Shown: one piece after another, positions 1 to 53,401 of the stretch
Layout of the letters: each line of letters begins with the position of its first letter
How positions within the stretch are numbered: the stretch's first letter is position 1
Notes under the pieces: model-generated
What the model was told of the DNA's origin: nothing
Seen by the model: only the letters and a program-made list of their open reading frames with translations
Database searches by the model: none
Translations under genes and position numbers: made by a program
Assembly: GCA_036567845.1 (NCBI GenBank)
Contig: DATCTT010000376.1
Location: 1-53,401, forward strand
Direction: 5' to 3'
Source of the DNA: Candidatus Ozemobacteraceae bacterium
GTDB taxonomy: Bacteria; Muiribacteriota; Ozemobacteria; Ozemobacterales; Ozemobacteraceae
Length of the DNA: 53,401 bases

Positions 1-1228
1 CGCTCCGGCTCCCGAACCCGCCGGCGAGGAGTTCGCGGGGGATGACTTCACCCGCAAGCGTGGCTTCACCCAGCCCCGCACGATCACGCTCGACACCAAG
101 TATGAAGGCGCCGTCGCGATCGACGTCTGGACCGGGTATGCCGTACTCGTCGTCGGCCGGGCTGGAGAGCGGAAGGTGATCGCGGGTCCGCAAACATATC
201 TCCTGGAATATGACGAATCGCTCGAAAGTCTCGAGCTGTCGACCGGCACCCCCAAGAGCGACGACAACAAGATCAAGACGGCGTATCTGCGCGTCCTGCA
301 CAACAAGGTTTCGGACATCGTCGAGGCCGAGACCAGTGATCTGTGCCGGGTGCGTCTCAAGCTGTCCTATCGGGTGAACTTCGAGGGCGATCCGAACAAG
401 TGGTTCAATGTCGAGAACTATGTGAAGTTTCTGACGGATCACATGCGCTCCCTCGTGCGGCATGCCGTGAAGCAGCACCGGATCGAGGAGTTCTACGCGA
501 ACGCGATCAAGTTCATTCGCGACACGATTCTCGGCACGGCCGGCAGCGACAACAAGCGGGCGGGCCGCAGCTTTACCGAGAACGGGATGCACATCTACGA
601 CGTGGAAGTGCTCGACGTGAAGATCGGCGACGAGGCAATCGAGAAGCTGCTGATCGATGCCCAGCACTCGGTCGTCAAGCAGACCCTCGAGATCGCCTCC
701 CAGAAGCGCCAGCTCGACTTCACCCAGCAGAACGAGTCGATCCGTCAACAGATCGCCGAAGCCCAGTCGAAGACAAAGCAGCAGGAGTTCGACCTGCTGA
801 CCCGGGAAGCGCGGGCCCAGCTGACGCTCAATCTGGCCAAGATCGAGTCGGAGAGCGAGGCTCGCCGAAAGAATCTCGATGCAAAGTTGGCGGACCAGGA
901 TGCAATCGGCAAGATCGACGCCGCCGAGCTCGCCCGCCGCAAGGATGCCTTCGACCTCGAGGTCGACGTGGCGAAGCGCAAACTCGCCCTCCGGATCGAT
1001 GAGCTGAAGAGCGAGACCGAGGCCGTCATCGGCAAGGCAGGCGCCGTCACGCCCGAGCTGATTGCCGCCCTCCAGGCCTTCGGTGACAAGGCCCTCGCCG
1101 AACGGATGGCTCAGAGCATGGCACCGTTGGCCATTCTCGGCGGGAAAAGCATCTCGGACGTCTTTGCCCAGCTCTTGAAGGGCACAGCCCTGGAAGGTGT
1201 TCTCAAGACGAAACACGAGACCAGGTGA
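1..1228 (+). CDS. Major vault protein (MVP) homologue, 5'-truncated by the window start. It reads in frame 2 with no stop from position 2 to the TGA at 1226-1228. The fragment covers the last MVP repeat domain, the shoulder, the cap-helix coiled coil and the cap-ring.
   Basis: The open frame runs to the window edge. The translation aligns motif by motif with rat/human MVP as I recall it. ...[18 protein letters not shown]... matches [49 protein letters not shown] matches [47 protein letters not shown] matches [28 protein letters not shown] matches NGLVVSSVDVQSV. The C-terminal [15 protein letters not shown] matches GSTPINLFNTAFGLLG. A roughly 150-residue E/A/K/Q-rich heptad coiled coil lies between shoulder and C-terminus, as in the MVP cap-helix. 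Confidence 0.7.
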   Translation, partial: [408 protein letters not shown]

Positions 1229-1237
1229 CCGGTTCCG

Positions 1238-1267
1238 AAGGCCCGGCCCGACCAACGGCCGGGCCTT
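1238..1267 (+). terminator. Perfect 11-bp stem-loop (aaggcccggcc-N8-ggccgggcctt) between the MVP gene and the next gene. The downstream T-tract is weak (caatatatat), so it may be a partial terminator or an mRNA-stabilising hairpin.
   Basis: The inverted repeat was read directly. It lies in the 62-bp gap between the stop at 1228 and the ATG at 1291. Confidence 0.35.
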
Positions 1268-1290
1268 CAATATATATCGAAAGGCATTGT

Positions 1291-2394
1291 ATGTATCGCT
1301 ACACGAAAAATGCGGCGTTTTTGTTCCTGGCCGGAGCGTTGTCGGCCTGGATGCCGGCCGTGGCCGCGCCACCGACCGGTCCCGAGGAGTGCATGGTGAT
1401 CGGCGAGGAAGCCGACACGGTCAAGGGGACGAAACTGTATATGGACGCGGTTTCAGCGTGGCGGCAGGGGCTTCGCCAAAAGGCCCTGGACCAGTATGAA
1501 GCAGCGCTGCTCGCCGACCGGGGCGTTCTCGCCCGTCCCGACGAGGGAATGGCTCTGGCCCTCCTCGAGCGGTATCGGGAACGCGTGGGAACAGCCTCGC
1601 CGACCGCCGGCCTGCTGTGCCGCCAGGGCTTTTTCGAGAACATCATCTCGGGCAACCTCGAATCCGCCATTGCCGAGTATCGGAAGGCCGCGGCCATAGC
1701 CGGAACCGAGGCCGCGAAGCAGACGGCAGCGCGCGAGGCGGATCGCCTCCAGGCCCAGCTCGAGTATCTCCGGACCTGGCAGGCGGAGTATCGCCGAAAA
1801 GTCGCCCTGCAGCGCCGTCAGCAGGATGCGGAAGTCGTCTTTCAGGGCAGGGTCGAAGCTGTCGACGACCGGATCGTCCAGCTCGAGGACGAGCGGGCCG
1901 AACTGGAAGAGCGGCTCGCCTACCTCCGGCGGCAGGAGGCGGATGGCCGCGAGGAGCTGATGACCTCGATCCGGCGCGCCTCGCGATACCGGCGAGCTCA
2001 GTATTATCCCGGCCGTGAATACCAGCCCGATGTTCCCGCCACGTCGTATCCCGGCCCCGCGGTCGGACCGCTCCCTTCGCCGCCCCCCGGCGCCCCCGGC
2101 CCGCTCCCCTCGACGACTTCAACGTCGCCGACCCCGACACCAACCGTTCCCACCTATCAGATGCCCACGGAGGGATCGAATCTGTCGCTGTTCTATCGGA
2201 ACCGGAATGAGGCCCTGCAGAACGAGTCCGCCCTCTACAGCATTCGGGCCGAAATCACCGGCGTCGAACGCCGGATCGAGGAGATCGACAAACTGATCGA
2301 GAAGACCAGCAAAGAGCGGGACGAGCTGTTCAACCCGCCCCCCGCGAAGAAGCCCCCGGTTGTTGCCACGGGTTCGACCCCGATTCGGGAATGA
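1291..2394 (+). CDS. Hypothetical secreted protein. It has an N-terminal signal peptide (MYRYTKNAAFLFLAGALSAWMPAVAAPP), coiled-coil segments and a Pro/Ser/Thr-rich linker (PSPPPGAPGPLPSTTSTSPTPTPTVP).
   Basis: ATG at 1291 with a GAAAGG ribosome-binding site 6 nt upstream. The signal-peptide-like N-terminus and codon usage match the neighbours. The listed ORF start at 1225 only reflects the absence of an upstream stop. Confidence 0.6.
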   Translation: MYRYTKNAAFLFLAGALSAWMPAVAAPPTGPEECMVIGEEADTVKGTKLYMDAVSAWRQGLRQKALDQYEAALLADRGVLARPDEGMALALLERYRERVGTASPTAGLLCRQGFFENIISGNLESAIAEYRKAAAIAGTEAAKQTAAREADRLQAQLEYLRTWQAEYRRKVALQRRQQDAEVVFQGRVEAVDDRIVQLEDERAELEERLAYLRRQEADGREELMTSIRRASRYRRAQYYPGREYQPDVPATSYPGPAVGPLPSPPPGAPGPLPSTTSTSPTPTPTVPTYQMPTEGSNLSLFYRNRNEALQNESALYSIRAEITGVERRIEEIDKLIEKTSKERDELFNPPPAKKPPVVATGSTPIRE

Positions 2395-2407
2395 TCCCCT
2401 CGTGAAG

Positions 2408-2440
2408 AAAAACCGCCGGCCAGATGGCCGGCGGTTTTTT
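2408..2440. terminator. Bidirectional rho-independent terminator. The stem ccgccggcc-agat-ggccggcgg is flanked by A5 upstream and T6 downstream. It serves the convergent genes ending at 2394 (+) and 2456 (-).
   Basis: Perfect 9-bp GC stem with an A-tract on one side and a T-tract on the other. Confidence 0.8.
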
Positions 2441-2455
2441 CGTTGTATCAGTAGC

Positions 2456-3115
2456 TCAGGAGAAGAACTTGAGCAGGTCACGCAGCTGGGTCTGCAGCTC
2501 GACGAGCCGCGGCTCGGGCTTTTCCCCGGCCATGAAATTCACCTGACGAAGAATCGTCTTGAGTACCGGCACGAAATGGTCGGCGCCCGCTTCCTTCTTA
2601 TACTTGGCCAGATACTGGGCAAGCACGCGGGCCTTCACCAGATCACCGTCTTTCAGATCGTTGATGATGAGTTCGCTGATACTCTCCTGCACGAAGGCGA
2701 GGAACTTGTCGTTCTCGAGGCGGCGCAGGCCCACGACGTTCTCGGCAAAACTGCCTTTGCTGGTGATCGCGATGTTGATATGGGTCAGAAGCTGGCCTTT
2801 GTTGGTGCGAAGCACAAGGCGGGTCTTGCCATTCTTCCATTTCTCGACCTCGCCCTTGGCATGAACCATGAACTGGCCCTTCGGGTTGCGAACGACCCAT
2901 TTGGACTCACCGCTCCAGGACTCGAGGCGGCCGACGCCCCAGCCGGCAAACGTCCCGTCATCCTTGCGCACGACGAACTTGATGCCCTTGTTTTTCCAGA
3001 CCTCGTATGCCTTTGTCAGATTCGTGACGGTGGGCTGCTCTTCGGCAGCCAGAGGCAGAATCGACAGAAACAGGGCAAAAACGATCATCAGGGACAGAAA
3101 AAGACGTTTGTTCAC
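2456..3115 (-). CDS. Hypothetical secreted, lysine-rich protein with an N-terminal signal peptide (MNKRLFLSLMIVFALFLSILPLAAEE).
   Basis: 219-codon ORF with a signal peptide. It is somewhat more AT-rich than its surroundings. It is flanked by a terminator downstream and a promoter-like AT-rich region upstream. Confidence 0.6.
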   Translation of the reverse strand: MNKRLFLSLMIVFALFLSILPLAAEEQPTVTNLTKAYEVWKNKGIKFVVRKDDGTFAGWGVGRLESWSGESKWVVRNPKGQFMVHAKGEVEKWKNGKTRLVLRTNKGQLLTHINIAITSKGSFAENVVGLRRLENDKFLAFVQESISELIINDLKDGDLVKARVLAQYLAKYKKEAGADHFVPVLKTILRQVNFMAGEKPEPRLVELQTQLRDLLKFFS

Positions 3116-3198
3116 AGAATTCCTCCGTCAATCTATTGAATTCGCAATTTTATTGATTCTACCAGATTTTTTGTGACGCCGCAAACCGCAGGAAGTTT

Positions 3199-3227
3199 TT
3201 GACAGGCATTTCGGTGGTTGCTAGGAT
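3199..3227 (+). promoter_or_regulatory. Sigma70-type promoter, TTGACA-N17-TAGGAT, positioned to drive the gene at 3296.
   Basis: Consensus -35 hexamer, 17-bp spacer and a TAnnnT -10, about 65 nt upstream of the ATG. The same hexamer pair recurs at 52439. Confidence 0.5.
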
Positions 3228-3295
3228 ATCGTGCAACGCCCGGTTGAATGTGCGCCCCCACCATCGGGCACCGAACGGATCTGAAAGGAGCTTTC

Positions 3296-3940
3296 ATGAC
3301 CCAGCCGACGCAGCCATCAGAAGCCGGCCATCCCGTGTTCGGAGGTTTTTTTCCAATCTACCTGATTGCCGCCGTCATGTTGATGGTGTATTACACCATC
3401 GATTTTCAGGTTCGTGTCTCCCCCGTCATCCGCGACCTCCATGCGCGGACATCCGTGACCTCCAAACCGGCCGCCACGCCTCCCGCCCCGGCAAGCCCCT
3501 CGCCTCAGCCCCATCCGCAGACCGGCATGATTCTGTCCGCATCCGATTCTTCATCCGTCAGCCAGGCTCCGGCCCCGGCAACACCCGAAGCGGTCATCAC
3601 GGCGCCAGAACCCGCTCCCCCAGCCCCGGCGGCCATTCCCGCCACCGAATCCCAGCCGGCCCCTGACGCACCTGACACTGCCGCCCCCTCCGCGGTTTCC
3701 TCCGAGCTATCTGCCGATGTCCCACCGGCGAATGCCACGGTTTCCTCCGAAACGTCCCCTGTGACCCCGCCAACGGACGCGCCGATTTCCTCGGAACCTT
3801 CCACCGTGCTCCCGCCGACGGATACACCGGCTCCCTCTGAGCCCGCATCCCTCTCCCCGGAAACGAGCTCGGCCTCTGAGACCGTTCCGGCTTCGGCGGA
3901 GCCGGCTTCATCACCCCTCGCCCCGGAGGTAGGACAATGA
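3296..3940 (+). CDS. Hypothetical membrane-anchored protein. One N-terminal TM helix (FFPIYLIAAVMLMVYYTI) is followed by a long Pro/Ala/Ser/Thr-rich low-complexity tail.
   Basis: ATG at 3296 preceded by AAAGGAG. A P/S/T/A-rich region of about 170 aa. The stop overlaps the next start as ATGA. Confidence 0.55.
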   Translation: MTQPTQPSEAGHPVFGGFFPIYLIAAVMLMVYYTIDFQVRVSPVIRDLHARTSVTSKPAATPPAPASPSPQPHPQTGMILSASDSSSVSQAPAPATPEAVITAPEPAPPAPAAIPATESQPAPDAPDTAAPSAVSSELSADVPPANATVSSETSPVTPPTDAPISSEPSTVLPPTDTPAPSEPASLSPETSSASETVPASAEPASSPLAPEVGQ

Positions 3941-5787
3941 ATCTGCTCACTCGGTTTTTCGGCGGCCTCCCCGGACTGGTTCTTGCGCTGGTGTCCCTCA
4001 TCATCGCGTTCATCCGGGTGAATGACGTTGCCATCTGCTCTGTGGCCTTGATTCTGAACGTCCTCGTGGCCCGACTCGTCCATCGCCAGACGCTCCAGCC
4101 AGGGCTCCCAGCCGGCTCCTTCCGGTCGATGTTCACCGCCGCCGGGTATACGGCCGTCGCAGCGGCCTTGTATCTGAACCGCGTTCAGCTCCCGTTCGGC
4201 GGGTGTTTCAAAAGTTTCAGCCCAATCGTCGTCCCCTTCATTTTCCTTGCTATTCTCGGTGTCCACTGGGTCAACCGGCGCCTCCACGACGCCGCTCTCG
4301 CCGGCTTTCCGACGAAAGGAGACCGGTGGCTGGCCGAACCAGCGCACGTCGCCGAAGTCGAGCGTGGGTTCATCTGCTTCGGCGTCACGGGAACGCTGTG
4401 GACCCTCGTACTTTCGGCCTGGGTCACGAAGTTCATGCAGCTTTCCCAGGTCAACGCCCTGGGATTCCTCGACTCATCGCTGCATCTCGCCGCCCTGTAT
4501 GCCCTGTATCTCCTGCCGTGGTTCTGTTTCGCCTGGTGGGTCGGGGAACCAGCCGTCAAGCGCGGCATTTATGCCGGGTCCGGTATTTCCCTGGCGGCGG
4601 CTCCCCTTGCCTATCACTGCTACTACCACTCGCTTTCATCCGGCGACTGGTGGCAGATCTTCCTTCCCCCCGGGTCTCATCTGGCGGCGATAACCTTTTT
4701 CGTCACCACCGCGTTTTTTTTCTGGTGGGTGCGGCCCACGGCCTCGACGCGCGGAAGTGGGATCCTCAGTGGCTTCTACCTTGCCATCATTCCGACCATC
4801 CTGCTCCTGCCCGGCATCTATATGATCCTGGCTTGGCATCCGCTGTTCCGTGACGCTTTCGTTCAGGCTCCCAATGTTTCGGCACTCCTGAGCCGCTTCT
4901 ATCCCCTGATTTCAAAGATCATTCTCTTCAGCCCCGTGCCGATCCTGCTCGTCTTTCTGGCTGCAACCTTCGGCGGCACACGTTCCGCCCAGATTTCCGG
5001 GGAACAGGCCACGCAGGTTCCGGGAAGCACGACCGTGGCCGCGGCGGGCTCCCAGACCTTCACGATCCTCCTCGGCCTTCTCCTGCCGCTTCCCTTCCTC
5101 ACCAACCTGCTCACCCAGCTGTTCGCGTTCAGCACGACGTCTGCCGGGGCTCATTATATACCGGCATATATTCTTTCAGCCGCGGCGTTTTTCCCGCTGC
5201 TGTTCGCGGATGTCTTCGTGTTCGCCGGCCTCTGGTCGGCCGGTGCATTCATCGCCCGCGCCTCGCGCCTCCCCCACCCGCAGATGGCCGGAGCAGCCCT
5301 GTTTCTCCTGCAGGCCGTGCTGATCTGGGGATACGATCCGCGCCAGAAGCTCGTGGCCCTGTTCGCAGCCATCCTTGCCGCCCTGCTGATCCTGAAAAAG
5401 ATGTTCGGCGAGACGATCGACGAGTCGCGACGTTCAATGCTCGATTTTCAGCGGTATGTCCTCTGGAGCTGTTTCCTGGGCATGCCGGTCCTGTTCCTGA
5501 CCAGCTTCTCGGTGCTCAGTTTTTTCATTCACTCAGAGCAGCTCGGCAGCCTCGGCAAGCTCTTCGCCCCCGCCACCCGCCCACTTGGCCTCCAGTCTCT
5601 TGGCGGGCTTCTCCACCCCGAGGCGTTCTGGGCTTCGTATCCGGCGCTCACGGCGGCCATCGGTCTGGTGTTTCTCCTCGGACTTCCGCTCATCTGCGTT
5701 CCGCTTTACCTGTATCCCATGTTCAAGGACCAGAAAGCCGCCGAATCCGTGCTTCCCAACACCCCGCCCCCGGCTTCGGATGCCTGA
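3937..5787 (+). CDS. Hypothetical polytopic integral membrane protein of 616 aa with more than 12 predicted TM segments. Translationally coupled to the preceding gene.
   Basis: Long hydrophobic ORF with a 4-bp ATGA overlap with the upstream gene. It contains a T8 homopolymer at 4714-4721. Confidence 0.6.
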   Translation: MNLLTRFFGGLPGLVLALVSLIIAFIRVNDVAICSVALILNVLVARLVHRQTLQPGLPAGSFRSMFTAAGYTAVAAALYLNRVQLPFGGCFKSFSPIVVPFIFLAILGVHWVNRRLHDAALAGFPTKGDRWLAEPAHVAEVERGFICFGVTGTLWTLVLSAWVTKFMQLSQVNALGFLDSSLHLAALYALYLLPWFCFAWWVGEPAVKRGIYAGSGISLAAAPLAYHCYYHSLSSGDWWQIFLPPGSHLAAITFFVTTAFFFWWVRPTASTRGSGILSGFYLAIIPTILLLPGIYMILAWHPLFRDAFVQAPNVSALLSRFYPLISKIILFSPVPILLVFLAATFGGTRSAQISGEQATQVPGSTTVAAAGSQTFTILLGLLLPLPFLTNLLTQLFAFSTTSAGAHYIPAYILSAAAFFPLLFADVFVFAGLWSAGAFIARASRLPHPQMAGAALFLLQAVLIWGYDPRQKLVALFAAILAALLILKKMFGETIDESRRSMLDFQRYVLWSCFLGMPVLFLTSFSVLSFFIHSEQLGSLGKLFAPATRPLGLQSLGGLLHPEAFWASYPALTAAIGLVFLLGLPLICVPLYLYPMFKDQKAAESVLPNTPPPASDA

Positions 5788-5805
5788 AATCCTCCATTAA
5801 ACAGC

Positions 5806-5831
5806 AACGCCCCGCCTTCCGGCGGGGCGTT
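5806..5831. terminator. GC-rich hairpin (aacgccccgcc-ttcc-ggcggggcgtt) between convergent genes. Probably a bidirectional terminator, but the U-tracts are weak.
   Basis: Perfect 11-bp inverted repeat in the 71-bp convergent gap. Confidence 0.5.
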
Positions 5832-5858
5832 GCCTGTATCGGACGAAAAGCCCTCGTC

Positions 5859-8201
5859 TCAGGCAGAGACCGTGTTCTGCCGGTTGAGATATCCCATGGC
5901 CTTGTTCTGATCCCCGTCCATGATGATCGACATCGTTGCCCCGTCGGCAATGGCGGGGATATGAATGATCCGCAGAACGTTATCGATCGTGGCCGGCACG
6001 TTCTTGCCGGCAAAGCGCTTCAGGCAATTCGGCGCGTTCCGAAAAAACTCCTCCAGGAAATGGTTGCCTGGCTCATCGGGATAGAGCGGCAGATATTTGA
6101 TATTCGCCTCAACAAGGTCCTGGAAGAAGTGGGTGCCAAACGAAAGGTCAGGGGTGTAATCGAGCTTCCGCCGCGCAATCTCGATCATCATCGATGTGTT
6201 GTTGATATCGCTGTAACCCACCTTGACGCCGAGTTTGATGTCCCCACGGCTTCCCCAGCGACCGGGACCCATCAGAATGAACTTCCGTTCCGGCAGCCGC
6301 TGGTTCAGCTCGCCCACGAGACGACCCACTTCCAGCATCTCATCGAGCGTTGCAAGCGCGTCATATCCAGCCGGATCGACATAAACGATATATTCGACGC
6401 CGTGAACTATAGCCGAAGTTATATATTTATTCGCCGTGAACAGCCGATCCTCGAGAGGGACATCCTGCGGGACGGGCGTATTGATTGCACCATCCGCCTG
6501 ACACTGCGGCCGGCACTGGAGCAGATACAGGGTGTGCTGGTCCTCCCCCGCCGCAAATTCGATATCTACGGGCCAGCCGAGCGCGTCCTTGAGGATCCGG
6601 AGAATATCTCGGATTTCCTGCAGGAAGGGGGTGGTCTTGAGAAGATTTTCGAACGTGAGGACCGGCGTGCCCTCCTTGAGGTTCGTCAGGGTGCCGATCG
6701 GGGGATACAGCTGCCCTTCCTCGTACATCGAGATGAGATACGAGAGCATCGGGATCTCGCTTCCGAAATCCCGGATCACCTGTTCGAAGTTGAGGGTCTC
6801 GAACCGGCCGGTGTCGAGATTGAGAACGTCGATGCTCTTCTGGGCATACCGCAGCATCGCATCGGGAGTGATATTGACACGCAGTCCGGGCTGGCCGGGA
6901 CTGACGAGCATCGGGAAATCCTCGCCCATCCGGTCAACGGCCCGCGTGCCGAGCCCGGCAACCAGGCGCACGATCCCGTCTTCCCGGCGGATCCGCGGTG
7001 ACCATCGGAACTCGTTGCTGCTGAACGCGACGCCGGCGAAGGCAGGGAACCAGTAGTTTCCCACCCGTCTGCCGACAACCTGCTGGATCATGATGCCCAT
7101 CTCTTCGTTGAAGTCCAGCAGCCCACGCTCGCGCCGATACTCAATCGGGTCGGGGCCGAACGTGCTGGCATACACCTCGACGATCGCATCCATGAGGGCT
7201 TCAAGCCGCTCTTTCTTCGTGCCCTGATTGGCGACGAACAGGCTCTTGTATTTCCCGGCGAAGGCCGACCCCTTTGTATCCTCAAGCAGGCTCGATGACC
7301 GGACGATCAGGGGCGTCTCGCCGAAATCCTCGAGCGCCAGCGACAACCCCGCAACGATGTCGGGCGGCAGGCTGGAGTTCTTGAAGATCTGGCCGACATA
7401 GGCGTATTCCTGCCGGATCTCGGCCGGATCCCGGTATTTGATCGTCGGCATCTCCTCGAGGGCATTGTAATGCAGGAATTCGAGCACCCCATCCGAAGTG
7501 ATATACCACGTTTTGGGCACCGAAAGGTTGCGCAGCCCGATGTTGTGCGCTTTGGCGGCCATCAGGATCTTCGCGGCCCGGAACAGGCCGGCGGCCTTTC
7601 CGCCCAGCTTGCCGTTCCCTTGAGCCGGGCCGATCACGCGGGTCATCAGGTGGGCGAAATCGTTGACCGAGACATAATGCTTGAGTGTATTGATGTATTC
7701 GAGATCTTCGCTGAAAAACCGCCGGATCAGCGCAACCCGGATGCCGATCCGCTCTTCCCGGGAAAGATGCTTCTGTGCACCGGGCTTGAGGCAATACCGG
7801 TGCAAGGCTTCACTAATCTCGGTGAGAGCGATGTCGCGCTTTTCCGCGGCCATCGACAGGAAGCGAAACTGCTCCTGCTTCATCCAGAGACTCAGCATGC
7901 GGGAAATGTCCTGCGGCGACAGTTCCTGCTCGGCGATGATGAAGGTCTCGTCGATCAGCTCTTCAAGCATCGATGAGTTGATCCGCGGCATCGGCTGGTT
8001 ATCGAAGGTGCCCGTAGCCGCCTGGTAATCGGCCTGGGTGACGTTCAACCGCTGCAGCAGCTGTTCGACTTTCTTCACATTCCGCTTGAACAGATAATTC
8101 ATCATCTTCCGGCCAAGCCGATTCAGCAGAGACGGATTCGTCTCACGCAGCAGATCGACGATGACTTTCCATTCGGGTTTCTGTTCCCTGTTTCCTGTCA
8201 T
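5859..8201 (-). CDS. PEP/pyruvate-binding domain protein. It resembles the N-terminal nucleotide-binding domain of pyruvate phosphate dikinase / PEP synthase. No phospho-His swivel motif (GGRTSHAAI-type) is visible.
   Basis: The GGKAAGL motif and surrounding ATP-grasp-like region are typical of the PPDK_N / PEP-synthase nucleotide-binding domain. 780-aa ORF. Its start overlaps the end of the downstream transporter gene. Confidence 0.55.
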   Translation of the reverse strand: MTGNREQKPEWKVIVDLLRETNPSLLNRLGRKMMNYLFKRNVKKVEQLLQRLNVTQADYQAATGTFDNQPMPRINSSMLEELIDETFIIAEQELSPQDISRMLSLWMKQEQFRFLSMAAEKRDIALTEISEALHRYCLKPGAQKHLSREERIGIRVALIRRFFSEDLEYINTLKHYVSVNDFAHLMTRVIGPAQGNGKLGGKAAGLFRAAKILMAAKAHNIGLRNLSVPKTWYITSDGVLEFLHYNALEEMPTIKYRDPAEIRQEYAYVGQIFKNSSLPPDIVAGLSLALEDFGETPLIVRSSSLLEDTKGSAFAGKYKSLFVANQGTKKERLEALMDAIVEVYASTFGPDPIEYRRERGLLDFNEEMGIMIQQVVGRRVGNYWFPAFAGVAFSSNEFRWSPRIRREDGIVRLVAGLGTRAVDRMGEDFPMLVSPGQPGLRVNITPDAMLRYAQKSIDVLNLDTGRFETLNFEQVIRDFGSEIPMLSYLISMYEEGQLYPPIGTLTNLKEGTPVLTFENLLKTTPFLQEIRDILRILKDALGWPVDIEFAAGEDQHTLYLLQCRPQCQADGAINTPVPQDVPLEDRLFTANKYITSAIVHGVEYIVYVDPAGYDALATLDEMLEVGRLVGELNQRLPERKFILMGPGRWGSRGDIKLGVKVGYSDINNTSMMIEIARRKLDYTPDLSFGTHFFQDLVEANIKYLPLYPDEPGNHFLEEFFRNAPNCLKRFAGKNVPATIDNVLRIIHIPAIADGATMSIIMDGDQNKAMGYLNRQNTVSA

Positions 8202-9193
8202 GAATAACTCCCATTTGGGGATTCGGCATCACGGGGGCGCCGGGTCTGAATGATCATGCGACTTAAGGCCGCAACGGGTTGCTGAAACAGCATTGCCACG
8301 AGAACGGGCACAAGCGTGAGAGGTGGGAAATAATCGAGAGCAATGACGAGTCCGGCACTCAGATTCCGGATGCCAACCGAATAGAGGATCGCGTGTTCCT
8401 GTTTCCGATCATACTTCAGACACCTCGGTGCAAACGAACCGGCCATGAAGCCGAACAAGACAACGACCATGATCATGAGCAGCAGGAAGCCCCGATGGAC
8501 CGTCAAGCTGAGGATCGCATGACGGGAAGTGGCAAGATTGATTGCGACAACCGTGCCGATCGACAGGGTCGAAAAGGGGCCGAGAAACGGCTTCACACGT
8601 TGGTACAGCGTTCCTCCCGACAGGTCGTTCAAGGTAATGCCAACGACCGAGGGCAACACGACCATCAGCAACAGGTCCGTGACGATGCCCTGGACGTCGA
8701 GTGAAACGCTGCGGCCGAGAAACAGCAGAATGACGGCCGGCACGATCAGCGGGCTCAAAAGGGTGTCAACGGTAATGGCGGTGAGCGAGAGCGCCACATC
8801 ACCCCCAACAATCCCGGTCCAGATCGCCGATGTCACCCCGATCGGGATCGCCCCGCACAGGACAAATCCGGCGATCAATTCAGGGTGATCGGCATAGACC
8901 AGGTTGCCCACCCCCCAGCCGAACAGCGTCACGCAGCCATGAAGCAGGATGAGCACGAGCAGGATCGGCCCTGGGTGGGTCGAAAGCCGTATGAACTCAC
9001 GCCAGCTGCACCGGAGCGAGGTATACCACGTCATGAAGGCGAACAGGTAGGGCACAAGCGTCCGCGCGCCTGCAAGTCCTACGGCGGGGCCGAGCAACCA
9101 TCCGGCAAGCATGAAAAGAAGAATGAAAAAGAACAACCAGCGTTCGATCAGGAGATTGAACTTCTCTCCCAGCCGCCTCAGGGTATCGATCAT
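8198..9193 (-). CDS. Bile acid:sodium symporter (BASS/SBF) family membrane transporter.
   Basis: About 10 TM helices and a composition typical of the SBF family. A 4-bp ATGA overlap with the upstream PEP-binding protein gene. The start was chosen at the internal ATG (MIDTLRRL); an upstream GTG at 9256 is the alternative. Confidence 0.5.
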   Translation of the reverse strand: MIDTLRRLGEKFNLLIERWLFFFILLFMLAGWLLGPAVGLAGARTLVPYLFAFMTWYTSLRCSWREFIRLSTHPGPILLVLILLHGCVTLFGWGVGNLVYADHPELIAGFVLCGAIPIGVTSAIWTGIVGGDVALSLTAITVDTLLSPLIVPAVILLFLGRSVSLDVQGIVTDLLLMVVLPSVVGITLNDLSGGTLYQRVKPFLGPFSTLSIGTVVAINLATSRHAILSLTVHRGFLLLMIMVVVLFGFMAGSFAPRCLKYDRKQEHAILYSVGIRNLSAGLVIALDYFPPLTLVPVLVAMLFQQPVAALSRMIIQTRRPRDAESPNGSYS

Positions 9194-9337
9194 GTCTGGT
9201 TCTGTGACTCCATGTGGAGGTGAGCGGGCACCGCAGTGTTCCGTTTCGTGAAGCACACATGGTATCTCACTCCGACCCCGAGTTCCAGTGGTTCAGACCA
9301 AAATCCACCCGGTGTTTCATTGGACGGGAGCAGGGAA

Positions 9338-10003
9338 ATGCGGTATAGTCATCCCATCCCGACGCACCAGGGGGCGTGTTCATTGGACTGGTTCATTGTT
9401 CTCGAGCCTTACTTCGCCCACGGTTCCTATCTTGCCGTGTTTCTCGTGTTGGTTCTTTGTGGCATAGGATTGCCAGTCCCTGAGGAAATCACATTCATCA
9501 CGGCGGGGTATGTTGTCAGCACGACCGGTGGCGATCTCGGCATCATGATCGGAACCAGTCTCCTGGGCCTCATGATCGGCGACTCCCTCATCTACTATTT
9601 CGGCAGCCACTATGGTGAATCGATTCTGTGCCACTGGCCATTTCGCGTGCTTTTTTCGCGGAAGGTTCTGGCGCGGTCGCGGGTGTTTTTCGACTCGTAT
9701 GGTTCGCGCGCCGTCTTCTTCGCCGGATTTTTTGCGGGAATCAGAGCTGGAACCTATTTTTTGACGGGTTCTATGAAGTTCAGCTACTGGAAATTCCTGT
9801 TCTGGGACTTCTCCCGTGCAGTTCTCACGTGCCCGATCTCCATCTGGGCGGGCTTCAAATTCGGCCCCTACGCCGATCAGTGGCTGGGCGCGAACGTGCG
9901 ATACCTGCTCGCCGGGATCCTCGTGATCGGCATCATTCTGCTTCTGCACAACATCCTCAATGCCTCCCCTGCCCCCGGTACTGCCGAGAAACCCCGGGAG
10001 TGA
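9338..10003 (+). CDS. DedA / SNARE-associated (VTT-domain) family membrane protein.
   Basis: LDWFIVLEPYFAHGSYLAVFLVLVLCGIGLPVPEE..FITAGY is the characteristic DedA N-terminal motif. ATG at 9338. Confidence 0.65.
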   Translation: MRYSHPIPTHQGACSLDWFIVLEPYFAHGSYLAVFLVLVLCGIGLPVPEEITFITAGYVVSTTGGDLGIMIGTSLLGLMIGDSLIYYFGSHYGESILCHWPFRVLFSRKVLARSRVFFDSYGSRAVFFAGFFAGIRAGTYFLTGSMKFSYWKFLFWDFSRAVLTCPISIWAGFKFGPYADQWLGANVRYLLAGILVIGIILLLHNILNASPAPGTAEKPRE

Positions 10004-10009
10004 AGCCCC

Positions 10010-10594
10010 TCATTTCGTAAACCGGGTGTCGGGAAACGCGAGCACATAGCCGCAAATCACAACTCGGCCGCTTTCGAGGATCAGACTGATTGTCGCCACA
10101 TCCGTTTTTCCGGTGGTGACCTGGTAGTCGTTGATTTTTCCGGTCGCGTTCGAAGCGCCCCCGAGGTTGAAACCGCCCACCGGCGCTCCGTCGAGTTCGA
10201 ACCGCACCCGTCCCGGATTCTGATACAACTCGTAGTCCCAGAAATCGATAATGGCCCGCGACACCGAGGCAACAAGATCCATCCGGGCCCCAGGAGTATC
10301 GGAGGTGATCATGTAATGCCCGTCATGCGAGTTCACCTTGATCAGCCGCCAATCTCCGGTATACCTGATCGGATAGGCAAGCTCGGCAAACTGGATTTTC
10401 TCGTCGGGCTGGAAAACACCGTTGATGAATCCTCGAGCGTCCAGATCGATCAGGGCGCTTTCGAACCGCGGCGGGGGCGAACCGATCGCCTGGACGGCAA
10501 TGGGATTGTTCTGCTCGGCACCGCATCCGGGCAGCACCAGCATTGTCGTGACCGTCAGCGCCAGACCGGCGAGCAACCGCTCCAGACTGCCCAT
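10010..10594 (-). CDS. Hypothetical lipoprotein. Signal peptide followed by the lipobox L-P-G-C.
   Basis: MGSLERLLAGLALTVTTMLVLPGCG carries the lipobox cysteine. Confidence 0.6.
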   Translation of the reverse strand: MGSLERLLAGLALTVTTMLVLPGCGAEQNNPIAVQAIGSPPPRFESALIDLDARGFINGVFQPDEKIQFAELAYPIRYTGDWRLIKVNSHDGHYMITSDTPGARMDLVASVSRAIIDFWDYELYQNPGRVRFELDGAPVGGFNLGGASNATGKINDYQVTTGKTDVATISLILESGRVVICGYVLAFPDTRFTK

Positions 10595-10670
10595 GGCCAG
10601 ACCTCCCCGTCGATGTCGATACGATCCCCTACTCGGAGTATCGGCATCCGGGTGGTCAGACCGAAGGGGT

Positions 10671-11645
10671 TCAGACCTCTTTTTCGGCGCAACGGACCGT
10701 GAATTTTTCCTCGAATCCGATGGGGTGGTAGCTCAGCTTTGCCGTCCGCAACCCCTCGATCCCGAGATCCGTCTCTCGGTTGATCACGGTCACTTCAGGC
10801 GGAAGGCGGTTCGCAAGAGCCCAGTTCAGATACTGGTACATGCCCTTGACGTGTCTGTCAGCTTTCTCGATGGTGACCACCCAGCAGTTGCGATGAATCG
10901 GGGATGCCAGGGTGAATCCGGCAATGTTTCCCGCTACCCTTACCACCAGGGCTTTTCCGCAGATCTGACTGATGCAAGGGAGCATGCGCCGCACTGCCGC
11001 AGCCTCAATACGGACATTCTCGTCGTCGGCGGGGAAGTGGGCATACCAGTCAACGAGAAACCGCTCGACTTCCGAGGCGCAGCCGGGGGTATACTCCTCG
11101 ACAACGGGCCGAACCTCTTCCTCGAGGCGGTTCACGAAGTTCTTCTTCTGATGGAACCGGCGGCCGGCCAGCTCGGCCAGCTCGCGGCGGTCGTAGAGAT
11201 AATCGAAGTCGCCTCGCTGGGGCTCGATCACCGCCTCGTGAACGGCGCCGGCGATCTCCTCGGCGATCCGTTTCGGCACGAAGCGCAGTTCGCATCGGTC
11301 ACCGGCTGCGCGCATCTGCCCCATCAGGATTTCCAACGCGGGCTTCAGTGGCCCATTTCCCACGGGAGCGAGGAACATGTAGCGACCATCGGGCCCTTCG
11401 ACAGCCAGGAGAATCCGGGATCCGATCCGGCTGATCTGGGGAGGAAGCCGGTGATACCAGCCCATGAGGTTGTAGAGGGCATAATCCGAGGATGAGACAC
11501 CGGATTCGGCGAGGACCTGACGCAGCAGGTGTTTGTGCGAGAATTCCAGCGGCGCTTTTTCCGGGAATTCGGGCAGGAGTTCGAGACCCGTGGCAGGCAG
11601 CGGCGCGGTGGAAGCGGAATCGGCGCAAGGGTGATCAGCGTTCAT
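10671..11645 (-). CDS. DUF2156-like protein (fold of the C-terminal domain of phosphatidylglycerol lysyltransferase, MprF / FemAB type). Tentative.
   Basis: 324-aa ORF. Its size and the RFHQKKNFVNR region resemble the DUF2156 family. Not verified. Confidence 0.4.
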   Translation of the reverse strand: MNADHPCADSASTAPLPATGLELLPEFPEKAPLEFSHKHLLRQVLAESGVSSSDYALYNLMGWYHRLPPQISRIGSRILLAVEGPDGRYMFLAPVGNGPLKPALEILMGQMRAAGDRCELRFVPKRIAEEIAGAVHEAVIEPQRGDFDYLYDRRELAELAGRRFHQKKNFVNRLEEEVRPVVEEYTPGCASEVERFLVDWYAHFPADDENVRIEAAAVRRMLPCISQICGKALVVRVAGNIAGFTLASPIHRNCWVVTIEKADRHVKGMYQYLNWALANRLPPEVTVINRETDLGIEGLRTAKLSYHPIGFEEKFTVRCAEKEV

Positions 11646-11758
11646 AGAGCGGTCAGTGTATCACAGACGCGGGCGGAACGAAAACAGGGGGACTCTTTCG
11701 AAACACCGTATCCGGGACCGGTTTTCGGTTGTGGGATTCATCACGGCTGGGGTATAGT

Positions 11759-12865
11759 ATGCGCATGGTATTGAACGCGTTCGAGGCAGCCCCGCTGCGA
11801 CATCTCACTCTTCAGAACCGGTTTCTGGTGGCCCCGATGGCAACCCAGTATGCCGACAAGGAGGGCCGGGTCACGGACACCCTCCTCCAGTATTATGGCC
11901 ATCTCGCCCAGACGGGCGCCGGGGCTGTCATCGTGGAGGGAGCGGCGATTTCGCCCTATGGCCGGGGCTGGTCCCGGGAACTGGCCGCCTGGGCGCCAGA
12001 GTTCCGCTCTGGCCTGACGAAGATTGCCGACACGATCCGGAGCCGCGGTGTCGCGGCATTTCTTCAACTTCATCATGCCGGCCGCCAGTCTCTGACCCCG
12101 CGCCCCGGAGAATACGTCGTCGGGCCGTCGGCGGTCTCGTGCCCGGTGCTGAACCACCCCACGCGGGCCCTTTCCGGCGAGGAGATCAAGCGGCTCGTCG
12201 TTTCGTTCACCGACGCGGCTCGGCTGGCAAATGACGCCGGCTTCGACGGGATAGAGCTGCACGGAGCGCACGGCTATCTTCTGCACCAGTTCTGTTCCCC
12301 GCTGACGAACCGGCGCCGGGACGAGTACCGGCTCGAACCGGACGGGATGAGCCGTTTCCCGCTCGATGTCGTCCGCTCGATCCGCACGGCGTTTCCCGAG
12401 CTGATCATCTCGTATCGGATGTCGGCACGCGACTATCTGCCGGGCGGGCTGACCCTGAAACAGTCGGTTCTCATGGCCAAAGCCCTGCAGGGCGCTGGCG
12501 TCGACCTGATCCACGTCTCGGGCGGCATGTATGCCTCGCTCCACGGCCCAGAGGCGCTCGTCGGCCCGTCCACACCGGCCGGCGTGTTCGTCGATGACGC
12601 CCGCGATATCCGGGAAGCCGTCACTATTCCCGTTGCCGTGGTCGGCAAGATCGGCGATCCGGCGCTGGCCGCAAAAATTCTGTCCAATGAGGACGCTCAT
12701 TTCATCGCCCTCGGTCGCGTCCTGCTCCGGGATCCGCACTGGATCAGAAAAGCGAACCGGACGAACCAGGATCCCATCATTCCCTGCCTGTTGTGCCAGA
12801 AATGCCGGTATCACCTCCGCGGCTGCCCCGACGGAAACGGCGAACCTGGTTGGCAGCGTATCTGA
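11759..12865 (+). CDS. NADH:flavin oxidoreductase of the Old Yellow Enzyme family.
   Basis: LQNRFLVAPMATQY..., LHHAGRQS and GFDGIELHGAHGYLLHQFCSPLTNRRRDEYR are OYE motifs. ATG at 11759; the listed 11729 is a TTG. Confidence 0.75.
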   Translation: MRMVLNAFEAAPLRHLTLQNRFLVAPMATQYADKEGRVTDTLLQYYGHLAQTGAGAVIVEGAAISPYGRGWSRELAAWAPEFRSGLTKIADTIRSRGVAAFLQLHHAGRQSLTPRPGEYVVGPSAVSCPVLNHPTRALSGEEIKRLVVSFTDAARLANDAGFDGIELHGAHGYLLHQFCSPLTNRRRDEYRLEPDGMSRFPLDVVRSIRTAFPELIISYRMSARDYLPGGLTLKQSVLMAKALQGAGVDLIHVSGGMYASLHGPEALVGPSTPAGVFVDDARDIREAVTIPVAVVGKIGDPALAAKILSNEDAHFIALGRVLLRDPHWIRKANRTNQDPIIPCLLCQKCRYHLRGCPDGNGEPGWQRI

Positions 12866-12883
12866 CCGATTCAGGAGACGATC

Positions 12884-13888
12884 ATGAAACGCGTGATATC
12901 CATCGTTCTTGCCGTTCTTATGTTTACCGGCGCCGCATCGGCGCAGGGTCTGTTCGACCTGTTCGGCTCGATGGCGGGGGCCGAGGGCGAGAAAAAAGTC
13001 CAGGTCAGTTACGTCGAAGGGGACCGGACCTCGACGGATGAAGTGCTTCTGATCAGCGTGAAAGGTGTCATCCGTGACACCGACGAGGAAGAGAAGATGC
13101 CCTTCGAGATCCGCCAGAACATGCTCGAAAAGCTGAAGAAGGACGTCGAGGCAGCGCTCGAGCGGGAACAGATCAAGGCCGTTCTGCTCGAAATCGACTC
13201 ACCCGGGGGCGAAGTGACGGCGGCCGACGTGATTCATCATCATCTTTCGAAGATCAAGGCGGCGAAAAAGCCGATCGTTGCACTGATCGGCATGATGGGC
13301 GCCTCGGGTGGATATTATATCGCCTGTGCGGCGGACCAGATCTGGGCCCATCCGACCTCGATCGTAGGCAGCATCGGCGTGATCATGCAGGCGGCGAATC
13401 TTGAAAAGCTCGCCCAGCTCGTGGGATACCGGCACATTCCGATCAAATCCGAACGCACTCCGAAAAAGGACATCCTGAGCCCCTTCCGCGAGATGACCGA
13501 GGAGGAGCGGGCCATGCTGCTCTCGATCGTCGACAGCCTCTATGACCGTTTCCTCGAGATCGTCTGTGCAGCTCGCAAGAAAAATCGCGAGGAGATCGCC
13601 AAGCTCGCCGACGGCAGCATTTTCACGGCGACCCAGGCTCTGAAAAACGGGCTGATCGACGGGGTCGGATACCGGGAAGAAGCCTACGCCAAGGCGCTCG
13701 AGCTGGCAGGCCTGAAGAGCGGCAAACTGGTCAAGCGCAAGACGAAGAAGGGGCTGGCCGAGATCCTGTCCGAGCTGGCCGACGCGGGTTCCGGCATGCC
13801 GGGACTCTGGATGCGCTTCCAATCGATGATCGATGCCGACTCGACCCCCTCGCTCGAGTACCGCATGCAGCTCCCGGGAACGCGCTGA
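12884..13888 (+). CDS. sppA: Signal peptide peptidase SppA (36K type, S49 family).
   Basis: Signal peptide plus the S49 motif region (LLEIDSPGGEVTAADVIHHHL...IGMMGASGGYYIACAADQIWAHPTSIVGSIGV). RBS AGGAG. Confidence 0.75.
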   Translation: MKRVISIVLAVLMFTGAASAQGLFDLFGSMAGAEGEKKVQVSYVEGDRTSTDEVLLISVKGVIRDTDEEEKMPFEIRQNMLEKLKKDVEAALEREQIKAVLLEIDSPGGEVTAADVIHHHLSKIKAAKKPIVALIGMMGASGGYYIACAADQIWAHPTSIVGSIGVIMQAANLEKLAQLVGYRHIPIKSERTPKKDILSPFREMTEEERAMLLSIVDSLYDRFLEIVCAARKKNREEIAKLADGSIFTATQALKNGLIDGVGYREEAYAKALELAGLKSGKLVKRKTKKGLAEILSELADAGSGMPGLWMRFQSMIDADSTPSLEYRMQLPGTR

Positions 13889-14158
13889 CCTTTCAATGAG
13901 CTTTTTCCCGGCCCGAGAGGTCATCAGCAGGCACGGATGACACAGGATTTTTCACAGGCCTGTTCAAAGGCGATCTGCGACAACGGCAGATCGCCTTCTT
14001 CGTATCCCCTGGTTTCGGGCACAGAGGCGCATCGCGTTGTGCCTGACGACATGCAGATCTGCGCCATCACCAGCATCTGTGGATCGTCTTCTCCGATCCC
14101 TCGTGGGGTGGTGTCTTGGCGGTGAATTGACCTTCGTTTCCCGCGTCAACTCTGGCTG

Positions 14159-15220
14159 TCAGTAGATCGAGCGGCGGATGTGGCCATGGCCGAAGTCGGG
14201 GATGCGGCCAAGGGCTGAAATCAGGCTCTGAACGCACTTCTGGCATTTTCCGACATCATCATCCTGACAGATCTTGTTCGGATAGATCTGGTAGCTGGGC
14301 CGGTTCATCACCGGAGAGACATTCGGCATGATGACGTTCGCGCCCGCCTTCAGAGCTTTCTGGCGGCCAATGGGATCCACGGTTCCCATCGCGGTGGTAG
14401 CGGGCAGGAAGGCATCCGGCAGATACAGCCGGAGTAGGGCGAGGAACGTCAGGCAGTTCTCGAACAGGCCGGCGGGCTGATTCCCGAGGGGGGTCTGGGG
14501 GTGCGGAATGAAGGGACCGATTCCCACCATTTCGGGCCTGAGCCGTTCGAGATACTCGAGATCGCGGATCAGACCGGGGCCATCCTGCCCGGGCAGGCCA
14601 ATGAGAATGCCGGAACCGACCTGGTAGCCAAGCTCTTTCAGATCCATGAGGGCCTGGTGGCGTTCATGCCATTTCGAGTCGCGATGGAACCGCTCGTACA
14701 ACGTCTGACTGCTCGTTTCGATGCGCAGCAGATACCGATCGGCCCCGGCAGCGCGGAACGCGGCATACTCTTCGCGAGACCATTCCCCAATCGAGAGGGT
14801 GACGGCCATATCGAGTCTGCTCTTGATCGATTCGATGATATGGCAGATGTCTTCGACACGATAGGCGCGATCCTCGCCAGACTGCAGGACCAGAGAGCGG
14901 TATCCCAGGGCGTGGGCGTGGGAGGCCGTTTCGAGCACCTCGTCATGCGTCATGCGATACCGGGAGATTTCCGGGTTATGACAGGAGATACCGCAGTAAT
15001 CGCACTGGCAGCGGCAATAGTTGCTGAATTCAATAATACCGCGTATATAGACATGGTCGCCGACCGTCTCGCGGCGTACGCGATCGGCGGCGGCATAGAG
15101 TTCGGGCCGCGCATCGTCGAAGGCAGGCGAGAACAGGTGGCGGGCGAGGTCGTCGGAAATTCTCTCGCGGTTTACGAGGGCGGCGATCAGTCCGGTGTTG
15201 TCGATGGTGGCGGCTTGCAC
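14159..15220 (-). CDS. hydE: [FeFe]-hydrogenase H-cluster radical-SAM maturase HydE.
   Basis: Collinear similarity to Thermotoga maritima HydE over the whole length. The CxxxCxxC radical-SAM motif (YCRCQCDYCG) is present. Shared blocks include VYIRGIIEFSN, RYRMT, LVLQSGED, AVTLSIGEW..YLLRIET, LKELGY..G.LIGLPGQ, MVGIGPFIPHP.TPL, PATTAMGT and GANVIMPN....YQIYPNKIC. GTG start. Confidence 0.85.
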   Translation of the reverse strand: MQAATIDNTGLIAALVNRERISDDLARHLFSPAFDDARPELYAAADRVRRETVGDHVYIRGIIEFSNYCRCQCDYCGISCHNPEISRYRMTHDEVLETASHAHALGYRSLVLQSGEDRAYRVEDICHIIESIKSRLDMAVTLSIGEWSREEYAAFRAAGADRYLLRIETSSQTLYERFHRDSKWHERHQALMDLKELGYQVGSGILIGLPGQDGPGLIRDLEYLERLRPEMVGIGPFIPHPQTPLGNQPAGLFENCLTFLALLRLYLPDAFLPATTAMGTVDPIGRQKALKAGANVIMPNVSPVMNRPSYQIYPNKICQDDDVGKCQKCVQSLISALGRIPDFGHGHIRRSIY

Positions 15221-15326
15221 GCGGGTGTTCCCTTTCGATGCTTGTCTCGGAAGTTTGTGAAATTATACACATTCCGATCCCGCGTGTCCAGGCACGCCAA
15301 ATCGGGAAATAATTTTTGTCAGAAGA

Positions 15327-15354
15327 TTGCGGTTTTTCGCAGGGCTGTTATAAT
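15327..15354 (+). promoter_or_regulatory. Sigma70-type promoter, TTGCGG-N16-TATAAT with a perfect -10. It drives the SGQ-repeat protein gene through a roughly 145-nt G-rich leader.
   Basis: TATAAT at 15349-15354 with a plausible -35 16 nt upstream. It sits in the divergent region between hydE and the 15501 gene. Confidence 0.45.
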
Positions 15355-15500
15355 TAGTCGCAAGGGGTGAAGGGTACACCCCGGGTTTCACGGTTTTATG
15401 GCCTTTCGGGTAAGGGTTGTAGTTTGTAGGGTTCGTTCAGGGTAAAGGTTGTGGGTAGTCCTCAAGCAGGTATCGGGAATCTATTTTCAGGAGCAGGTTT

Positions 15501-17492
15501 ATGAGGAACAGTACTCTCAGGTTGCTGAGCAAGGTCATGTGCCTTGTTCTCATCGCCAGCTTCGTTCTCGAAGCTCCTCTGTTCGCGGCCTTCGACGCCA
15601 TCAAGGTGAACGTCGGTGGTCAGCAGGTTCAGGTGACGCCCGGTCAGTGGGTTTCCGTCCGTCAGGGCTCACAGCTCGTTCACTATAATGTCCGCTATGT
15701 GAACGGTCAGCCCGTCGCTCTCGAGATGAGCCAGTATGTGAAGATGGTGTTTGGTGGTGAAACCGCCGCCACTGCCGCTACGGCCGGTCAGACCTCTGCC
15801 GCCGCCAGCACCGCGGGCAAGACCTCGGTTTCCACCCCCTCCACGACCTCCAGCACCGTGAGCGGCCAGGTTGCCAAGCCGGTCACCACGACTCCGGCCG
15901 CGGGGAACGTCGGCACCGTCGCCCAGGCTCCAGCCGCCCCGTCGACGAACGCAGCCCAGGCTCCCACGGTCGCCAAGGCTGACTCCGCCGTCGCCGCCCA
16001 GAGCGGTGCCAAAACCGGCGGCAGCTGGATCAAGGACGAGCTGAACAGCTACGGTCAGAAGATCAAAGACAGCTTCAACTCTGGCAAGACCAGCGGCCAG
16101 GAGTTCGGCACCAAGACCGTCGATACCGTCAAGGACGGCGCCGGCAAGGTCGGAACGGCCGTGAAGACCGGTGGTTCCAAGATCGGCGATCTGCTCCGCA
16201 GCGCCAAAGAACGCGTTTCCAAGATCTTCCACAAGAACACCCCCGCCACCTCCGGCAAGGGCAGTGCTGATTCCGCCCAGAGCGGTCAGTCCGGTCAGAC
16301 CGGCCAGAGCGGTCAGTCCGGCCAGAGCGGCCAGTCCGGCCAGAGCGGTCAGTCCGGCCAGGCTTCCGAGCAGGCTGGTCAGAGCGGTCAGTCCGGTCAG
16401 TCCGGTCAGAGCGGTCAGTCCGGCCAGGCTTCCGAGCAGTCCGGTCAGTCCGGTCAGAGCGGCCAGTCCGGCCAGGCTTCTGAGCAGGCTGGTCAGAGCG
16501 GTCAGTCTTCCGAGCAGACCGGTCAGGCTGCCCAGACGGGCAAGGCCGACAAGCCCGGCATGAAGGAAGTCGCCTCCAGCAAGTTCAAGGCCGGTTATGA
16601 AACCGGTAAGGCCATGGTCGGCCAGGGCGTCCAGAACGTGAAGGACAGCCTCAAGTCCGGCTTCAGCGCCAAGAATCTCCTCGTCACCGCCGGTATCACC
16701 GTGGGTGTCGATCTCGCGACCCAGATCATCCGGGGTGAAAAGCCCAGCCTGAAGAAGGCTGTGAAGGTTGTTGCGTCGGCCGAGTTTGCCGGTGGCGTCG
16801 CCGGTTCCGTCATGGGTGCCGCGGCTGGCTCCTTCTTCGTGCCCTTCCTCACCGCCGTTCCGGTTGTCGGTGGCTTCCTCTCCGCTCTCGCTCCGACCTT
16901 CGGTTCCGTGGTCGGCGGTTCGGTCGGCTCCTACCTCGCCGGCGATCTGAAGAACGGCCGCTTCTCGCTCGCGCAGGCCTTCAAGCAGATCGACTGGATC
17001 GGTGTGGCCGGTCAGTCCGTCGGTTCGACCCTCGGTGCCATGCTCGGCTCGGCGATCTTCCCGCCCTTCGGAACGATCATCGGCGGTATGGTCGGTGGCT
17101 TTGTCGGGAACTGGGCTGCCAAGAAAATCGCCGGTCTGTTCGGTCACAAGACTGACAACTACGGCTCCATCGCGATGCCCGTCGGCACCAACCCGATCGG
17201 CAGCGAGAGCCAGGTCGGCGGCAGCGTGACTATCGGCGGTGTCGCCGGTGGCGCCGAGATCCCGGTCAGCGGCGATCAGGGTGCGGCTCAGGTCACGATC
17301 TCCGGTGATGCCGAGAGCGTCGGAACCTATGCCTCCGAAGTCCAGCTCGCCTATGCCAAGTATCAGGAACTCTATCGCCTCTACAACGAGATGCTCGCTC
17401 AGGGCCGCCAGGAAGACGCCGTGAAGGTCGCTTCCGAAATGAACAAGGCCAAGGGTGAGTACGAAGCCCTCAAGGCCAACTCCAGCAAGTAA
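15501..17492 (+). CDS. Hypothetical secreted protein. It has a signal peptide, Thr/Ser/Ala-rich and (SGQ)n tandem-repeat regions, and a C-terminal Gly-rich glycine-zipper-like hydrophobic domain.
   Basis: ATG at 15501 preceded by AGGAG. Signal peptide MRNSTLRLLSKVMCLVLIASFVLEAPLFA. The repeat array (below) encodes the SGQ run. The C-terminal region is rich in small-xxx-small GxxxG/AxxxG motifs. Confidence 0.65.
   Translation: MRNSTLRLLSKVMCLVLIASFVLEAPLFAAFDAIKVNVGGQQVQVTPGQWVSVRQGSQLVHYNVRYVNGQPVALEMSQYVKMVFGGETAATAATAGQTSAAASTAGKTSVSTPSTTSSTVSGQVAKPVTTTPAAGNVGTVAQAPAAPSTNAAQAPTVAKADSAVAAQSGAKTGGSWIKDELNSYGQKIKDSFNSGKTSGQEFGTKTVDTVKDGAGKVGTAVKTGGSKIGDLLRSAKERVSKIFHKNTPATSGKGSADSAQSGQSGQTGQSGQSGQSGQSGQSGQSGQASEQAGQSGQSGQSGQSGQSGQASEQSGQSGQSGQSGQASEQAGQSGQSSEQTGQAAQTGKADKPGMKEVASSKFKAGYETGKAMVGQGVQNVKDSLKSGFSAKNLLVTAGITVGVDLATQIIRGEKPSLKKAVKVVASAEFAGGVAGSVMGAAAGSFFVPFLTAVPVVGGFLSALAPTFGSVVGGSVGSYLAGDLKNGRFSLAQAFKQIDWIGVAGQSVGSTLGAMLGSAIFPPFGTIIGGMVGGFVGNWAAKKIAGLFGHKTDNYGSIAMPVGTNPIGSESQVGGSVTIGGVAGGAEIPVSGDQGAAQVTISGDAESVGTYASEVQLAYAKYQELYRLYNEMLAQGRQEDAVKVASEMNKAKGEYEALKANSSK
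16276..16536 (+). repeat. In-frame nucleotide tandem repeat with a 9-bp unit (ggtcagtcc / ggccagagc, encoding Gly-Gln-Ser). It is organised into three higher-order copies, each ending in ...caggcttccgagcag(gct/tcc)ggtcag (QASEQAGQ).
   Basis: Direct reading shows about 25 near-identical 9-bp units. The translated product is SGQSGQTGQSGQ...QASEQAGQ repeated three times. Confidence 0.8.
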
Positions 17493-17511
17493 GTCCCGAT
17501 CCAAGACCTGT

Positions 17512-17544
17512 AAACCCCCCGGGGGCTACCCCGGGGGGTTTTTC
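17512..17544 (+). terminator. Rho-independent terminator. G/C hairpin (ccccccggggg-cta-ccccgggggg) followed by TTTTT.
   Basis: Strong GC stem plus a T-tract, 20 nt after the stop codon. Confidence 0.8.
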
Positions 17545-17594
17545 TTGGAACCCCGTTCCGCCCCACCTCGTCCGCAAATAGCAAGGAGTCCGCC

Positions 17595-18131
17595 GTGGAA
17601 ATCATCTTGTCCCGCTCCGTCATCCGATCTTACCGTCCGGACGACGCCAAATCCCTCGCGCATCATGCCAACAACCGGAAGATCTGGCTCAACCTGCGCG
17701 ACCGGTTTCCCCACCCGTACACGGTCGAGGATGCCATCGAGTTCATCGAGAAGGCCACGCATTCCACCCCGGAAACGATGTTCGCGATCTGTGTCGATGG
17801 CGAAGCCGCCGGCGGGATCGGATTCACCCTGCACACTCATGAGCAGCGTCTGACCGCCGAACTTGGCTACTGGCTGGGAGAACGGTTCTGGGGCCGAGGA
17901 ATCATGACCGAGGCGGTGGCGGCACTGACAGCATACGCCCTGAAAAGGCATGGGCTGATCCGGTTCTATGCGATGCCCTATGCAACAAACGCCGGATCGG
18001 TCAGGGTTCTTGAAAAAGCGGGGTATATCTTTGAAGGTCGCCTGCAGAAAAACGTCATAAAGGACAGCAGGATTCTCGATCAGCTCATGTACGCAAAACT
18101 TGCCGAAACAGCGGGTGAGCCGCCTCAGTAA
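17595..18131 (+). CDS. GNAT-family N-acetyltransferase (RimJ/RimL-like).
   Basis: 178 aa. The N-terminus (LRSYRPDDAKSLAHHANNRKIW), the central GxxGF motif and the C-terminal WGRGIMTEAV...A are typical of the GNAT fold. Confidence 0.7.
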   Translation: MEIILSRSVIRSYRPDDAKSLAHHANNRKIWLNLRDRFPHPYTVEDAIEFIEKATHSTPETMFAICVDGEAAGGIGFTLHTHEQRLTAELGYWLGERFWGRGIMTEAVAALTAYALKRHGLIRFYAMPYATNAGSVRVLEKAGYIFEGRLQKNVIKDSRILDQLMYAKLAETAGEPPQ

Positions 18132-18709
18132 TGGTTCAGCACATCGTTTGTGTTTCGCCAACGGGGATCGAGCGCCGCTTCGACAGCCTCCCGGATCGTG
18201 ACGAGGAGCCGCTGGTGGTGCACAACCGGCTCGGTCATGCCATCGGGAATGAGACCGATCTTGATCTCGACCGCAATCTGCCCCTCGCTCAGATCGGCAA
18301 TGCGCAGATCCTCCACAGCCTCCGAGAGGAGGCGCGTGCTCCCGCTCGCATCGGCCCGCTCGAGACGCTTTCCGTCCATCTGATAGGTGACCCGTTTCGA
18401 GGACGTTCCTTCGGGAACCAGCATCGTCCATCCCGAACCGGCTGGCTGAAATGATCGCTTCACGACCGGCTTGCGGTCAGCCCCCGAACCGGCCATGACG
18501 AGCGTAGCACGAGAATTGGAAATATCTCGTTCCAGGGCCTTCAGAATGATCTCGGCCATATCTTTCGCAGCCCCCTTTGCCGTCGCGAGACCGGCGGCAT
18601 GCCGGGCACCAAGCAGCACCTTGAACGCCCCGAAAATGATCAGCCCCGTGATCAGGGACGCCATGAGCAGTTCGACGATCGTGATCCCGCGCTTTTCACG
18701 GCAGTACAT
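18125..18709 (-). CDS. Prepilin-type N-terminal cleavage/methylation-domain protein (pseudopilin / minor pilin).
   Basis: N-terminus MYCREKRG|ITIVELLMASLITGLIIFGAF has the class III signal: Gly before the cleavage site, Glu at +5, then a hydrophobic helix. Its start overlaps the stop of the upstream gene (TGATG). Confidence 0.7.
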   Translation of the reverse strand: MYCREKRGITIVELLMASLITGLIIFGAFKVLLGARHAAGLATAKGAAKDMAEIILKALERDISNSRATLVMAGSGADRKPVVKRSFQPAGSGWTMLVPEGTSSKRVTYQMDGKRLERADASGSTRLLSEAVEDLRIADLSEGQIAVEIKIGLIPDGMTEPVVHHQRLLVTIREAVEAALDPRWRNTNDVLNHY

Positions 18710-19191
18710 CAGGGTTTCACCATCAGAAACACGATCTCTTCCTTCTTGACGGATCCGTCAGCCCCCGTCCAACGGACGGGGGCGCGGAACTCGAGGACAG
18801 CGCTGTTTCCTGGCGTGAAACGGATCTCGGGATCGAGCCGGAAATCCTTGTATTTCGTCTGCACTTCCATGACCTTCTGGATGGTTGCGGGATACCCACC
18901 TTCCATCCGAACGAACTCCTCGCTCTTCGTCGGGTTGAGGGCCGCGAGCTCCTTGAAGGGCCGGCTCGTGATCTCAGAACGAAACGAGTCGAGAATCTTC
19001 CGGGCCATCGACAATTTTGTCGAGTCGATTTCCTTCGTCGCCCCGATTGATATCGCCCGATATATCGGGATCGCGGCCAGAAGGAACACGACCGTGGCGA
19101 TGAGCACTTCGAGCAGCGACAGGCCAGACAGGCCGCGCAGCCGGTTCCCCCCTGTGAATGGCCGGGAAGAAGCTCGTGGAAGTAAGTCCAT
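18709..19191 (-). CDS. Prepilin-type N-terminal cleavage/methylation-domain protein (pseudopilin / minor pilin).
   Basis: ...NRLRGLSG|LSLLEVLIATVVFLLAAIPIYRA has Gly then a helix with Glu at +5. The start was chosen at the ATG at 19191 (MDLLPRA) so as not to overlap the upstream gene ending at 19205. Confidence 0.65.
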   Translation of the reverse strand: MDLLPRASSRPFTGGNRLRGLSGLSLLEVLIATVVFLLAAIPIYRAISIGATKEIDSTKLSMARKILDSFRSEITSRPFKELAALNPTKSEEFVRMEGGYPATIQKVMEVQTKYKDFRLDPEIRFTPGNSAVLEFRAPVRWTGADGSVKKEEIVFLMVKP

Positions 19192-19204
19192 CGTGTGAGA
19201 TTGT

Positions 19205-21706
19205 TCAATTGCGCTTTGCATATTCGAACCTGGCCCAGCGTTTTCCGAGAGTGACAATATACCGTTCCGGATCATATTTGCCAACATCTCTCTGGACCGA
19301 CAGCGGGGTGACGCGGCATGCGGCGCTGTTGTAAAATACTTCGACACTGTGGGCCGCATCGCGCCGGAACTCGTTTGTCACGAGGTTTCCGTCGATGACG
19401 AGCGGGTTTCCCGCCTGGTTCTGCAGCGAATAATTCGAGAAGCAGCTTGCCTGGATTTTCGTGCATGGCGGATCGACAAGAATCGCCCCCCGCCGGGCAA
19501 TCATGGAAAAAACGGCCCGTCCGACGCGCTCGACGTTCGCCGAAAGGCTGATATTGTCGCGAACGACGAGGATGCCTTTGCCTGAAACACGCAGGGTCTC
19601 GGAGATCGTGAGATCCCCGATGATGTATGTAACGCCGGAGCAGTCGAAAGAGCCGTCGGGAGCCATCCGGCCGCCATCGGCCACGGGCACTTTCAGGTCA
19701 TCCCAGAACTGCTCCTCGTTCTCGTAAAAGTGCGTGGCCTTCTTGGCATACTGGAGGAGGCTGTACAGATTGGGAGGCATGCACTCCCATTTTCCCGGAC
19801 TCCAGTCGCCGGGCGCCGCGTAGGCGGGCTTGCCCTGGAGGCCGAAATCCGCTTTCAGATTTTTGTAATAGATCTCGATCTTCGTGATGTCACGGGGGGT
19901 ACCCGCCTGGCCATAGGGCTGCACATTGATCAGGATGTTCGCATACCTCGAGTCAAGCTGGGCCTCGGCCCGCAACCCCAGTGGATACTCAAAGTGCCCT
20001 TTTCCAAACAGCAGGGTCGGAGCGCTGATGGCATCGCAGAACGAAAGAATGGTGAGCATGGATTTCACGCCCGAACGCAGCAGAGGCGGGTTGCAGAGAT
20101 CGGTGTTTCGCAGAACGGGGAAGTCGATCTCGTGCATCCGGTCAGGATTCGTGGCCCGGGAGGTCCATTGAAGCGTCGGAACGATATTGAACCGGGGCTT
20201 CGTCGCCGCGAACTCATCCATCGCCATTGCATTGAATTCCGTCAGGGTCGGTTCATCGACGGTGCCGAGGAACGTGTTGATGGTCATCGCCCCATTCGAG
20301 TTGATGCGAAGCTGACCGGGCACCTGGCAGAGGGAATCGGCCGACGGGTCATCGCCTCCTGTGCCCGACATGCCGGTGCAGCTCTTGTATTCGCCGTCCG
20401 GAAGGTTGTGGATGCAGATCGTCGCAATCCCCCCATTCCAGTCGATGGGGGATTCGATGGCCCCACCCTCCCCGGGATACTTGTCGGATGCCTGCTCGAA
20501 CAACAGGTTCGAATTGGCGACGAAGAATGAATACTCGGGCGCGGGAGGTTGTATATCAGACACTTTATATTCCCGATCAGCCACGAGGGTGCGACTGATC
20601 ACCGGTCCACCCTGCCCCTGGGGCCGGAACGTCACGTCGGCGGTGAACCGGAGGATACCACCCTTCTCGACGACCTTCGGGGCCCTTGATGGACCGAAGG
20701 CCTCCTTGTCGATCATCCCTTTCAGCACCCCGGGTACGGCATTGTAAGCCTTCCGGATGCTCTCCTGAAGAATGTCTGCTTCCCACGTGATAGCGTGAAG
20801 ATCGGCATCTGGTGTTTGGGGCATCATGAGGCGCCGGATCGCGTCGAGGGAAAACACCGGCTCGTCTCCGATATCAATGTAATCCTTCATAACCTGGTTG
20901 ATATCGACCATCTTGGTCTCGTCCATGTCGATGATCAGGGGGATTTTCACCTTGATCCGGATGCTGAGCGTGTAATCGTTCACCTTGGTCACCCGAACAA
21001 ACCGGTCCTCGGCAAAATCCTCGCCAATCGATGGCCGGAGCTTGATCAATTCTTCATCCTGGGTCTGAAAGTTCGGCAGGTTCACCTTGACCCCGAGCGA
21101 GCCAATCAGATCCTCGACACGCCCGGCATTTTTCGCGGAATCATCGAAATCATCGAGAAACGCCGCCGTTTCGCCATTCGTCGGGCGGGGCATGATCGAG
21201 ACTCCGGGAACCGCGTATCCCGGCCTTTTCGAAGTGAACGCAGCGGCAGAGAGGACCTCGCATTTCAGTCCGAGTGTGACCCGGTCGGGGCCGCCCAACT
21301 CCGCGAGCATGTTCGCGATCGGCGCCAGGGCCGGCGTCGTCAGATCGAAGGACGGGAGAGGATTTGCGGCATAGGGAGAGAGGTTCAGGGGGGAGTTCTG
21401 CCCTGTGGCATCGCTCATTTTTCCGTTGGTGATCTCGGCCGGATACCGGAAATACTGATAGATATTCGGGTCCGACTTCTCATTCATCCGGTCCTTCACG
21501 TATCTCAGGACCAGCTCAATCGAAGCCTCGGCGAGCGCCTCAGCCTTCTTCTCATTGCTGGCGAAACGCGTGAGATAATGCCTCGAGGTGTTCGTCCGAA
21601 AGAAGGAGATGACGATGATGAGCAGAATGCCGATGACGCCTATCACGACAAGATAGGCGGATCCGGCCACGGCAGGCCGGGTGCAGCGCTCAGCTTTTCC
21701 GGTCAT
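19205..21706 (-). CDS. Large (about 830 aa) membrane-anchored pilus-associated protein with a PilX_N-like N-terminal hydrophobic segment. Candidate pilus tip/minor-pilin complex component (GspK/PilX/PilY1-like role).
   Basis: N-terminus MTGKAERCTRPAVAGSAYLVVIGVIGILLIIVISFF resembles the PilX N-terminal domain. The ATG at 21706 is preceded by GAGG. It lies in an operon with two pseudopilin genes immediately downstream. Confidence 0.5.
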   Translation of the reverse strand: MTGKAERCTRPAVAGSAYLVVIGVIGILLIIVISFFRTNTSRHYLTRFASNEKKAEALAEASIELVLRYVKDRMNEKSDPNIYQYFRYPAEITNGKMSDATGQNSPLNLSPYAANPLPSFDLTTPALAPIANMLAELGGPDRVTLGLKCEVLSAAAFTSKRPGYAVPGVSIMPRPTNGETAAFLDDFDDSAKNAGRVEDLIGSLGVKVNLPNFQTQDEELIKLRPSIGEDFAEDRFVRVTKVNDYTLSIRIKVKIPLIIDMDETKMVDINQVMKDYIDIGDEPVFSLDAIRRLMMPQTPDADLHAITWEADILQESIRKAYNAVPGVLKGMIDKEAFGPSRAPKVVEKGGILRFTADVTFRPQGQGGPVISRTLVADREYKVSDIQPPAPEYSFFVANSNLLFEQASDKYPGEGGAIESPIDWNGGIATICIHNLPDGEYKSCTGMSGTGGDDPSADSLCQVPGQLRINSNGAMTINTFLGTVDEPTLTEFNAMAMDEFAATKPRFNIVPTLQWTSRATNPDRMHEIDFPVLRNTDLCNPPLLRSGVKSMLTILSFCDAISAPTLLFGKGHFEYPLGLRAEAQLDSRYANILINVQPYGQAGTPRDITKIEIYYKNLKADFGLQGKPAYAAPGDWSPGKWECMPPNLYSLLQYAKKATHFYENEEQFWDDLKVPVADGGRMAPDGSFDCSGVTYIIGDLTISETLRVSGKGILVVRDNISLSANVERVGRAVFSMIARRGAILVDPPCTKIQASCFSNYSLQNQAGNPLVIDGNLVTNEFRRDAAHSVEVFYNSAACRVTPLSVQRDVGKYDPERYIVTLGKRWARFEYAKRN

Positions 21707-22619
21707 TGAAATACGCCTCGAATTCACCGATCCGCTCCCGCACATCTGCTTCGACCCGTTCACGATCGGCAGATGAAGTGGCGCGCATGTTCTTCATGTC
21801 CCGTTCGACGATCCGGTCCAAGGCCGCACGATCGTTGGCAGCCTTGAGATGTTCGCTCATATACTCGGCATAATCCGCCGCCTGACTCGATTTTTCCAGG
21901 CCGAGCACGCCGAGATCGTTGTCGCGTTGCAAATCGCCTTGGCTCTTGAGGAGGTTGGCGAACAGCATCTTGTCCTTCATGCGGGCGGCCGCCTGGAGCA
22001 TATAATCGTAGATGAGATATTTCGATACGGCCGAAGCATCCGGGTCATCGAGGGCTCTGTCGAACGCCCTCAGCGCCCCCTGGAAGTCGCTCGCCTCAAG
22101 CAGACGGATTCCTTCCTTCATATCGGGAAGCAGCCGCAGGCGGTAGACCTCGCGGGTTTTTCCGGTCAGATTCTCATCGTTGAGCTTTTCCCGCATCCAG
22201 GACTCGGAAGCATCGAGCACCTTCCGCCGATGTTCTCGGATCCGGCTCGCCTTTTCCTCGAGCTGGGCAGCCGTGTCGGGGGTCAGACGCACAGGGGGAA
22301 GATCAGGCTGCTCGCCCGTCATCTCGAGCGGGGACAGCCCATTCGTTCCCGCTTTCCCGTTTACAGCACCGGGAACCGCGCCCGGCGTCGTGGGCAGGCT
22401 CGATCCCATCTGGGTGCTTGTCCCCGTGTTCCGGCCGCCGGATGTTGTGGGTGTGGTTTGTTTCTCCCGGCTTGCCCCCCGGGTGGTCGCCTGCTCTTCT
22501 CCCCCGCTGGGAGACGCAACATGGGGGCGGGCCGGCTTGGATCTGAGATACAACAGGAATAACGAGAACAGGCAGATCGACACAACCAGAGCAACGATGG
22601 CAACCCGCTGGTTATCCAC
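21690..22619 (-). CDS. Hypothetical bitopic membrane protein. An N-terminal TM helix is followed by a Thr/Ser/Gly-rich linker and an alpha-helical domain. It is the first gene of the pilin-like operon.
   Basis: GTG start with an AGAGGGA RBS. TM segment MDNQRVAIVALVVSICLFSLFLLYL. Its stop overlaps the start of the downstream gene by 17 bp. Confidence 0.5.
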   Translation of the reverse strand: MDNQRVAIVALVVSICLFSLFLLYLRSKPARPHVASPSGGEEQATTRGASREKQTTPTTSGGRNTGTSTQMGSSLPTTPGAVPGAVNGKAGTNGLSPLEMTGEQPDLPPVRLTPDTAAQLEEKASRIREHRRKVLDASESWMREKLNDENLTGKTREVYRLRLLPDMKEGIRLLEASDFQGALRAFDRALDDPDASAVSKYLIYDYMLQAAARMKDKMLFANLLKSQGDLQRDNDLGVLGLEKSSQAADYAEYMSEHLKAANDRAALDRIVERDMKNMRATSSADRERVEADVRERIGEFEAYFNDRKS

Positions 22620-22941
22620 GATATATCCCTCTGCTCTTCACTTCGCTTTTGCTGAATATCTCATCTTGTTCCAGAATGAAGACGCTGGACGTCGCCACAG
22701 GGTTCCCGGAATTCCCTCACTCCAGCGTTCCCCGGGATTATAATAACATGAATTGCCGTCCCCGTGGCATAGGCCATAGATCGTGAAAAGGCTCCGGGAG
22801 CAACATCTTCGTCGGAAAGGGTTTTCCGCGAACCACGGAATATGGGGTTTCGGTCCGCAAGAGAATCTGCTACTATTTTCCTCCGGAGACATTCCGGCGG
22901 TGCTGATGGCCGCGATAATTCCCCGATGAAAGGACCTTCTC

Positions 22942-23466
22942 ATGATCAGCAAGAAAATGGCTAAAGTCATCAATGAACAGATCACCAAGGAGCTGTTTTC
23001 GGGATATCTGTATCTCTCGATGGCTTCCTACTTCGAAGTCGAGAATCTTCCCGGAATGGCCAACTGGATGCGCGTTCAGGCTCAGGAAGAGACAGCGCAT
23101 GCGATGATTTTCTTCAACTACATGGCCGACCATGGTGAGCGGGCTCTGATGGGAGCCATCGCCGCCCCCGAGACAGGGTTCAAGTCGGTTCTCGACGTGT
23201 TCGAGAAGACGCTTGCCCATGAAAAGACCGTGACGGCCTCGATCTACAAGCTGCTCGACCAGGCAGTCGCCGATCATGACTACGCAACCCAGAACTTCCT
23301 CCAGTGGTTCGTCAAGGAGCAGGTCGAAGAGGAAAAGAATGCTGACATGCTCATCGGCCAGATAAAGCGCATCGGAAAAAGCGAAGACGGCCTGTTCATG
23401 CTCGACCGGCAGCTCGCAACCCGCGTCTTCACGATGCCGATCCCGCTTGCCGGGGGTGCGGCGTAA
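22942..23466 (+). CDS. Non-haem ferritin (Ftn family).
   Basis: INEQI.KEL..GYLYLSMASYF...L.G.A.WMRVQAQEE..HAM.FF.YM matches the ferritin ferroxidase-centre helices. About 170 aa. Confidence 0.8.
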   Translation: MISKKMAKVINEQITKELFSGYLYLSMASYFEVENLPGMANWMRVQAQEETAHAMIFFNYMADHGERALMGAIAAPETGFKSVLDVFEKTLAHEKTVTASIYKLLDQAVADHDYATQNFLQWFVKEQVEEEKNADMLIGQIKRIGKSEDGLFMLDRQLATRVFTMPIPLAGGAA

Positions 23467-23527
23467 TCCTTCCGCTGCTGGGCCACTCTCAGAAAGACAC
23501 CGACAGACACTCGCGGATATCCATGGG

Positions 23528-23558
23528 CAGGCGCAACCTACGAGTTGCGCCTGTTTTC
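23528..23558 (+). terminator. Rho-independent terminator (caggcgcaac-ctacga-gttgcgcctg followed by TTTTCAT) after the ferritin gene.
   Basis: Perfect 10-bp stem plus a T-tract. Confidence 0.75.
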
Positions 23559-23665
23559 ATCTCGCGAGTCTACCATCCTGGTATATTGCATGGGGCGCAT
23601 TCCGGATGCTATGCTGCCCCATCCCACGCCACAGCGACGGCCAAACCAGAAGAAAGAGGTACCAC

Positions 23666-25351
23666 ATGCGGCAGACAGAGGATATGAAAGCGGGCGGCTC
23701 ATCGCCAGCTTCTGGGAAACCCCGGGGCTTCTTTGATCACATTCTCGCGACGAAATCCGTCAAGGAAATCTCAGCACATCTCGAGGAAAATCCCCATGGT
23801 TCGGGGCTTCGACGTACCCTCACCGCCTGGGACCTCACCCTGCTGGGTGTCGGTGCCATCATCGGGGCCGGAATTCTGTCGACGCTTGGCACCGGACTGG
23901 CCGGCGGTTTCGACTCGGCATACGGCGTCACCCGACCGGCGGCTGGCCCCGCCCTTGTCATCAGTTTCATTCTCACCGCGGTCGCCTGCGGCTTCACGGC
24001 GCTTTGTTACGCGGAAATGGCCTCGATGATCCCCGTCTCCGGCTCGGCCTATACGTATGCCTATGCAACGCTCGGCGAGCTGTGCGCCTGGATCATCGGC
24101 TGGGACCTGCTCCTGGAATACGCAGTTTCGAACGTCGCCATCGCCATTTCGTGGGGTGGCTACGCGAACAATCTCCTTCAGGGATTCGGCCTGCACATTC
24201 CCACCTGGCTCACCATCGACATCCGATCGATGCTGCTTCCGACGAAGGAGTGGCTGGCGGCCCATCCGGGCTTTTCCTTCGCCGACAAGATCGCGATGCT
24301 GCCCGATTGCCTGAGCGGCAAGATCAACGGCGCCGACGTCTTCGCCAATTGGGCGACACTTCAGACTGCGCCGGTCATCGCCGGCATTCCCATCGGCATC
24401 AACCTTCTGCCGATGGTCATCACCATCATCATCACCCTGCTCTGCGTCTGGGGTATCAAGGAGTCGGTCCGCCTCAACAACGTCATGGTCGCAATCAAGG
24501 TCGGGCTTCTCCTGCTGGTCATCGCGATCGGCGCCTTCTACGTGAACCCCACCAACTACGTGCCCTTCGCCCCCAACGGCTGGGGCGGCATCCAGGCCGG
24601 GGCTGCCATCATCTTCTTCGCCTTCATCGGCTTCGATTCGGTCAGTACCACCGCCGAGGAGTGCCAGGACCCAGGCCGCGATCTTCCCCGGGGCATCATC
24701 GGCTCACTTGTTATATCTACAATTGTATATGTTGGAGTATGCCTTGTCATCAGCGGGATGATGCCCTACTCCGCGTATCACGGCATCAGCGATCCCGTCG
24801 CCCACGCATTTTCACACATCGGTATGACCAAAGTCGCTGGTATCGTCTCGATTGGTGCGGTCGCGGCCCTCAGCGGCGCTCTGCTCGTCTACCAGCTCGC
24901 CCAGCCCCGCATCTTCATGGTCATGAGCCGCGACGGGCTGTTGCCCGAATGGTTCTCGCGGGTCAGTCCCCGGTTCGGCACGCCGGCGAACGCCACATGG
25001 CTGACAGGCCTCCTCGTCGTTCTGCCCGCCGGGCTGCTCAATATCGACGAAGTGGTCGAGCTGACCAACATCGGCACGCTGTTCGCCTTCGTCATCGTCG
25101 CGATCGGCGTGATGATCCTGCGCGTCCGTGACCCGTATCACCCCAGGAAGTTCAAGGTTCCGATGGTCTGGGTGACGGCACCGCTCGGCATCCTGTTCTG
25201 CTTCTGGCTTGCCTGGGGCCTTCCGACCACTACCTGGATCCGTTTCTTCGTCTGGCTCGCCGTGGGCCTCTTCATTTATTTCTTCTACGGCTATGGACAT
25301 GCCCGAAAACGGGCCGCGCTGGCGGAGGACGGAGTGGCATCGAACGCCTGA
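23666..25351 (+). CDS. APC-superfamily amino-acid permease (amino acid/polyamine/organocation transporter).
   Basis: 12-TM topology, the TAWDLTLLGVGAIIGAGI signature and the FAFIGFD...E motif of APC transporters. ATG at 23666 with an AAGAGG RBS. Confidence 0.75.
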   Translation: MRQTEDMKAGGSSPASGKPRGFFDHILATKSVKEISAHLEENPHGSGLRRTLTAWDLTLLGVGAIIGAGILSTLGTGLAGGFDSAYGVTRPAAGPALVISFILTAVACGFTALCYAEMASMIPVSGSAYTYAYATLGELCAWIIGWDLLLEYAVSNVAIAISWGGYANNLLQGFGLHIPTWLTIDIRSMLLPTKEWLAAHPGFSFADKIAMLPDCLSGKINGADVFANWATLQTAPVIAGIPIGINLLPMVITIIITLLCVWGIKESVRLNNVMVAIKVGLLLLVIAIGAFYVNPTNYVPFAPNGWGGIQAGAAIIFFAFIGFDSVSTTAEECQDPGRDLPRGIIGSLVISTIVYVGVCLVISGMMPYSAYHGISDPVAHAFSHIGMTKVAGIVSIGAVAALSGALLVYQLAQPRIFMVMSRDGLLPEWFSRVSPRFGTPANATWLTGLLVVLPAGLLNIDEVVELTNIGTLFAFVIVAIGVMILRVRDPYHPRKFKVPMVWVTAPLGILFCFWLAWGLPTTTWIRFFVWLAVGLFIYFFYGYGHARKRAALAEDGVASNA

Positions 25352-25376
25352 CATGCTTCGAGGCGGGAATTCGACG

Positions 25377-27755
25377 ATGAGCAGTGACGCCACCCCCGAA
25401 ATCCAGAATCTGCTTGACCTGATGCAGACCTGTCGGTTCGATTCAGCAGAACTCACGGCCGGCATCGAGGCCCTTTCCCCGGAAGAACGGCGAAAGGCCC
25501 TGGTGTCGCTGTTCGACATGCTCAGGGAACGGAACACCCTGCTCGAGATCAACGAGGAGATCGGCCGGCAGCTTGAACTGGGCCCCCTGATCCAGGCGAT
25601 CGTGTATCGGATCACGGAGGTTCTCGATGCAGACCGCAGCTCTCTCTTCCTGATCGACCACAAGACGCAGGAGCTCTGGTCGAAAGTCGCCCAGGGCATC
25701 GCCTTCTCGGAAATCCGATTTCCCGTGTCGGTCGGTATTGCCGGCTTGGTCGCCCGAACCGGAGAAACCCTGAACATTGAGGACGTCTACCAACACCCGC
25801 TGTTCAATCCGAGTATCGACAAGCAAACCGGATACCGCACCCGGACGATGCTGTGCATGCCGATCAACAATCGGGAGCAGCGGATCATCGGCGTCGTGCA
25901 GGTCATCAACAAACGGAACGGCGCATTCACGGCCGGCGACATTTCGCGACTCGGAACGCTCGGCCGGATGCTTTCTCTGCCCCTCGAGAACGCGATGCTC
26001 TACGAGAACGTAAAAACGTCTCAGCGGAAGATCGAGGCCCTGCTGAACGTTGCGAATGCACTCAGCAGCTCGATCGACCTGCGCGATCTGATTCAGGTGA
26101 TCATGGCCAAGGCGACCGAGCTGCTCGCCGCCGACCGCTCGACCCTGTTTTTGATCGACCGCGAGACGGACGAACTCTGGTCGTCAGCCTCGTCGGGCGG
26201 CGAAATCAAGGAGATCCGGTTCCCGAAGCATCTGGGAATCGCGGGCCATGTCGCCACGACGGGTGACGTGCTGAACATTCCCGACGCCTACGAGTATCCC
26301 GGCTTCAACCGCGAGATCGACAGGAAAACGGGGTACCGCACCCGATCGATTCTCTGCATGCCGATCCGGGGCATCGATAACCAGACGATCGGCGTCACCC
26401 AGATCATCAACAAGAAGGCTGGCACCTTCGACCGAACCGACGAGGAGATGCTCGGTGCCTTCTCGGCGCAGGCGGCCGTTTCCCTGCAGAACGCCCAGCT
26501 CTACGAGCGCACGATGACGATGAAGAAATACCTCGAGGCGATCCTCAGTTCGCTCTCGAACGGGGTCGTGACGCTCGATCACAAACGGCGTATCGTCAAG
26601 ATCAATCCGACGGCCTGCCGTATCATGGGCCTGGCGGACGAAGCCGCCGCCTCCGGCCGCGCCATCGACGCGGTCCTCGAGGCCCGGAACGCCCCCCTTC
26701 TCGCCCAGATCGGGCGGGTCTTCGAAACCAGCTCGCCACAATCCCTCTACGATGTCGATTACGTGCGCGCCGACGGGGAAAAACATTCTGTCAACTTTAT
26801 TTCCGTTCCCCTCACCGACGACGCGGGCAAGTCTCTCGGCGTCGTGCTGGTGCTCGAGGATATCACGAAGGAGAAGCGGGTCAAATCGAATCTGACCCGC
26901 TATATGTCGAAGGATCTCGTCGACAAGCTGACCTCCGGAGCCGGCTCGATCGAACTGGGCGGAACGAAGCGGGAAGTCACGATCCTGTTTTCGGATATCA
27001 GAGGCTATACATCTCTCACCGAGAAGCTGGGCCCGAACGAGATCGTCGAGATGCTCAACGACTACTTCTCCCACATGGTCGACGCGATCTTCAAATACGA
27101 CGGCGTGCTCGATAAGTTCATCGGGGATGCGATCATGGCCGTGTTCGGCGCCCCGGTCCCTCTGCCCGATCACGCGCTCCGCTCGGTGAATGCCGCTCTG
27201 GAGATGAAACGCGCCCTGGCCGAGTTCAATGCGTCCCGTATCGCCTCGGGAAAGGTTCCGATCAAGATCGGTATCGGCATCTCGACCGGCGAGGTGCTCT
27301 GCGGCAACATCGGCTCGAACAAGCGCATGGAATACACCGCGATCGGTGACGGGGTGAACCTCTCCTCGCGGCTGGAATCAGCCACGAAGCTGTATCGGGC
27401 CATGACGTTGCTTTCCGAGTTCACCCACGAGCAGGTCAAGGGCCACGTATTCACCCGCGAGCTGGATTTCATTCGGGTGAAGGGCAAGCAGAAGCCCGTC
27501 CGGATCTACGAACTGCTCGGGGAAGCCGGATGCCGGCTGGATGATCCGACAATGTATGCAGTCGACCATTTCATCAAGGGCCACACCCTGTTCTTCAAAC
27601 GGGAGTATCGCTTCGCCCTCGCCGAGTTCGAGGAAGCTCTCCGCAAGCGCCCCGACGATCTCGCCTCGACCCTATATCTCAACCGGTGCCGCGCCTGCAT
27701 TGAGAACCCCCCGCCCCCGACCTGGGACGGGGTATATGACCTCAAAGAAAAATAA
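25377..27755 (+). CDS. Sensory class III adenylate/guanylate cyclase with domain order GAF-GAF-PAS-CYCc.
   Basis: Two GAF-like blocks (..DRSSLFLID...ELWS.. / ..DRSTLFLIDRETDELWS..), a PAS-like region, then the cyclase motifs VTILFSDIRGYTSLTE, KFIGDAIMAVFGAP and GIGISTGEV.CGNIGS. ATG at 25377. Confidence 0.75.
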   Translation: MSSDATPEIQNLLDLMQTCRFDSAELTAGIEALSPEERRKALVSLFDMLRERNTLLEINEEIGRQLELGPLIQAIVYRITEVLDADRSSLFLIDHKTQELWSKVAQGIAFSEIRFPVSVGIAGLVARTGETLNIEDVYQHPLFNPSIDKQTGYRTRTMLCMPINNREQRIIGVVQVINKRNGAFTAGDISRLGTLGRMLSLPLENAMLYENVKTSQRKIEALLNVANALSSSIDLRDLIQVIMAKATELLAADRSTLFLIDRETDELWSSASSGGEIKEIRFPKHLGIAGHVATTGDVLNIPDAYEYPGFNREIDRKTGYRTRSILCMPIRGIDNQTIGVTQIINKKAGTFDRTDEEMLGAFSAQAAVSLQNAQLYERTMTMKKYLEAILSSLSNGVVTLDHKRRIVKINPTACRIMGLADEAAASGRAIDAVLEARNAPLLAQIGRVFETSSPQSLYDVDYVRADGEKHSVNFISVPLTDDAGKSLGVVLVLEDITKEKRVKSNLTRYMSKDLVDKLTSGAGSIELGGTKREVTILFSDIRGYTSLTEKLGPNEIVEMLNDYFSHMVDAIFKYDGVLDKFIGDAIMAVFGAPVPLPDHALRSVNAALEMKRALAEFNASRIASGKVPIKIGIGISTGEVLCGNIGSNKRMEYTAIGDGVNLSSRLESATKLYRAMTLLSEFTHEQVKGHVFTRELDFIRVKGKQKPVRIYELLGEAGCRLDDPTMYAVDHFIKGHTLFFKREYRFALAEFEEALRKRPDDLASTLYLNRCRACIENPPPPTWDGVYDLKEK

Positions 27756-27776
27756 TACTTGATCGTATTATTTTCT
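27745..27776. terminator. AT-rich bidirectional hairpin (gaaaaataatac-ttgatc-gtattattttc) shared by the convergent cyclase and Sel1-repeat genes. It overlaps both stop codons.
   Basis: Inverted repeat with A/T tracts on both sides in a local AT-rich island. Confidence 0.5.
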
Positions 27777-28256
27777 GCCGATGTTTTTTGCCTCAAGCTC
27801 TTTCTGCCATGCTGCACACCGGGCCGCGATTTCCTCGCGCTGGGCACTGGTGAGGTCTGATCCGACCGCGTCGCGGACAGCGACATACTCGTGCTTCTGG
27901 TTTGAAGCAAGGGTCAGCCAGAAGTATGATTTGACGCAATCGTAGGGAACGCCCTTTCCGAGGGAGTACAACACTCCCAGGAGGTTCTGGCTCGGAGCAT
28001 CTCCCTGCTCGGCAGCCTTGCGATACCACTTCGCTGCTTCCTCATAATCCTGCGAAACGCCCTCGCCCTTGGCATACAGAATCCCAAGTTGAACCTGGGC
28101 ACTGATATCACCTTGCTCTGCCGCCTTCAGCCACCAGTTCATCGCAATTCTGTAATCATGCGGAACGCCATCCCCTCTGGCATAGGCAAATCCGAGCTGG
28201 CATTGAGCCACCATATCCCCTTGTTCAGCGAGTTTCATGACCAGATCCGTTCTCAT
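27768..28256 (-). CDS. Sel1-like repeat (SLR/TPR-like) protein.
   Basis: Four repeats of the Sel1 consensus (AEQGD..AQ..LG..Y..G.GV..DY..A..W..KAA). The ATG at 28256 is preceded by a GGAGGGAGG RBS. Confidence 0.75.
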   Translation of the reverse strand: MRTDLVMKLAEQGDMVAQCQLGFAYARGDGVPHDYRIAMNWWLKAAEQGDISAQVQLGILYAKGEGVSQDYEEAAKWYRKAAEQGDAPSQNLLGVLYSLGKGVPYDCVKSYFWLTLASNQKHEYVAVRDAVGSDLTSAQREEIAARCAAWQKELEAKNIGRK

Positions 28257-28360
28257 TCTGTATCCTCCCTCCAAAAAATCTTTCTCCCATTATACCGCCC
28301 CTCTTCTCTTTCCCGTTCGAACAATTTTATTGGTTCTCTGAATTTGTGCTAATTTGGGCT

Positions 28361-28389
28361 TGACCAGACAAAAGATCCGTGATACTTTG
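28361..28389 (+). promoter_or_regulatory. Sigma70-type promoter, TTGACC-N17-TACTTT, for the infC-rpmI-rplT operon leader.
   Basis: -35 and -10 hexamers with a 17-bp spacer, about 150 nt upstream of the infC start. Confidence 0.45.
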
Positions 28390-28485
28390 TCTCTTACGCA
28401 AGAAGGACGTCGTCCTCACCTCGAGCCCAAGGCAAAGAGGTCTGAACCCGGGAAACCGGGAGAAGCCATGAAGGTGTAAGCATGG

Positions 28486-28524
28486 GACGGCAATGTCAAC
28501 GTTGCCGTCCTATTTTATTTCTTT
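28486..28524 (+). promoter_or_regulatory. Leader transcription-attenuator hairpin. A perfect 9-bp stem (ggacggcaa-tgtcaac-ttgccgtcc) is followed by TATTTTATTTCTTT, immediately upstream of the infC RBS. Candidate L20-responsive leader of the Bacillus type.
   Basis: Intrinsic-terminator geometry inside the 5' UTR, ending 3 nt before the GGAGG RBS. Confidence 0.5.
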
Positions 28525-28538
28525 CGGGAGGTTGGGTT

Positions 28539-29054
28539 ATCAAAGAGACCGTTCGTATCAACCGGATGATTCGCGTTCCGCAGGTGCGTCTGATCGATGA
28601 CGCCGGCGAAATGGTCGGCGTGGTGCCGATTCAGGAAGCCCTGCGCATGACCGAAGAGCGCGGATACGACCTGGTGGAGGTCGCCTCGGGCGCCAATCCG
28701 CCGGTGTGCAGAATGATGGACTTCGGCCAGTTCAAGTATGAGATGACCAAGAAGGCCAAGGAAGCGAAGAAGAAGCAGAAGGTCATCAAGCTGAAGGAAG
28801 TCAAGGTTCGGCCGAAAACCGACGAGGGCGATCTGCAGACCAAGTGCAACCAGATTCGCCGGTTCCTCGAGGAAGGCGACAAGGTCAAGGTGTCAGTATT
28901 CTTCAAGGGCCGCGAACGCGCTCACATGGATGTCGGTTTCAAGGTCGTCGAGCGAATGAAGGAAATATTGTCGGAAGATGTCGGCATCGAGAAAGATGCG
29001 GCCATCGAAGGCAATACGATCACAATGATTCTCCAGCAGCCCAAAAAAAAGTAA
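28539..29054 (+). CDS. infC: Translation initiation factor IF-3. Probable non-AUG start (ATC at 28539, 7 nt after GGAGG), giving a 171-aa product.
   Basis: [31 protein letters not shown]...G.DLVEV...A.PPVCR.MDFGK.KYE and the C-terminal domain are unmistakably IF-3. The in-frame ATG at 28482 would add an atypical 19-aa Cys/Arg-rich extension. It also lies inside the attenuator hairpin. Confidence 0.85.
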
Positions 29055-29077
29055 TCTACCCGCAGGAGGGAATCGTC

Positions 29078-29275
29078 ATGCCCAAAATGAAGACCAACAG
29101 CGCAGCCAAGAAGCGATTCAAGGTCACAGGTTCCGGCCGCATCCGCCGCTTCGGCGCCTACGGCAGCCACATCCTGACCAAGAAATCCAGCAAGCGGAAG
29201 CGGAATTATCGCAAGTCAAAGCTCGTTCACTCCGGTGACGAGAAGGCCGTCAAGAAGATGCTTCCCTACGGCTGA
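29078..29275 (+). CDS. rpmI: 50S ribosomal protein L35.
   Basis: [24 protein letters not shown]... is the L35 signature. 65 aa. RBS GGAGGG. Confidence 0.9.
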
Positions 29276-29317
29276 ACCCAGCCGCACAGCACCAGCGAAT
29301 GAGCAGGAGGAAACACC

Positions 29318-29674
29318 ATGCCACGTTCTAAAAGTTCAAGCAATTCCCGACGCAAGGAAAAAAAGGTATTTCGGCTGGCGAAAGGCTTCTGGGGTGGTCG
29401 TCGCAAGGTCAAGAAGACCGCGAAGGAAGCTGTTCTCAACGCCCTCTGGCATGCCTATAACCACCGCCGCGATCGCAAGCAGGATATGCGGTCTCTCTGG
29501 ATCGTCCGCATCAACGCGGCCTGCCGCACCCATGAGATCAGCTACAGCCGCTTCATGGACGGCCTGAAGAAGTCCGGCATCGCCCTGAACCGCAAGGTCC
29601 TGGCCGAGATGGCCGTGAACGATCCCGAAGCCTTTAAGAGCGTCGTCTCCATGGCGAAGGCCAAGGCTGCCTGA
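29318..29674 (+). CDS. rplT: 50S ribosomal protein L20.
   Basis: MPRSK......RKEKKVFRLAKGFWGGRRKV.KTAKEAV..AL.HAY..RR.RK...R.LWI.RINAA.R....SYS.F..GL is the L20 signature. Confidence 0.9.
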   Translation: MPRSKSSSNSRRKEKKVFRLAKGFWGGRRKVKKTAKEAVLNALWHAYNHRRDRKQDMRSLWIVRINAACRTHEISYSRFMDGLKKSGIALNRKVLAEMAVNDPEAFKSVVSMAKAKAA

Positions 29675-29709
29675 CCCATGCCTGGCGGCGCAATCATGCG
29701 CCGATGAGA

Positions 29710-29737
29710 AACCCCCGGGGAAACCCGGGGGTTTTTC
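29710..29737 (+). terminator. Rho-independent terminator (cccccgggg-aaa-cccggggg followed by TTTTTC) after rplT.
   Basis: GC stem plus a T-tract, 35 nt after the rplT stop. Confidence 0.8.
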
Positions 29738-29801
29738 GTCAGAATATGCTATACTTCCTCGGCTTTTTTCACCCCTCCGAGAAAGGATCCGTCGTCACCC
29801 C

Positions 29802-30602
29802 GTGAAGCGTCTCACGTCACCGCACAATCCGGTGTTCGCCTGGGCCAAACGCCTGATCGACCGGCCCGAGGCGGGCGAGGACGGCAGCCTGACCGTCCTT
29901 CTGGAAGGGGAAAAACTGGCTCGCGAAGCCCTGCGCTCGGGAGCCAGACTGCGCGGCCTGTTCGTCGTCGAGGGACACGAGAGTCCCTGGCGGGATCACG
30001 AGGCGCTCCTCCACCTGGTGCCCCCCGAACTGATGAAGAAACTCTCGGGAATCGGCTCCCCGGCCCCGATCGCCGCCGCCGTCTCCCTGCCCCCCGCGCC
30101 GCCTCTTTCCGAGACGCTCGCCAGAGCGAACACTCTCATCGTGCTCGACCGGGTGCAGGATCCCGGCAACGTCGGCACCATCATGCGCTCCAGTGAGGCA
30201 CTCGGGGCCGATGCCCTGATCCTGCTGCGCGGCAGCTGCTCGCGGGGCAATGCGAAAGTACTGCGCGCGGCGATGGGCTCGGCGTTCCGCCTTCCCCTGC
30301 ATCTGGCCCCGGATCCCACAGCCCTGCTGGCCGATCTCAGAACAGCGGGCTTCGTTCCGCTGGCAACGGCCATGGGCGGACGGGCGGTCTGGGACAGGCC
30401 TCTTCCCCCCAAATGCGCCCTGCTGTTCGGCGCCGAAGGCAGCGGCCTCGATCCCACCCTGGCAGCGGCCTGTCGCGACACCATCCGGATCCCCATGCAG
30501 GGCCCCGTCGAGTCGCTCAATGTGGCGGCCTCGGTCGCCATCTGCCTCTATGAGCGTCTCCGCACCATCACCCGTAACGACTCGTCCGCGCTCCGCGCGT
30601 GA
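29802..30602 (+). CDS. TrmH/SpoU-family RNA 2'-O-methyltransferase.
   Basis: LVLD.VQDPGNVGTI.RS.EA.GA, the LFGAEG.GL region and the ES..LNVA.SV.I.LYE motif are SPOUT signatures. GTG start. Its position between rplT and pheS is conserved in many bacteria. Confidence 0.75.
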   Translation: MKRLTSPHNPVFAWAKRLIDRPEAGEDGSLTVLLEGEKLAREALRSGARLRGLFVVEGHESPWRDHEALLHLVPPELMKKLSGIGSPAPIAAAVSLPPAPPLSETLARANTLIVLDRVQDPGNVGTIMRSSEALGADALILLRGSCSRGNAKVLRAAMGSAFRLPLHLAPDPTALLADLRTAGFVPLATAMGGRAVWDRPLPPKCALLFGAEGSGLDPTLAAACRDTIRIPMQGPVESLNVAASVAICLYERLRTITRNDSSALRA

Positions 30603-30619
30603 CAGACCAAGGAGAGATC

Positions 30620-31633
30620 ATGACCGAAACCCACGACACGATCTGGCAGCAGTTCGAAGCCGAGAAAGCCACGGCAGCAGGCACGAAGGAGCTGGAAACC
30701 CTTCGGGTCAAGTATCTGGGCAAGAAGGGCCTCGTGACCGAGCTCCTCAAGGGCCTCGGCAAACTCCCGGCCGAGGAGCGCAAGGCGGCCGGCGAGCGCA
30801 TCAACGCCCTCAAGAACCGCATCGCCGAGGTTCTCGATGCCGATCTTTCGAAGGTCCAGGCAGCTGAGGAGGAGGCGCGCGTCAAATCCGAGCGACCCGA
30901 CCCCACCCTGCCCGGCACGCTACCCAGGCCCGGCACGATCCACCCCGTCACGCAAGTGGCTCTCGAAGTCACCCGCATCTTCCAGTCGATGGGCTTTTTC
31001 ATGGCCGACGGCCCCGAGATCGAGGACGAATACTATAATTTCGAGGCGCTGAACGTGCCGAAACACCACCCGGCGCGCGACATGCAGGACACCTTTTACC
31101 TCGAAAACGGCCAGGTGCTGCGCACGCAGACCTCGCCGGTCCAGATTCGTGTCATGGAGACGATGCAGCCCCCGCTGAAGATGATCGGACTCGGCAAGGT
31201 GTTCCGCAAGGACAGCGATATCACGCACTCGCCGATGTTCACCCAGATGGAAGGCCTTGTCGTTGACGAGAACGTTTCGCTGGCCGACCTGAAGGGCACG
31301 CTGAACATGTTCACCGAGGCGATGTTCGGCAAGCGTCCGACCCGGTTTCGGCCCAGCTTCTTCCCCTTCACCGAGCCTTCCGCCGAGATGGACATCCAGT
31401 GCGTCTTCTGCTCGGGAAAGGGCTGCAAGGTGTGCAAGGGAAGCGGCTGGATGGAGGTTCTCGGCTGCGGCATGGTCAACCCGCGCGTGTTCGAGGCCGT
31501 GAAATACGATACCGAGAAGTATACCGGTTTCGCGTTCGGCATGGGCATCGAGCGCATCGCCATGCAGCGGTACGGCATCAACGACATCCGGCTCCTGTAC
31601 GGTTCTGATATCCGCTTCCTGCGCCAATTCTGA
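30620..31633 (+). CDS. pheS: Phenylalanine--tRNA ligase alpha subunit.
   Basis: HP.RDMQDTFY......LRT.TSPVQ.R.ME......K.I..G.V.R.D.D.THSPMF.Q.EGL and the FFPFTEPS.E.D and GCGMV.P.V motifs. ATG at 30620 after AAGGAGAG. Confidence 0.9.
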   Translation: MTETHDTIWQQFEAEKATAAGTKELETLRVKYLGKKGLVTELLKGLGKLPAEERKAAGERINALKNRIAEVLDADLSKVQAAEEEARVKSERPDPTLPGTLPRPGTIHPVTQVALEVTRIFQSMGFFMADGPEIEDEYYNFEALNVPKHHPARDMQDTFYLENGQVLRTQTSPVQIRVMETMQPPLKMIGLGKVFRKDSDITHSPMFTQMEGLVVDENVSLADLKGTLNMFTEAMFGKRPTRFRPSFFPFTEPSAEMDIQCVFCSGKGCKVCKGSGWMEVLGCGMVNPRVFEAVKYDTEKYTGFAFGMGIERIAMQRYGINDIRLLYGSDIRFLRQF

Positions 31634-31643
31634 GGAGAAACCC

Positions 31644-34028
31644 ATGAAGATTCTGTTGAGCTGGCTTCGTGATTACATCGATATTCAGGTCACTCCCGAG
31701 CAGATCGCCGACGCCCTGCAGATGGCCGGCATCGAAGTCGAGTCGATCCATCAGCCCGGGAAGGGCCTTTCCAAGGTCGTCGTCGGCCAGATTCTCACCC
31801 GCGGCCCCCATCCCAATGCCGATAAACTGTCGATCTGCACCGTGAACGTCGGAGCGGCTGATCCGCTGAAAATCGTCTGCGGCGCCCCGAACTGCGACGC
31901 CGGCAACAAGGTGCCCGTCGCAATGATCGGCGCCTCGCTTCCCACCGGCTTTGAGATCAGGAAGGCGAAGATCCGGGGCGAGGAGTCGTTCGGTATGATG
32001 TGCAGCCGGCGCGAGCTCGGTATCAGCGACGAGCACGAGGGGCTCTGGCTCCTCCCGCCGGAAGCAAATATCGGCGAAGATATTGTGAAGGCCGCCGGCA
32101 TGGATGATGTGATCTTCGAGATCAGCATCACCCCGAACCGCGGCGACGCGCTTTCTCATCTCGGCATCGCCCGCGAGCTCTCGGCAATCTTCAACCTGCC
32201 GCTCCATCGCGAGGGCCTTGCCGGCCACGCCGGGGAAGGCGACGTCTCGTCCCAGACCAGCGTCACGATCGAGGCCCCCGACCTGTGCCCCCGGTACGGC
32301 GCGCGCATCGTCCGAAACGTCAGGGTCGGCCCCAGCCCCCGCTGGATGAAGGACCGTCTCGAGAAGGTCGGCCTGCGGGCGATCAACAATGTCGTGGATG
32401 TCACAAATTATATATTGATGGATATTGGTCATCCGATGCACGCGTTCGACCTTGACCGGCTCGAGGAGAACCGGATCGTCGTGCGACGCGCTTCCGAGGG
32501 CGAGAAGATCCGCACCCTCGATGGGACCGACCGCAAACTGACCTCCGAAATGCTCGTCATCGCCGATGCGGCCCAGCCGGTAGCGATAGCGGGTGTCATG
32601 GGCGGCTTCAACACGATGGTCACCGACGCGACATCGAGCATCCTGCTCGAGGCGGCCGTGTTCGATCCGATCAGCGTCCGGAAGACCTCGAAGCAGCTCG
32701 CCCTGATGTCCGACTCGTCATACCGGTTCGAGCGCGGCACGAACATTGACAACGTGCCGATCGCCCTCAACGAGGCGGCACGCCTTCTGGGCGAGATCGC
32801 CGGCGGCAAGGCCGCGGCAGGTATCGTCGATGCCTACCCCGCCCCCGCCCCCCTGAAACGGCTCATGCTGCGCACACGGCGTACCTGCCGCCTCATCGGG
32901 GTCGACCTGAAGCCGCAGCAGATCGAAACCCTGCTCCTGCGCCTCAAGTTCGAGGTGACGCGCGAAGGCGAGACGCTGTGGGTCGGCGTGCCGCCCTACC
33001 GGCACGACATCGAGCAGGAGGCCGACCTGATCGAAGAGGTCGCCCGCCTCTACGGCTACAACAACATCCCGGCGAAGCTGCCCGCGATTTCGGCCGCGCC
33101 ACGTCTGGAAACCCCGCTTCAGGCCCTGACAAAACGCATCCGCGACCATCTCACCAGCCTCGGCCTGCATGAAACGATGACCTACAGCTTCATCCCGGCC
33201 GCCACGCCGGCCGAATTGGCCGAAGGCGAGCCCCTGAAACTCCAGAATCCGCTTTCCGAAGAACTGGCCGTGATGCGCACCGGTCTCCTGTCCGGCATGA
33301 TCGATGCGGTCAAACGCAACGTGATGGCCGATGAGTATGACCTGCCGCTGTTCGAGATGGGCCGTGTCTTCCACCGCGGTGCCGGCGGCCTGTCGCAGGA
33401 GTTCGACCGGCTCTGCATCGGCCTGTGCGGCTCCGCCAACGCCTCCGACTGGCACCGCAGCCGTGAACCGAATGACCTCTACCGGCTCAAGGGGCTGGTC
33501 ACCACGATCGGCCACCTCGCCGGCCAGCAGATCCAGTTCAAGCCCGGCACTTCGCCCGCCCTGCATCCTTCCTGCCAGTTCCAGGTGCTCGTCGGCAACA
33601 AGCCTGCTGGCATTCTCGGCCAGATTAATCCCAAATGGCTCGACAACCGCAAGCTGCCACGGGAGATCTTCTTCGCCGAGATCGACATCGGCCTGATCGC
33701 TTCCCTGCCTCGTCCGATGCCCCGATTCAAGGCGATTCCCGAGTTCCCGGCCATCCGTCGCGACCTCGCCCTGCTGCTTCCCGTAACGATACAGCACGAC
33801 CAGGTGATCGGCATCGTGAAGGCGGAAGCGGGTCCCCTGCTCGAAGACGTGCGCCTGTTCGACGTGTATCAGGGAAAAGGCCTCGAGCCGGGCCGCCGCT
33901 CCCTCGCTTTTTCGTTGACATTCCGCTCGCCCGAGCGCACTCTTACAGAAGAGGATGTTCAACCCCGCATCGACGCCGTCGTCGCAAAAATAGGCCGGGA
34001 CCTCGATGGCCGCCTGCGAGACAAGTGA
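31644..34028 (+). CDS. pheT: Phenylalanine--tRNA ligase beta subunit.
   Basis: MKILLSWLRDYIDI... N-terminus, tRNA-binding/B3-4/B5/FDX-ACB domain order and an 794-aa length. It immediately follows pheS. Confidence 0.9.
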   Translation: MKILLSWLRDYIDIQVTPEQIADALQMAGIEVESIHQPGKGLSKVVVGQILTRGPHPNADKLSICTVNVGAADPLKIVCGAPNCDAGNKVPVAMIGASLPTGFEIRKAKIRGEESFGMMCSRRELGISDEHEGLWLLPPEANIGEDIVKAAGMDDVIFEISITPNRGDALSHLGIARELSAIFNLPLHREGLAGHAGEGDVSSQTSVTIEAPDLCPRYGARIVRNVRVGPSPRWMKDRLEKVGLRAINNVVDVTNYILMDIGHPMHAFDLDRLEENRIVVRRASEGEKIRTLDGTDRKLTSEMLVIADAAQPVAIAGVMGGFNTMVTDATSSILLEAAVFDPISVRKTSKQLALMSDSSYRFERGTNIDNVPIALNEAARLLGEIAGGKAAAGIVDAYPAPAPLKRLMLRTRRTCRLIGVDLKPQQIETLLLRLKFEVTREGETLWVGVPPYRHDIEQEADLIEEVARLYGYNNIPAKLPAISAAPRLETPLQALTKRIRDHLTSLGLHETMTYSFIPAATPAELAEGEPLKLQNPLSEELAVMRTGLLSGMIDAVKRNVMADEYDLPLFEMGRVFHRGAGGLSQEFDRLCIGLCGSANASDWHRSREPNDLYRLKGLVTTIGHLAGQQIQFKPGTSPALHPSCQFQVLVGNKPAGILGQINPKWLDNRKLPREIFFAEIDIGLIASLPRPMPRFKAIPEFPAIRRDLALLLPVTIQHDQVIGIVKAEAGPLLEDVRLFDVYQGKGLEPGRRSLAFSLTFRSPERTLTEEDVQPRIDAVVAKIGRDLDGRLRDK

Positions 34029-34061
34029 CAGACACGTGCACGGCGTCCAGGGAGGATCGTC

Positions 34062-34388
34062 ATGAGCGAACTGTATCAGATATGTCTCGATCAGGCCGTC
34101 GCGCAATTTATTGCCCTTGCTATCATCGGCCTGGTCTCCGGCGCCTGGGTCTACCGTCTCTGGTCCAACGCCCAACTCGCCCATGTAAAGCTAACGTTCG
34201 GAGAAAATCTGCAGATCTATATCTTCGGGGCTGCAGCCCTGATCGTCGCCATGATCATGTTCGGGTATATCGCCTTCCCCGGGAATGCGGACGCTCTCAT
34301 GGAGGCCCTCGGACTCAAGTATCCCCTGATGACGCTCACGCATTTTGTCCAGAGAGGTATGCTCTGGTTTGTGCGGCTCATGATGTGA
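34062..34388 (+). CDS. Hypothetical small membrane protein (108 aa, 2-3 TM segments).
   Basis: ORF in the gap between pheT and the next gene, preceded by GGAGGA. Hydrophobic segments are present. No recognisable family. Confidence 0.35.
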   Translation: MSELYQICLDQAVAQFIALAIIGLVSGAWVYRLWSNAQLAHVKLTFGENLQIYIFGAAALIVAMIMFGYIAFPGNADALMEALGLKYPLMTLTHFVQRGMLWFVRLMM

Positions 34389-34480
34389 GCCTGGTCGACC
34401 TACACCGCCGGCTGACGGATGACAATCCGCAGCCGGCGGTTTCCGTTCAAGGAAGCAGCAAAACGCATATGGAGGATGGT

Positions 34481-36790
34481 ATGAGACGCATTCCGCTGAT
34501 TCTTCTCCTGATCCTTGGGCTGGTCATCAGCCTCGGACGCCCCCTGTGGGCCGACGGGATGATCATCCCGTTCGACCCGGAGGATCCCCGTCGTGAGCGG
34601 GTCATCTTCCGGCCACCGATGCCCGAGCAAAACTTCACCGTCCCGATGTCGGTTACGCGGCACCACGTGAGCGTCGAGATCAAGGATATCGCAGCGACGA
34701 CGAAAGTCGACCAGGCGTTCTACAATCACGAGAACCGGGTCGTCGAGGGGCTGTATATCTTTCCGCTTCCGATCGGGGCCTCGATCAGCGGCTTCGCGAT
34801 GGACATCGAGGGCAGGATGACGAAGGGCGAGCTGCTCGACTCGGACAAAGCACGTTCTATCTATGAGAATATCGTTCGCCAGATGCGTGACCCGGGTCTG
34901 CTGGAATTTTTCGGGACCGGGCTGTTCAAGACCCGCATTTACCCGATCGAGCCCTTGAAGGAAAAGCAGGTGAAGATCGAGTATCAGGAAGCCCTGCGCG
35001 CAGAAGGGAATCTCGTGCGGTACGTGTATCCGCTGAACATCGAGCGGTTCTCGCAGGAGCCGATGAAGGACGTCTCGATTGAGATCAAGCTGACCTCGAA
35101 GACGCCGATCACGACGATCTACTCCCCCACCCACCCAATTTCGGTGAAGAAGAACGGGGATTACGCCGCGACGATCGGGTTCGAGGCCGACACCATCCGG
35201 CCCGACAAGGACTTCGTGCTCTACTACGCGCTTTCCCAGAAGGATCTGTCGATGTCGTTTCTGGCCAACCGGCCCGATCCGAGCGAGGACGGCAGTTTCA
35301 TGGTCATGCTCGCCCCGCGCAGCGAGCTGCAGCAGGCGGCGATGCCGGCGATCGACGTGGCGCTCGTGCTCGACACCTCGGGGAGCATGGCCGGCCCCAA
35401 GATGGACCAGGCCCGCAAGGCGCTCGAATTCTGCGTGAACGCGCTCAAGAAAGGCGACCGGTTCAATCTGATCAATTTCTCGACGGACGTCGACGGGTAC
35501 AAGAATGAGTTGCTCGAGATGGACGACAAGACCCGCGCCGGGGCGCTCGAGTATATCAAGCGGCTCGAGCCGGTCGGCGGCACGAATATATCCGATGCTC
35601 TCTTGAAAGCGATCCGCCAGCTCGAGGAGAAGAAGAGCGACCGCCCGTCGTTCATCGTCTTCGTTACCGACGGCAAGCCGACGGCCGGCCTGACCGAGCC
35701 CGAGGAGATCATCCGCGAGATCAAGTCGGCGAATGACAAGCGCATCCGCATCTTCACGTTCGGGGTCGGCGACCAGCTCAACGCCCCGTTGCTCGACCGG
35801 CTGGCCGACGAGCATGGCGGCGCCTCGGATTACGTTTCGGAGAGCGAAGACATCGAGGCGAAGGTCTCCGGCCTCTTCTCGAAGCTCACACATCCGGTCA
35901 TGACCGACGTGAGCCTGATGATCCGGAACGTCGACGTCTCCCAGATGTATCCGCAGCGGATTCCCGACATCTTCAAGGGAAGCACCGTTACGGTTCTCGG
36001 CCGGTATCGCGGCCCCGGTGACGCGCTCGTGACCCTGACCGGCAGCATCGACGGCAAGCCCGTCAAGCTCGACTACGAGGCCTCCTTCCCCGAACGGGAA
36101 ACCGAGAACGGCTTCGTCTCGCGCATCTGGGCCACCCGCAAGATCGGGTTCCTGCTCGACCAGATCCGCAAGAGCGGCGCCGACGAGGAGCTCAAGAACG
36201 AGATCGTGACGCTTGCCAAGAGATACGGCATTCTCACCCCCTATACCTCGTATCTCGTCGTCGAAGACAAGGAGCTGCCCGGCCCGAATCTGCGCCGCGT
36301 CATGGCCCCACCGCCCTCCGCCGGCGAGCCCGGCCCCTTCCTCGAGGAGGCCAAGGCCAGGTTTGACGGCCTCAGCAGCGCCCAGGAAGGCGCAGACGCC
36401 GTGTCGGCGGCCCGGGAGATGAACGTGATGAAATCCGCCGAGGCGCCGGTTCCCTCCCCATCGGTTGGCGGTTCGTCTGGACGCGGGTTCAGCAGTCCGG
36501 CTTCCCGCCAAGCGCTGTCGGGCGGTCTCAAAGCCCCAACCTCGCGCGAGATCGGGGACCGCACCTTTTATCTGCTCGAAGGGAAGTGGGTCGATGGCTC
36601 GGTGAAATCCGAAAAACCCGACCTGAAGATCAAGGCCTACTCGGCAGCTTATTTCGAACTCGCGAAGAAATACCCCGCGACCAACAAGTATCTGGCTCTC
36701 GGCGACCGCCTGGTTCTCAAGATCGAAGGCAAGACGGTCGAGATCACAACCGATGAAGGAGTGACGGAAGCCGCCGATCTCGGTTTCTGA
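34481..36790 (+). CDS. Secreted VIT (vault protein inter-alpha-trypsin) plus von Willebrand factor type A (vWA) domain protein of about 770 aa.
   Basis: Signal peptide MRRIPLILLLILGLVISLGRPLWADG. The N-terminal third (..VEGLYIFPLP..A.ISGFAMDIEGRM..GEL..) is VIT-like. vWA MIDAS motifs are present: DVALVLDTSGSM, GGTNISDAL and FIVFVTDGKPT. ATG at 34481 after GGAGGA. The listed ORF start at 33635 is only an upstream read-through of pheT. Confidence 0.7.
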   Translation: MRRIPLILLLILGLVISLGRPLWADGMIIPFDPEDPRRERVIFRPPMPEQNFTVPMSVTRHHVSVEIKDIAATTKVDQAFYNHENRVVEGLYIFPLPIGASISGFAMDIEGRMTKGELLDSDKARSIYENIVRQMRDPGLLEFFGTGLFKTRIYPIEPLKEKQVKIEYQEALRAEGNLVRYVYPLNIERFSQEPMKDVSIEIKLTSKTPITTIYSPTHPISVKKNGDYAATIGFEADTIRPDKDFVLYYALSQKDLSMSFLANRPDPSEDGSFMVMLAPRSELQQAAMPAIDVALVLDTSGSMAGPKMDQARKALEFCVNALKKGDRFNLINFSTDVDGYKNELLEMDDKTRAGALEYIKRLEPVGGTNISDALLKAIRQLEEKKSDRPSFIVFVTDGKPTAGLTEPEEIIREIKSANDKRIRIFTFGVGDQLNAPLLDRLADEHGGASDYVSESEDIEAKVSGLFSKLTHPVMTDVSLMIRNVDVSQMYPQRIPDIFKGSTVTVLGRYRGPGDALVTLTGSIDGKPVKLDYEASFPERETENGFVSRIWATRKIGFLLDQIRKSGADEELKNEIVTLAKRYGILTPYTSYLVVEDKELPGPNLRRVMAPPPSAGEPGPFLEEAKARFDGLSSAQEGADAVSAAREMNVMKSAEAPVPSPSVGGSSGRGFSSPASRQALSGGLKAPTSREIGDRTFYLLEGKWVDGSVKSEKPDLKIKAYSAAYFELAKKYPATNKYLALGDRLVLKIEGKTVEITTDEGVTEAADLGF

Positions 36791-36808
36791 CCCGTTTCAC
36801 GCACTCTG

Positions 36809-36843
36809 CCGCGGCCCGGTTCCCCGGGTCGCGGTTCTTTTTT
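36809..36843 (+). terminator. Rho-independent terminator (ccgcggcccgg-ttcc-ccgggtcgcgg followed by TTCTTTTTT).
   Basis: 11-bp GC stem with one wobble position, then a T-tract. Confidence 0.75.
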
Positions 36844-36923
36844 GCTTTCCTCCCGTTTCGAGAAGTGTGCTATCATGCCCCGGAAACAAGCCACAGGACA
36901 AGGAAAGGAGTTCGCCGCGCGTC

Positions 36924-38213
36924 ATGGAAAAATTCATCAGCCTGATCGGAATTCCGCTTCAGATCGGAATCTGCTACGCCCTCTCGACGAACCGCAAGAA
37001 GATCAACTGGGTTCTCGTCGCCGCGGGTATTATCCTCCAGTTCACCTTTGCACTCCTGATCCTCAAGACGGCGCCGGGCCGCTCCTTCTTCGAGTTCATG
37101 AACACCGTCGTCAACACGATCCTCAATTTCACCGGGGAAGGCGCCGCGTTCGTCTTCGGACCGCTCGCGAGCAGCGCCGGAGAAAAGAGCGTCGGCTTCA
37201 TCTTCGCGTTCCAGGTGCTGCCGACCATCGTGTTCTTCTCGGCCTTCATGACGCTGCTGTACCATCTCGGGATCATGCAGCGGCTCGTCTACGCTATCGC
37301 GCTCGTGATGCAGAAGACGATGAAAACCTCGGGAGCCGAGTCGCTGAGCGCCGCGGCAAACATCTTTGTTGGCCAGACCGAAGCCCCGCTCGTCATCAAG
37401 CCGTATGTCGCGAAGATGACGCTGTCCGAGCTCAACTGCGTGATGGTCGGCGGCATGGCGACGATCGCAGGCGGGGTCATGGCGGCCTACGTCGGCATGA
37501 TGCGCGAGCATTTCCCGGACATCGCCGGCCACTTGATGGCCGCCTCGGTCATGTCGGCCCCGGCGGCGATGGTGTTTGCCAAGATCATGGTTCCCGAGGA
37601 CGGCGAGCCGGAAACTTCCGGCAAGGTCGAGCTGAAAATCGAGAAGATCGACCAGAACGTGATCGATGCAGCCGCCCGCGGCGCCTCCGAGGGCATGGGC
37701 CTGGCCATCAACGTTCTGGCCATGCTGATCGCCTTCATCGCCCTGATCGCGATGGGGAATCATGTCTGGGGGCTTCTCTGCGCCGGCGTGACGAAGGTGT
37801 CGGGTCTCGATCTGACCAAGATGGACACCCTCAATGAGCTGCTTGGGTATCTGAACATGCCGTTTGCCTGGATGATGGGCGTTCCCAGCCAGGATCTGAT
37901 GATCGCCGGCCAGCTGCTCGGCGAAAAGACGGTTCTGAACGAGTTCGTCGCCTATGCTCATCTCGGCGAGATCGTGAATAGTAACACGTATCTGGGCCAG
38001 GCAGTTTCTCTCCAGCCCCGCACCTGGGTCATTCTGACCTACGCCTGCTGCGGCTTCGCCAACTTCGGCTCGATCGGCATCCAGCTCGGCGGCATCGGCG
38101 GCCTCGCTCCGCATCGCCGCGGCGATCTGGCCAATCTCGGCATCCGCGCCCTGATCGCCGGCACCTTTGCCAGTTATCTGACCGCCAACATCGCCGGAGT
38201 CCTCATCGACTGA
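36924..38213 (+). CDS. Concentrative nucleoside transporter (CNT / NupC family).
   Basis: N-terminal Gate/Nucleos_tra2-like region, the central ...AAANIFVGQTEAPL... motif and the C-terminal NEFVAY..L conserved block of CNTs. ATG at 36924 after AGGAAAGGAG. Confidence 0.7.
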   Translation: MEKFISLIGIPLQIGICYALSTNRKKINWVLVAAGIILQFTFALLILKTAPGRSFFEFMNTVVNTILNFTGEGAAFVFGPLASSAGEKSVGFIFAFQVLPTIVFFSAFMTLLYHLGIMQRLVYAIALVMQKTMKTSGAESLSAAANIFVGQTEAPLVIKPYVAKMTLSELNCVMVGGMATIAGGVMAAYVGMMREHFPDIAGHLMAASVMSAPAAMVFAKIMVPEDGEPETSGKVELKIEKIDQNVIDAAARGASEGMGLAINVLAMLIAFIALIAMGNHVWGLLCAGVTKVSGLDLTKMDTLNELLGYLNMPFAWMMGVPSQDLMIAGQLLGEKTVLNEFVAYAHLGEIVNSNTYLGQAVSLQPRTWVILTYACCGFANFGSIGIQLGGIGGLAPHRRGDLANLGIRALIAGTFASYLTANIAGVLID

Positions 38214-38421
38214 CCTCTGGTGGCATCAGGCGCCCTCCCCGGGCACCCCTGAGCCGGGAAAAATCAGAAAATGCCACGCAGGGGCGGGTTTGTAACCCGC
38301 CCCTGCCCTATGTCAGGCAATCCTCCGAATGACGGATGTCGAAGATTTTCGGACATTCCGTGCCAGGAGTAAATGTGCTATCATTCCCGCATTCCATGCA
38401 CTGTTCTAGGAGGCCGTTCAC

Positions 38422-39507
38422 ATGAAAATCGGGCTGGCGGGACTTCCGATGTCCGGCAAGACCACCCTCTTCAACATGGCGACCCGCGCCCAGGCGCAGG
38501 TTCGCGATTTTCTCGCCCAGAGCGACGAGGTGAACACGGGGGTCATCAAGGTTCCCGACGGCCGTCTGGACTACCTGACCGGCATCTACAAGCCGAAAAA
38601 GACGATCCACGCGACCGTCGAGTTCACCGACATCCCCGGCGTCAGCAAGGATGAGAAGGGCTTCTCGAGCAAGACGCTGGCGAACATCCGTACCTGCGAC
38701 GCCCTGATGCTCGTGATCCGCCTGTTCGGCGGCAGTGACGTCCCCCACGTGCACGACCGGATCGACCCGGCCGAGGATCTCGAGGAGCTTCTGCTCGAGT
38801 TCGTCTTCTCGGATCTCGAGATCGTCCAGAACAAGATCGAGCGTGCCCAGAAAGAGCTGAAAGCCGGCAAGAAACCCGAACTCCTCCGGGAAATCGAACT
38901 GATGGAACGGCTGAAAAAGACCCTCGAGGAGAACAAGCTGATTGCCAGCCTCGAGCTGTCGGCTGAAGACGAAGGCCTGATGCGCGGCTTCCGGTTCCTG
39001 ACCCAGAAGCCGATGATGCTGGTCGGCAACTGTTCCGAGGAGCAGTTGAAGAGCACGGGCGATCCGATCGTCGCGAAATTCAACGCCGCCTGCGCGAAGC
39101 ACGGCTGGCCGAACCTGATCATCGCCGGCAAAACCGAGATGGAGATCTCGGGCCTCTCCCCCGAGGAGGAGGCGACGTTCCTCAAGGAGTATGGCATCAC
39201 CGAATCCGGCCGGGACCGTCTGATCAAGGAAGCATACCGTATTTTGAACTATATTTCGTTCCTGACGGTCGGCGAAGACGAAGTGCGGGCGTGGCCGATC
39301 CAGCGCAACACCCGTGCGCAGAAGGCGGCCGGACGCATCCATTCTGACATCGAGCGTGGCTTCATCCGTGCCGAAGTGGTCGCCTACAAGGATTTCGTCG
39401 AGAAGGGCGGCATGGCCGGAGTGAAGCAGGCCGGCCTGATGCGGCTCGAGGGGAAGGAATATCCGGTGGAGGACGGTGACATCATCAACTTCCGGTTCAA
39501 CGTCTAA
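38422..39507 (+). CDS. ychF: Redox-regulated ATPase YchF (Obg-family P-loop NTPase).
   Basis: MKIGLAGLPMSGKTTLFN (the G1 motif), the DIPG G3 motif, the NxxE motif NCSE and the C-terminal TGS domain (...EVVAYKDFVE...). Confidence 0.85.
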   Translation: MKIGLAGLPMSGKTTLFNMATRAQAQVRDFLAQSDEVNTGVIKVPDGRLDYLTGIYKPKKTIHATVEFTDIPGVSKDEKGFSSKTLANIRTCDALMLVIRLFGGSDVPHVHDRIDPAEDLEELLLEFVFSDLEIVQNKIERAQKELKAGKKPELLREIELMERLKKTLEENKLIASLELSAEDEGLMRGFRFLTQKPMMLVGNCSEEQLKSTGDPIVAKFNAACAKHGWPNLIIAGKTEMEISGLSPEEEATFLKEYGITESGRDRLIKEAYRILNYISFLTVGEDEVRAWPIQRNTRAQKAAGRIHSDIERGFIRAEVVAYKDFVEKGGMAGVKQAGLMRLEGKEYPVEDGDIINFRFNV

Positions 39508-42223
39508 TCCGGGGCTGGGCCGATCGCAAGCCGGGGAAACGGCGCAGCGCATAACGCTGCAGCGCCGGCTGACGGTCGGCATCGTCGTCGCCCTGACGGT
39601 CATCACGCTGTTTTTCGTGCTGACCACCGCGTTATTTCGAGACATCGAGCGGTTCATCGACCGCACCCTCACCCCCGACATCAGCGCCGCCCGCCTGTAT
39701 GAGCGATGCGGAGATCTCTGGAACCAGATCGACGACCAGATCACCGCGAATCTGGCCGATCATGCGCGCCAGGAACAACTCGTCAACGATGAACTCCTCG
39801 GCCGATTCCAGGGCACCCTGCTCCAGCTCGACACACTCGTGACCCGCCCCGAGCACCGGGCGGCCCTCATCGAGCTGATGCGGCTCGAAGCCAGTTACAC
39901 CCGGCAGCTTGAAGAGCTCGAGCGACACAGTCGGCGGCGCGGGGAAATCGCCCGTCGTGACGGTCAGCGGCGGCTCTCGGCCAGCCAGTCAATCTCGGCC
40001 CGCACGACCGATCTGGCCCGAAAGATCCGGCGGATGAACGACGAGCTTCCCCGGGCCCTTAACGCCCCCGAGTTTCGCCAACTCCTCGGCAGCGCCACAA
40101 CGCTTCTCACAACAATCTCCCGGATCGAAAAGGATCTCCAGATCGTCGAGGCGGAAATCGGTCTTTACATGGCCCAAAAATCCGAAACCGGCAGATTTGC
40201 AGCAGGCCGCCTCTCTCTTCCCGACCGGATTCAGAGCAGACTCCAAGCAGTCCTGGGCCTGATCGGCAAATCCATCGAGGGTTCGAGGAGCCCGCTTCAC
40301 ACCCGGGTGTTTGGAAATATACGATCAAATATTATCGATTTCAAGGCATCCTTCCAGGATCTGAGGGACCTGCTCGAACGTCCGGACAGTGAAAAGATCG
40401 AGATCGATGATCTGCTGTCCGGATCACGCGATCGCATGGTCACCGTCTTCATCGCCGCCCAGGCCATCATTGCACGCGAAGCGGAGTCCTTCTGGAACCG
40501 CATTCATGAAACGTCGTCCGGCCTCGTGAACGAGGCACGGCGTGACTTCAACGCCTCCCTCGTGTTTCTGCTGCTCGCCCTCGTTGGCGGCATCTACAGC
40601 GCGGTCACCTTTCCCGGCCGTATCGCCGGCCCTCTCCAGCAGCTAAAAAAACAGATGAAGGGCTACCGCCTCGGCGACAATGCGAATCTTCCCGAGGTCA
40701 CCAGCGACAACGAAGAGATCCACACGCTCGCCGAGTCGTTTCACAACCTCGCCTTCACGCTTCACGAACAGGCCGAGATCAACAAGACCTATCTCAAGAC
40801 AATCCAGAAGCTCACCGAGATCTACAGTGAGCTCGAAAGTGACAAGGCCGAGATCGTGGGAACCAACAAGGAAGCACGACTCGAGAATGCCGTCGGCAAA
40901 GTGCTCGAGCTGCTCAAAGACACCCTCCCCGGGATCGGTCTCGTCAAGATCATGCGCAAATCGCCGGGGACCGACGATATGCCTGCCGGCTTCGTCCGTC
41001 TCGGAGCACCACAGTTCACCCAGGAGTTCCTTGCCTCCCCCGAGTATCTTCCCTATGCCGCATCCACCGGCCTTCCCACCGACCACCGCCAGGACCATGG
41101 CAGGGAATTTCTGCCCCTGCATGAAGGGCTGACGGGATGGTACTGCGACAACAAGATCCTCGGCATCCAATGCTCCGACGATGATCGCAGCTTTTTCCGG
41201 CGGTCTCTTCCCCTGCCCGCGATCCAGGATAATCCGGTCCTCCGCGGCCGCACCCATGAGCAGGGGCTGAACGGCTGTCTGCTCCTGCTGCCGTTGCTGA
41301 CACCGATCCAGGCGGGTGAGGCGTCTCTGCTGAGCGACCCAGAATACGAGGAGGTATTGTTCGTCTACTTCTCTGACCCCGACACGCGTCTCTCGCTGCA
41401 GGACGTTTCCTTCATCAGGATCATCGCCGATCAGCTCGCATCGATCATTGAAACGGACAAGCTGATGACCGCCGCCGACAAGAAGAAAAAACTCGATGCA
41501 CAGCTCCAGATGGCCAAGGAAATCCAGGAAAACCTGCTTCCCCAACGGACACCGGCTATTCCGGGGCTGGGCATCAGCCGGATCAGCAAGTCCGCGGCCG
41601 AAGTCGGCGGGGACTATTACGACTTTTTCGATCTCGGCTCGAAACGACTAGGCCTCGTGATCGCCGATGCATCCGGCAAGAACGTTCCGGCCGCGATCAT
41701 CATGACCGTCTTCAAGACGACCCTCTCGACCATGGAGCTGACGAAGATGTCCGCCGGCGAGGTGCTGACCCGCGCGAATGACATCATCCAGCTCAATATC
41801 ACCAATGACCGGTTCATCACGGCGATGTATGCCATCATCGACGCGTCGACGGGCGAAGTCGAGCTGGCCTGTGCCGGCCACAACCCGGCGATCGTCGTTT
41901 CACGCCGGAAGGGCCCGCCGGTCCTCGAGGAGCGGTCCGCCTCGGGGTTGCCGCTGGGCATCGTCAGCATGAAATACCAGGCGACCAGGTTTGTGATGAA
42001 ACCAGGGGATCTGCTGGTCCTCTACACCGACGGCGTCACCGAGGCGCGTGATCCCGATGGGGAGGAGTATGGAACGGAGAGGCTCAAGCGCTTCCTGGGC
42101 GGTCAGCAGAGATCCGACCCGGCACGCGCGCTCCTGGATGACATCGGACTGTTCACGGGCGATGCGCCGCAGTATGATGATATAACGGCCGTGACCGTCG
42201 AGTTCAAGGGGAACAAGGCATGA
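39476..42223 (+). CDS. Membrane-anchored PP2C-family (SpoIIE/RsbU-type) serine phosphatase with a large N-terminal sensor region (TM helix, coiled coil, GAF-like).
   Basis: The C-terminal approximately 230 aa carry SpoIIE-domain motifs (GGDYYDF, LVIADASGKNVPAA, LYTDGVTEARD, DDITAVTVEF). N-terminal TM segment LTVGIVVALTVITLFFVLTTALF. GTG start overlapping the ychF 3' end. Confidence 0.7.
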   Translation: MTSSTSGSTSNPGLGRSQAGETAQRITLQRRLTVGIVVALTVITLFFVLTTALFRDIERFIDRTLTPDISAARLYERCGDLWNQIDDQITANLADHARQEQLVNDELLGRFQGTLLQLDTLVTRPEHRAALIELMRLEASYTRQLEELERHSRRRGEIARRDGQRRLSASQSISARTTDLARKIRRMNDELPRALNAPEFRQLLGSATTLLTTISRIEKDLQIVEAEIGLYMAQKSETGRFAAGRLSLPDRIQSRLQAVLGLIGKSIEGSRSPLHTRVFGNIRSNIIDFKASFQDLRDLLERPDSEKIEIDDLLSGSRDRMVTVFIAAQAIIAREAESFWNRIHETSSGLVNEARRDFNASLVFLLLALVGGIYSAVTFPGRIAGPLQQLKKQMKGYRLGDNANLPEVTSDNEEIHTLAESFHNLAFTLHEQAEINKTYLKTIQKLTEIYSELESDKAEIVGTNKEARLENAVGKVLELLKDTLPGIGLVKIMRKSPGTDDMPAGFVRLGAPQFTQEFLASPEYLPYAASTGLPTDHRQDHGREFLPLHEGLTGWYCDNKILGIQCSDDDRSFFRRSLPLPAIQDNPVLRGRTHEQGLNGCLLLLPLLTPIQAGEASLLSDPEYEEVLFVYFSDPDTRLSLQDVSFIRIIADQLASIIETDKLMTAADKKKKLDAQLQMAKEIQENLLPQRTPAIPGLGISRISKSAAEVGGDYYDFFDLGSKRLGLVIADASGKNVPAAIIMTVFKTTLSTMELTKMSAGEVLTRANDIIQLNITNDRFITAMYAIIDASTGEVELACAGHNPAIVVSRRKGPPVLEERSASGLPLGIVSMKYQATRFVMKPGDLLVLYTDGVTEARDPDGEEYGTERLKRFLGGQQRSDPARALLDDIGLFTGDAPQYDDITAVTVEFKGNKA

Positions 42224-42876
42224 TGACAGAAGCGGAACTTCTTTCCCGCAGCTTCTGGGACAAGACCTGGTCTCGTTTTCTGCGCCACCAGGGTATGATC
42301 GCACCCTCCGCAAAGCTGATCCAGCACATGGTGCAGCTCGTGCCCCGCCATGGCCTTGTGCTCGACCTGGGCTGCGGAGAGGGCCGCAACACGATCTATC
42401 TCGGCCGGATCGGCTTCCGGAGCATCGGCCTCGACCTGTCGAAAAAGGCCGTGAAGGTCGTGGCGAACAATCTGTTCGAAGAGGAGGTCAAGGGAACTTG
42501 CCTCGTCGGTGACGCCCGGCAGCTTCCGTTCGGCAACGCCACCCTCGACGGGATCCTCGCCCACCACCTGTTCGATCACCTCGACCGGGAGGGCCTGTAC
42601 ACGGCCTTTGCCGAGTGTTACCGAGTCCTCAAACCGGGCTCCCCCCTTCTGATGACCTGTGACACGTTCGACGGTGTTCGCGGCGACAGGAATCTGATCA
42701 CCCGAGACGACGGGACGATGCTATTCACCGGCGGCCCGCAGAAGGGATTGCAGATCCGCCCCCTCGTCGAGGCGGACTACGCCCATCTGACGGAGCATGG
42801 CTGGGAAGAGCTGAAGAATGACACGACGCCGGGCGGAAGCCGCATCGCGATGTTTCGGAGACGTCCGGGAATCTGA
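42220..42876 (+). CDS. Class I SAM-dependent methyltransferase.
   Basis: VLDLGCGEGRN (motif I) ...GLDLS... (post-I) ...VLKPGSPLLM (motif III-like). ATGA overlap with the upstream phosphatase gene. Confidence 0.65.
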   Translation: MMTEAELLSRSFWDKTWSRFLRHQGMIAPSAKLIQHMVQLVPRHGLVLDLGCGEGRNTIYLGRIGFRSIGLDLSKKAVKVVANNLFEEEVKGTCLVGDARQLPFGNATLDGILAHHLFDHLDREGLYTAFAECYRVLKPGSPLLMTCDTFDGVRGDRNLITRDDGTMLFTGGPQKGLQIRPLVEADYAHLTEHGWEELKNDTTPGGSRIAMFRRRPGI

Positions 42877-42890
42877 TCCCGGAAATTGCG

Positions 42891-44471
42891 TCAGTCCGCG
42901 GGCTCCCGGGGCCTGATCTGGGATTCGGGAAGCTGCTCGGCAGCGGTGACGCGGTTCCGGCCAAGCTCCTTGGATTTGTAGAGGGCCACGTCGGCAGCCT
43001 TGATCAGGTCGTCCATCTCGAGGGCCGAGTCGGGAAACACCGCGACACCGAGGCTGGCCGTGAACTTGATCGTCTTGCCACCGGCTTCGAGAGCATCCAT
43101 CTCGATCGCGCGCCGCACGCGTTCGGCGACAGCCATCGCTCCGACCATGTCGGTCTCGGGCAGCACCAGGGCAAACTCCTCGCCGCCGTACCGCACCGGC
43201 AGGTCGTGGGTGCGCACGGCCTTGCGCATGATCGCGGCAACCCGCTTCAGCACTTCATCCCCTGTCTGGTGGCCGTAGGTATCGTTGAACTTCTTGAAAT
43301 GGTCGACATCGATCATGATCAGCGCGAGCGACCGATTGAACCGTGCCGCGCGCTTGACCTCGTCGAACAGGCGCTGCTTGAAATATTTGTGCAGATACAA
43401 ACGGGTCATTCCGTCTGTGATGGCCTGCTCGTACAGCTTGGCATTCTTCACCGCCGCCCCCAATTGGACGGCGAACACTTTGATCAGCCGCTGGTCGCGA
43501 TCGGAAAACTCGCTCCCTGAGGTCTTCTCGCACATATGCATCGCCCCCAGGAACTCGCCCTGGTGAACGATCGGCACGATCACGAACGAGGTGCCGAACA
43601 CGGCCTGATCGATCTCGGGAAGTGGCTCTTCACCGGGATTGTCGCGCACCTTGATGATGGGCTCCTTGGTGTTGAACAGATGCCGGCAGACGCTGCTCTT
43701 GTGCACCTGGATCGTGTCAGGAATATCGGCGGTGTCCCCCAGATGGCTGCGTAGCGCGAACGTCTCGTGCTCCTCGTCATACAGCCAGATCGAGCCGCGA
43801 CGTACCTCGGAAATTTCGGACGTCGCACTCATCGCCATGTCGAGAAGCGTCTGCAGCTGGAGCTCGGAGGCGATCATCTGGGTCGCCTGGTATAGGATAC
43901 TGACTTCCTGGATCTTGTCGTCGAGACGCTTGTTCGTGTCGCGCAGGTCGGCCATCAGCAGAAAATTGTTTATAGCGACAGATATATTTCTCGACAGCGT
44001 CGTGAGAAAGCTGGCTTCCTTTTCCGAGAACGGCTCGCGCTTCAGTTTGTGGCCGACGACGAGGAACCCGATCAGCTTCTCCCGGACCTTCAGAATTGAG
44101 ATCGAGTTGAGATCGTCATCGCGGAAGTTCGTCGTCAGCTCCTTCAGGAACGGGAACTCGGCGATCGGAAACGTGATCGGGTCGGTCTGCTTCTCGAGTT
44201 CCTGCGCTTCCGCCGGCGTGACGAGGCAGGTGGCCGTTTTTTTCGAAAGTTTCCAGGAGCAGCGCAGGGAGACGCTTCCGGTCATGGCGTCGTAGATGAA
44301 GATGCCACCCTTGCTGACGCCGAGCGTGCCAAGCAGGAGATGCAGCAGGGATTTCAGCTGGGCATCGAAACTGGTGACCCGGCAGAGCTCGTCCCCGATA
44401 TCGCTGAGCGCCTTGAGGACATACTCGTAACGGAGAACCTGCTGTTGGGCGTCGATTTCTGGTCCCGTCAC
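42891..44471 (-). CDS. Diguanylate cyclase (GGDEF domain, active-site GGEEF) with two N-terminal GAF-like domains.
   Basis: RYGGEEF, DHFK.FND.YGH..GD..L, the I-site-like RxxD region and the N-terminal GAF-like repeats. Confidence 0.75.
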   Translation of the reverse strand: MTGPEIDAQQQVLRYEYVLKALSDIGDELCRVTSFDAQLKSLLHLLLGTLGVSKGGIFIYDAMTGSVSLRCSWKLSKKTATCLVTPAEAQELEKQTDPITFPIAEFPFLKELTTNFRDDDLNSISILKVREKLIGFLVVGHKLKREPFSEKEASFLTTLSRNISVAINNFLLMADLRDTNKRLDDKIQEVSILYQATQMIASELQLQTLLDMAMSATSEISEVRRGSIWLYDEEHETFALRSHLGDTADIPDTIQVHKSSVCRHLFNTKEPIIKVRDNPGEEPLPEIDQAVFGTSFVIVPIVHQGEFLGAMHMCEKTSGSEFSDRDQRLIKVFAVQLGAAVKNAKLYEQAITDGMTRLYLHKYFKQRLFDEVKRAARFNRSLALIMIDVDHFKKFNDTYGHQTGDEVLKRVAAIMRKAVRTHDLPVRYGGEEFALVLPETDMVGAMAVAERVRRAIEMDALEAGGKTIKFTASLGVAVFPDSALEMDDLIKAADVALYKSKELGRNRVTAAEQLPESQIRPREPAD

Positions 44472-44493
44472 GATGCTGGCCGTTCCGTCGGTG

Positions 44494-44847
44494 TCAAGCG
44501 CCCTTGAAGGCGCTCACCGCTTGCTGTTCCGCATCGAAAGGCTGCGCGAACTGGAGAAGTCCCATCATTTCGAAGGTTTTCCGGTTCGTCGGCGTCAGAT
44601 TGGTGAACGCCAGCGCGCCTCCCGCCTCTTCAATCGCCTCGATGACGCCGATCAGGATCGAAATGCCGATGCTGTTGATCAGTGGAGACTGCTCGAGGTT
44701 GATGACAATCTTCTTGATATCTTTGCCCAGATGCTCGGAACAAACGGTGTCGACCTGCTCCGCACCAAGGTCGTTGAGATAGCCTTTGGTGCGAATGATC
44801 AGGACGGGACCATCCACCTGGTGTACCAAGGAAAATTCATCTGCCAT
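44494..44847 (-). CDS. STAS-domain anti-sigma-factor antagonist (SpoIIAA/RsbV/HsbA-like). It lies 22 nt upstream of the diguanylate cyclase gene.
   Basis: 117 aa with a STAS pattern: GPVLIIRTKGYLN......V.....IKKIVINLE....INSIGI..L. A conserved phosphorylatable Ser region is present (SPLINS). Confidence 0.65.
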   Translation of the reverse strand: MADEFSLVHQVDGPVLIIRTKGYLNDLGAEQVDTVCSEHLGKDIKKIVINLEQSPLINSIGISILIGVIEAIEEAGGALAFTNLTPTNRKTFEMMGLLQFAQPFDAEQQAVSAFKGA

Positions 44848-45005
44848 ATCGTCTCCGGTAGCATACGGAACGGTTGAGGACTCTGCGATATTCGGCGATA
44901 TCGCTCTATCCCGGTCACCTTACCATAAATGCAAAGTCCACACAACAACCCGGGAAAAAAAGTTTTCCTTGCGCACGGGAAAAAAAAAGATACATTTTCG
45001 CCTCG

Positions 45006-45821
45006 ATGTGGAATGCTCGCGTACAACGTCTGATCCGCAGCTTCGCCCTTCTGGCTGCTGCGCTGGGCCTTGCCGCCGGAACGGCATGGATGGTTTACAC
45101 CTCCCCCGAGAGTGTACAATCTGTCTCTCTGAAAGTTCAGTATACCTCCCTCCAGTTCAGGGCTGAAGCCTGGCCGTGGTCCACATGGTCGCTGCTGTTC
45201 GGCGGCCTCCTCACCTCCTCGCTCATCGGAATTCCTTCCGGGCTGCAGTTCCTTCTTCTCTTTCCGTTTCTGCCGCCCGTGAAAGCCTGGGCCGTCGTCG
45301 TGTTCGCACAAACTCTGACGACCTGGCTCGTCACTTGGTTTACAGCTCCGGGGAAACAGCCGTCCCGCCTTCCGCCTGAACTGACGGCCGCCGTCGCCGA
45401 AGCCGGCAGTCCCTTGAGACTCGCCTGGGCTCTCCGCGTGTTGCTCGGCATTCCCAACCGGACAATCGATGCCGCCCTCGCCACGGCGTGCTCTCCCGAC
45501 ACAACGGCGCGGCGCTTGGCGTTGTGGGCTCTCCCCGGACACTGCCTTCGCGCGGCCCTGACCGGTGCCTGGGTTTCGGCCATTTCCCTGGTCATTCTCG
45601 ATTTCCGTCCCTTCCCCGAGTATGACCTTGCCCGGGCCGCCGTGATGACGGTTGTCCTTTCGGTGTTCTGGCTGCTTCCCTGGATTCCCGAGCTTATACC
45701 GGGCGGTCCGGCCGTGCATCGCTTGATCTCGATCTGCTCGGGCACCCCCTCCACGGATCCGGAATCCTCTGCGGAAGCGCCGGGAAGCGCCATTCAGAGA
45801 CAGACCCCGGCGGCCCGCTGA
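45006..45821 (+). CDS. Hypothetical integral membrane protein.
   Basis: ORF with 5-6 hydrophobic segments. ATG at 45006; the upstream extension to 44874 would overlap the STAS gene start region. Confidence 0.4.
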   Translation: MWNARVQRLIRSFALLAAALGLAAGTAWMVYTSPESVQSVSLKVQYTSLQFRAEAWPWSTWSLLFGGLLTSSLIGIPSGLQFLLLFPFLPPVKAWAVVVFAQTLTTWLVTWFTAPGKQPSRLPPELTAAVAEAGSPLRLAWALRVLLGIPNRTIDAALATACSPDTTARRLALWALPGHCLRAALTGAWVSAISLVILDFRPFPEYDLARAAVMTVVLSVFWLLPWIPELIPGGPAVHRLISICSGTPSTDPESSAEAPGSAIQRQTPAAR

Positions 45822-45905
45822 TGCATTTTCCCGAAGCGTGACCCTGGAAAAATCCCCTGCGGCGTGGTATAAGGTTCACGAAGTCAAATCCCCCCAGGAG
45901 GACCC

Positions 45906-47771
45906 ATGAGCCGCAATACAGGGCCACTCATCAAGGAATTGAAACACCGGGCTGCCCGGATTCGCTGGCTGTCTCTTCAGACGACCGCCAAAGCCGGTTC
46001 CGGCCATCCCACGTCCTGCTGCTCCGCTGCTGATCTGCTGTCGGTGCTGTTTTTTCACACAATGCGGTATGATCCCGCCCATCCCGAATCCCATGCAAAC
46101 GACCGTCTCGTGCTCTCGAAAGGCCATGCGGCCCCCGCGCTGTATGCAGCCTGGTCCGAAGCCGGATATCTGAAGGAAGCCGATCTCTTCACTCTCCGCC
46201 AGATGAACTCGCCGATCGAAGGGCACCCGATGCCCTGCCTGCCCTTCGTCGATGTGGCCACCGGCTCCCTTGGACAGGGCCTTTCCGTCGGTCTCGGCAT
46301 TGCGCTCCAGCAGCGCCGCACCCTGAAAAACGACGCACGCACCTTCGTCCTGATGGGCGACGGCGAGATGGCCGAAGGCTCGGTCTGGGAGGCTTTTGCC
46401 CTGTCGGCCCACATGAAGGTCGACAATCTGACCGCCATCATCGACGTGAACCGCCTCGGCCAGAGCCAGGCGACGATGCACGGCCACGACCTGAGCGTGT
46501 ATGCCCGCAAGGTCGAAGCGTTCGGCTGGGAAGCCCTCGAAGTCGACGGACATGATTTCGACGAGCTGCTCACCGCATTCGACCGGGCCCTGAAGGTATC
46601 GGGTAAACCGGTCTGCATCATCGCCCGCACGTTCAAGGGCCATGGCGTCGAAGTCATGGAGAACAAGGACGGCTGGCATGGCAAGCCGATGAAGCCCGGT
46701 GCCGAGCTCGACACCGCCTGCGCTGCGGTTGCCGCCGATTTCATGAAGACCCCGCCCGCGCCGGCGATTCACAAGCCCGCGCCGGTGAAGGAAACGATTC
46801 CAACCGGTCCCGTCGCCCCCAGGACCCCCCCCGCCCCCTACCAGGCCGGCGCGAAAGTCGCGACCCGCCAGGCTGTCGGCGATGCACTGGTTGCGCTCGG
46901 CGAGGCCGATCCGCGGATCTGGGTCATCGACGGCGATACCCAGAACTCGACGTTCGCCGAGAAGTTCACCCAGAAATTCCCCGACCGGTCGGTCGAATGC
47001 TACATCGCCGAGCAGAACATGGCCGGCATTTCGGCCGGTCTCGCAGCCCGCGGTCTCATCCCATTCGCCTGCACGTTCGGCGCCTTCCTCGCCCGAGCCT
47101 TCGACCAGATCCGCATGGCCGCCCTTTCCGGGCTCCGGGTGAAGTTCCTCGGCACCCACGCCGGCATCTCGATCGGTGAGGACGGCCCCTCGCAGATGGC
47201 GCTCGAAGACCTCGCCTCGTTCCGCACCCTGCCGAACGGCGCCGTGCTGTATCCGTCGGATGCCGTCTCGGCCTACCAGTGCATCATCGAACTCGCCCGC
47301 CACAACGGCCCCGGCTACGTCCGCCTCTCCCGACCCGCGACCCCCCTGCTGTACAAGGCCGACGAACAGTTCCCGCTCGGAGATCTCAAAATCATCCGCC
47401 CGGCTCGTGCTCCAAAGCTGACCGTTGTTACGGCCGGCGTCATCATGCACGAGGTGCTCAAAGCCGTCGACAGCCTTCCGAACGGGAACCAGGTCCAGGT
47501 CGTCGATCTGTATTGCCTCAAGCCGTTCCCGACCGAAAAAATGATCGAGGCCATCAACGCCTCGGGCGGTCGGATCATCGTATTCGAAGAGCACGCACGG
47601 GAAGGCGGCATCGGAGAATCTGTTGCCAGCGCGCTCGCCGGCCGCATCCGCGACTGGCACCACGTCGCCGTCACCCGGGTTCCTCGGTCCGGCCCCCCCG
47701 AGGAGCTTCTCGCCTCCTTCGGTCTCTCATCCGACAAGATCGCCGAAACGCTGGCCCAACTCCTTTCCTGA
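45906..47771 (+). CDS. tkt: Transketolase (single-chain, approximately 620-aa form).
   Basis: The GSGHPTS ThDP-binding motif, GDGEMAEGSVWEA, the transketolase pyrimidine-binding domain and the C-terminal domain. RBS CAGGAGGA. Confidence 0.85.
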   Translation: MSRNTGPLIKELKHRAARIRWLSLQTTAKAGSGHPTSCCSAADLLSVLFFHTMRYDPAHPESHANDRLVLSKGHAAPALYAAWSEAGYLKEADLFTLRQMNSPIEGHPMPCLPFVDVATGSLGQGLSVGLGIALQQRRTLKNDARTFVLMGDGEMAEGSVWEAFALSAHMKVDNLTAIIDVNRLGQSQATMHGHDLSVYARKVEAFGWEALEVDGHDFDELLTAFDRALKVSGKPVCIIARTFKGHGVEVMENKDGWHGKPMKPGAELDTACAAVAADFMKTPPAPAIHKPAPVKETIPTGPVAPRTPPAPYQAGAKVATRQAVGDALVALGEADPRIWVIDGDTQNSTFAEKFTQKFPDRSVECYIAEQNMAGISAGLAARGLIPFACTFGAFLARAFDQIRMAALSGLRVKFLGTHAGISIGEDGPSQMALEDLASFRTLPNGAVLYPSDAVSAYQCIIELARHNGPGYVRLSRPATPLLYKADEQFPLGDLKIIRPARAPKLTVVTAGVIMHEVLKAVDSLPNGNQVQVVDLYCLKPFPTEKMIEAINASGGRIIVFEEHAREGGIGESVASALAGRIRDWHHVAVTRVPRSGPPEELLASFGLSSDKIAETLAQLLS

Positions 47772-47789
47772 AGCCATGAAACACACGAA

Positions 47790-47822
47790 CGGGCGACCCA
47801 TCGGGGGTCGCCCGTTTTTTTT
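47790..47822 (+). terminator. Rho-independent terminator (cgggcgaccc-atcg-gggtcgcccg followed by T8) after tkt.
   Basis: Perfect 10-bp stem plus a T8 tract. Confidence 0.85.
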
Positions 47823-47983
47823 CAAAAAAAATCCGCCGTCCGCAGAATCCCTCGTGGGCACACTCCCGTCATCCCTTGTTTGCGGATGTTGTTCGGCGTT
47901 TGCCGACGCCGATTTGAAAGATCTTCACAAAACCTTCTCTTCGGTCGAAAAGGGTTATGGTTTTGTTTGCCTCCTTATGATTC

Positions 47984-48015
47984 GGGCCGGGTTTAAAGAC
48001 CCGGCCTCTTTTTTT
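47984..48015 (+). terminator. Second intrinsic terminator-like hairpin (gggccgggt-ttaaag-acccggcc followed by TCTTTTTTT), 160 nt downstream of the first and 45 nt upstream of udk.
   Basis: GC stem plus a T-tract. Together with the tkt terminator it delimits a roughly 160-nt non-coding segment. Confidence 0.6.
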
Positions 48016-48059
48016 GGCCGCGTCATCCACCTCGGTGACGCCAAATCAGGAGTGAAACG

Positions 48060-48722
48060 ATGCATCAGATTTATGTGATCGGGATCTCAGGCCTCTCGGG
48101 GTCCGGCAAGAGCAGCGTGTCGAAGGCGATCGCCAAGCGATTTCCCGGGAAGGTCTCGATCCTCGAGCATGACATGTATTACCGCCCGAAGGGCCAGCAG
48201 CCGATCAAAAACTACGACCATCCCGACGCCCTCGAAACGGATCTGCTGATCAAGCACATCTACGAGCTCAAGAACGGCAGGTCGATCGAGCGGCCGATCT
48301 ATGACTTCAAGATTTCCGACCGGCTGAAGGAAACCGTGACGGTCAAACCGCACCCGATCCTCGTCGTCGAAGGGCTGCTGCTGTTCTGCATCGCTGAGCT
48401 GATGCCACTCTGTGACCTGCGGATCTATGTCGACGTGCCGCTCGACATCGCCGTCATCCGGCGCCTGAAACGCGACCACATCGAGCGCGGCAGAACTGTG
48501 AAGAGCATCATCTCCCAGTATGAAAGCACCGTTCGCGACGCGGCCATCAGCCTCGTTCAGCCGTCACGCTATGTGGCAGACCTGATCATCCCTCACGGCT
48601 CGAACAATCAGGTCGGGCTCGAAGTGCTGTATGGCAAGATCAACGACCTGCTGACCACGGCCGGCAAGCCCTTGGAGCACGACATCGCCCGCACGGTCGG
48701 GAACAAGGATTTCGACGTCTGA
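48060..48722 (+). CDS. udk: Uridine kinase.
   Basis: VIGISGLSGSGKSS (P-loop), the ...HD.YYR... region and the conserved ...IYVD.P.D....RR..RD. block typical of Udk. Confidence 0.8.
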   Translation: MHQIYVIGISGLSGSGKSSVSKAIAKRFPGKVSILEHDMYYRPKGQQPIKNYDHPDALETDLLIKHIYELKNGRSIERPIYDFKISDRLKETVTVKPHPILVVEGLLLFCIAELMPLCDLRIYVDVPLDIAVIRRLKRDHIERGRTVKSIISQYESTVRDAAISLVQPSRYVADLIIPHGSNNQVGLEVLYGKINDLLTTAGKPLEHDIARTVGNKDFDV

Positions 48723-48725
48723 TCC

Positions 48726-49559
48726 TCAGCGCATCGGCCAGGGAAGATTGGTCGGCAGCGGGAAGAGATTGGGCGGCGGCAGCGGGATCCCGTCGATATC
48801 GACGGGAAACGCGCTGTCAGCCTTTGGCGCTGGTGCGAAGGTTTCGGCCAGCAGGCGCCTGATCACGTCGCGCTCGTCGGCCGGGGTCTCCTGCCAGTTG
48901 CGGTCGATCAGGGCTCGGTGGATGTCGGCGTTCGCAAGCCAATTCCGGCCGGCCGGCGTAAGAGTCGGCAACCGGCGCAGAATGGCCGCCCCGATCGCCT
49001 GACGTTCCGGTTCACTCCAGGCGACAACACGCCGGTCACGGAACCTGAGAGCCATCTGAACCAGTTCGAGAAGCGCATCAACCGACCGCCGGGTCACCGG
49101 CGGGGTCCCCGCAGCGACGACATCGGTCTCCATGGCATTGATCTTCCGGATCACCCGGGAAATTCCGAGCCCGGGTGCGCGATCCGCTTCGCCGACCAGC
49201 ACGTCGCGCAGGATGAGCCGGTATTTGCCCTGCTGTTCAGCCGGTGTGGAGCAGACTTCCTTCCACAGTTCCTTCAGCTCCTTCAGGTCGGCGAGCAGGT
49301 CGCCCCGGAACTCGAGATACTCCTGCATCAGCGCCGTCCGCACCTGCTCCTGTTCAGCCTGGGTCATCGCAAGGCCGAAGCCGAACTCGACACAGTTGTT
49401 GAAGACGTTGGCCTGGCCCACAAGCAGGGGCGGTTCTCCCGGCACGAGCACACGGGCTGCCGCTGGCCCCTCGAGCGGGTACCAGGTGATATCGGCGGCG
49501 CCAGCCATCATGCCGGCACAAAGCATATAAATACAAACAATTATAATAGTTCTCATCAT
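48726..49559 (-). CDS. Hypothetical secreted protein with a signal peptide. It is the last gene of a four-gene overlapping operon.
   Basis: MMRTIIIVCIYMLCAGMMAGAAD signal peptide. ATGA overlap with the upstream PAS-PP2C gene. Confidence 0.5.
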   Translation of the reverse strand: MMRTIIIVCIYMLCAGMMAGAADITWYPLEGPAAARVLVPGEPPLLVGQANVFNNCVEFGFGLAMTQAEQEQVRTALMQEYLEFRGDLLADLKELKELWKEVCSTPAEQQGKYRLILRDVLVGEADRAPGLGISRVIRKINAMETDVVAAGTPPVTRRSVDALLELVQMALRFRDRRVVAWSEPERQAIGAAILRRLPTLTPAGRNWLANADIHRALIDRNWQETPADERDVIRRLLAETFAPAPKADSAFPVDIDGIPLPPPNLFPLPTNLPWPMR

Positions 49560-50695
49560 ATCACCTCCAGGACCATCAGACTCTGGTCGTCATGCGGGGC
49601 TTTTTTCTGCGCGAGCCGGTTCAGATACCCAACCAGCTCGTTAAATGGTTCCGCCCCGCGGGAAACGATGTCGGCAAGCGCCGTCCTCAGCCATTTCTGC
49701 TGTTCGACCGACGCATCGCCCCTGTGAACCTCCTGCACCCCATCCGTGAAACACACGACCCGGCTGCCCGGCGGCAGAGCCACCTCGAAATCGGGCCAGG
49801 AATCCTGCACCCCAAGCCCCACCGGAGGCCCCTCACCTCCGATCGTCGAGATCCCCCCTTCGGGCCCGATGACGAAGGGGTGCTCGTGACCTGCACACGC
49901 GCCCCGAAGCACGCATTCCGTCGCGCTCCACCGCAGGCAGATCATCGTGATGAACAAGGTGAAACGGTCCCCGATGAAGCCGTTCAACCGCCCGTTCAGC
50001 CGTGAAATCAGATCCGAGGGAGACAAGGCCCGCCCGGTCTCCTCATGCATGTATTCATGGATCAGCGGCACGAACTGGGAGGCAAACAGCCCCTTTCCCA
50101 TGATGTCGCCCAGAATGAGCCACCCCCCGTCCGCCTCTTTCTGAACGAACATCACATCCCCCCCGACGACCTGGGACTGTTTGTTCCAGATCTGGATGCG
50201 GGCGCGGGGAAACGAGGCAAGCTCCGCGGGCATGAGACTCTTCTGGATATTTCTGGCAAGCTCGATCTGGAGATCGAGACCCGCGTGGCGTTCTTTCAGC
50301 TCGGCATTCGTCTTTTTCAGGGCAGCCTCGAGCTGATGCCGCTCGGTGGTGTCGCGGGCCACCATGACGGAGCCGGCCACACGCCCGTCGGTGTCGATGA
50401 GCGGGGAAGCCGTGATCGAGAGCCACCGGTCGCGCACGGGAATCTCGGCACGATACGGGGAATCCGGGGCGAACTTCCCGAGAATCTCGGTGATTTTCCA
50501 GGGGCAGCGGTGGCACGATGCCATCTCTTTCCCCTGAATGGACTCGAATGCCACGCTGAGAATTCGTTCTGCCTGGGTGTTCAGATACAGAACCCGGCCT
50601 TCGGCGTCGGCGATGACGAGACCATCGCCAAGCGAGTTGAGAAGTCCTTTGACGAATGGATTTTCGACCAAGCCCTTGAGACGATATTCGGTCAT
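49556..50695 (-). CDS. PAS-domain PP2C-family (SpoIIE-type) serine phosphatase.
   Basis: An N-terminal PAS block (LGDGLVIADAEGRVLYLN.QAERIL) followed by SpoIIE motifs (GGDVMFV, LILGDIMGKG, CFTDGVQE, DDQSLMVLEV). Confidence 0.7.
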   Translation of the reverse strand: MTEYRLKGLVENPFVKGLLNSLGDGLVIADAEGRVLYLNTQAERILSVAFESIQGKEMASCHRCPWKITEILGKFAPDSPYRAEIPVRDRWLSITASPLIDTDGRVAGSVMVARDTTERHQLEAALKKTNAELKERHAGLDLQIELARNIQKSLMPAELASFPRARIQIWNKQSQVVGGDVMFVQKEADGGWLILGDIMGKGLFASQFVPLIHEYMHEETGRALSPSDLISRLNGRLNGFIGDRFTLFITMICLRWSATECVLRGACAGHEHPFVIGPEGGISTIGGEGPPVGLGVQDSWPDFEVALPPGSRVVCFTDGVQEVHRGDASVEQQKWLRTALADIVSRGAEPFNELVGYLNRLAQKKAPHDDQSLMVLEVI

Positions 50696-51405
50696 GAGAG
50701 GAATCCGTGCTCCCGGAAGCTGAAGTAGCCACCACCTTCGCGGCCAAGGATGAGATGATCGAGAAGCCGGATGTCCAGGGTGCGGGCCGCCGCCTCGAGC
50801 GCCCGGGTGATCTCGTGGTCCGCCGCGGAAGGGGTTAGATGGCCGGTGGGATGGTTGTGCGCCACGAGAATACCCGTGGCATGCAGCGCGAGGGCGCGCC
50901 TCATCACCATTTTCGGGTATACCGGGGTCTGGTCTTCGGTCCCGCTGGAGAGCCGCTCGTCAGCCAGAACGGTGTTGGCGTTGTCGAGAAACACGACGTG
51001 AAACTGTTCGACCGGCAGGTTCGACATGAGGGCCGAAAGATACGTGACCGCCGCCCGCGCATCGCCGAGCCGGGGCGTGGCTCCGAAGGTGCGATGCCGC
51101 AGGACATGCTGGGAAATATCGCGCACGAGATGCAGGAACCGCGCGGAAACGTGGCTCAGGCCGCCCTCTTCCATCAGGCGCTCCCGGGAAGCGGCAAACA
51201 CGCCGGGAAGATCGCGAAACAGGTGCAGAAGCCGCTTGGCATCCGGCTTCGTGTCGCGCCGCGGTATCGAGAAGAACAGCAGAAACTCGAGAATCTCGTG
51301 CTCGGCGAAGCCGTTGAGGCCCGACCGGTCATACCGCTCGCGGACACGCTGCCGATGCCCCTCCGGCCCTGTGCCGTCAGGGCGCCGCCAGGGCCCGTGC
51401 CGCAC
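50692..51405 (-). CDS. RadC-like JAB-domain protein (UPF0758 / DNA repair protein RadC family).
   Basis: JAMM motif HNHPTGHLTPSAADHEIT and the upstream HhH-like region. The start is uncertain. The longest ORF reaches 51525 but would overlap the upstream gene by 64 bp. The in-frame GTG at 51405 gives a typical 237-aa RadC. Confidence 0.6.
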   Translation of the reverse strand: MRHGPWRRPDGTGPEGHRQRVRERYDRSGLNGFAEHEILEFLLFFSIPRRDTKPDAKRLLHLFRDLPGVFAASRERLMEEGGLSHVSARFLHLVRDISQHVLRHRTFGATPRLGDARAAVTYLSALMSNLPVEQFHVVFLDNANTVLADERLSSGTEDQTPVYPKMVMRRALALHATGILVAHNHPTGHLTPSAADHEITRALEAAARTLDIRLLDHLILGREGGGYFSFREHGFLS

Positions 51406-51461
51406 GGATGGCCATGATCCGGGCTGGGGCGGGCGGGGCGGATATTTCGGGTCCTGGCCGT

Positions 51462-52361
51462 TCAGGCGGTGCCTCCCGCGATGGAGCAGGACGAACCAGG
51501 CTCGATCTCGCTGTTGAGATACCAATCGTCATGCTCGACTTCGAACACGTTCGCATGGAGGCTGGAGAGGATTCCTTTGCCCTGCTGGGTCAGTCGCAGA
51601 TAGGGCAGAATCTCGCGGATATGCGGATAAACCGTCTTCCAGTAGAATCTCGGGTAGATTTTTTTCAGATCGGCCGGGCTGTTGTACCCGAACTTTTTGT
51701 CCAGGCCGACTTCGACGAACTCGTAATACAGCGCGATCAGCTTCTTGAGATATCGCGGGTCGCTGAGCTGGCCGATCAGGTCGGCGGCCCGCACGATGTT
51801 GGCATACCCGATGCCATCCGCTCCGCTGCCGGTCGAAGGGAAGCGGGTCGTTTCGATGTTTGCGGAGAGCACGTCAGGCTTGATAAGCTGGTGCATCCCG
51901 AACCGCTCCCAGACAAAGAGCTTGGCCCGGTCGACATGGTAGGGGGTCAGAGCCGCATCCGAGCTGCCGAAACCGAGCCGCACGGTCTCCTCGCCCTTCC
52001 CTGTGGCGTAGACGCCGGGCCGGTCGGCGCGGCAGATGCCTTTCACATACCCGATGTCATGGCAGGTGAGGGAGATGATGCAGTGCATCCAGTCGGAAGG
52101 GGAAACGCCGGTCTGTCGGAGCTGCCGGCCGCGGAGGATCTCCTGGCCGACGAGGGTGACGAGAATGGTGTGTTCGACGTTGTGATACAGCGCATCGCTG
52201 TTCGCGATATTCTCGAGAGCCATTCCGGCTGCCCAGCAGATGATGTCGGCGTATTCGGGGTTCTGTCCGCCGAAACTGCGGCGATACCCGTCACGCAGAC
52301 GGCGGATGAACTCGTCGATCATCAGTTCCACGGCGTTGAACATGGTGTACCTCTCATTCAT
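51462..52361 (-). CDS. Hypothetical HD-domain-like metal-dependent phosphohydrolase. First gene of the operon.
   Basis: H..H (HNVEHT) and HD (CHDIGY) spacing as in the HD superfamily. It has natural amino-acid composition, unlike the antisense ORF on the + strand. Confidence 0.45.
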   Translation of the reverse strand: MNERYTMFNAVELMIDEFIRRLRDGYRRSFGGQNPEYADIICWAAGMALENIANSDALYHNVEHTILVTLVGQEILRGRQLRQTGVSPSDWMHCIISLTCHDIGYVKGICRADRPGVYATGKGEETVRLGFGSSDAALTPYHVDRAKLFVWERFGMHQLIKPDVLSANIETTRFPSTGSGADGIGYANIVRAADLIGQLSDPRYLKKLIALYYEFVEVGLDKKFGYNSPADLKKIYPRFYWKTVYPHIREILPYLRLTQQGKGILSSLHANVFEVEHDDWYLNSEIEPGSSCSIAGGTA

Positions 52362-52438
52362 TCGGTGGGCGTATGACTGCCCGTTCGTCTAGCATAACAG
52401 CAAGATCCGCGGGGATCAACCATGCCCGCGATGCCTCG

Positions 52439-52468
52439 TTGACATCCGCCGAACGCGCCCGGTAGGAT
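52439..52468 (+). promoter_or_regulatory. Sigma70-type promoter, TTGACA-N18-TAGGAT, for the 52532 gene. It lies in the divergent region with the HD-domain operon.
   Basis: It has the same -35/-10 hexamers as the promoter at 3199. Confidence 0.45.
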
Positions 52469-52531
52469 GAATGGACGCAGACAGAAGACGCCGGCCCCCG
52501 TGCCGGCCAACGATGCAGGGAGGATACCGGC

Positions 52532-53401
52532 ATGCCGCATTTCCGAACGTTCGTCACGTCCAACCTTTTGAAACTTCTGGCGGTGCTCGTGATGGCCATG
52601 TCCGGCGTGACGGCCGCGCTGGCCGAAGCCCAGATCCCGTCTCTGCCAGGGATCGCCTCGGGTCCCACCGGCCAAGTGTCGGAGCGGGTCCGCTATATCC
52701 CGTATGACGACACGAAGCAGCTTTTCGAGCAGAATCCCAGGTTTCTGCTGCTTCCGCGGAACACATATGAGGAGCTGCGGAACGCGAAAGAGGCGTTCCT
52801 TGCACGGCATCCGGCAAGCCCACTGCCCCGCCTCGATATCGACTTCGTGTTCGGTGGGGCTGAGTATCGTGTCGTGGTGCGCAACCGGGTAGCACACGTC
52901 GAGGGACGGATCTGGTTCGAGATGCCCAACCCCCGCTGGGCGACCCTGCCGCTGCCCGGGGGCGACCTCGGCTTCGAATGGGTGACACTCGATGGGAAGC
53001 CAGCGGGCATCGCGCCGGCACCGTTCGCGGGCATCCAGGATGAAGCCGCCCCACGCGGACAGGTCGAGCTGCTCCAGAAGCGGTTCAACGCCGTCCGCAG
53101 CCCTCGTCTGGCGGTTCCGGCAGGTCCCTCGTCGCGACGTCAGCCGCAGAACAACGATTTCCTGCTGGCCGTTCAGGGCCCGGGAAGCCACGAACTGCGG
53201 TTCTCGCTGTTCTGCCCGCAGATCGATGATGTCGAGCGGAACGAGATCACGTTCCGGATCCCGCGGGTGCCCACGAACGACGTGCGGGTCACCGTCGACA
53301 GCCCCGACCAGTTCGGTGAGATCGACCGTTCGGAAGGGCTCGAGCAAGGCTCTTCGACCGATGGAACCTGGTTTTCCGGCATCCTCGGCCCGACCGACCG
53401 C
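52532..53401 (+). CDS. Hypothetical secreted protein, 3'-truncated by the window end. It has a signal peptide (MPHFRTFVTSNLLKLLAVLVMAMSGVTAALAEA).
   Basis: It is not in the supplied ORF table because no stop is reached. I translated it by hand from the ATG at 52532, preceded by GCAGGGAGGA, to the window end without a stop. It has a signal peptide and balanced composition. The listed antisense ORF 52358..53347 is Arg/Pro-rich junk. Confidence 0.55.
   Translation, partial: MPHFRTFVTSNLLKLLAVLVMAMSGVTAALAEAQIPSLPGIASGPTGQVSERVRYIPYDDTKQLFEQNPRFLLLPRNTYEELRNAKEAFLARHPASPLPRLDIDFVFGGAEYRVVVRNRVAHVEGRIWFEMPNPRWATLPLPGGDLGFEWVTLDGKPAGIAPAPFAGIQDEAAPRGQVELLQKRFNAVRSPRLAVPAGPSSRRQPQNNDFLLAVQGPGSHELRFSLFCPQIDDVERNEITFRIPRVPTNDVRVTVDSPDQFGEIDRSEGLEQGSSTDGTWFSGILGPTDR

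What the first reader, a model, noticed from the sequence alone, without database searches (positions are those of the whole stretch)
1..1228. Bacterial homologue of the eukaryotic major vault protein
The truncated first gene aligns block by block with the C-terminal third of metazoan MVP, the shell protein of the 13-MDa vault particle. The aligned region covers the last repeat domain, the SPFH-like shoulder, the long cap-helix coiled coil and the cap-ring. MVP is essentially a eukaryotic protein. Bacterial copies are rare and have only been noted by sequence analysis, so whether bacteria assemble vault-like nanocompartments is untested. A roughly 150-residue heptad coiled coil with E/A/K/Q periodicity is also visible directly.
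Basis: partly seen in the sequence, partly recalled or inferred. Interest (0 to 1): 0.8.

Follow-up and report, generated by a model that had tools for sequence, protein, structure and literature searches.

The report
Bacterial major vault protein homologue
The cut-off first gene of this contig really does encode the C-terminal half of a bacterial relative of the eukaryotic vault shell protein, but it belongs to a large bacterial and phage family already described by sequence analysis, whose ability to form particles remains untested.

Summary
Window 2..1228 (+) is the last 408 codons of a gene cut by the contig start. It matches Pfam MVP_shoulder at E=1.5e-31. A profile-profile alignment to eukaryotic MVP (99.8% probability) runs through the last repeat, shoulder, cap-helix and into the cap-ring. 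The AlphaFold model shows a beta repeat, an alpha/beta shoulder and one 136-residue helix. A 98%-identical MAG contig gives the full 845-aa protein, which has N-terminal MVP-type repeats (probably seven, against nine in rat). So the identification is correct. Two side claims are not. The family is not rare: at least 420 species genomes across more than ten phyla, 1382 50%-identity clusters and 253 viral contigs carry it. The helix is not a heptad coiled coil: its hydrophobic signal is the two-stripe, roughly 3.6-residue pattern also seen in real vault cap-helices. Bacterial MVP homologues have been published since 2013, in silico only. No neighbouring gene is conserved, no vault RNA or TEP1/PARP4-like partner was found, and the human NAD+ pocket is mostly not kept. 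The most likely reading is a soluble, self-assembling cage protein, but assembly is inferred. Verdict: a new member of a known, experimentally uncharacterised kind.

The parts
2..1228 (+). 3' part (408 codons plus TGA) of a gene for a bacterial MVP-family protein. It corresponds to residues 438-845 of the full-length orthologue P0121 / L003:147-2684.
   Evidence: P0001 is the identical NCBI entry, 'partial'; 399 of 408 residues identical to the C-terminus of P0121, no indels.
2..112 (+). Variable, probably disordered linker that precedes the last repeat (residues 1-37).
   Evidence: pLDDT is below 50 over most of residues 7-34. This is the least conserved stretch of the family apart from the insert in the third repeat: 0.31 majority fraction.
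113..271 (+). Last MVP beta-repeat domain, equivalent to R9 (residues 38-90). It ends in the invariant S..G.PK loop.
   Evidence: Six strands at residues 39-80 with pLDDT above 90. Vault_3 scores 27.1 bits here and 30.3-30.4 bits (above the cut-off) in the 98% orthologue. It aligns to rat 458-506.
272..631 (+). Shoulder domain, an SPFH-like alpha/beta domain (residues 91-210).
632..1039 (+). Cap-helix: one uninterrupted 136-residue helix (residues 211-346).
   Evidence: AF2 helix H211-346 has pLDDT mostly above 90. There is no proline in 88 of 90 relatives, and length variants differ by 7, 11, 18 or 22 residues. The hydrophobic period is 2.25, matching the 2.21 of eukaryotic cap-helices, and both exceed the 99th percentile of shuffles.
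1040..1225 (+). Cap-ring-like C-terminal segment (residues 347-408).
   Evidence: It aligns to the eukaryotic cap-ring within the hhalign match and to the start of it in hmmsearch. It carries family-invariant residues (A..P....A...F.D, M.PLAI.GG.S). The structure is not confirmed, since pLDDT is below 50.
1237..1268 (+). G+C-rich 12-bp hairpin 9 nt after the stop codon, followed by an AU-rich stretch. Likely a transcript end or stabiliser.
   Evidence: Fold energy -30.5 kcal/mol, z=-3.3 against shuffles. The strict terminator scan did not call it because there is no T-run. Its function is inferred.

Best explanation
The window opens inside a chromosomal gene of a Candidatus Ozemobacteraceae (Riflebacteria) MAG. 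The gene encodes an ~845-residue soluble protein of the major vault protein family. It has N-terminal beta-repeat domains (probably seven), an SPFH-like shoulder, a ~136-residue cap-helix and a cap-ring segment. The window holds the last repeat and everything after it.

The most likely mode of action is the same as for eukaryotic MVP. Many copies pack side by side: repeat against repeat, shoulder against shoulder, and cap-helices as a one-layer palisade closed by the cap-ring. This would give a large hollow dome or a two-halved cage in the cytoplasm. With about two fewer repeats and a cap-helix shorter by roughly one to two dozen residues, the particle would be shorter than the 67-nm rat vault.

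What is shown: homology, domain order, conservation, absence of a membrane anchor, and a helix pattern shared with real vaults. What is inferred: assembly, symmetry, any cargo and the cellular role. My confidence in homology is about 0.97. My confidence that it forms a closed homo-oligomeric cage is about 0.55-0.6.

For: Full length: L003 and P0121 give 845 aa. Complete genes are 815-860 aa in nearly all 83 cellular loci.

Soluble: the highest 19-residue hydropathy is 1.28, and there is no signal peptide or anchor.

Structural constraint: identity is 57-71% across most of the phyla sampled (closer Riflebacteria relatives reach 84-98%). The repeats and the shoulder are the most conserved parts, at 0.60-0.73 majority fraction. 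The helix is proline-free, and its length changes come in steps of 7, 11, 18 or 22 residues, which keep the helical phase. The dominant hydrophobic period is 2.25 residues, which means two stripes on opposite faces of a ~3.6-residue helix. That is expected for a helix contacting a neighbour on each side. It is significant (power 69 against 36 for the 99th percentile of shuffles) and is shared with eukaryotic cap-helices (2.21; 106 against 80).

Stand-alone gene: no neighbour is conserved across phyla. This fits a shell that needs no co-encoded partner, since eukaryotic MVP alone forms vaults (stated in PMC11203631's abstract as listed, and in PMC7916137).

Prior in-silico docking of bacterial homologues of this family: Daly et al. 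2013, PMC3762200.
Against: No particle has ever been seen for any bacterial MVP in the literature I could search.

The full-length AF2 model was poor (pLDDT 50.5), so the N-terminal repeats and the R1 'waist' domain are not structurally confirmed. Internal repeat similarity is not significant by hhalign.

The cap-ring fold is low confidence.

Of ten residues lining the human NAD+/ADP-ribose pocket, only K506 and R511 (as K) are kept, and D521 becomes an invariant N. That function is probably not shared.

No vault RNA, TROVE/TEP1 or PARP partner was found in the window.
Confidence: 0.6

Rival explanations
1. It behaves like other SPFH-family scaffolds (HflK/C, flotillin, prohibitin, stomatin). 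That would make it a single dome or ring sitting on the cytoplasmic membrane and organising or sequestering membrane proteins, rather than a free two-halved vault.
Against: There is no transmembrane segment or hydrophobic hairpin anywhere in the 845 residues. About 520 N-terminal residues of MVP-type repeats sit where SPFH proteins carry their membrane anchor. The MVP-specific model scores 109 bits while Band_7 gives no hit for this protein. Sequence identity is 20-25% to MVP against 7-19% to SPFH proteins.
Confidence: 0.12
2. The protein keeps the MVP fold but does not close into a cage in bacteria. It might instead form open sheets, rings or filaments, or act as a long coiled-coil scaffold (TolA-like), with some other role.
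For: No experimental particle exists. The cap-helix and cap-ring are the less conserved parts (0.34 and 0.42). There are two fewer repeats and a shorter helix than in rat. TolA-like similarity of the helix has been reported (10.1101/872010).
Against: The TolA resemblance is confined to a low-complexity helix. No TolA or other coiled-coil protein scores near MVP: the best non-MVP PDB sequence hits have E>0.1. The whole domain order of a cage-forming protein is preserved over more than ten phyla at 57-71% identity. The two-stripe helix pattern is the one seen in real vaults.
Confidence: 0.15
3. The gene is a mobile or phage-derived accessory gene, and its role lies in phage-host conflict (for example a shell built during infection, or a defence component) rather than host housekeeping.
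For: 253 IMG/VR viral contigs encode relatives at 38-54% identity, many on 100-500 kb contigs with low G+C and phage-type neighbours such as homing endonuclease, NinI-like phosphatase and phrog families. Phage MVPs were reported earlier (10.1101/2023.11.10.566534). In L001 the gene lies between an IS (DDE_3 plus HTH) and a TIR-domain gene that matches defence-system models. The patchy distribution with high identity across phyla suggests horizontal transfer.
Against: In this window the surroundings are chromosomal: a PPDK-like enzyme, transporters, pheT and transketolase. The gene's G+C (61.8%) matches its flanks. MVP itself has no PADLOC or PHROG match. The TIR neighbour occurs in 1 of 162 loci. 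The cellular copies form a tighter group (57-71% identical) than the viral ones (38-54%).
Confidence: 0.1
4. Eukaryotic contamination, or a recent eukaryote-to-bacterium transfer, in the MAG.
For: MVP is best known from eukaryotes. Daly et al. considered HGT from eukaryotes for the cyanobacterial copies.
Against: Identity to eukaryotic MVP is only 20-25%. The gene is contiguous with bacterial genes on a 53-kb contig. A 98% identical copy sits in an independent MAG of the same family, and copies at 61-85% identity occur in many Riflebacteria genomes.
Confidence: 0.01

Closest known systems
Eukaryotic major vault protein (rat or human MVP; PDB 4V60, 7PKZ, 9BW5)
   Same: The order of domains is the same: beta repeats, SPFH-like shoulder, one very long cap-helix, then the cap-ring. 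The total length is similar (845 against 861-893 aa). Both are soluble with no membrane anchor. Both cap-helices show the two-stripe ~3.6-residue hydrophobic pattern.
   Different: Identity is only 20-25%. There are probably 7 repeats rather than 9: one R3-R5-type repeat instead of three, carrying a ~30-residue variable insert. The cap-helix is shorter: the distance from the shoulder motif to the cap-ring motif is 151 residues against about 165 in the eukaryotic alignment, measured from slightly different anchor points. The NAD+/ADP-ribose 'keyhole' pocket residues are mostly replaced. No vault RNA, TEP1 or PARP4 partner is evident. Assembly has never been observed.
Previously reported bacterial MVP homologues (Daly et al. 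2013, PMC3762200: Corallococcus, Plesiocystis, Microscilla marina A1ZGE7, Saprospira grandis H6L4P8, Flexibacter, Herpetosiphon; Sokolskyi 2019, bioRxiv 10.1101/872010)
   Same: This looks like the same family. It shows ~25% identity to eukaryotic MVP, occurs in the same lineages among my hits (Microscillaceae, Cytophagales, Nannocystaceae, Polyangia, Thermoflexibacter), gives sub-threshold Band_7 signal, and has a length of about 820-850 aa.
   Different: The host lineage is new (Riflebacteria / Ca. Ozemobacteraceae). I did not align the named UniProt entries directly, because afdb50 was unavailable. Placement in that clade therefore rests on taxonomy and on the reported identities.
SPFH cage proteins (HflK/C, QmcA, flotillin, prohibitin, stomatin, erlin)
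   Different: They are membrane anchored and have no N-terminal beta-repeat barrel. They are much shorter (240-430 aa) and only 7-19% identical. The Pfam Band_7 model does not reach its threshold here.
Asgard archaeal MVP homologues (PMC12962969)
   Same: They are prokaryotic MVP-like proteins with cap-helix, shoulder and a reduced number of repeats. Their assembly has only been modelled.
   Different: The Asgard proteins are reported with five repeats and were found by structure, at twilight-zone sequence similarity. The present family is detected easily by sequence and has about seven repeats.
Phage-encoded MVPs (Caudoviricetes ctOa11 and ct2Ri15; bioRxiv 10.1101/2023.11.10.566534)
   Same: They have the same architecture and group with bacterial homologues. 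My scan found 253 viral contigs with relatives.
   Different: The viral copies are 38-54% identical to the window protein and lie in phage genomes. The window copy lies in a chromosomal context.

Membership tests
Major vault protein family | MVP shoulder domain (Pfam PF11978) above the curated threshold | tested here: met
   109.3 bits against a cut-off of 25, E=1.5e-31, residues 100-210. All 50 of 50 relatives match.
Major vault protein family | N-terminal array of MVP beta-repeat domains | tested here: met
   The window itself holds the last repeat: Vault_3 at 27.1 bits, just under 28.8, with six confident strands in AF2. The 98% orthologue scores Vault_3 at 30.3-30.4 bits, above the cut-off. 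The family profile aligns colinearly to rat R6-R8 (domain E=0.023) and weakly to R1. hhalign covers the end of R5 through R9. My count of seven repeats is an inference: the full-length AF2 model failed and internal repeat similarity is not significant.
Major vault protein family | Single long cap-helix after the shoulder | tested here: met
   Helix 211-346 with pLDDT mostly above 90. It aligns to rat 647-~800. It shares the 2.2-2.25-residue hydrophobic period with eukaryotic cap-helices.
Major vault protein family | Cap-ring segment at the C-terminus | tested here: inconclusive
   It aligns to the eukaryotic cap-ring inside the hhalign match and is conserved within the family. However, the AF2 confidence is below 50 and the segment has no independent significant score.
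Major vault protein family | Self-assembly into a hollow barrel (78-mer, D39 in rat) | not testable with these tools
   No multimer prediction or experiment was available. No published particle for any bacterial MVP turned up in the searched literature.
Vault ribonucleoprotein (whole particle) | Partner components: vault RNA, TEP1 (TROVE/NACHT/WD40) and PARP4 | tested here: not met
   There is no Rfam family in the 53-kb window. None of the 15 window ORFs scanned has a TROVE or PARP domain. No neighbour is conserved in 83 cellular or 80 viral loci. Only this window and the 10-kb flanks of relatives were examined, not whole genomes. The VIT+vWA protein at about 34.5-36.8 kb has a signal peptide and no counterpart near other MVP genes.
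Major vault protein family | NAD+/ADP-ribose 'keyhole' pocket of human MVP (R504, K506, R507, P508, H509, R511, L517, D521, F522, W545; PMC12280208) | tested here: not met
   Using the alignment, the window has T83, K85, S86, D87, D88, K90, R97, N101, K102 and V125. Only K506 and R511 (as K) are kept, and D521 becomes N, which is invariant in the family. The pocket is known only for human vaults and does not define the family.
SPFH / Band 7 family (flotillin, stomatin, HflK/C, prohibitin) | Pfam Band_7 (PF01145) above threshold | tested here: not met
   There is no Band_7 hit for the window protein, even at E<=10. P0019 scores 22.8 bits, below the 23.6 cut-off. 31 of 50 relatives match at E<=1.
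SPFH / Band 7 family (flotillin, stomatin, HflK/C, prohibitin) | N-terminal membrane anchor (transmembrane helix or hairpin) directly before the SPFH domain | tested here: not met
   The highest 19-residue Kyte-Doolittle mean in the full-length orthologue is 1.28, and it falls inside a beta repeat. About 520 residues of repeats precede the shoulder.

The most novel reading that the evidence does not exclude
Bacteria, and many large phages, build genuine vault-like protein cages from this ~830-aa MVP. These would be shorter than eukaryotic vaults and made by the shell protein alone. On this reading the 'eukaryotic' vault descends from a widespread prokaryotic or viral nanocompartment whose cargo and role are unknown. 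The window's gene would be one chromosomal copy of that system.
Probability: 0.5. Interest if true: 0.75.

Novelty: new member of a known kind. Interest (0 to 1): 0.4.

Why it matters
Vaults are among the largest and most conserved particles of eukaryotic cells, and after forty years they still have no agreed function or origin. A prokaryotic family with the full MVP architecture offers a genetically tractable route to both questions. This analysis shows that the family is much larger and more widespread than the few published examples: hundreds of species in more than ten phyla, plus hundreds of phage contigs. It also shows that cultured carriers exist (Nannocystis exedens DSM 71, Thermoflexibacter ruber DSM 9560), so the assembly question can be tested directly. 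This particular copy is truncated and comes from an uncultured MAG. It adds a new host phylum but no new principle.

Tried and rejected
1. Full-length AlphaFold model from 50 close relatives: mean pLDDT 50.5, and the N-terminal 520 residues were unusable. Repeats could not be counted structurally, and both prediction jobs were then spent.

2. Internal repeat detection by hhalign between seven putative repeat blocks: best probability 27%, not significant.

3. Conserved gene neighbourhood. All-against-all clustering of ORFs in 83 cellular loci and 80 viral loci found no partner gene. The most frequent neighbours are PAS/HisKA kinases (20 loci, scattered positions), ABC transporters and lepA (5 loci).

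4. Defence-system membership. MVP has no PADLOC hit. The TIR gene next to it in L001 is unique among 162 loci.

5. PHROGs: no family for MVP. BFVD viral structures: only SPFH-type hits.

6. Vault RNA or other ncRNA: no Rfam family at gathering score in the window.

7. The VIT+vWA protein in the window as a PARP4-like partner: rejected. It has a signal peptide, lies 33 kb away, and has no counterpart near other MVP genes.

8. Heptad coiled coil: rejected. Power at periods 3.5 and 7 is within the shuffle range.

9. Conservation of the human NAD+ pocket: mostly absent.

10. The ~700-aa 'full-length' hits of the first search are N-truncated gene calls. P0019, for example, starts at an internal Met just downstream of an IS.

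11. The afdb50 fold library was unavailable. NCBI taxonomy has no entry under 'Candidatus Ozemobacteraceae'.
Full report
**What is in the sequence.** An open frame runs from base 2 to a TGA at 1226-1228 on the + strand: 408 codons with no start, because the contig begins inside the gene. The other ORFs listed over this stretch (343..1002 +, 745..1089 -) are short overlaps in a G+C-rich region and have no support. The identical protein is in NCBI as 'hypothetical protein VIV61_15955, partial [Candidatus Ozemobacteraceae bacterium]' on a 53,401-bp contig (P0001). Nine bases after the stop there is a 12-bp G+C-rich hairpin (1237-1268; -30.5 kcal/mol, z=-3.3). It is followed by an AU-rich stretch, and the next ATG is at 1291.

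**Is it an MVP homologue?** Yes.
- Pfam gives MVP_shoulder at 109.3 bits (E=1.5e-31, cut-off 25) on residues 100-210. Vault_3 scores 27.1 bits, just below its 28.8 cut-off, on residues 57-96. There is no Band_7 hit, even at E<=10.
- phmmer against all PDB chains returns only MVP at E~2.5e-12, with query 52-337 matching rat 473-786.
- A profile of 90 diverse relatives reaches E=7e-42 against rat MVP.
- I built an alignment of eukaryote-type MVP C-terminal halves, retrieved with the rat segment printed. hhalign against the bacterial alignment gives 99.84% probability and E=2e-30 over 534 columns. The match runs from the end of R5 through R6, R7, R8, R9, the shoulder and the cap-helix, and on into the cap-ring.
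- The AlphaFold model of the fragment (pLDDT 81.5) shows six strands (residues 39-80), an alpha/beta domain (90-208) and one helix (211-346). The last 60 residues are low confidence.
- Foldseek against the PDB ranks twelve vault structures first (E 4e-18 to 7e-15, 22-25% identity). SPFH cages follow at E~1e-7.

**Recovering the whole gene.** A scan of one genome per GTDB species found a 5.7-kb contig from another Ca. Ozemobacteraceae MAG (L003). Its copy is 399/408 identical to the window fragment, with no indels. That copy is complete: the database version (P0121) has 845 residues and starts MPEASNRERDLVLAPNEY, which matches the family consensus. The window therefore lacks the first 437 codons. 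The full protein has the shoulder at residues 537-647, Vault_3 above threshold, and weak but colinear matches of residues ~220-375 to rat R6-R8.

Reading the consensus against the rat repeats and the hhalign map, I count seven repeat modules:
- R1-like
- R2-like
- one R3-R5-type module with a ~30-residue variable insert
- R6-like
- R7-like
- R8-like, with its helical linker
- R9-like

This count is an inference. The full-length AF2 model was poor (pLDDT 50.5), and block-against-block hhalign was not significant. The ~700-aa proteins that headed the first search are N-truncated gene calls.

**How common is it?** It is not rare.
- The pattern-limited genome scan confirmed 420 species genomes. 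The lineages include Riflebacteria, Desulfobacterales (Desulfonema), Moduliflexus, Cytophagales/Microscillaceae, Anaerolineae/Caldilinea, Vulcanimicrobiota, Bacillota, Synergistia, Nannocystaceae/Polyangia, Sericytochromatia and Gemmatimonadaceae.
- Of 8000 scored candidates in the 90%-identity database, 6930 had E<=1e-20.
- In the 50%-identity library there are 1382 representatives at E<=1e-3 and 660 at E<=1e-30. The best 150 include about 140 full-length proteins of roughly 800-980 aa, the rest being shorter partial entries.
- Identity across phyla is 57-71%.
- A scan of IMG/VR found 253 viral contigs with relatives at 38-54% identity. Many are 100-500 kb with low G+C (median 43%) and small, same-strand genes. 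Phage-type neighbours include homing endonuclease and NinI-like phosphatase.

**Context.**
- In 83 cellular loci the gene is 815-860 aa wherever it is complete, and no neighbour is conserved across phyla. The window's downstream 367-aa gene (signal peptide, coiled coil, proline-rich, no Pfam match) recurs only in the three closest relatives.
- The 80 viral loci show no conserved partner either.
- MVP matches no PADLOC or PHROG family.
- The window has no Rfam family.
- None of the 15 window ORFs scanned has a TROVE, PARP or TIR domain.
- A VIT+vWA protein at about 34.5-36.8 kb is secreted and unrelated to anything near other MVP genes.
- G+C of the gene (61.8%) matches its flanks, and housekeeping genes (pheT, transketolase) share the contig. 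This copy is therefore chromosomal.

**How it most likely works.** The full-length protein has no hydrophobic anchor; the highest 19-residue hydropathy is 1.28. Conservation is highest in the repeats and shoulder (0.60-0.73 majority fraction). It is lowest in the two linkers (0.15, 0.31), the cap-helix (0.34) and the cap-ring (0.42).

The cap-helix nevertheless shows clear structural constraint:
- 88 of 90 relatives have no proline in it.
- The distance between the flanking motifs is 151 residues in 53 of 90 relatives.
- Most of the variants differ by 7, 11, 18 or 22 residues, which are whole numbers of helical turns.
- The family-averaged hydrophobicity has one dominant period, 2.25 residues. 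This is the alias of 1.8, which is half of 3.6, and it means two hydrophobic stripes on opposite faces of a nearly straight helix.
- The peak has power 69 against 36 for the 99th percentile of shuffles. Eukaryotic cap-helices show the same peak at 2.21 (106 against 80).
- There is no 3.5 or 7 signal.

A helix with two opposite sticky faces is what a one-layer palisade needs, with each helix touching a neighbour on either side as in the vault cap. It is not what a classical heptad coiled coil shows.

Together with the complete domain order, this makes lateral self-assembly into a dome or cage the best-supported mechanism. That step remains inferred. The human NAD+/ADP-ribose pocket (PMC12280208) is mostly not conserved: only K506 and R511 (as K) are kept, and D521 becomes an invariant N.

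**What is already known.** Daly et al. 2013 (PMC3762200) listed bacterial MVP homologues with ~25% identity to eukaryotic MVP in Corallococcus, Plesiocystis, Microscilla, Saprospira, Flexibacter and Herpetosiphon. They predicted that these fold and dock like MVP. Sokolskyi 2019 (bioRxiv 10.1101/872010) noted the band-7 signal and the link with gliding bacteria. A 2023 preprint reported two phage MVPs and mean lengths of 822 aa (bacteria) and 859 aa (eukaryotes). A 2026 paper found Asgard homologues with five repeats (PMC12962969). JGI already names hundreds of these proteins 'major vault protein'. I found no experimental study of a prokaryotic particle; one 2022 paper still states that vaults are absent from prokaryotes (PMC9778704, abstract).

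**Verdict.** It is a new member, in a new host lineage (Riflebacteria/Ozemobacteraceae), of a known but experimentally untouched family. The 'rare' and 'heptad' statements should be dropped.

The points added here are:
- the full-length architecture from a sister contig
- the size and breadth of the family, including its abundance on large phage contigs
- the lack of any conserved partner gene
- the non-conservation of the NAD+ pocket
- the shared two-stripe signature of the cap-helix

Interest is moderate. The open question of whether prokaryotes or phages build vaults is a good one, and it is testable in cultured carriers, but this truncated MAG copy is not itself surprising to a specialist.

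Noticed in passing
L083-L162 (IMG/VR contigs), e.g. L083 8001-9188, L086, L094, L127, L152: 253 viral contigs encode full-length MVP relatives (about 800-920 aa, 38-54% identical to the window protein). Many lie on 100-500 kb contigs with low G+C and phage-type neighbours. This is far more than the two phage MVPs published in 2023. No neighbour is conserved among them.
   Followed up: partly
window 33635-36790 (+); the real start is probably near 34.5 kb: A secreted protein (signal peptide MRRIPLILLLILGLVISLG...) carries VIT ('vault protein inter-alpha-trypsin') and vWA domains, the pair also found in vault PARP4. It lies 33 kb from the MVP gene, and none of the other loci has a counterpart near MVP. 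I judge this a coincidence.
   Followed up: yes
L001 9557-13018: In one metagenome contig the MVP gene starts at an internal position right after an IS (DDE_3 transposase plus HTH). It is followed 45 nt downstream by a 280-aa TIR-domain protein that matches defence-system models (Aga TIR-PNTD, SAVED-TIR, ThsB). This recalls the TIR-like NADase TEP1 inside human vaults, but it is unique among the 162 loci.
   Followed up: yes
window 1291-5787 (+): Four consecutive same-strand ORFs (367, 259, 230 and 616 aa) downstream of the MVP gene have no Pfam match. The first has a signal peptide, a coiled coil and a proline-rich stretch, and is conserved only in the three closest Riflebacteria loci (L003-L005). 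It gave a weak LmuB-like PADLOC hit (E=3e-4), probably from the coiled coil.
   Followed up: partly
window 1237-1268 (+): A 12-bp G+C-rich hairpin sits immediately after the MVP stop codon (-30.5 kcal/mol, z=-3.3) with no T-run. The consensus terminator scan did not call it.
   Followed up: partly
Alignment A4, P0121 residues 648-783 (window 632-1039): Length variants of the cap-helix across 90 relatives mostly differ from the modal length by 7, 11, 18 or 22 residues, which are whole helical turns. The hydrophobic period is 2.25 residues (two opposite stripes), as in eukaryotic cap-helices.
   Followed up: yes
L002 3797-10521: In another MAG the MVP gene is followed 58 nt downstream by an ankyrin-repeat protein. 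It is preceded, on the opposite strand, by an 872-aa TPR plus CHAT (caspase-like) protein. This arrangement is not seen elsewhere.
   Followed up: no
Record titles of L003-L082: Carriers are enriched in filamentous, gliding or large-genome bacteria (Nannocystis, Polyangia, Microscillaceae, Thermoflexibacter, Desulfonema, Caldilinea, Moduliflexus). This echoes the gliding-motility correlation noted by Sokolskyi 2019. I did not test it statistically.
   Followed up: no
window 5859-8201 (-): A 780-aa protein with only the PPDK_N (pyruvate phosphate dikinase ATP-binding) domain, i.e. a PEP-utilising-enzyme-like kinase of unclear role.
   Followed up: no

What the first reader, a model, noticed from the sequence alone, without database searches (positions are those of the whole stretch)
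18125..22619. Orphan four-gene pseudopilin / minor-pilin operon with an 830-aa PilX_N-like protein
On the minus strand there are four consecutive, overlapping genes. They encode a bitopic membrane protein, an 830-aa protein with a PilX_N-type N-terminal helix, and two small proteins with textbook prepilin class III signals (G|xxxxE). Within the 53 kb there is no secretion ATPase, platform protein, prepilin peptidase or secretin. The flanking genes are a GNAT acetyltransferase and, divergently, a ferritin. The set looks like a priming/tip complex module (GspH-K / PilVWXY-like) detached from its machinery. The giant third protein has no recognisable domains beyond its N-terminus and could be a new tip adhesin.
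Basis: partly seen in the sequence, partly recalled or inferred. Interest (0 to 1): 0.6.

Follow-up and report, generated by a model that had tools for sequence, protein, structure and literature searches.

The report
Riflebacteria pilus-tip module with giant cap pilin
This is a real, conserved operon of an uncultured Riflebacteria genome that encodes the three-protein "tip" of a type IV pilus-like filament; its 833-residue cap protein resembles the ComZ cap of Thermus and the PilX caps of cyanobacteria, so it is a new variant of a known kind and not a new system.

Summary
Four translationally coupled minus-strand genes lie at 18125-22619: A (309 aa, membrane anchor plus TPR-like domain), B (833 aa), C (about 160 aa) and D (194 aa).

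C and D carry class III prepilin signals that are conserved in all orthologues: G or A at -1, Glu at +5. B has an invariant Gly-Ser-Ala motif and no Glu5, as capping pilins do.

The module is colinear in about 35 Riflebacteria loci and never lies next to core machinery. A related genome that carries the module also encodes a GspE/PilB-type ATPase elsewhere.

Two features are new. Gene A duplicates together with B. A highly conserved glycine-zipper membrane protein (E, 15501-17492) is almost always adjacent.

Not settled: C's fold, the locations of the prepilin peptidase, platform and secretin, and the ligand of the cap.

The parts
21690..22619 (-). Gene A: 309-aa bitopic membrane protein. It has an N-terminal TM helix, a variable Ser/Thr/Pro/Gly-rich linker of about 100 aa, and a conserved all-helical C-terminal domain of about 190 aa that contains a TPR-like unit. 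It is the first gene of the operon.
   Evidence: ORF. GTG start with a GAGGGA Shine-Dalgarno sequence. No Pfam or NCBIfam hit. Profile positions 167-194 match consensus TPR proteins in the PDB (E down to 5.5e-20 because the targets are repetitive). An orthologue sits immediately upstream of B in all loci. A and B are duplicated together in tandem in L036 (A-B-A'-B'-C-D). Topology is unresolved: K/R counts are 52 in the short N-tails against 82 in the 15 residues after the TM helix.
19205..21706 (-). Gene B: 833-aa cap pilin of the GspK/PilX/ComZ type. It has a basic leader, an invariant G-S-A, a hydrophobic α1 helix without Glu5, a pilin-like fold, extra α/β regions and a C-terminal ice-binding-protein-like β-solenoid. 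A final long β-strand (residues 813-826 in the numbering of the 830-residue modelled sequence, which starts at Lys4 of the 833-aa protein) follows the solenoid.
18709..19191 (-). Gene C: minor pilin of about 160 aa with a class III signal (…RGLSG|LSLLEV…). It is the presumed PilV/GspI/PilA2-like subunit. The start is uncertain: ATG 19191, ATG 19221, or a non-canonical start closer to the motif.
   Evidence: Motif. In 27 distinct orthologue N-termini, -1 is G (19) or A (8) and +5 is Glu in every one. N_methyl hits 6/7 orthologues, best E 7.7e-7; the window copy scores 16.1 bits, below the cut-off of 21.2. Weak NCBIfam hits to PilV (E 0.1) and GspI (E 0.15). The profile hits only pilin N-termini in the PDB. 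The fold was not modelled.
18125..18709 (-). Gene D: 194-aa minor pilin with a class III signal (MYCREKRG|ITIVEL…). It has a 54-residue α1 helix and a two-sheet β domain of the GspJ/PilW/PilA3 type. Its C-terminal tail, DPRWRxxxDVxNxY, has several invariant residues and is predicted to be disordered.
15501..17492 (+). It has a signal peptide, a conserved N-domain of about 55 aa, a low-complexity region with (SGQ)n repeats, a cluster of glycine-zipper hydrophobic helices and a C-terminal coiled coil. Whether it belongs to the system is inferred, not shown.
   Evidence: Pfam Gly-zipper_Omp, sub-threshold. No NCBIfam or PDB family. Orthologues lie directly upstream on the same strand (E-A-B-C-D) or directly downstream and convergent, in 25 Riflebacteria loci plus the window; they are absent near L019 and L036. 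The C-terminal 300 aa are nearly invariant. One paralogue lies next to a second pilin cluster (L041) and one lies 8 kb from a GspE-like ATPase (L043). Three other paralogues have no such neighbours.
22620..22941 (.). Intergenic region of 322 bp between gene A and the divergent ferritin gene. It is the presumed promoter region of the A-B-C-D operon.
   Evidence: Sequence; it contains a TATAAT hexamer near 22745. The consensus scan found no promoter or terminator above shuffled expectation in 17400-23100, so the assignment rests on position only.

Best explanation
A-B-C-D is a minor-pilin operon of a Candidatus Ozemobacteraceae (Riflebacteria) chromosome. It builds the priming and tip complex of a type IV filament, most likely a type IV pilus.

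C (PilV/GspI-like) and D (PilW/GspJ-like) are prepilins. They would be inserted in the inner membrane, cleaved after Gly/Ala(-1) by a prepilin peptidase encoded elsewhere, and would pair through their N-terminal helices.

B joins them as the distal subunit. It has the pilin helix and fold but no Glu5, so nothing can be added above it. Its large β-solenoid, of ice-binding-protein type as in Thermus ComZ and cyanobacterial PilX, plugs and caps the tip and is the likely ligand-binding surface (DNA, polysaccharide or another surface).

The trimer nucleates polymerisation of a major pilin by a GspE/PilB-type ATPase and platform located elsewhere in the genome.

A, a membrane-anchored TPR-like protein that always precedes B and duplicates with it, is inferred to be a B-specific chaperone or docking factor. 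The neighbouring glycine-zipper protein E may be a further membrane partner.

Shown here: the gene set, its conservation, the signal motifs, and the folds of B and D. Inferred: processing, trimer formation, tip location, and the roles of A and E.
For: - Operon structure and conservation in about 35 loci with changing flanks.
- Class III signals under strict selection: +5 Glu in all of 27 (C) and 28 (D) distinct N-termini, G/A at -1, basic leaders. N_methyl hits across both families.
- This is the same pair of similarities, GspK plus an ice-binding protein, that the ComZ paper reports. That paper shows that ComZ binds PilA2 and argues that ComZ sits at the tip (PMC6561018).
- Cyanobacterial PilX proteins have the same solenoid-in-pilin design, and their gene order PilX-PilV-PilW(-FimT) is the order of B-C-D (bioRxiv 10.64898/2026.02.12.705559).
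- A GspE/PilB-family ATPase is encoded in MAG GCA_020725785.1, which also carries the module. It is 46% identical to E. coli GspE over 385 aa (E 5e-111) and has Walker A/B, a His box and a tetracysteine motif.
- A and B are co-duplicated in L036.
- Other K-I-J-type modules exist in Riflebacteria (L019, L041), which fits interchangeable tips.
Against: - No prepilin peptidase, platform protein, secretin or major pilin was located in any Riflebacteria sequence available to me. The ATPase is in a related MAG (B 46% identical), not in the window's genome.
- C's fold was not modelled. Its GspI/PilV assignment rests on size, position and HMM hits at E 0.1-0.15.
- There is no fourth, GspH/FimU/FimT-like pilin in the module.
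- B has no sequence-level link to ComZ, GspK, PilX_N or HpsA. The Foldseek match is not significant (prob 0.21). The AF2 alignments are shallow (28 and 14 sequences).
- I could not inspect coordinates, so the insertion topology of the solenoid is inferred only from the order of secondary-structure elements.
- Profile-to-sequence comparisons with E. coli GspG-K detect only the N-terminal helix.
Confidence: 0.75

Rival explanations
1. The module is the tip of a type II secretion pseudopilus (GspK-GspI-GspJ proper). It would act as a periplasmic piston that pushes exoproteins through a secretin, not as the cap of a surface pilus.
Against: B lacks a sequence match to T2SSK and carries a β-solenoid of several hundred residues. 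That feature is so far described in pilus cap pilins (ComZ, cyanobacterial PilX), not in GspK. There is no GspG or GspH next to the module, whereas T2SS operons usually keep G-H-I-J-K together, as in E. coli. Several K-I-J modules per genome (L019, L041) fit alternative pilus tips better. The ATPase carries an MshEN domain, which by general knowledge is typical of MshE/PilB-type pilus ATPases.
Confidence: 0.15
2. The module is specifically a ComZ-like competence system: B is a tip DNA receptor for natural transformation.
For: ComZ is the best full-length structural match by two methods. ComZ binds DNA and PilA2. In cyanobacteria one PilX/PilV set is dedicated to competence.
Confidence: 0.15
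3. The five conserved genes (E, A, B, C, D) form a self-contained envelope system specific to Riflebacteria. It would use pilin-like subunits but not the canonical type IV filament machine, with the glycine-zipper protein E and the TPR protein A as its own membrane apparatus.
For: No core gene lies within ±10 kb in about 600 kb of Riflebacteria loci. E is adjacent in 25 Riflebacteria loci plus the window despite inversions, and it is much more conserved than A-D. A paralogous E sits beside a second TPR-plus-pilin cluster.
Against: Strict retention of G/A(-1) and Glu5 is what prepilin peptidase processing and ATPase-driven assembly select for. A GspE/PilB ATPase exists in a genome that carries the module. 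Three of five E paralogues have no pilin neighbours. Unlinked minor-pilin operons are normal by general knowledge.
Confidence: 0.06
4. The class III motifs and the PilX-like N-terminus are chance or decayed features, and the genes are unrelated membrane proteins.
For: The window's own C and D score below Pfam's N_methyl cut-off (15.5-16.1 bits against 21.2). B has no HMM hit.
Against: The motifs are conserved across 27-28 distinct orthologues at 26-80% identity. The folds of B and D match pilins. Synteny is universal.
Confidence: 0.01

Closest known systems
Thermus thermophilus competence pilins ComZ-PilA2-PilA3 (PDB 6qvi; TTHA1218/1219)
   Different: No detectable sequence similarity. B is about 300 residues longer, with additional α/β regions. 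The gene order differs (B-C-D here; pilA1-A2-A3-comZ in Thermus). There is no PilA1/GspH-like fourth pilin. A TPR membrane protein precedes B. The ligand is unknown.
Cyanobacterial core minor-pilin sets PilX-PilV-PilW-FimT with β-solenoid PilX / HpsA-like PilX_EPS (bioRxiv 10.64898/2026.02.12.705559)
   Same: [quoted passage not shown] Some subfamilies have expanded solenoids and extra domains. The gene order X-V-W is the same. There are several sets per genome.
   Different: Different phylum. No NCBIfam or Pfam hit of B to an HpsA or PilX model. No FimT-like gene here. The accessory genes A and E are not described there. I could not compare structures directly because AFDB was unavailable.
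Type II secretion minor pseudopilin tip GspK-GspI-GspJ (PDB 3ci0; XcpX-V-W 5vtm)
   Different: B has a β-solenoid, which GspK is not described as having (its α-domain is general knowledge; the presence of such a domain in B was not examined). There are no Pfam T2SSK/T2SSJ/T2SSI matches. The module is not embedded in a gspC-O operon (compare E. coli).
Modular type IV pilins (Streptococcus sanguinis PilB with a vWA module, PilC with a lectin module)
   Different: The grafted module here is a β-solenoid, not a vWA or lectin domain. The host is inferred to be diderm, and the subunit is a cap, not one that sits along the filament.

Membership tests
Type IV pilin-like proteins (class III signal peptide) - genes C and D | Short basic leader ending in Gly (or Ala) at -1, immediately before the mature N-terminus | tested here: met
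   C: G 19 / A 8 of 27 distinct orthologue N-termini. D: G 21 / A 7 of 28. K/R-rich leaders. In the window: RGLSG|LSLLEV and EKRG|ITIVEL.
Type IV pilin-like proteins (class III signal peptide) - genes C and D | Glu at mature position +5, followed by a hydrophobic α1N segment of about 20 residues | tested here: met
   Glu5 is present in every C and D orthologue examined. D's model has a continuous helix over residues 11-64.
Type IV pilin-like proteins (class III signal peptide) - genes C and D | Match to the curated N-terminal methylation HMM (Pfam PF07963 / TIGR02532) above its cut-off | tested here: inconclusive
   The window copies score 15.5-16.1 bits against a cut-off of 21.2; TIGR02532 gives E 0.42 for C. 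The families match: 14/14 D orthologues (best 5.7e-6) and 6/7 C orthologues (best 7.7e-7).
Type IV pilin-like proteins (class III signal peptide) - genes C and D | Cleavage and N-methylation by a prepilin peptidase (PilD/GspO, peptidase A24) encoded in the genome | not testable with these tools
   No A24 peptidase in the window or in about 600 kb of related loci. The rest of the MAG could not be reached.
GspJ / PilW / PilA3-type minor pilin - gene D | Pilin α1 helix followed by the two-β-sheet GspJ fold | tested here: met
GspJ / PilW / PilA3-type minor pilin - gene D | Sequence-level match to T2SSJ (PF11612) or TIGR01711 gspJ above its cut-off | tested here: not met
   TIGR01711 E 0.0099, 15.7 bits against a cut-off of 64.85, N-terminus only. 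PF11612 hits 1/14 orthologues at E 0.14. hhalign of the globular part against E. coli GspJ gives no signal.
GspI / PilV / PilA2-type minor pilin - gene C | Small pilin with the GspI fold that pairs with the J- and K-type subunits | tested here: inconclusive
   Only weak HMM hits: PilV E 0.1, GspI E 0.15. hhalign detects the N-terminal helix only. Position between the K-like and J-like genes and a mature size of about 135 aa are consistent.
GspK / PilX-type capping pilin - gene B | Prepilin-like N-terminus with Gly at -1 but no Glu5 | tested here: met
   G-S-A is invariant in 28 aligned homologues, with a hydrophobic residue at +5. Distant family members keep RKGSA.
GspK / PilX-type capping pilin - gene B | Pilin-type fold after α1 | tested here: met
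GspK / PilX-type capping pilin - gene B | Match to Pfam PilX_N (PF14341) or T2SSK models | tested here: not met
   0 of 28 family members at E <= 1. No NCBIfam gspK hit.
ComZ / β-solenoid PilX-type tip pilin - gene B | Large triangular β-solenoid of ice-binding-protein (DUF3494) type joined to the pilin fold | tested here: met
ComZ / β-solenoid PilX-type tip pilin - gene B | Solenoid inserted between the penultimate and the last β-strand of the pilin sheet | tested here: inconclusive
   The order of secondary-structure elements fits: β-hairpins 345-393, then solenoid strands through about 789, then a final long strand 813-826.
ComZ / β-solenoid PilX-type tip pilin - gene B | Binding to the adjacent PilV/GspI-like pilin, and location at the filament tip | not testable with these tools
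The only support is the adjacency of B and C in all loci.
Type IV filament system (T4P or T2SS) as a whole | Assembly ATPase of the GspE/PilB family in the same genome | tested here: inconclusive
   Present in sister MAG GCA_020725785.1, which carries the module (L009) and, on another contig (L043), a 1172-aa MshEN+T2SSE protein that is 46% identical to E. coli GspE, E 5e-111. Not testable for the window's own genome, because the window is one complete contig.
Type IV filament system (T4P or T2SS) as a whole | Platform protein (PilC/GspF), major pilin, and a secretin if the organism is diderm | not tested
   None found in the sequence held. No tool allowed a scan of whole Riflebacteria MAGs.

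The most novel reading that the evidence does not exclude
The TPR membrane protein A and the near-invariant glycine-zipper protein E are dedicated, previously undescribed accessory components of giant-cap pilus tips. A would be a membrane-tethered chaperone that holds the 90-kDa cap pilin B, or binds D's invariant disordered C-terminal tail, until the tip complex forms. E would be an oligomeric membrane element that lets the bulky tip pass. Together they would define a Riflebacteria-specific five-gene tip-assembly system, with paralogous copies (L041, L019, L036) that provide interchangeable tips.
Probability: 0.2. Interest if true: 0.6.

Novelty: new variant of a known kind. Interest (0 to 1): 0.4.

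Why it matters
The finding extends the 'β-solenoid cap pilin' design to a third, uncultured phylum. Until now it was known from one solved structure (Thermus ComZ) and a 2026 survey of cyanobacterial PilX. The Riflebacteria version belongs to a sequence family with no Pfam, NCBIfam or PDB relative: 216 proteins among 1.84 billion cluster representatives.

This supports the idea that a solenoid-bearing PilX/GspK-type cap, in place of a PilY1-type plug, is a widespread and probably ancient way to finish a type IV filament.

It gives names to four 'hypothetical proteins' that are conserved across Riflebacteria.

It also points to two candidate accessory proteins, TPR protein A and glycine-zipper protein E, whose genetic linkage could be tested.

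It does not reveal a new kind of machine.

Tried and rejected
- **Sequence routes for B.** Pfam, NCBIfam, phmmer and profile searches against the PDB gave nothing. PilX_N, T2SSK and HpsA membership could not be shown by sequence.
- **Profile searches of C and D against the PDB** hit only full-length pilin N-termini such as geopilin, TcpA and PilE.
- **hhalign of the C and D families against E. coli GspG-K.** With the first 30 residues removed, nothing remained. Sequence therefore cannot tell GspI-likeness from GspJ-likeness.
- **Looking for core machinery.** There was none in the window or in 39 related loci. Literature searches on Riflebacteria pili and secretion found no genome description. 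The ATPase was found only by chance, next to an E paralogue. The peptidase, platform and secretin were not found.
- **Promoter and terminator scan** found nothing above shuffled expectation.
- **Topology of A** by the positive-inside rule was ambiguous.
- **E as a known family.** It gave only sub-threshold Gly-zipper_Omp and low-complexity artefacts (collagen, mucin, SclB). Three of five E paralogues have no pilin neighbours, so E's link to the module remains a hypothesis.
- **A distinct 'extra upstream gene' in L003 and L008.** I considered and rejected this: the gene is the orthologue of window gene E.
Full report
**What is in the sequence**

On the minus strand of the window lie four consecutive ORFs.

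- A: 21690-22619, 309 aa.
- B: 19205-21763 as the maximal ORF. The real start is most likely the ATG at 21706, which gives 833 aa, the same length as the closest homologue P0001.
- C: 18709-19359 as the maximal ORF. The probable start is the ATG at 19191, or the one at 19221.
- D: 18125-18709, 194 aa.

A's stop overlaps B's start by 17 nt. C's ATG lies 13 nt after B's stop. C and D share ATGA. A starts at a GTG preceded by GAGGGA.

The flanks are a convergent GNAT gene, whose end overlaps D's end by 7 nt, and a divergent ferritin gene.

Pfam scans of about 40 ORFs of the window found only housekeeping and signalling genes, among them pheST, infC, a SpoU methylase, an amino-acid permease, a GAF-PAS cyclase, SpoIIE phosphatases and a GGDEF protein. 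They found no T2SSE, T2SSF, A24 peptidase or secretin. A phmmer search with E. coli GspC-O against all ORFs of 80 aa or more in the window and 39 related loci also found none.

**Organism and conservation**

D is 100% identical to a protein of an NCBI 'Candidatus Ozemobacteraceae bacterium' MAG whose contig is 53,401 bp long. The window is that whole contig.

Homologues of B are found only in Riflebacteria/Ozemobacteraceae MAGs. All are named 'hypothetical protein' and none has a Pfam domain.

A scan of one genome per GTDB species returned 30 loci. With the loci from exact look-ups this gives about 35 independent loci. In every one that is long enough, the order A-B-C-D is kept, while the surrounding genes change. 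B identity runs from 91% down to 28%.

An HMM of B, read against 1.84 billion cluster representatives, finds only 216 proteins at E <= 1e-3. The distant ones (560-1000 aa) keep the RKGSA N-terminus, a PPAPEY-like motif and the C-terminal β-helix repeats.

**C and D are prepilins**

In 27 (C) and 28 (D) distinct orthologue N-termini, the residue before the hydrophobic stretch is Gly or Ala. The leader is short and basic, and mature position 5 is Glu without exception.

The window's own copies score just under Pfam's N_methyl cut-off (15.5-16.1 bits against 21.2). However, 14/14 D orthologues and 6/7 C orthologues match the model, with best E-values of 5.7e-6 and 7.7e-7. Profiles of both families hit only the N-terminal helices of full-length pilins in the PDB.

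I infer its assignment as the GspI/PilV/PilA2-type partner from three things: its size, its position between the K-like and J-like genes, and weak hits to PilV (E 0.1) and GspI (E 0.15).

**B is a cap pilin with a β-solenoid**

B's N-terminus is a basic leader, an invariant Gly-Ser-Ala and a hydrophobic helix with a hydrophobic residue at +5. That is the pattern of GspK/PilX-type subunits, which lack Glu5. No HMM for PilX_N, T2SSK or HpsA matches any of 28 family members, and there is no sequence match in the PDB.

Foldseek, an independent method, also ranks ComZ first, aligned over 559 columns, followed by ice-binding proteins. But no hit reaches E 1e-3.

This is the same pair of similarities reported for ComZ itself: a GspK-like pilin domain plus an ice-binding-protein-like solenoid. 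The ComZ paper shows that ComZ binds the neighbouring pilin PilA2 and binds DNA. It argues that such a bulky subunit can only sit at the tip (PMC6561018).

A 2026 preprint reports that all cyanobacterial PilX homologues have the same design. In them the solenoid is inserted before the last β-strand, some have expanded solenoids and extra domains (HpsA-like), and the proposed role is a tip plug in place of PilY1. The genes are often ordered PilX-PilV-PilW-FimT (bioRxiv 10.64898/2026.02.12.705559). That is the order of B, C and D.

In B's model the solenoid strands end near residue 789 and a final long strand (813-826) follows. This fits that insertion topology, but I could not inspect coordinates.

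**How it most likely works**

Shown here: the operon, its conservation, the motifs, and the folds of B and D.

Inferred from established knowledge of GspIJK and the PilVWX priming complexes:

1. C and D are inserted in the inner membrane and cleaved by a prepilin peptidase.
2. They pair through their α1 helices.
3. B, which has no Glu5, takes the distal position.
4. The trimer nucleates polymerisation of a major pilin and stays at the tip. There B's solenoid plugs the end and presents a binding surface.

The ligand is unknown. DNA (as for ComZ) and a polysaccharide or other surface (as for tapirins and PilX_EPS) are both open.

No core gene lies within 10 kb in any locus. But this is ordinary for minor-pilin operons.

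By following a paralogue of the neighbouring gene E, I found a contig of MAG GCA_020725785.1, the same assembly that carries the module in L009. It encodes a 1172-aa MshEN+T2SSE protein that is 46% identical to E. coli GspE over 385 aa (E 5e-111), with intact Walker A/B, His box and tetracysteine motifs. At least the assembly ATPase of a type IV filament machine therefore exists in a genome that carries the module.

The prepilin peptidase, the platform, the secretin and the major pilin were not found in the sequence I could reach.

**What is not standard**

(i) Gene A. It has a TM helix, a variable low-complexity linker and a conserved helical domain with a TPR-like unit. It precedes B in every locus. 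In the divergent locus L036, A and B are duplicated together (A-B-A'-B'-C-D), and both B copies are enlarged by coiled-coil inserts. This argues that A works with B specifically, for example as a membrane-tethered chaperone or docking factor for the 90-kDa cap. Which side of the membrane carries the TPR domain is unresolved. D's several invariant C-terminal tail residues lie in a stretch that is predicted to be disordered. That tail would be a plausible TPR ligand, but this is speculation.

It has a signal peptide, a small conserved N-domain, (SGQ)n low complexity, a cluster of glycine-zipper helices and a coiled coil. It lies directly upstream on the same strand (E-A-B-C-D) in the deeper-branching lineages and directly downstream, convergent, in Ozemobacteraceae: 25 Riflebacteria loci plus the window. 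It is absent near L019 and L036. Its C-terminal 300 residues are almost invariant, far more conserved than A-D. Of five paralogues examined:

- one sits beside a second cluster made of a TM-TPR protein, two class III pilins and a 523-aa K-like protein (L041);
- one lies 8 kb from the ATPase (L043);
- three have no such neighbours.

The link is suggestive, not established.

(iii) There is no GspH/FimU/FimT-like fourth pilin in the module.

(iv) Riflebacteria carry further K-I-J-type modules, for example L019 with a 678-aa K-like protein behind an ECF sigma/anti-sigma pair. This fits interchangeable tips on a shared machine.

**Rivals**

- A T2SS pseudopilus tip is compatible with the GspJ/GspK matches and the GspE-like ATPase. 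It is disfavoured by the solenoid cap, by the absence of GspG/H next to the module and by the multiple modules per genome.
- A specifically ComZ-like DNA receptor is possible but has no independent support.
- A self-contained five-gene system that works without canonical machinery is unlikely, given the strict retention of Gly(-1) and Glu5 and the presence of the ATPase.
- Chance is excluded.

**Verdict**

In kind, this is a core minor-pilin tip complex with a β-solenoid cap pilin, already described in Thermus and in cyanobacteria. Here it appears in a new phylum and in a sequence family without any curated model. It also has two co-conserved accessory genes that are not described elsewhere. 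I rate it a new variant of a known kind, with moderate interest.

**Caveats**

- The alignments behind the models are shallow.
- C has no structural test.
- Core machinery was demonstrated only in a related MAG.

Noticed in passing
window 176-1228 (+): A 350-aa ORF with a Pfam MVP_shoulder domain (E 1.1e-31) and Vault_3: a bacterial protein that resembles the major vault protein. It lies at the left edge of the contig and is followed by four ORFs (1225-5787) with no Pfam match.
   Followed up: no
window 16275-16536 (+), inside gene E: A long run of in-frame SGQ/SGQSGQASEQ repeats. It causes spurious collagen, mucin and SclB HMM hits. In other assemblies it probably causes truncated gene calls of E, which appear as 'proteins' of about 290 aa.
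   Followed up: partly
L036 9060-18445 (Candidatus Riflebacteria MAG JAAYNI010000023.1): Tandem duplication of the first two genes: A-B-A'-B'-C-D. The two B copies are 1037 and 1069 aa and carry long charged, coiled-coil-like inserts.
   Followed up: partly
L019 3348-7818 (minus strand): A second module in K-I-J order lies about 2.4 kb upstream of the main module: a 678-aa protein with RKG|IALWLVLL, then class III pilins of 161 and 280 aa. It is preceded by an ECF-type sigma factor and a putative anti-sigma gene.
   Followed up: partly
L041 8849-15591 (Ca. Ozemobacter sibiricus QOQW01000019.1): A paralogue of gene E is followed by a 629-aa TM+TPR protein. Convergent to these are two class III pilins (about 141 and 151 aa) and a 523-aa protein with a PilX-like N-terminus. 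This looks like a second, sequence-unrelated pilin module with the same kinds of neighbours.
   Followed up: partly
L043 1-2136 (minus; GCA_020725785.1 DYEH01000009.1): A 1172-aa MshEN+T2SSE ATPase, unusually long for the family, is 46% identical to E. coli GspE. Its neighbours are BsuPI, DUF4384, caspase-like (Peptidase_C14) and TPR/OmpA genes, not pil or gsp genes. The gene runs off the end of the locus.
   Followed up: partly
window 18125-18160 (C-terminus of D) and orthologues: D ends in the tail DPRWRxxxDVxNxY-COOH. Asp, Arg and Arg are invariant and Trp, Asp and the terminal Tyr nearly so, yet the tail has pLDDT below 50 in the model. This is the signature of a short linear motif that binds a partner.
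   Followed up: no
L020 (DYKG01000019.1) and L031 (SABV01000198.1); also L044: Contigs that carry the Riflebacteria-specific module or E gene are deposited under other names: 'Candidatus Methylomirabilis sp.' and 'Erysipelotrichia bacterium'. These are probably mis-binned or mislabelled MAGs.
   Followed up: no
L038 9503-11224 and L039 7302-9032: Short (573-576 aa) B-like proteins occur alone among housekeeping genes, with no class III pilins within 10 kb. L038 is from a Candidatus Wallbacteria MAG and L039 is from an unnamed 'uncultured bacterium' MAG. They keep the RKGS motif, a PPAPEY-like motif and the C-terminal β-helix.
   Followed up: partly
window 33635-36790 (+): A 1051-aa VIT+VWA protein lies next to pheT. 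A VIT/VWA gene occupies the same position in L005 and L006.
   Followed up: no
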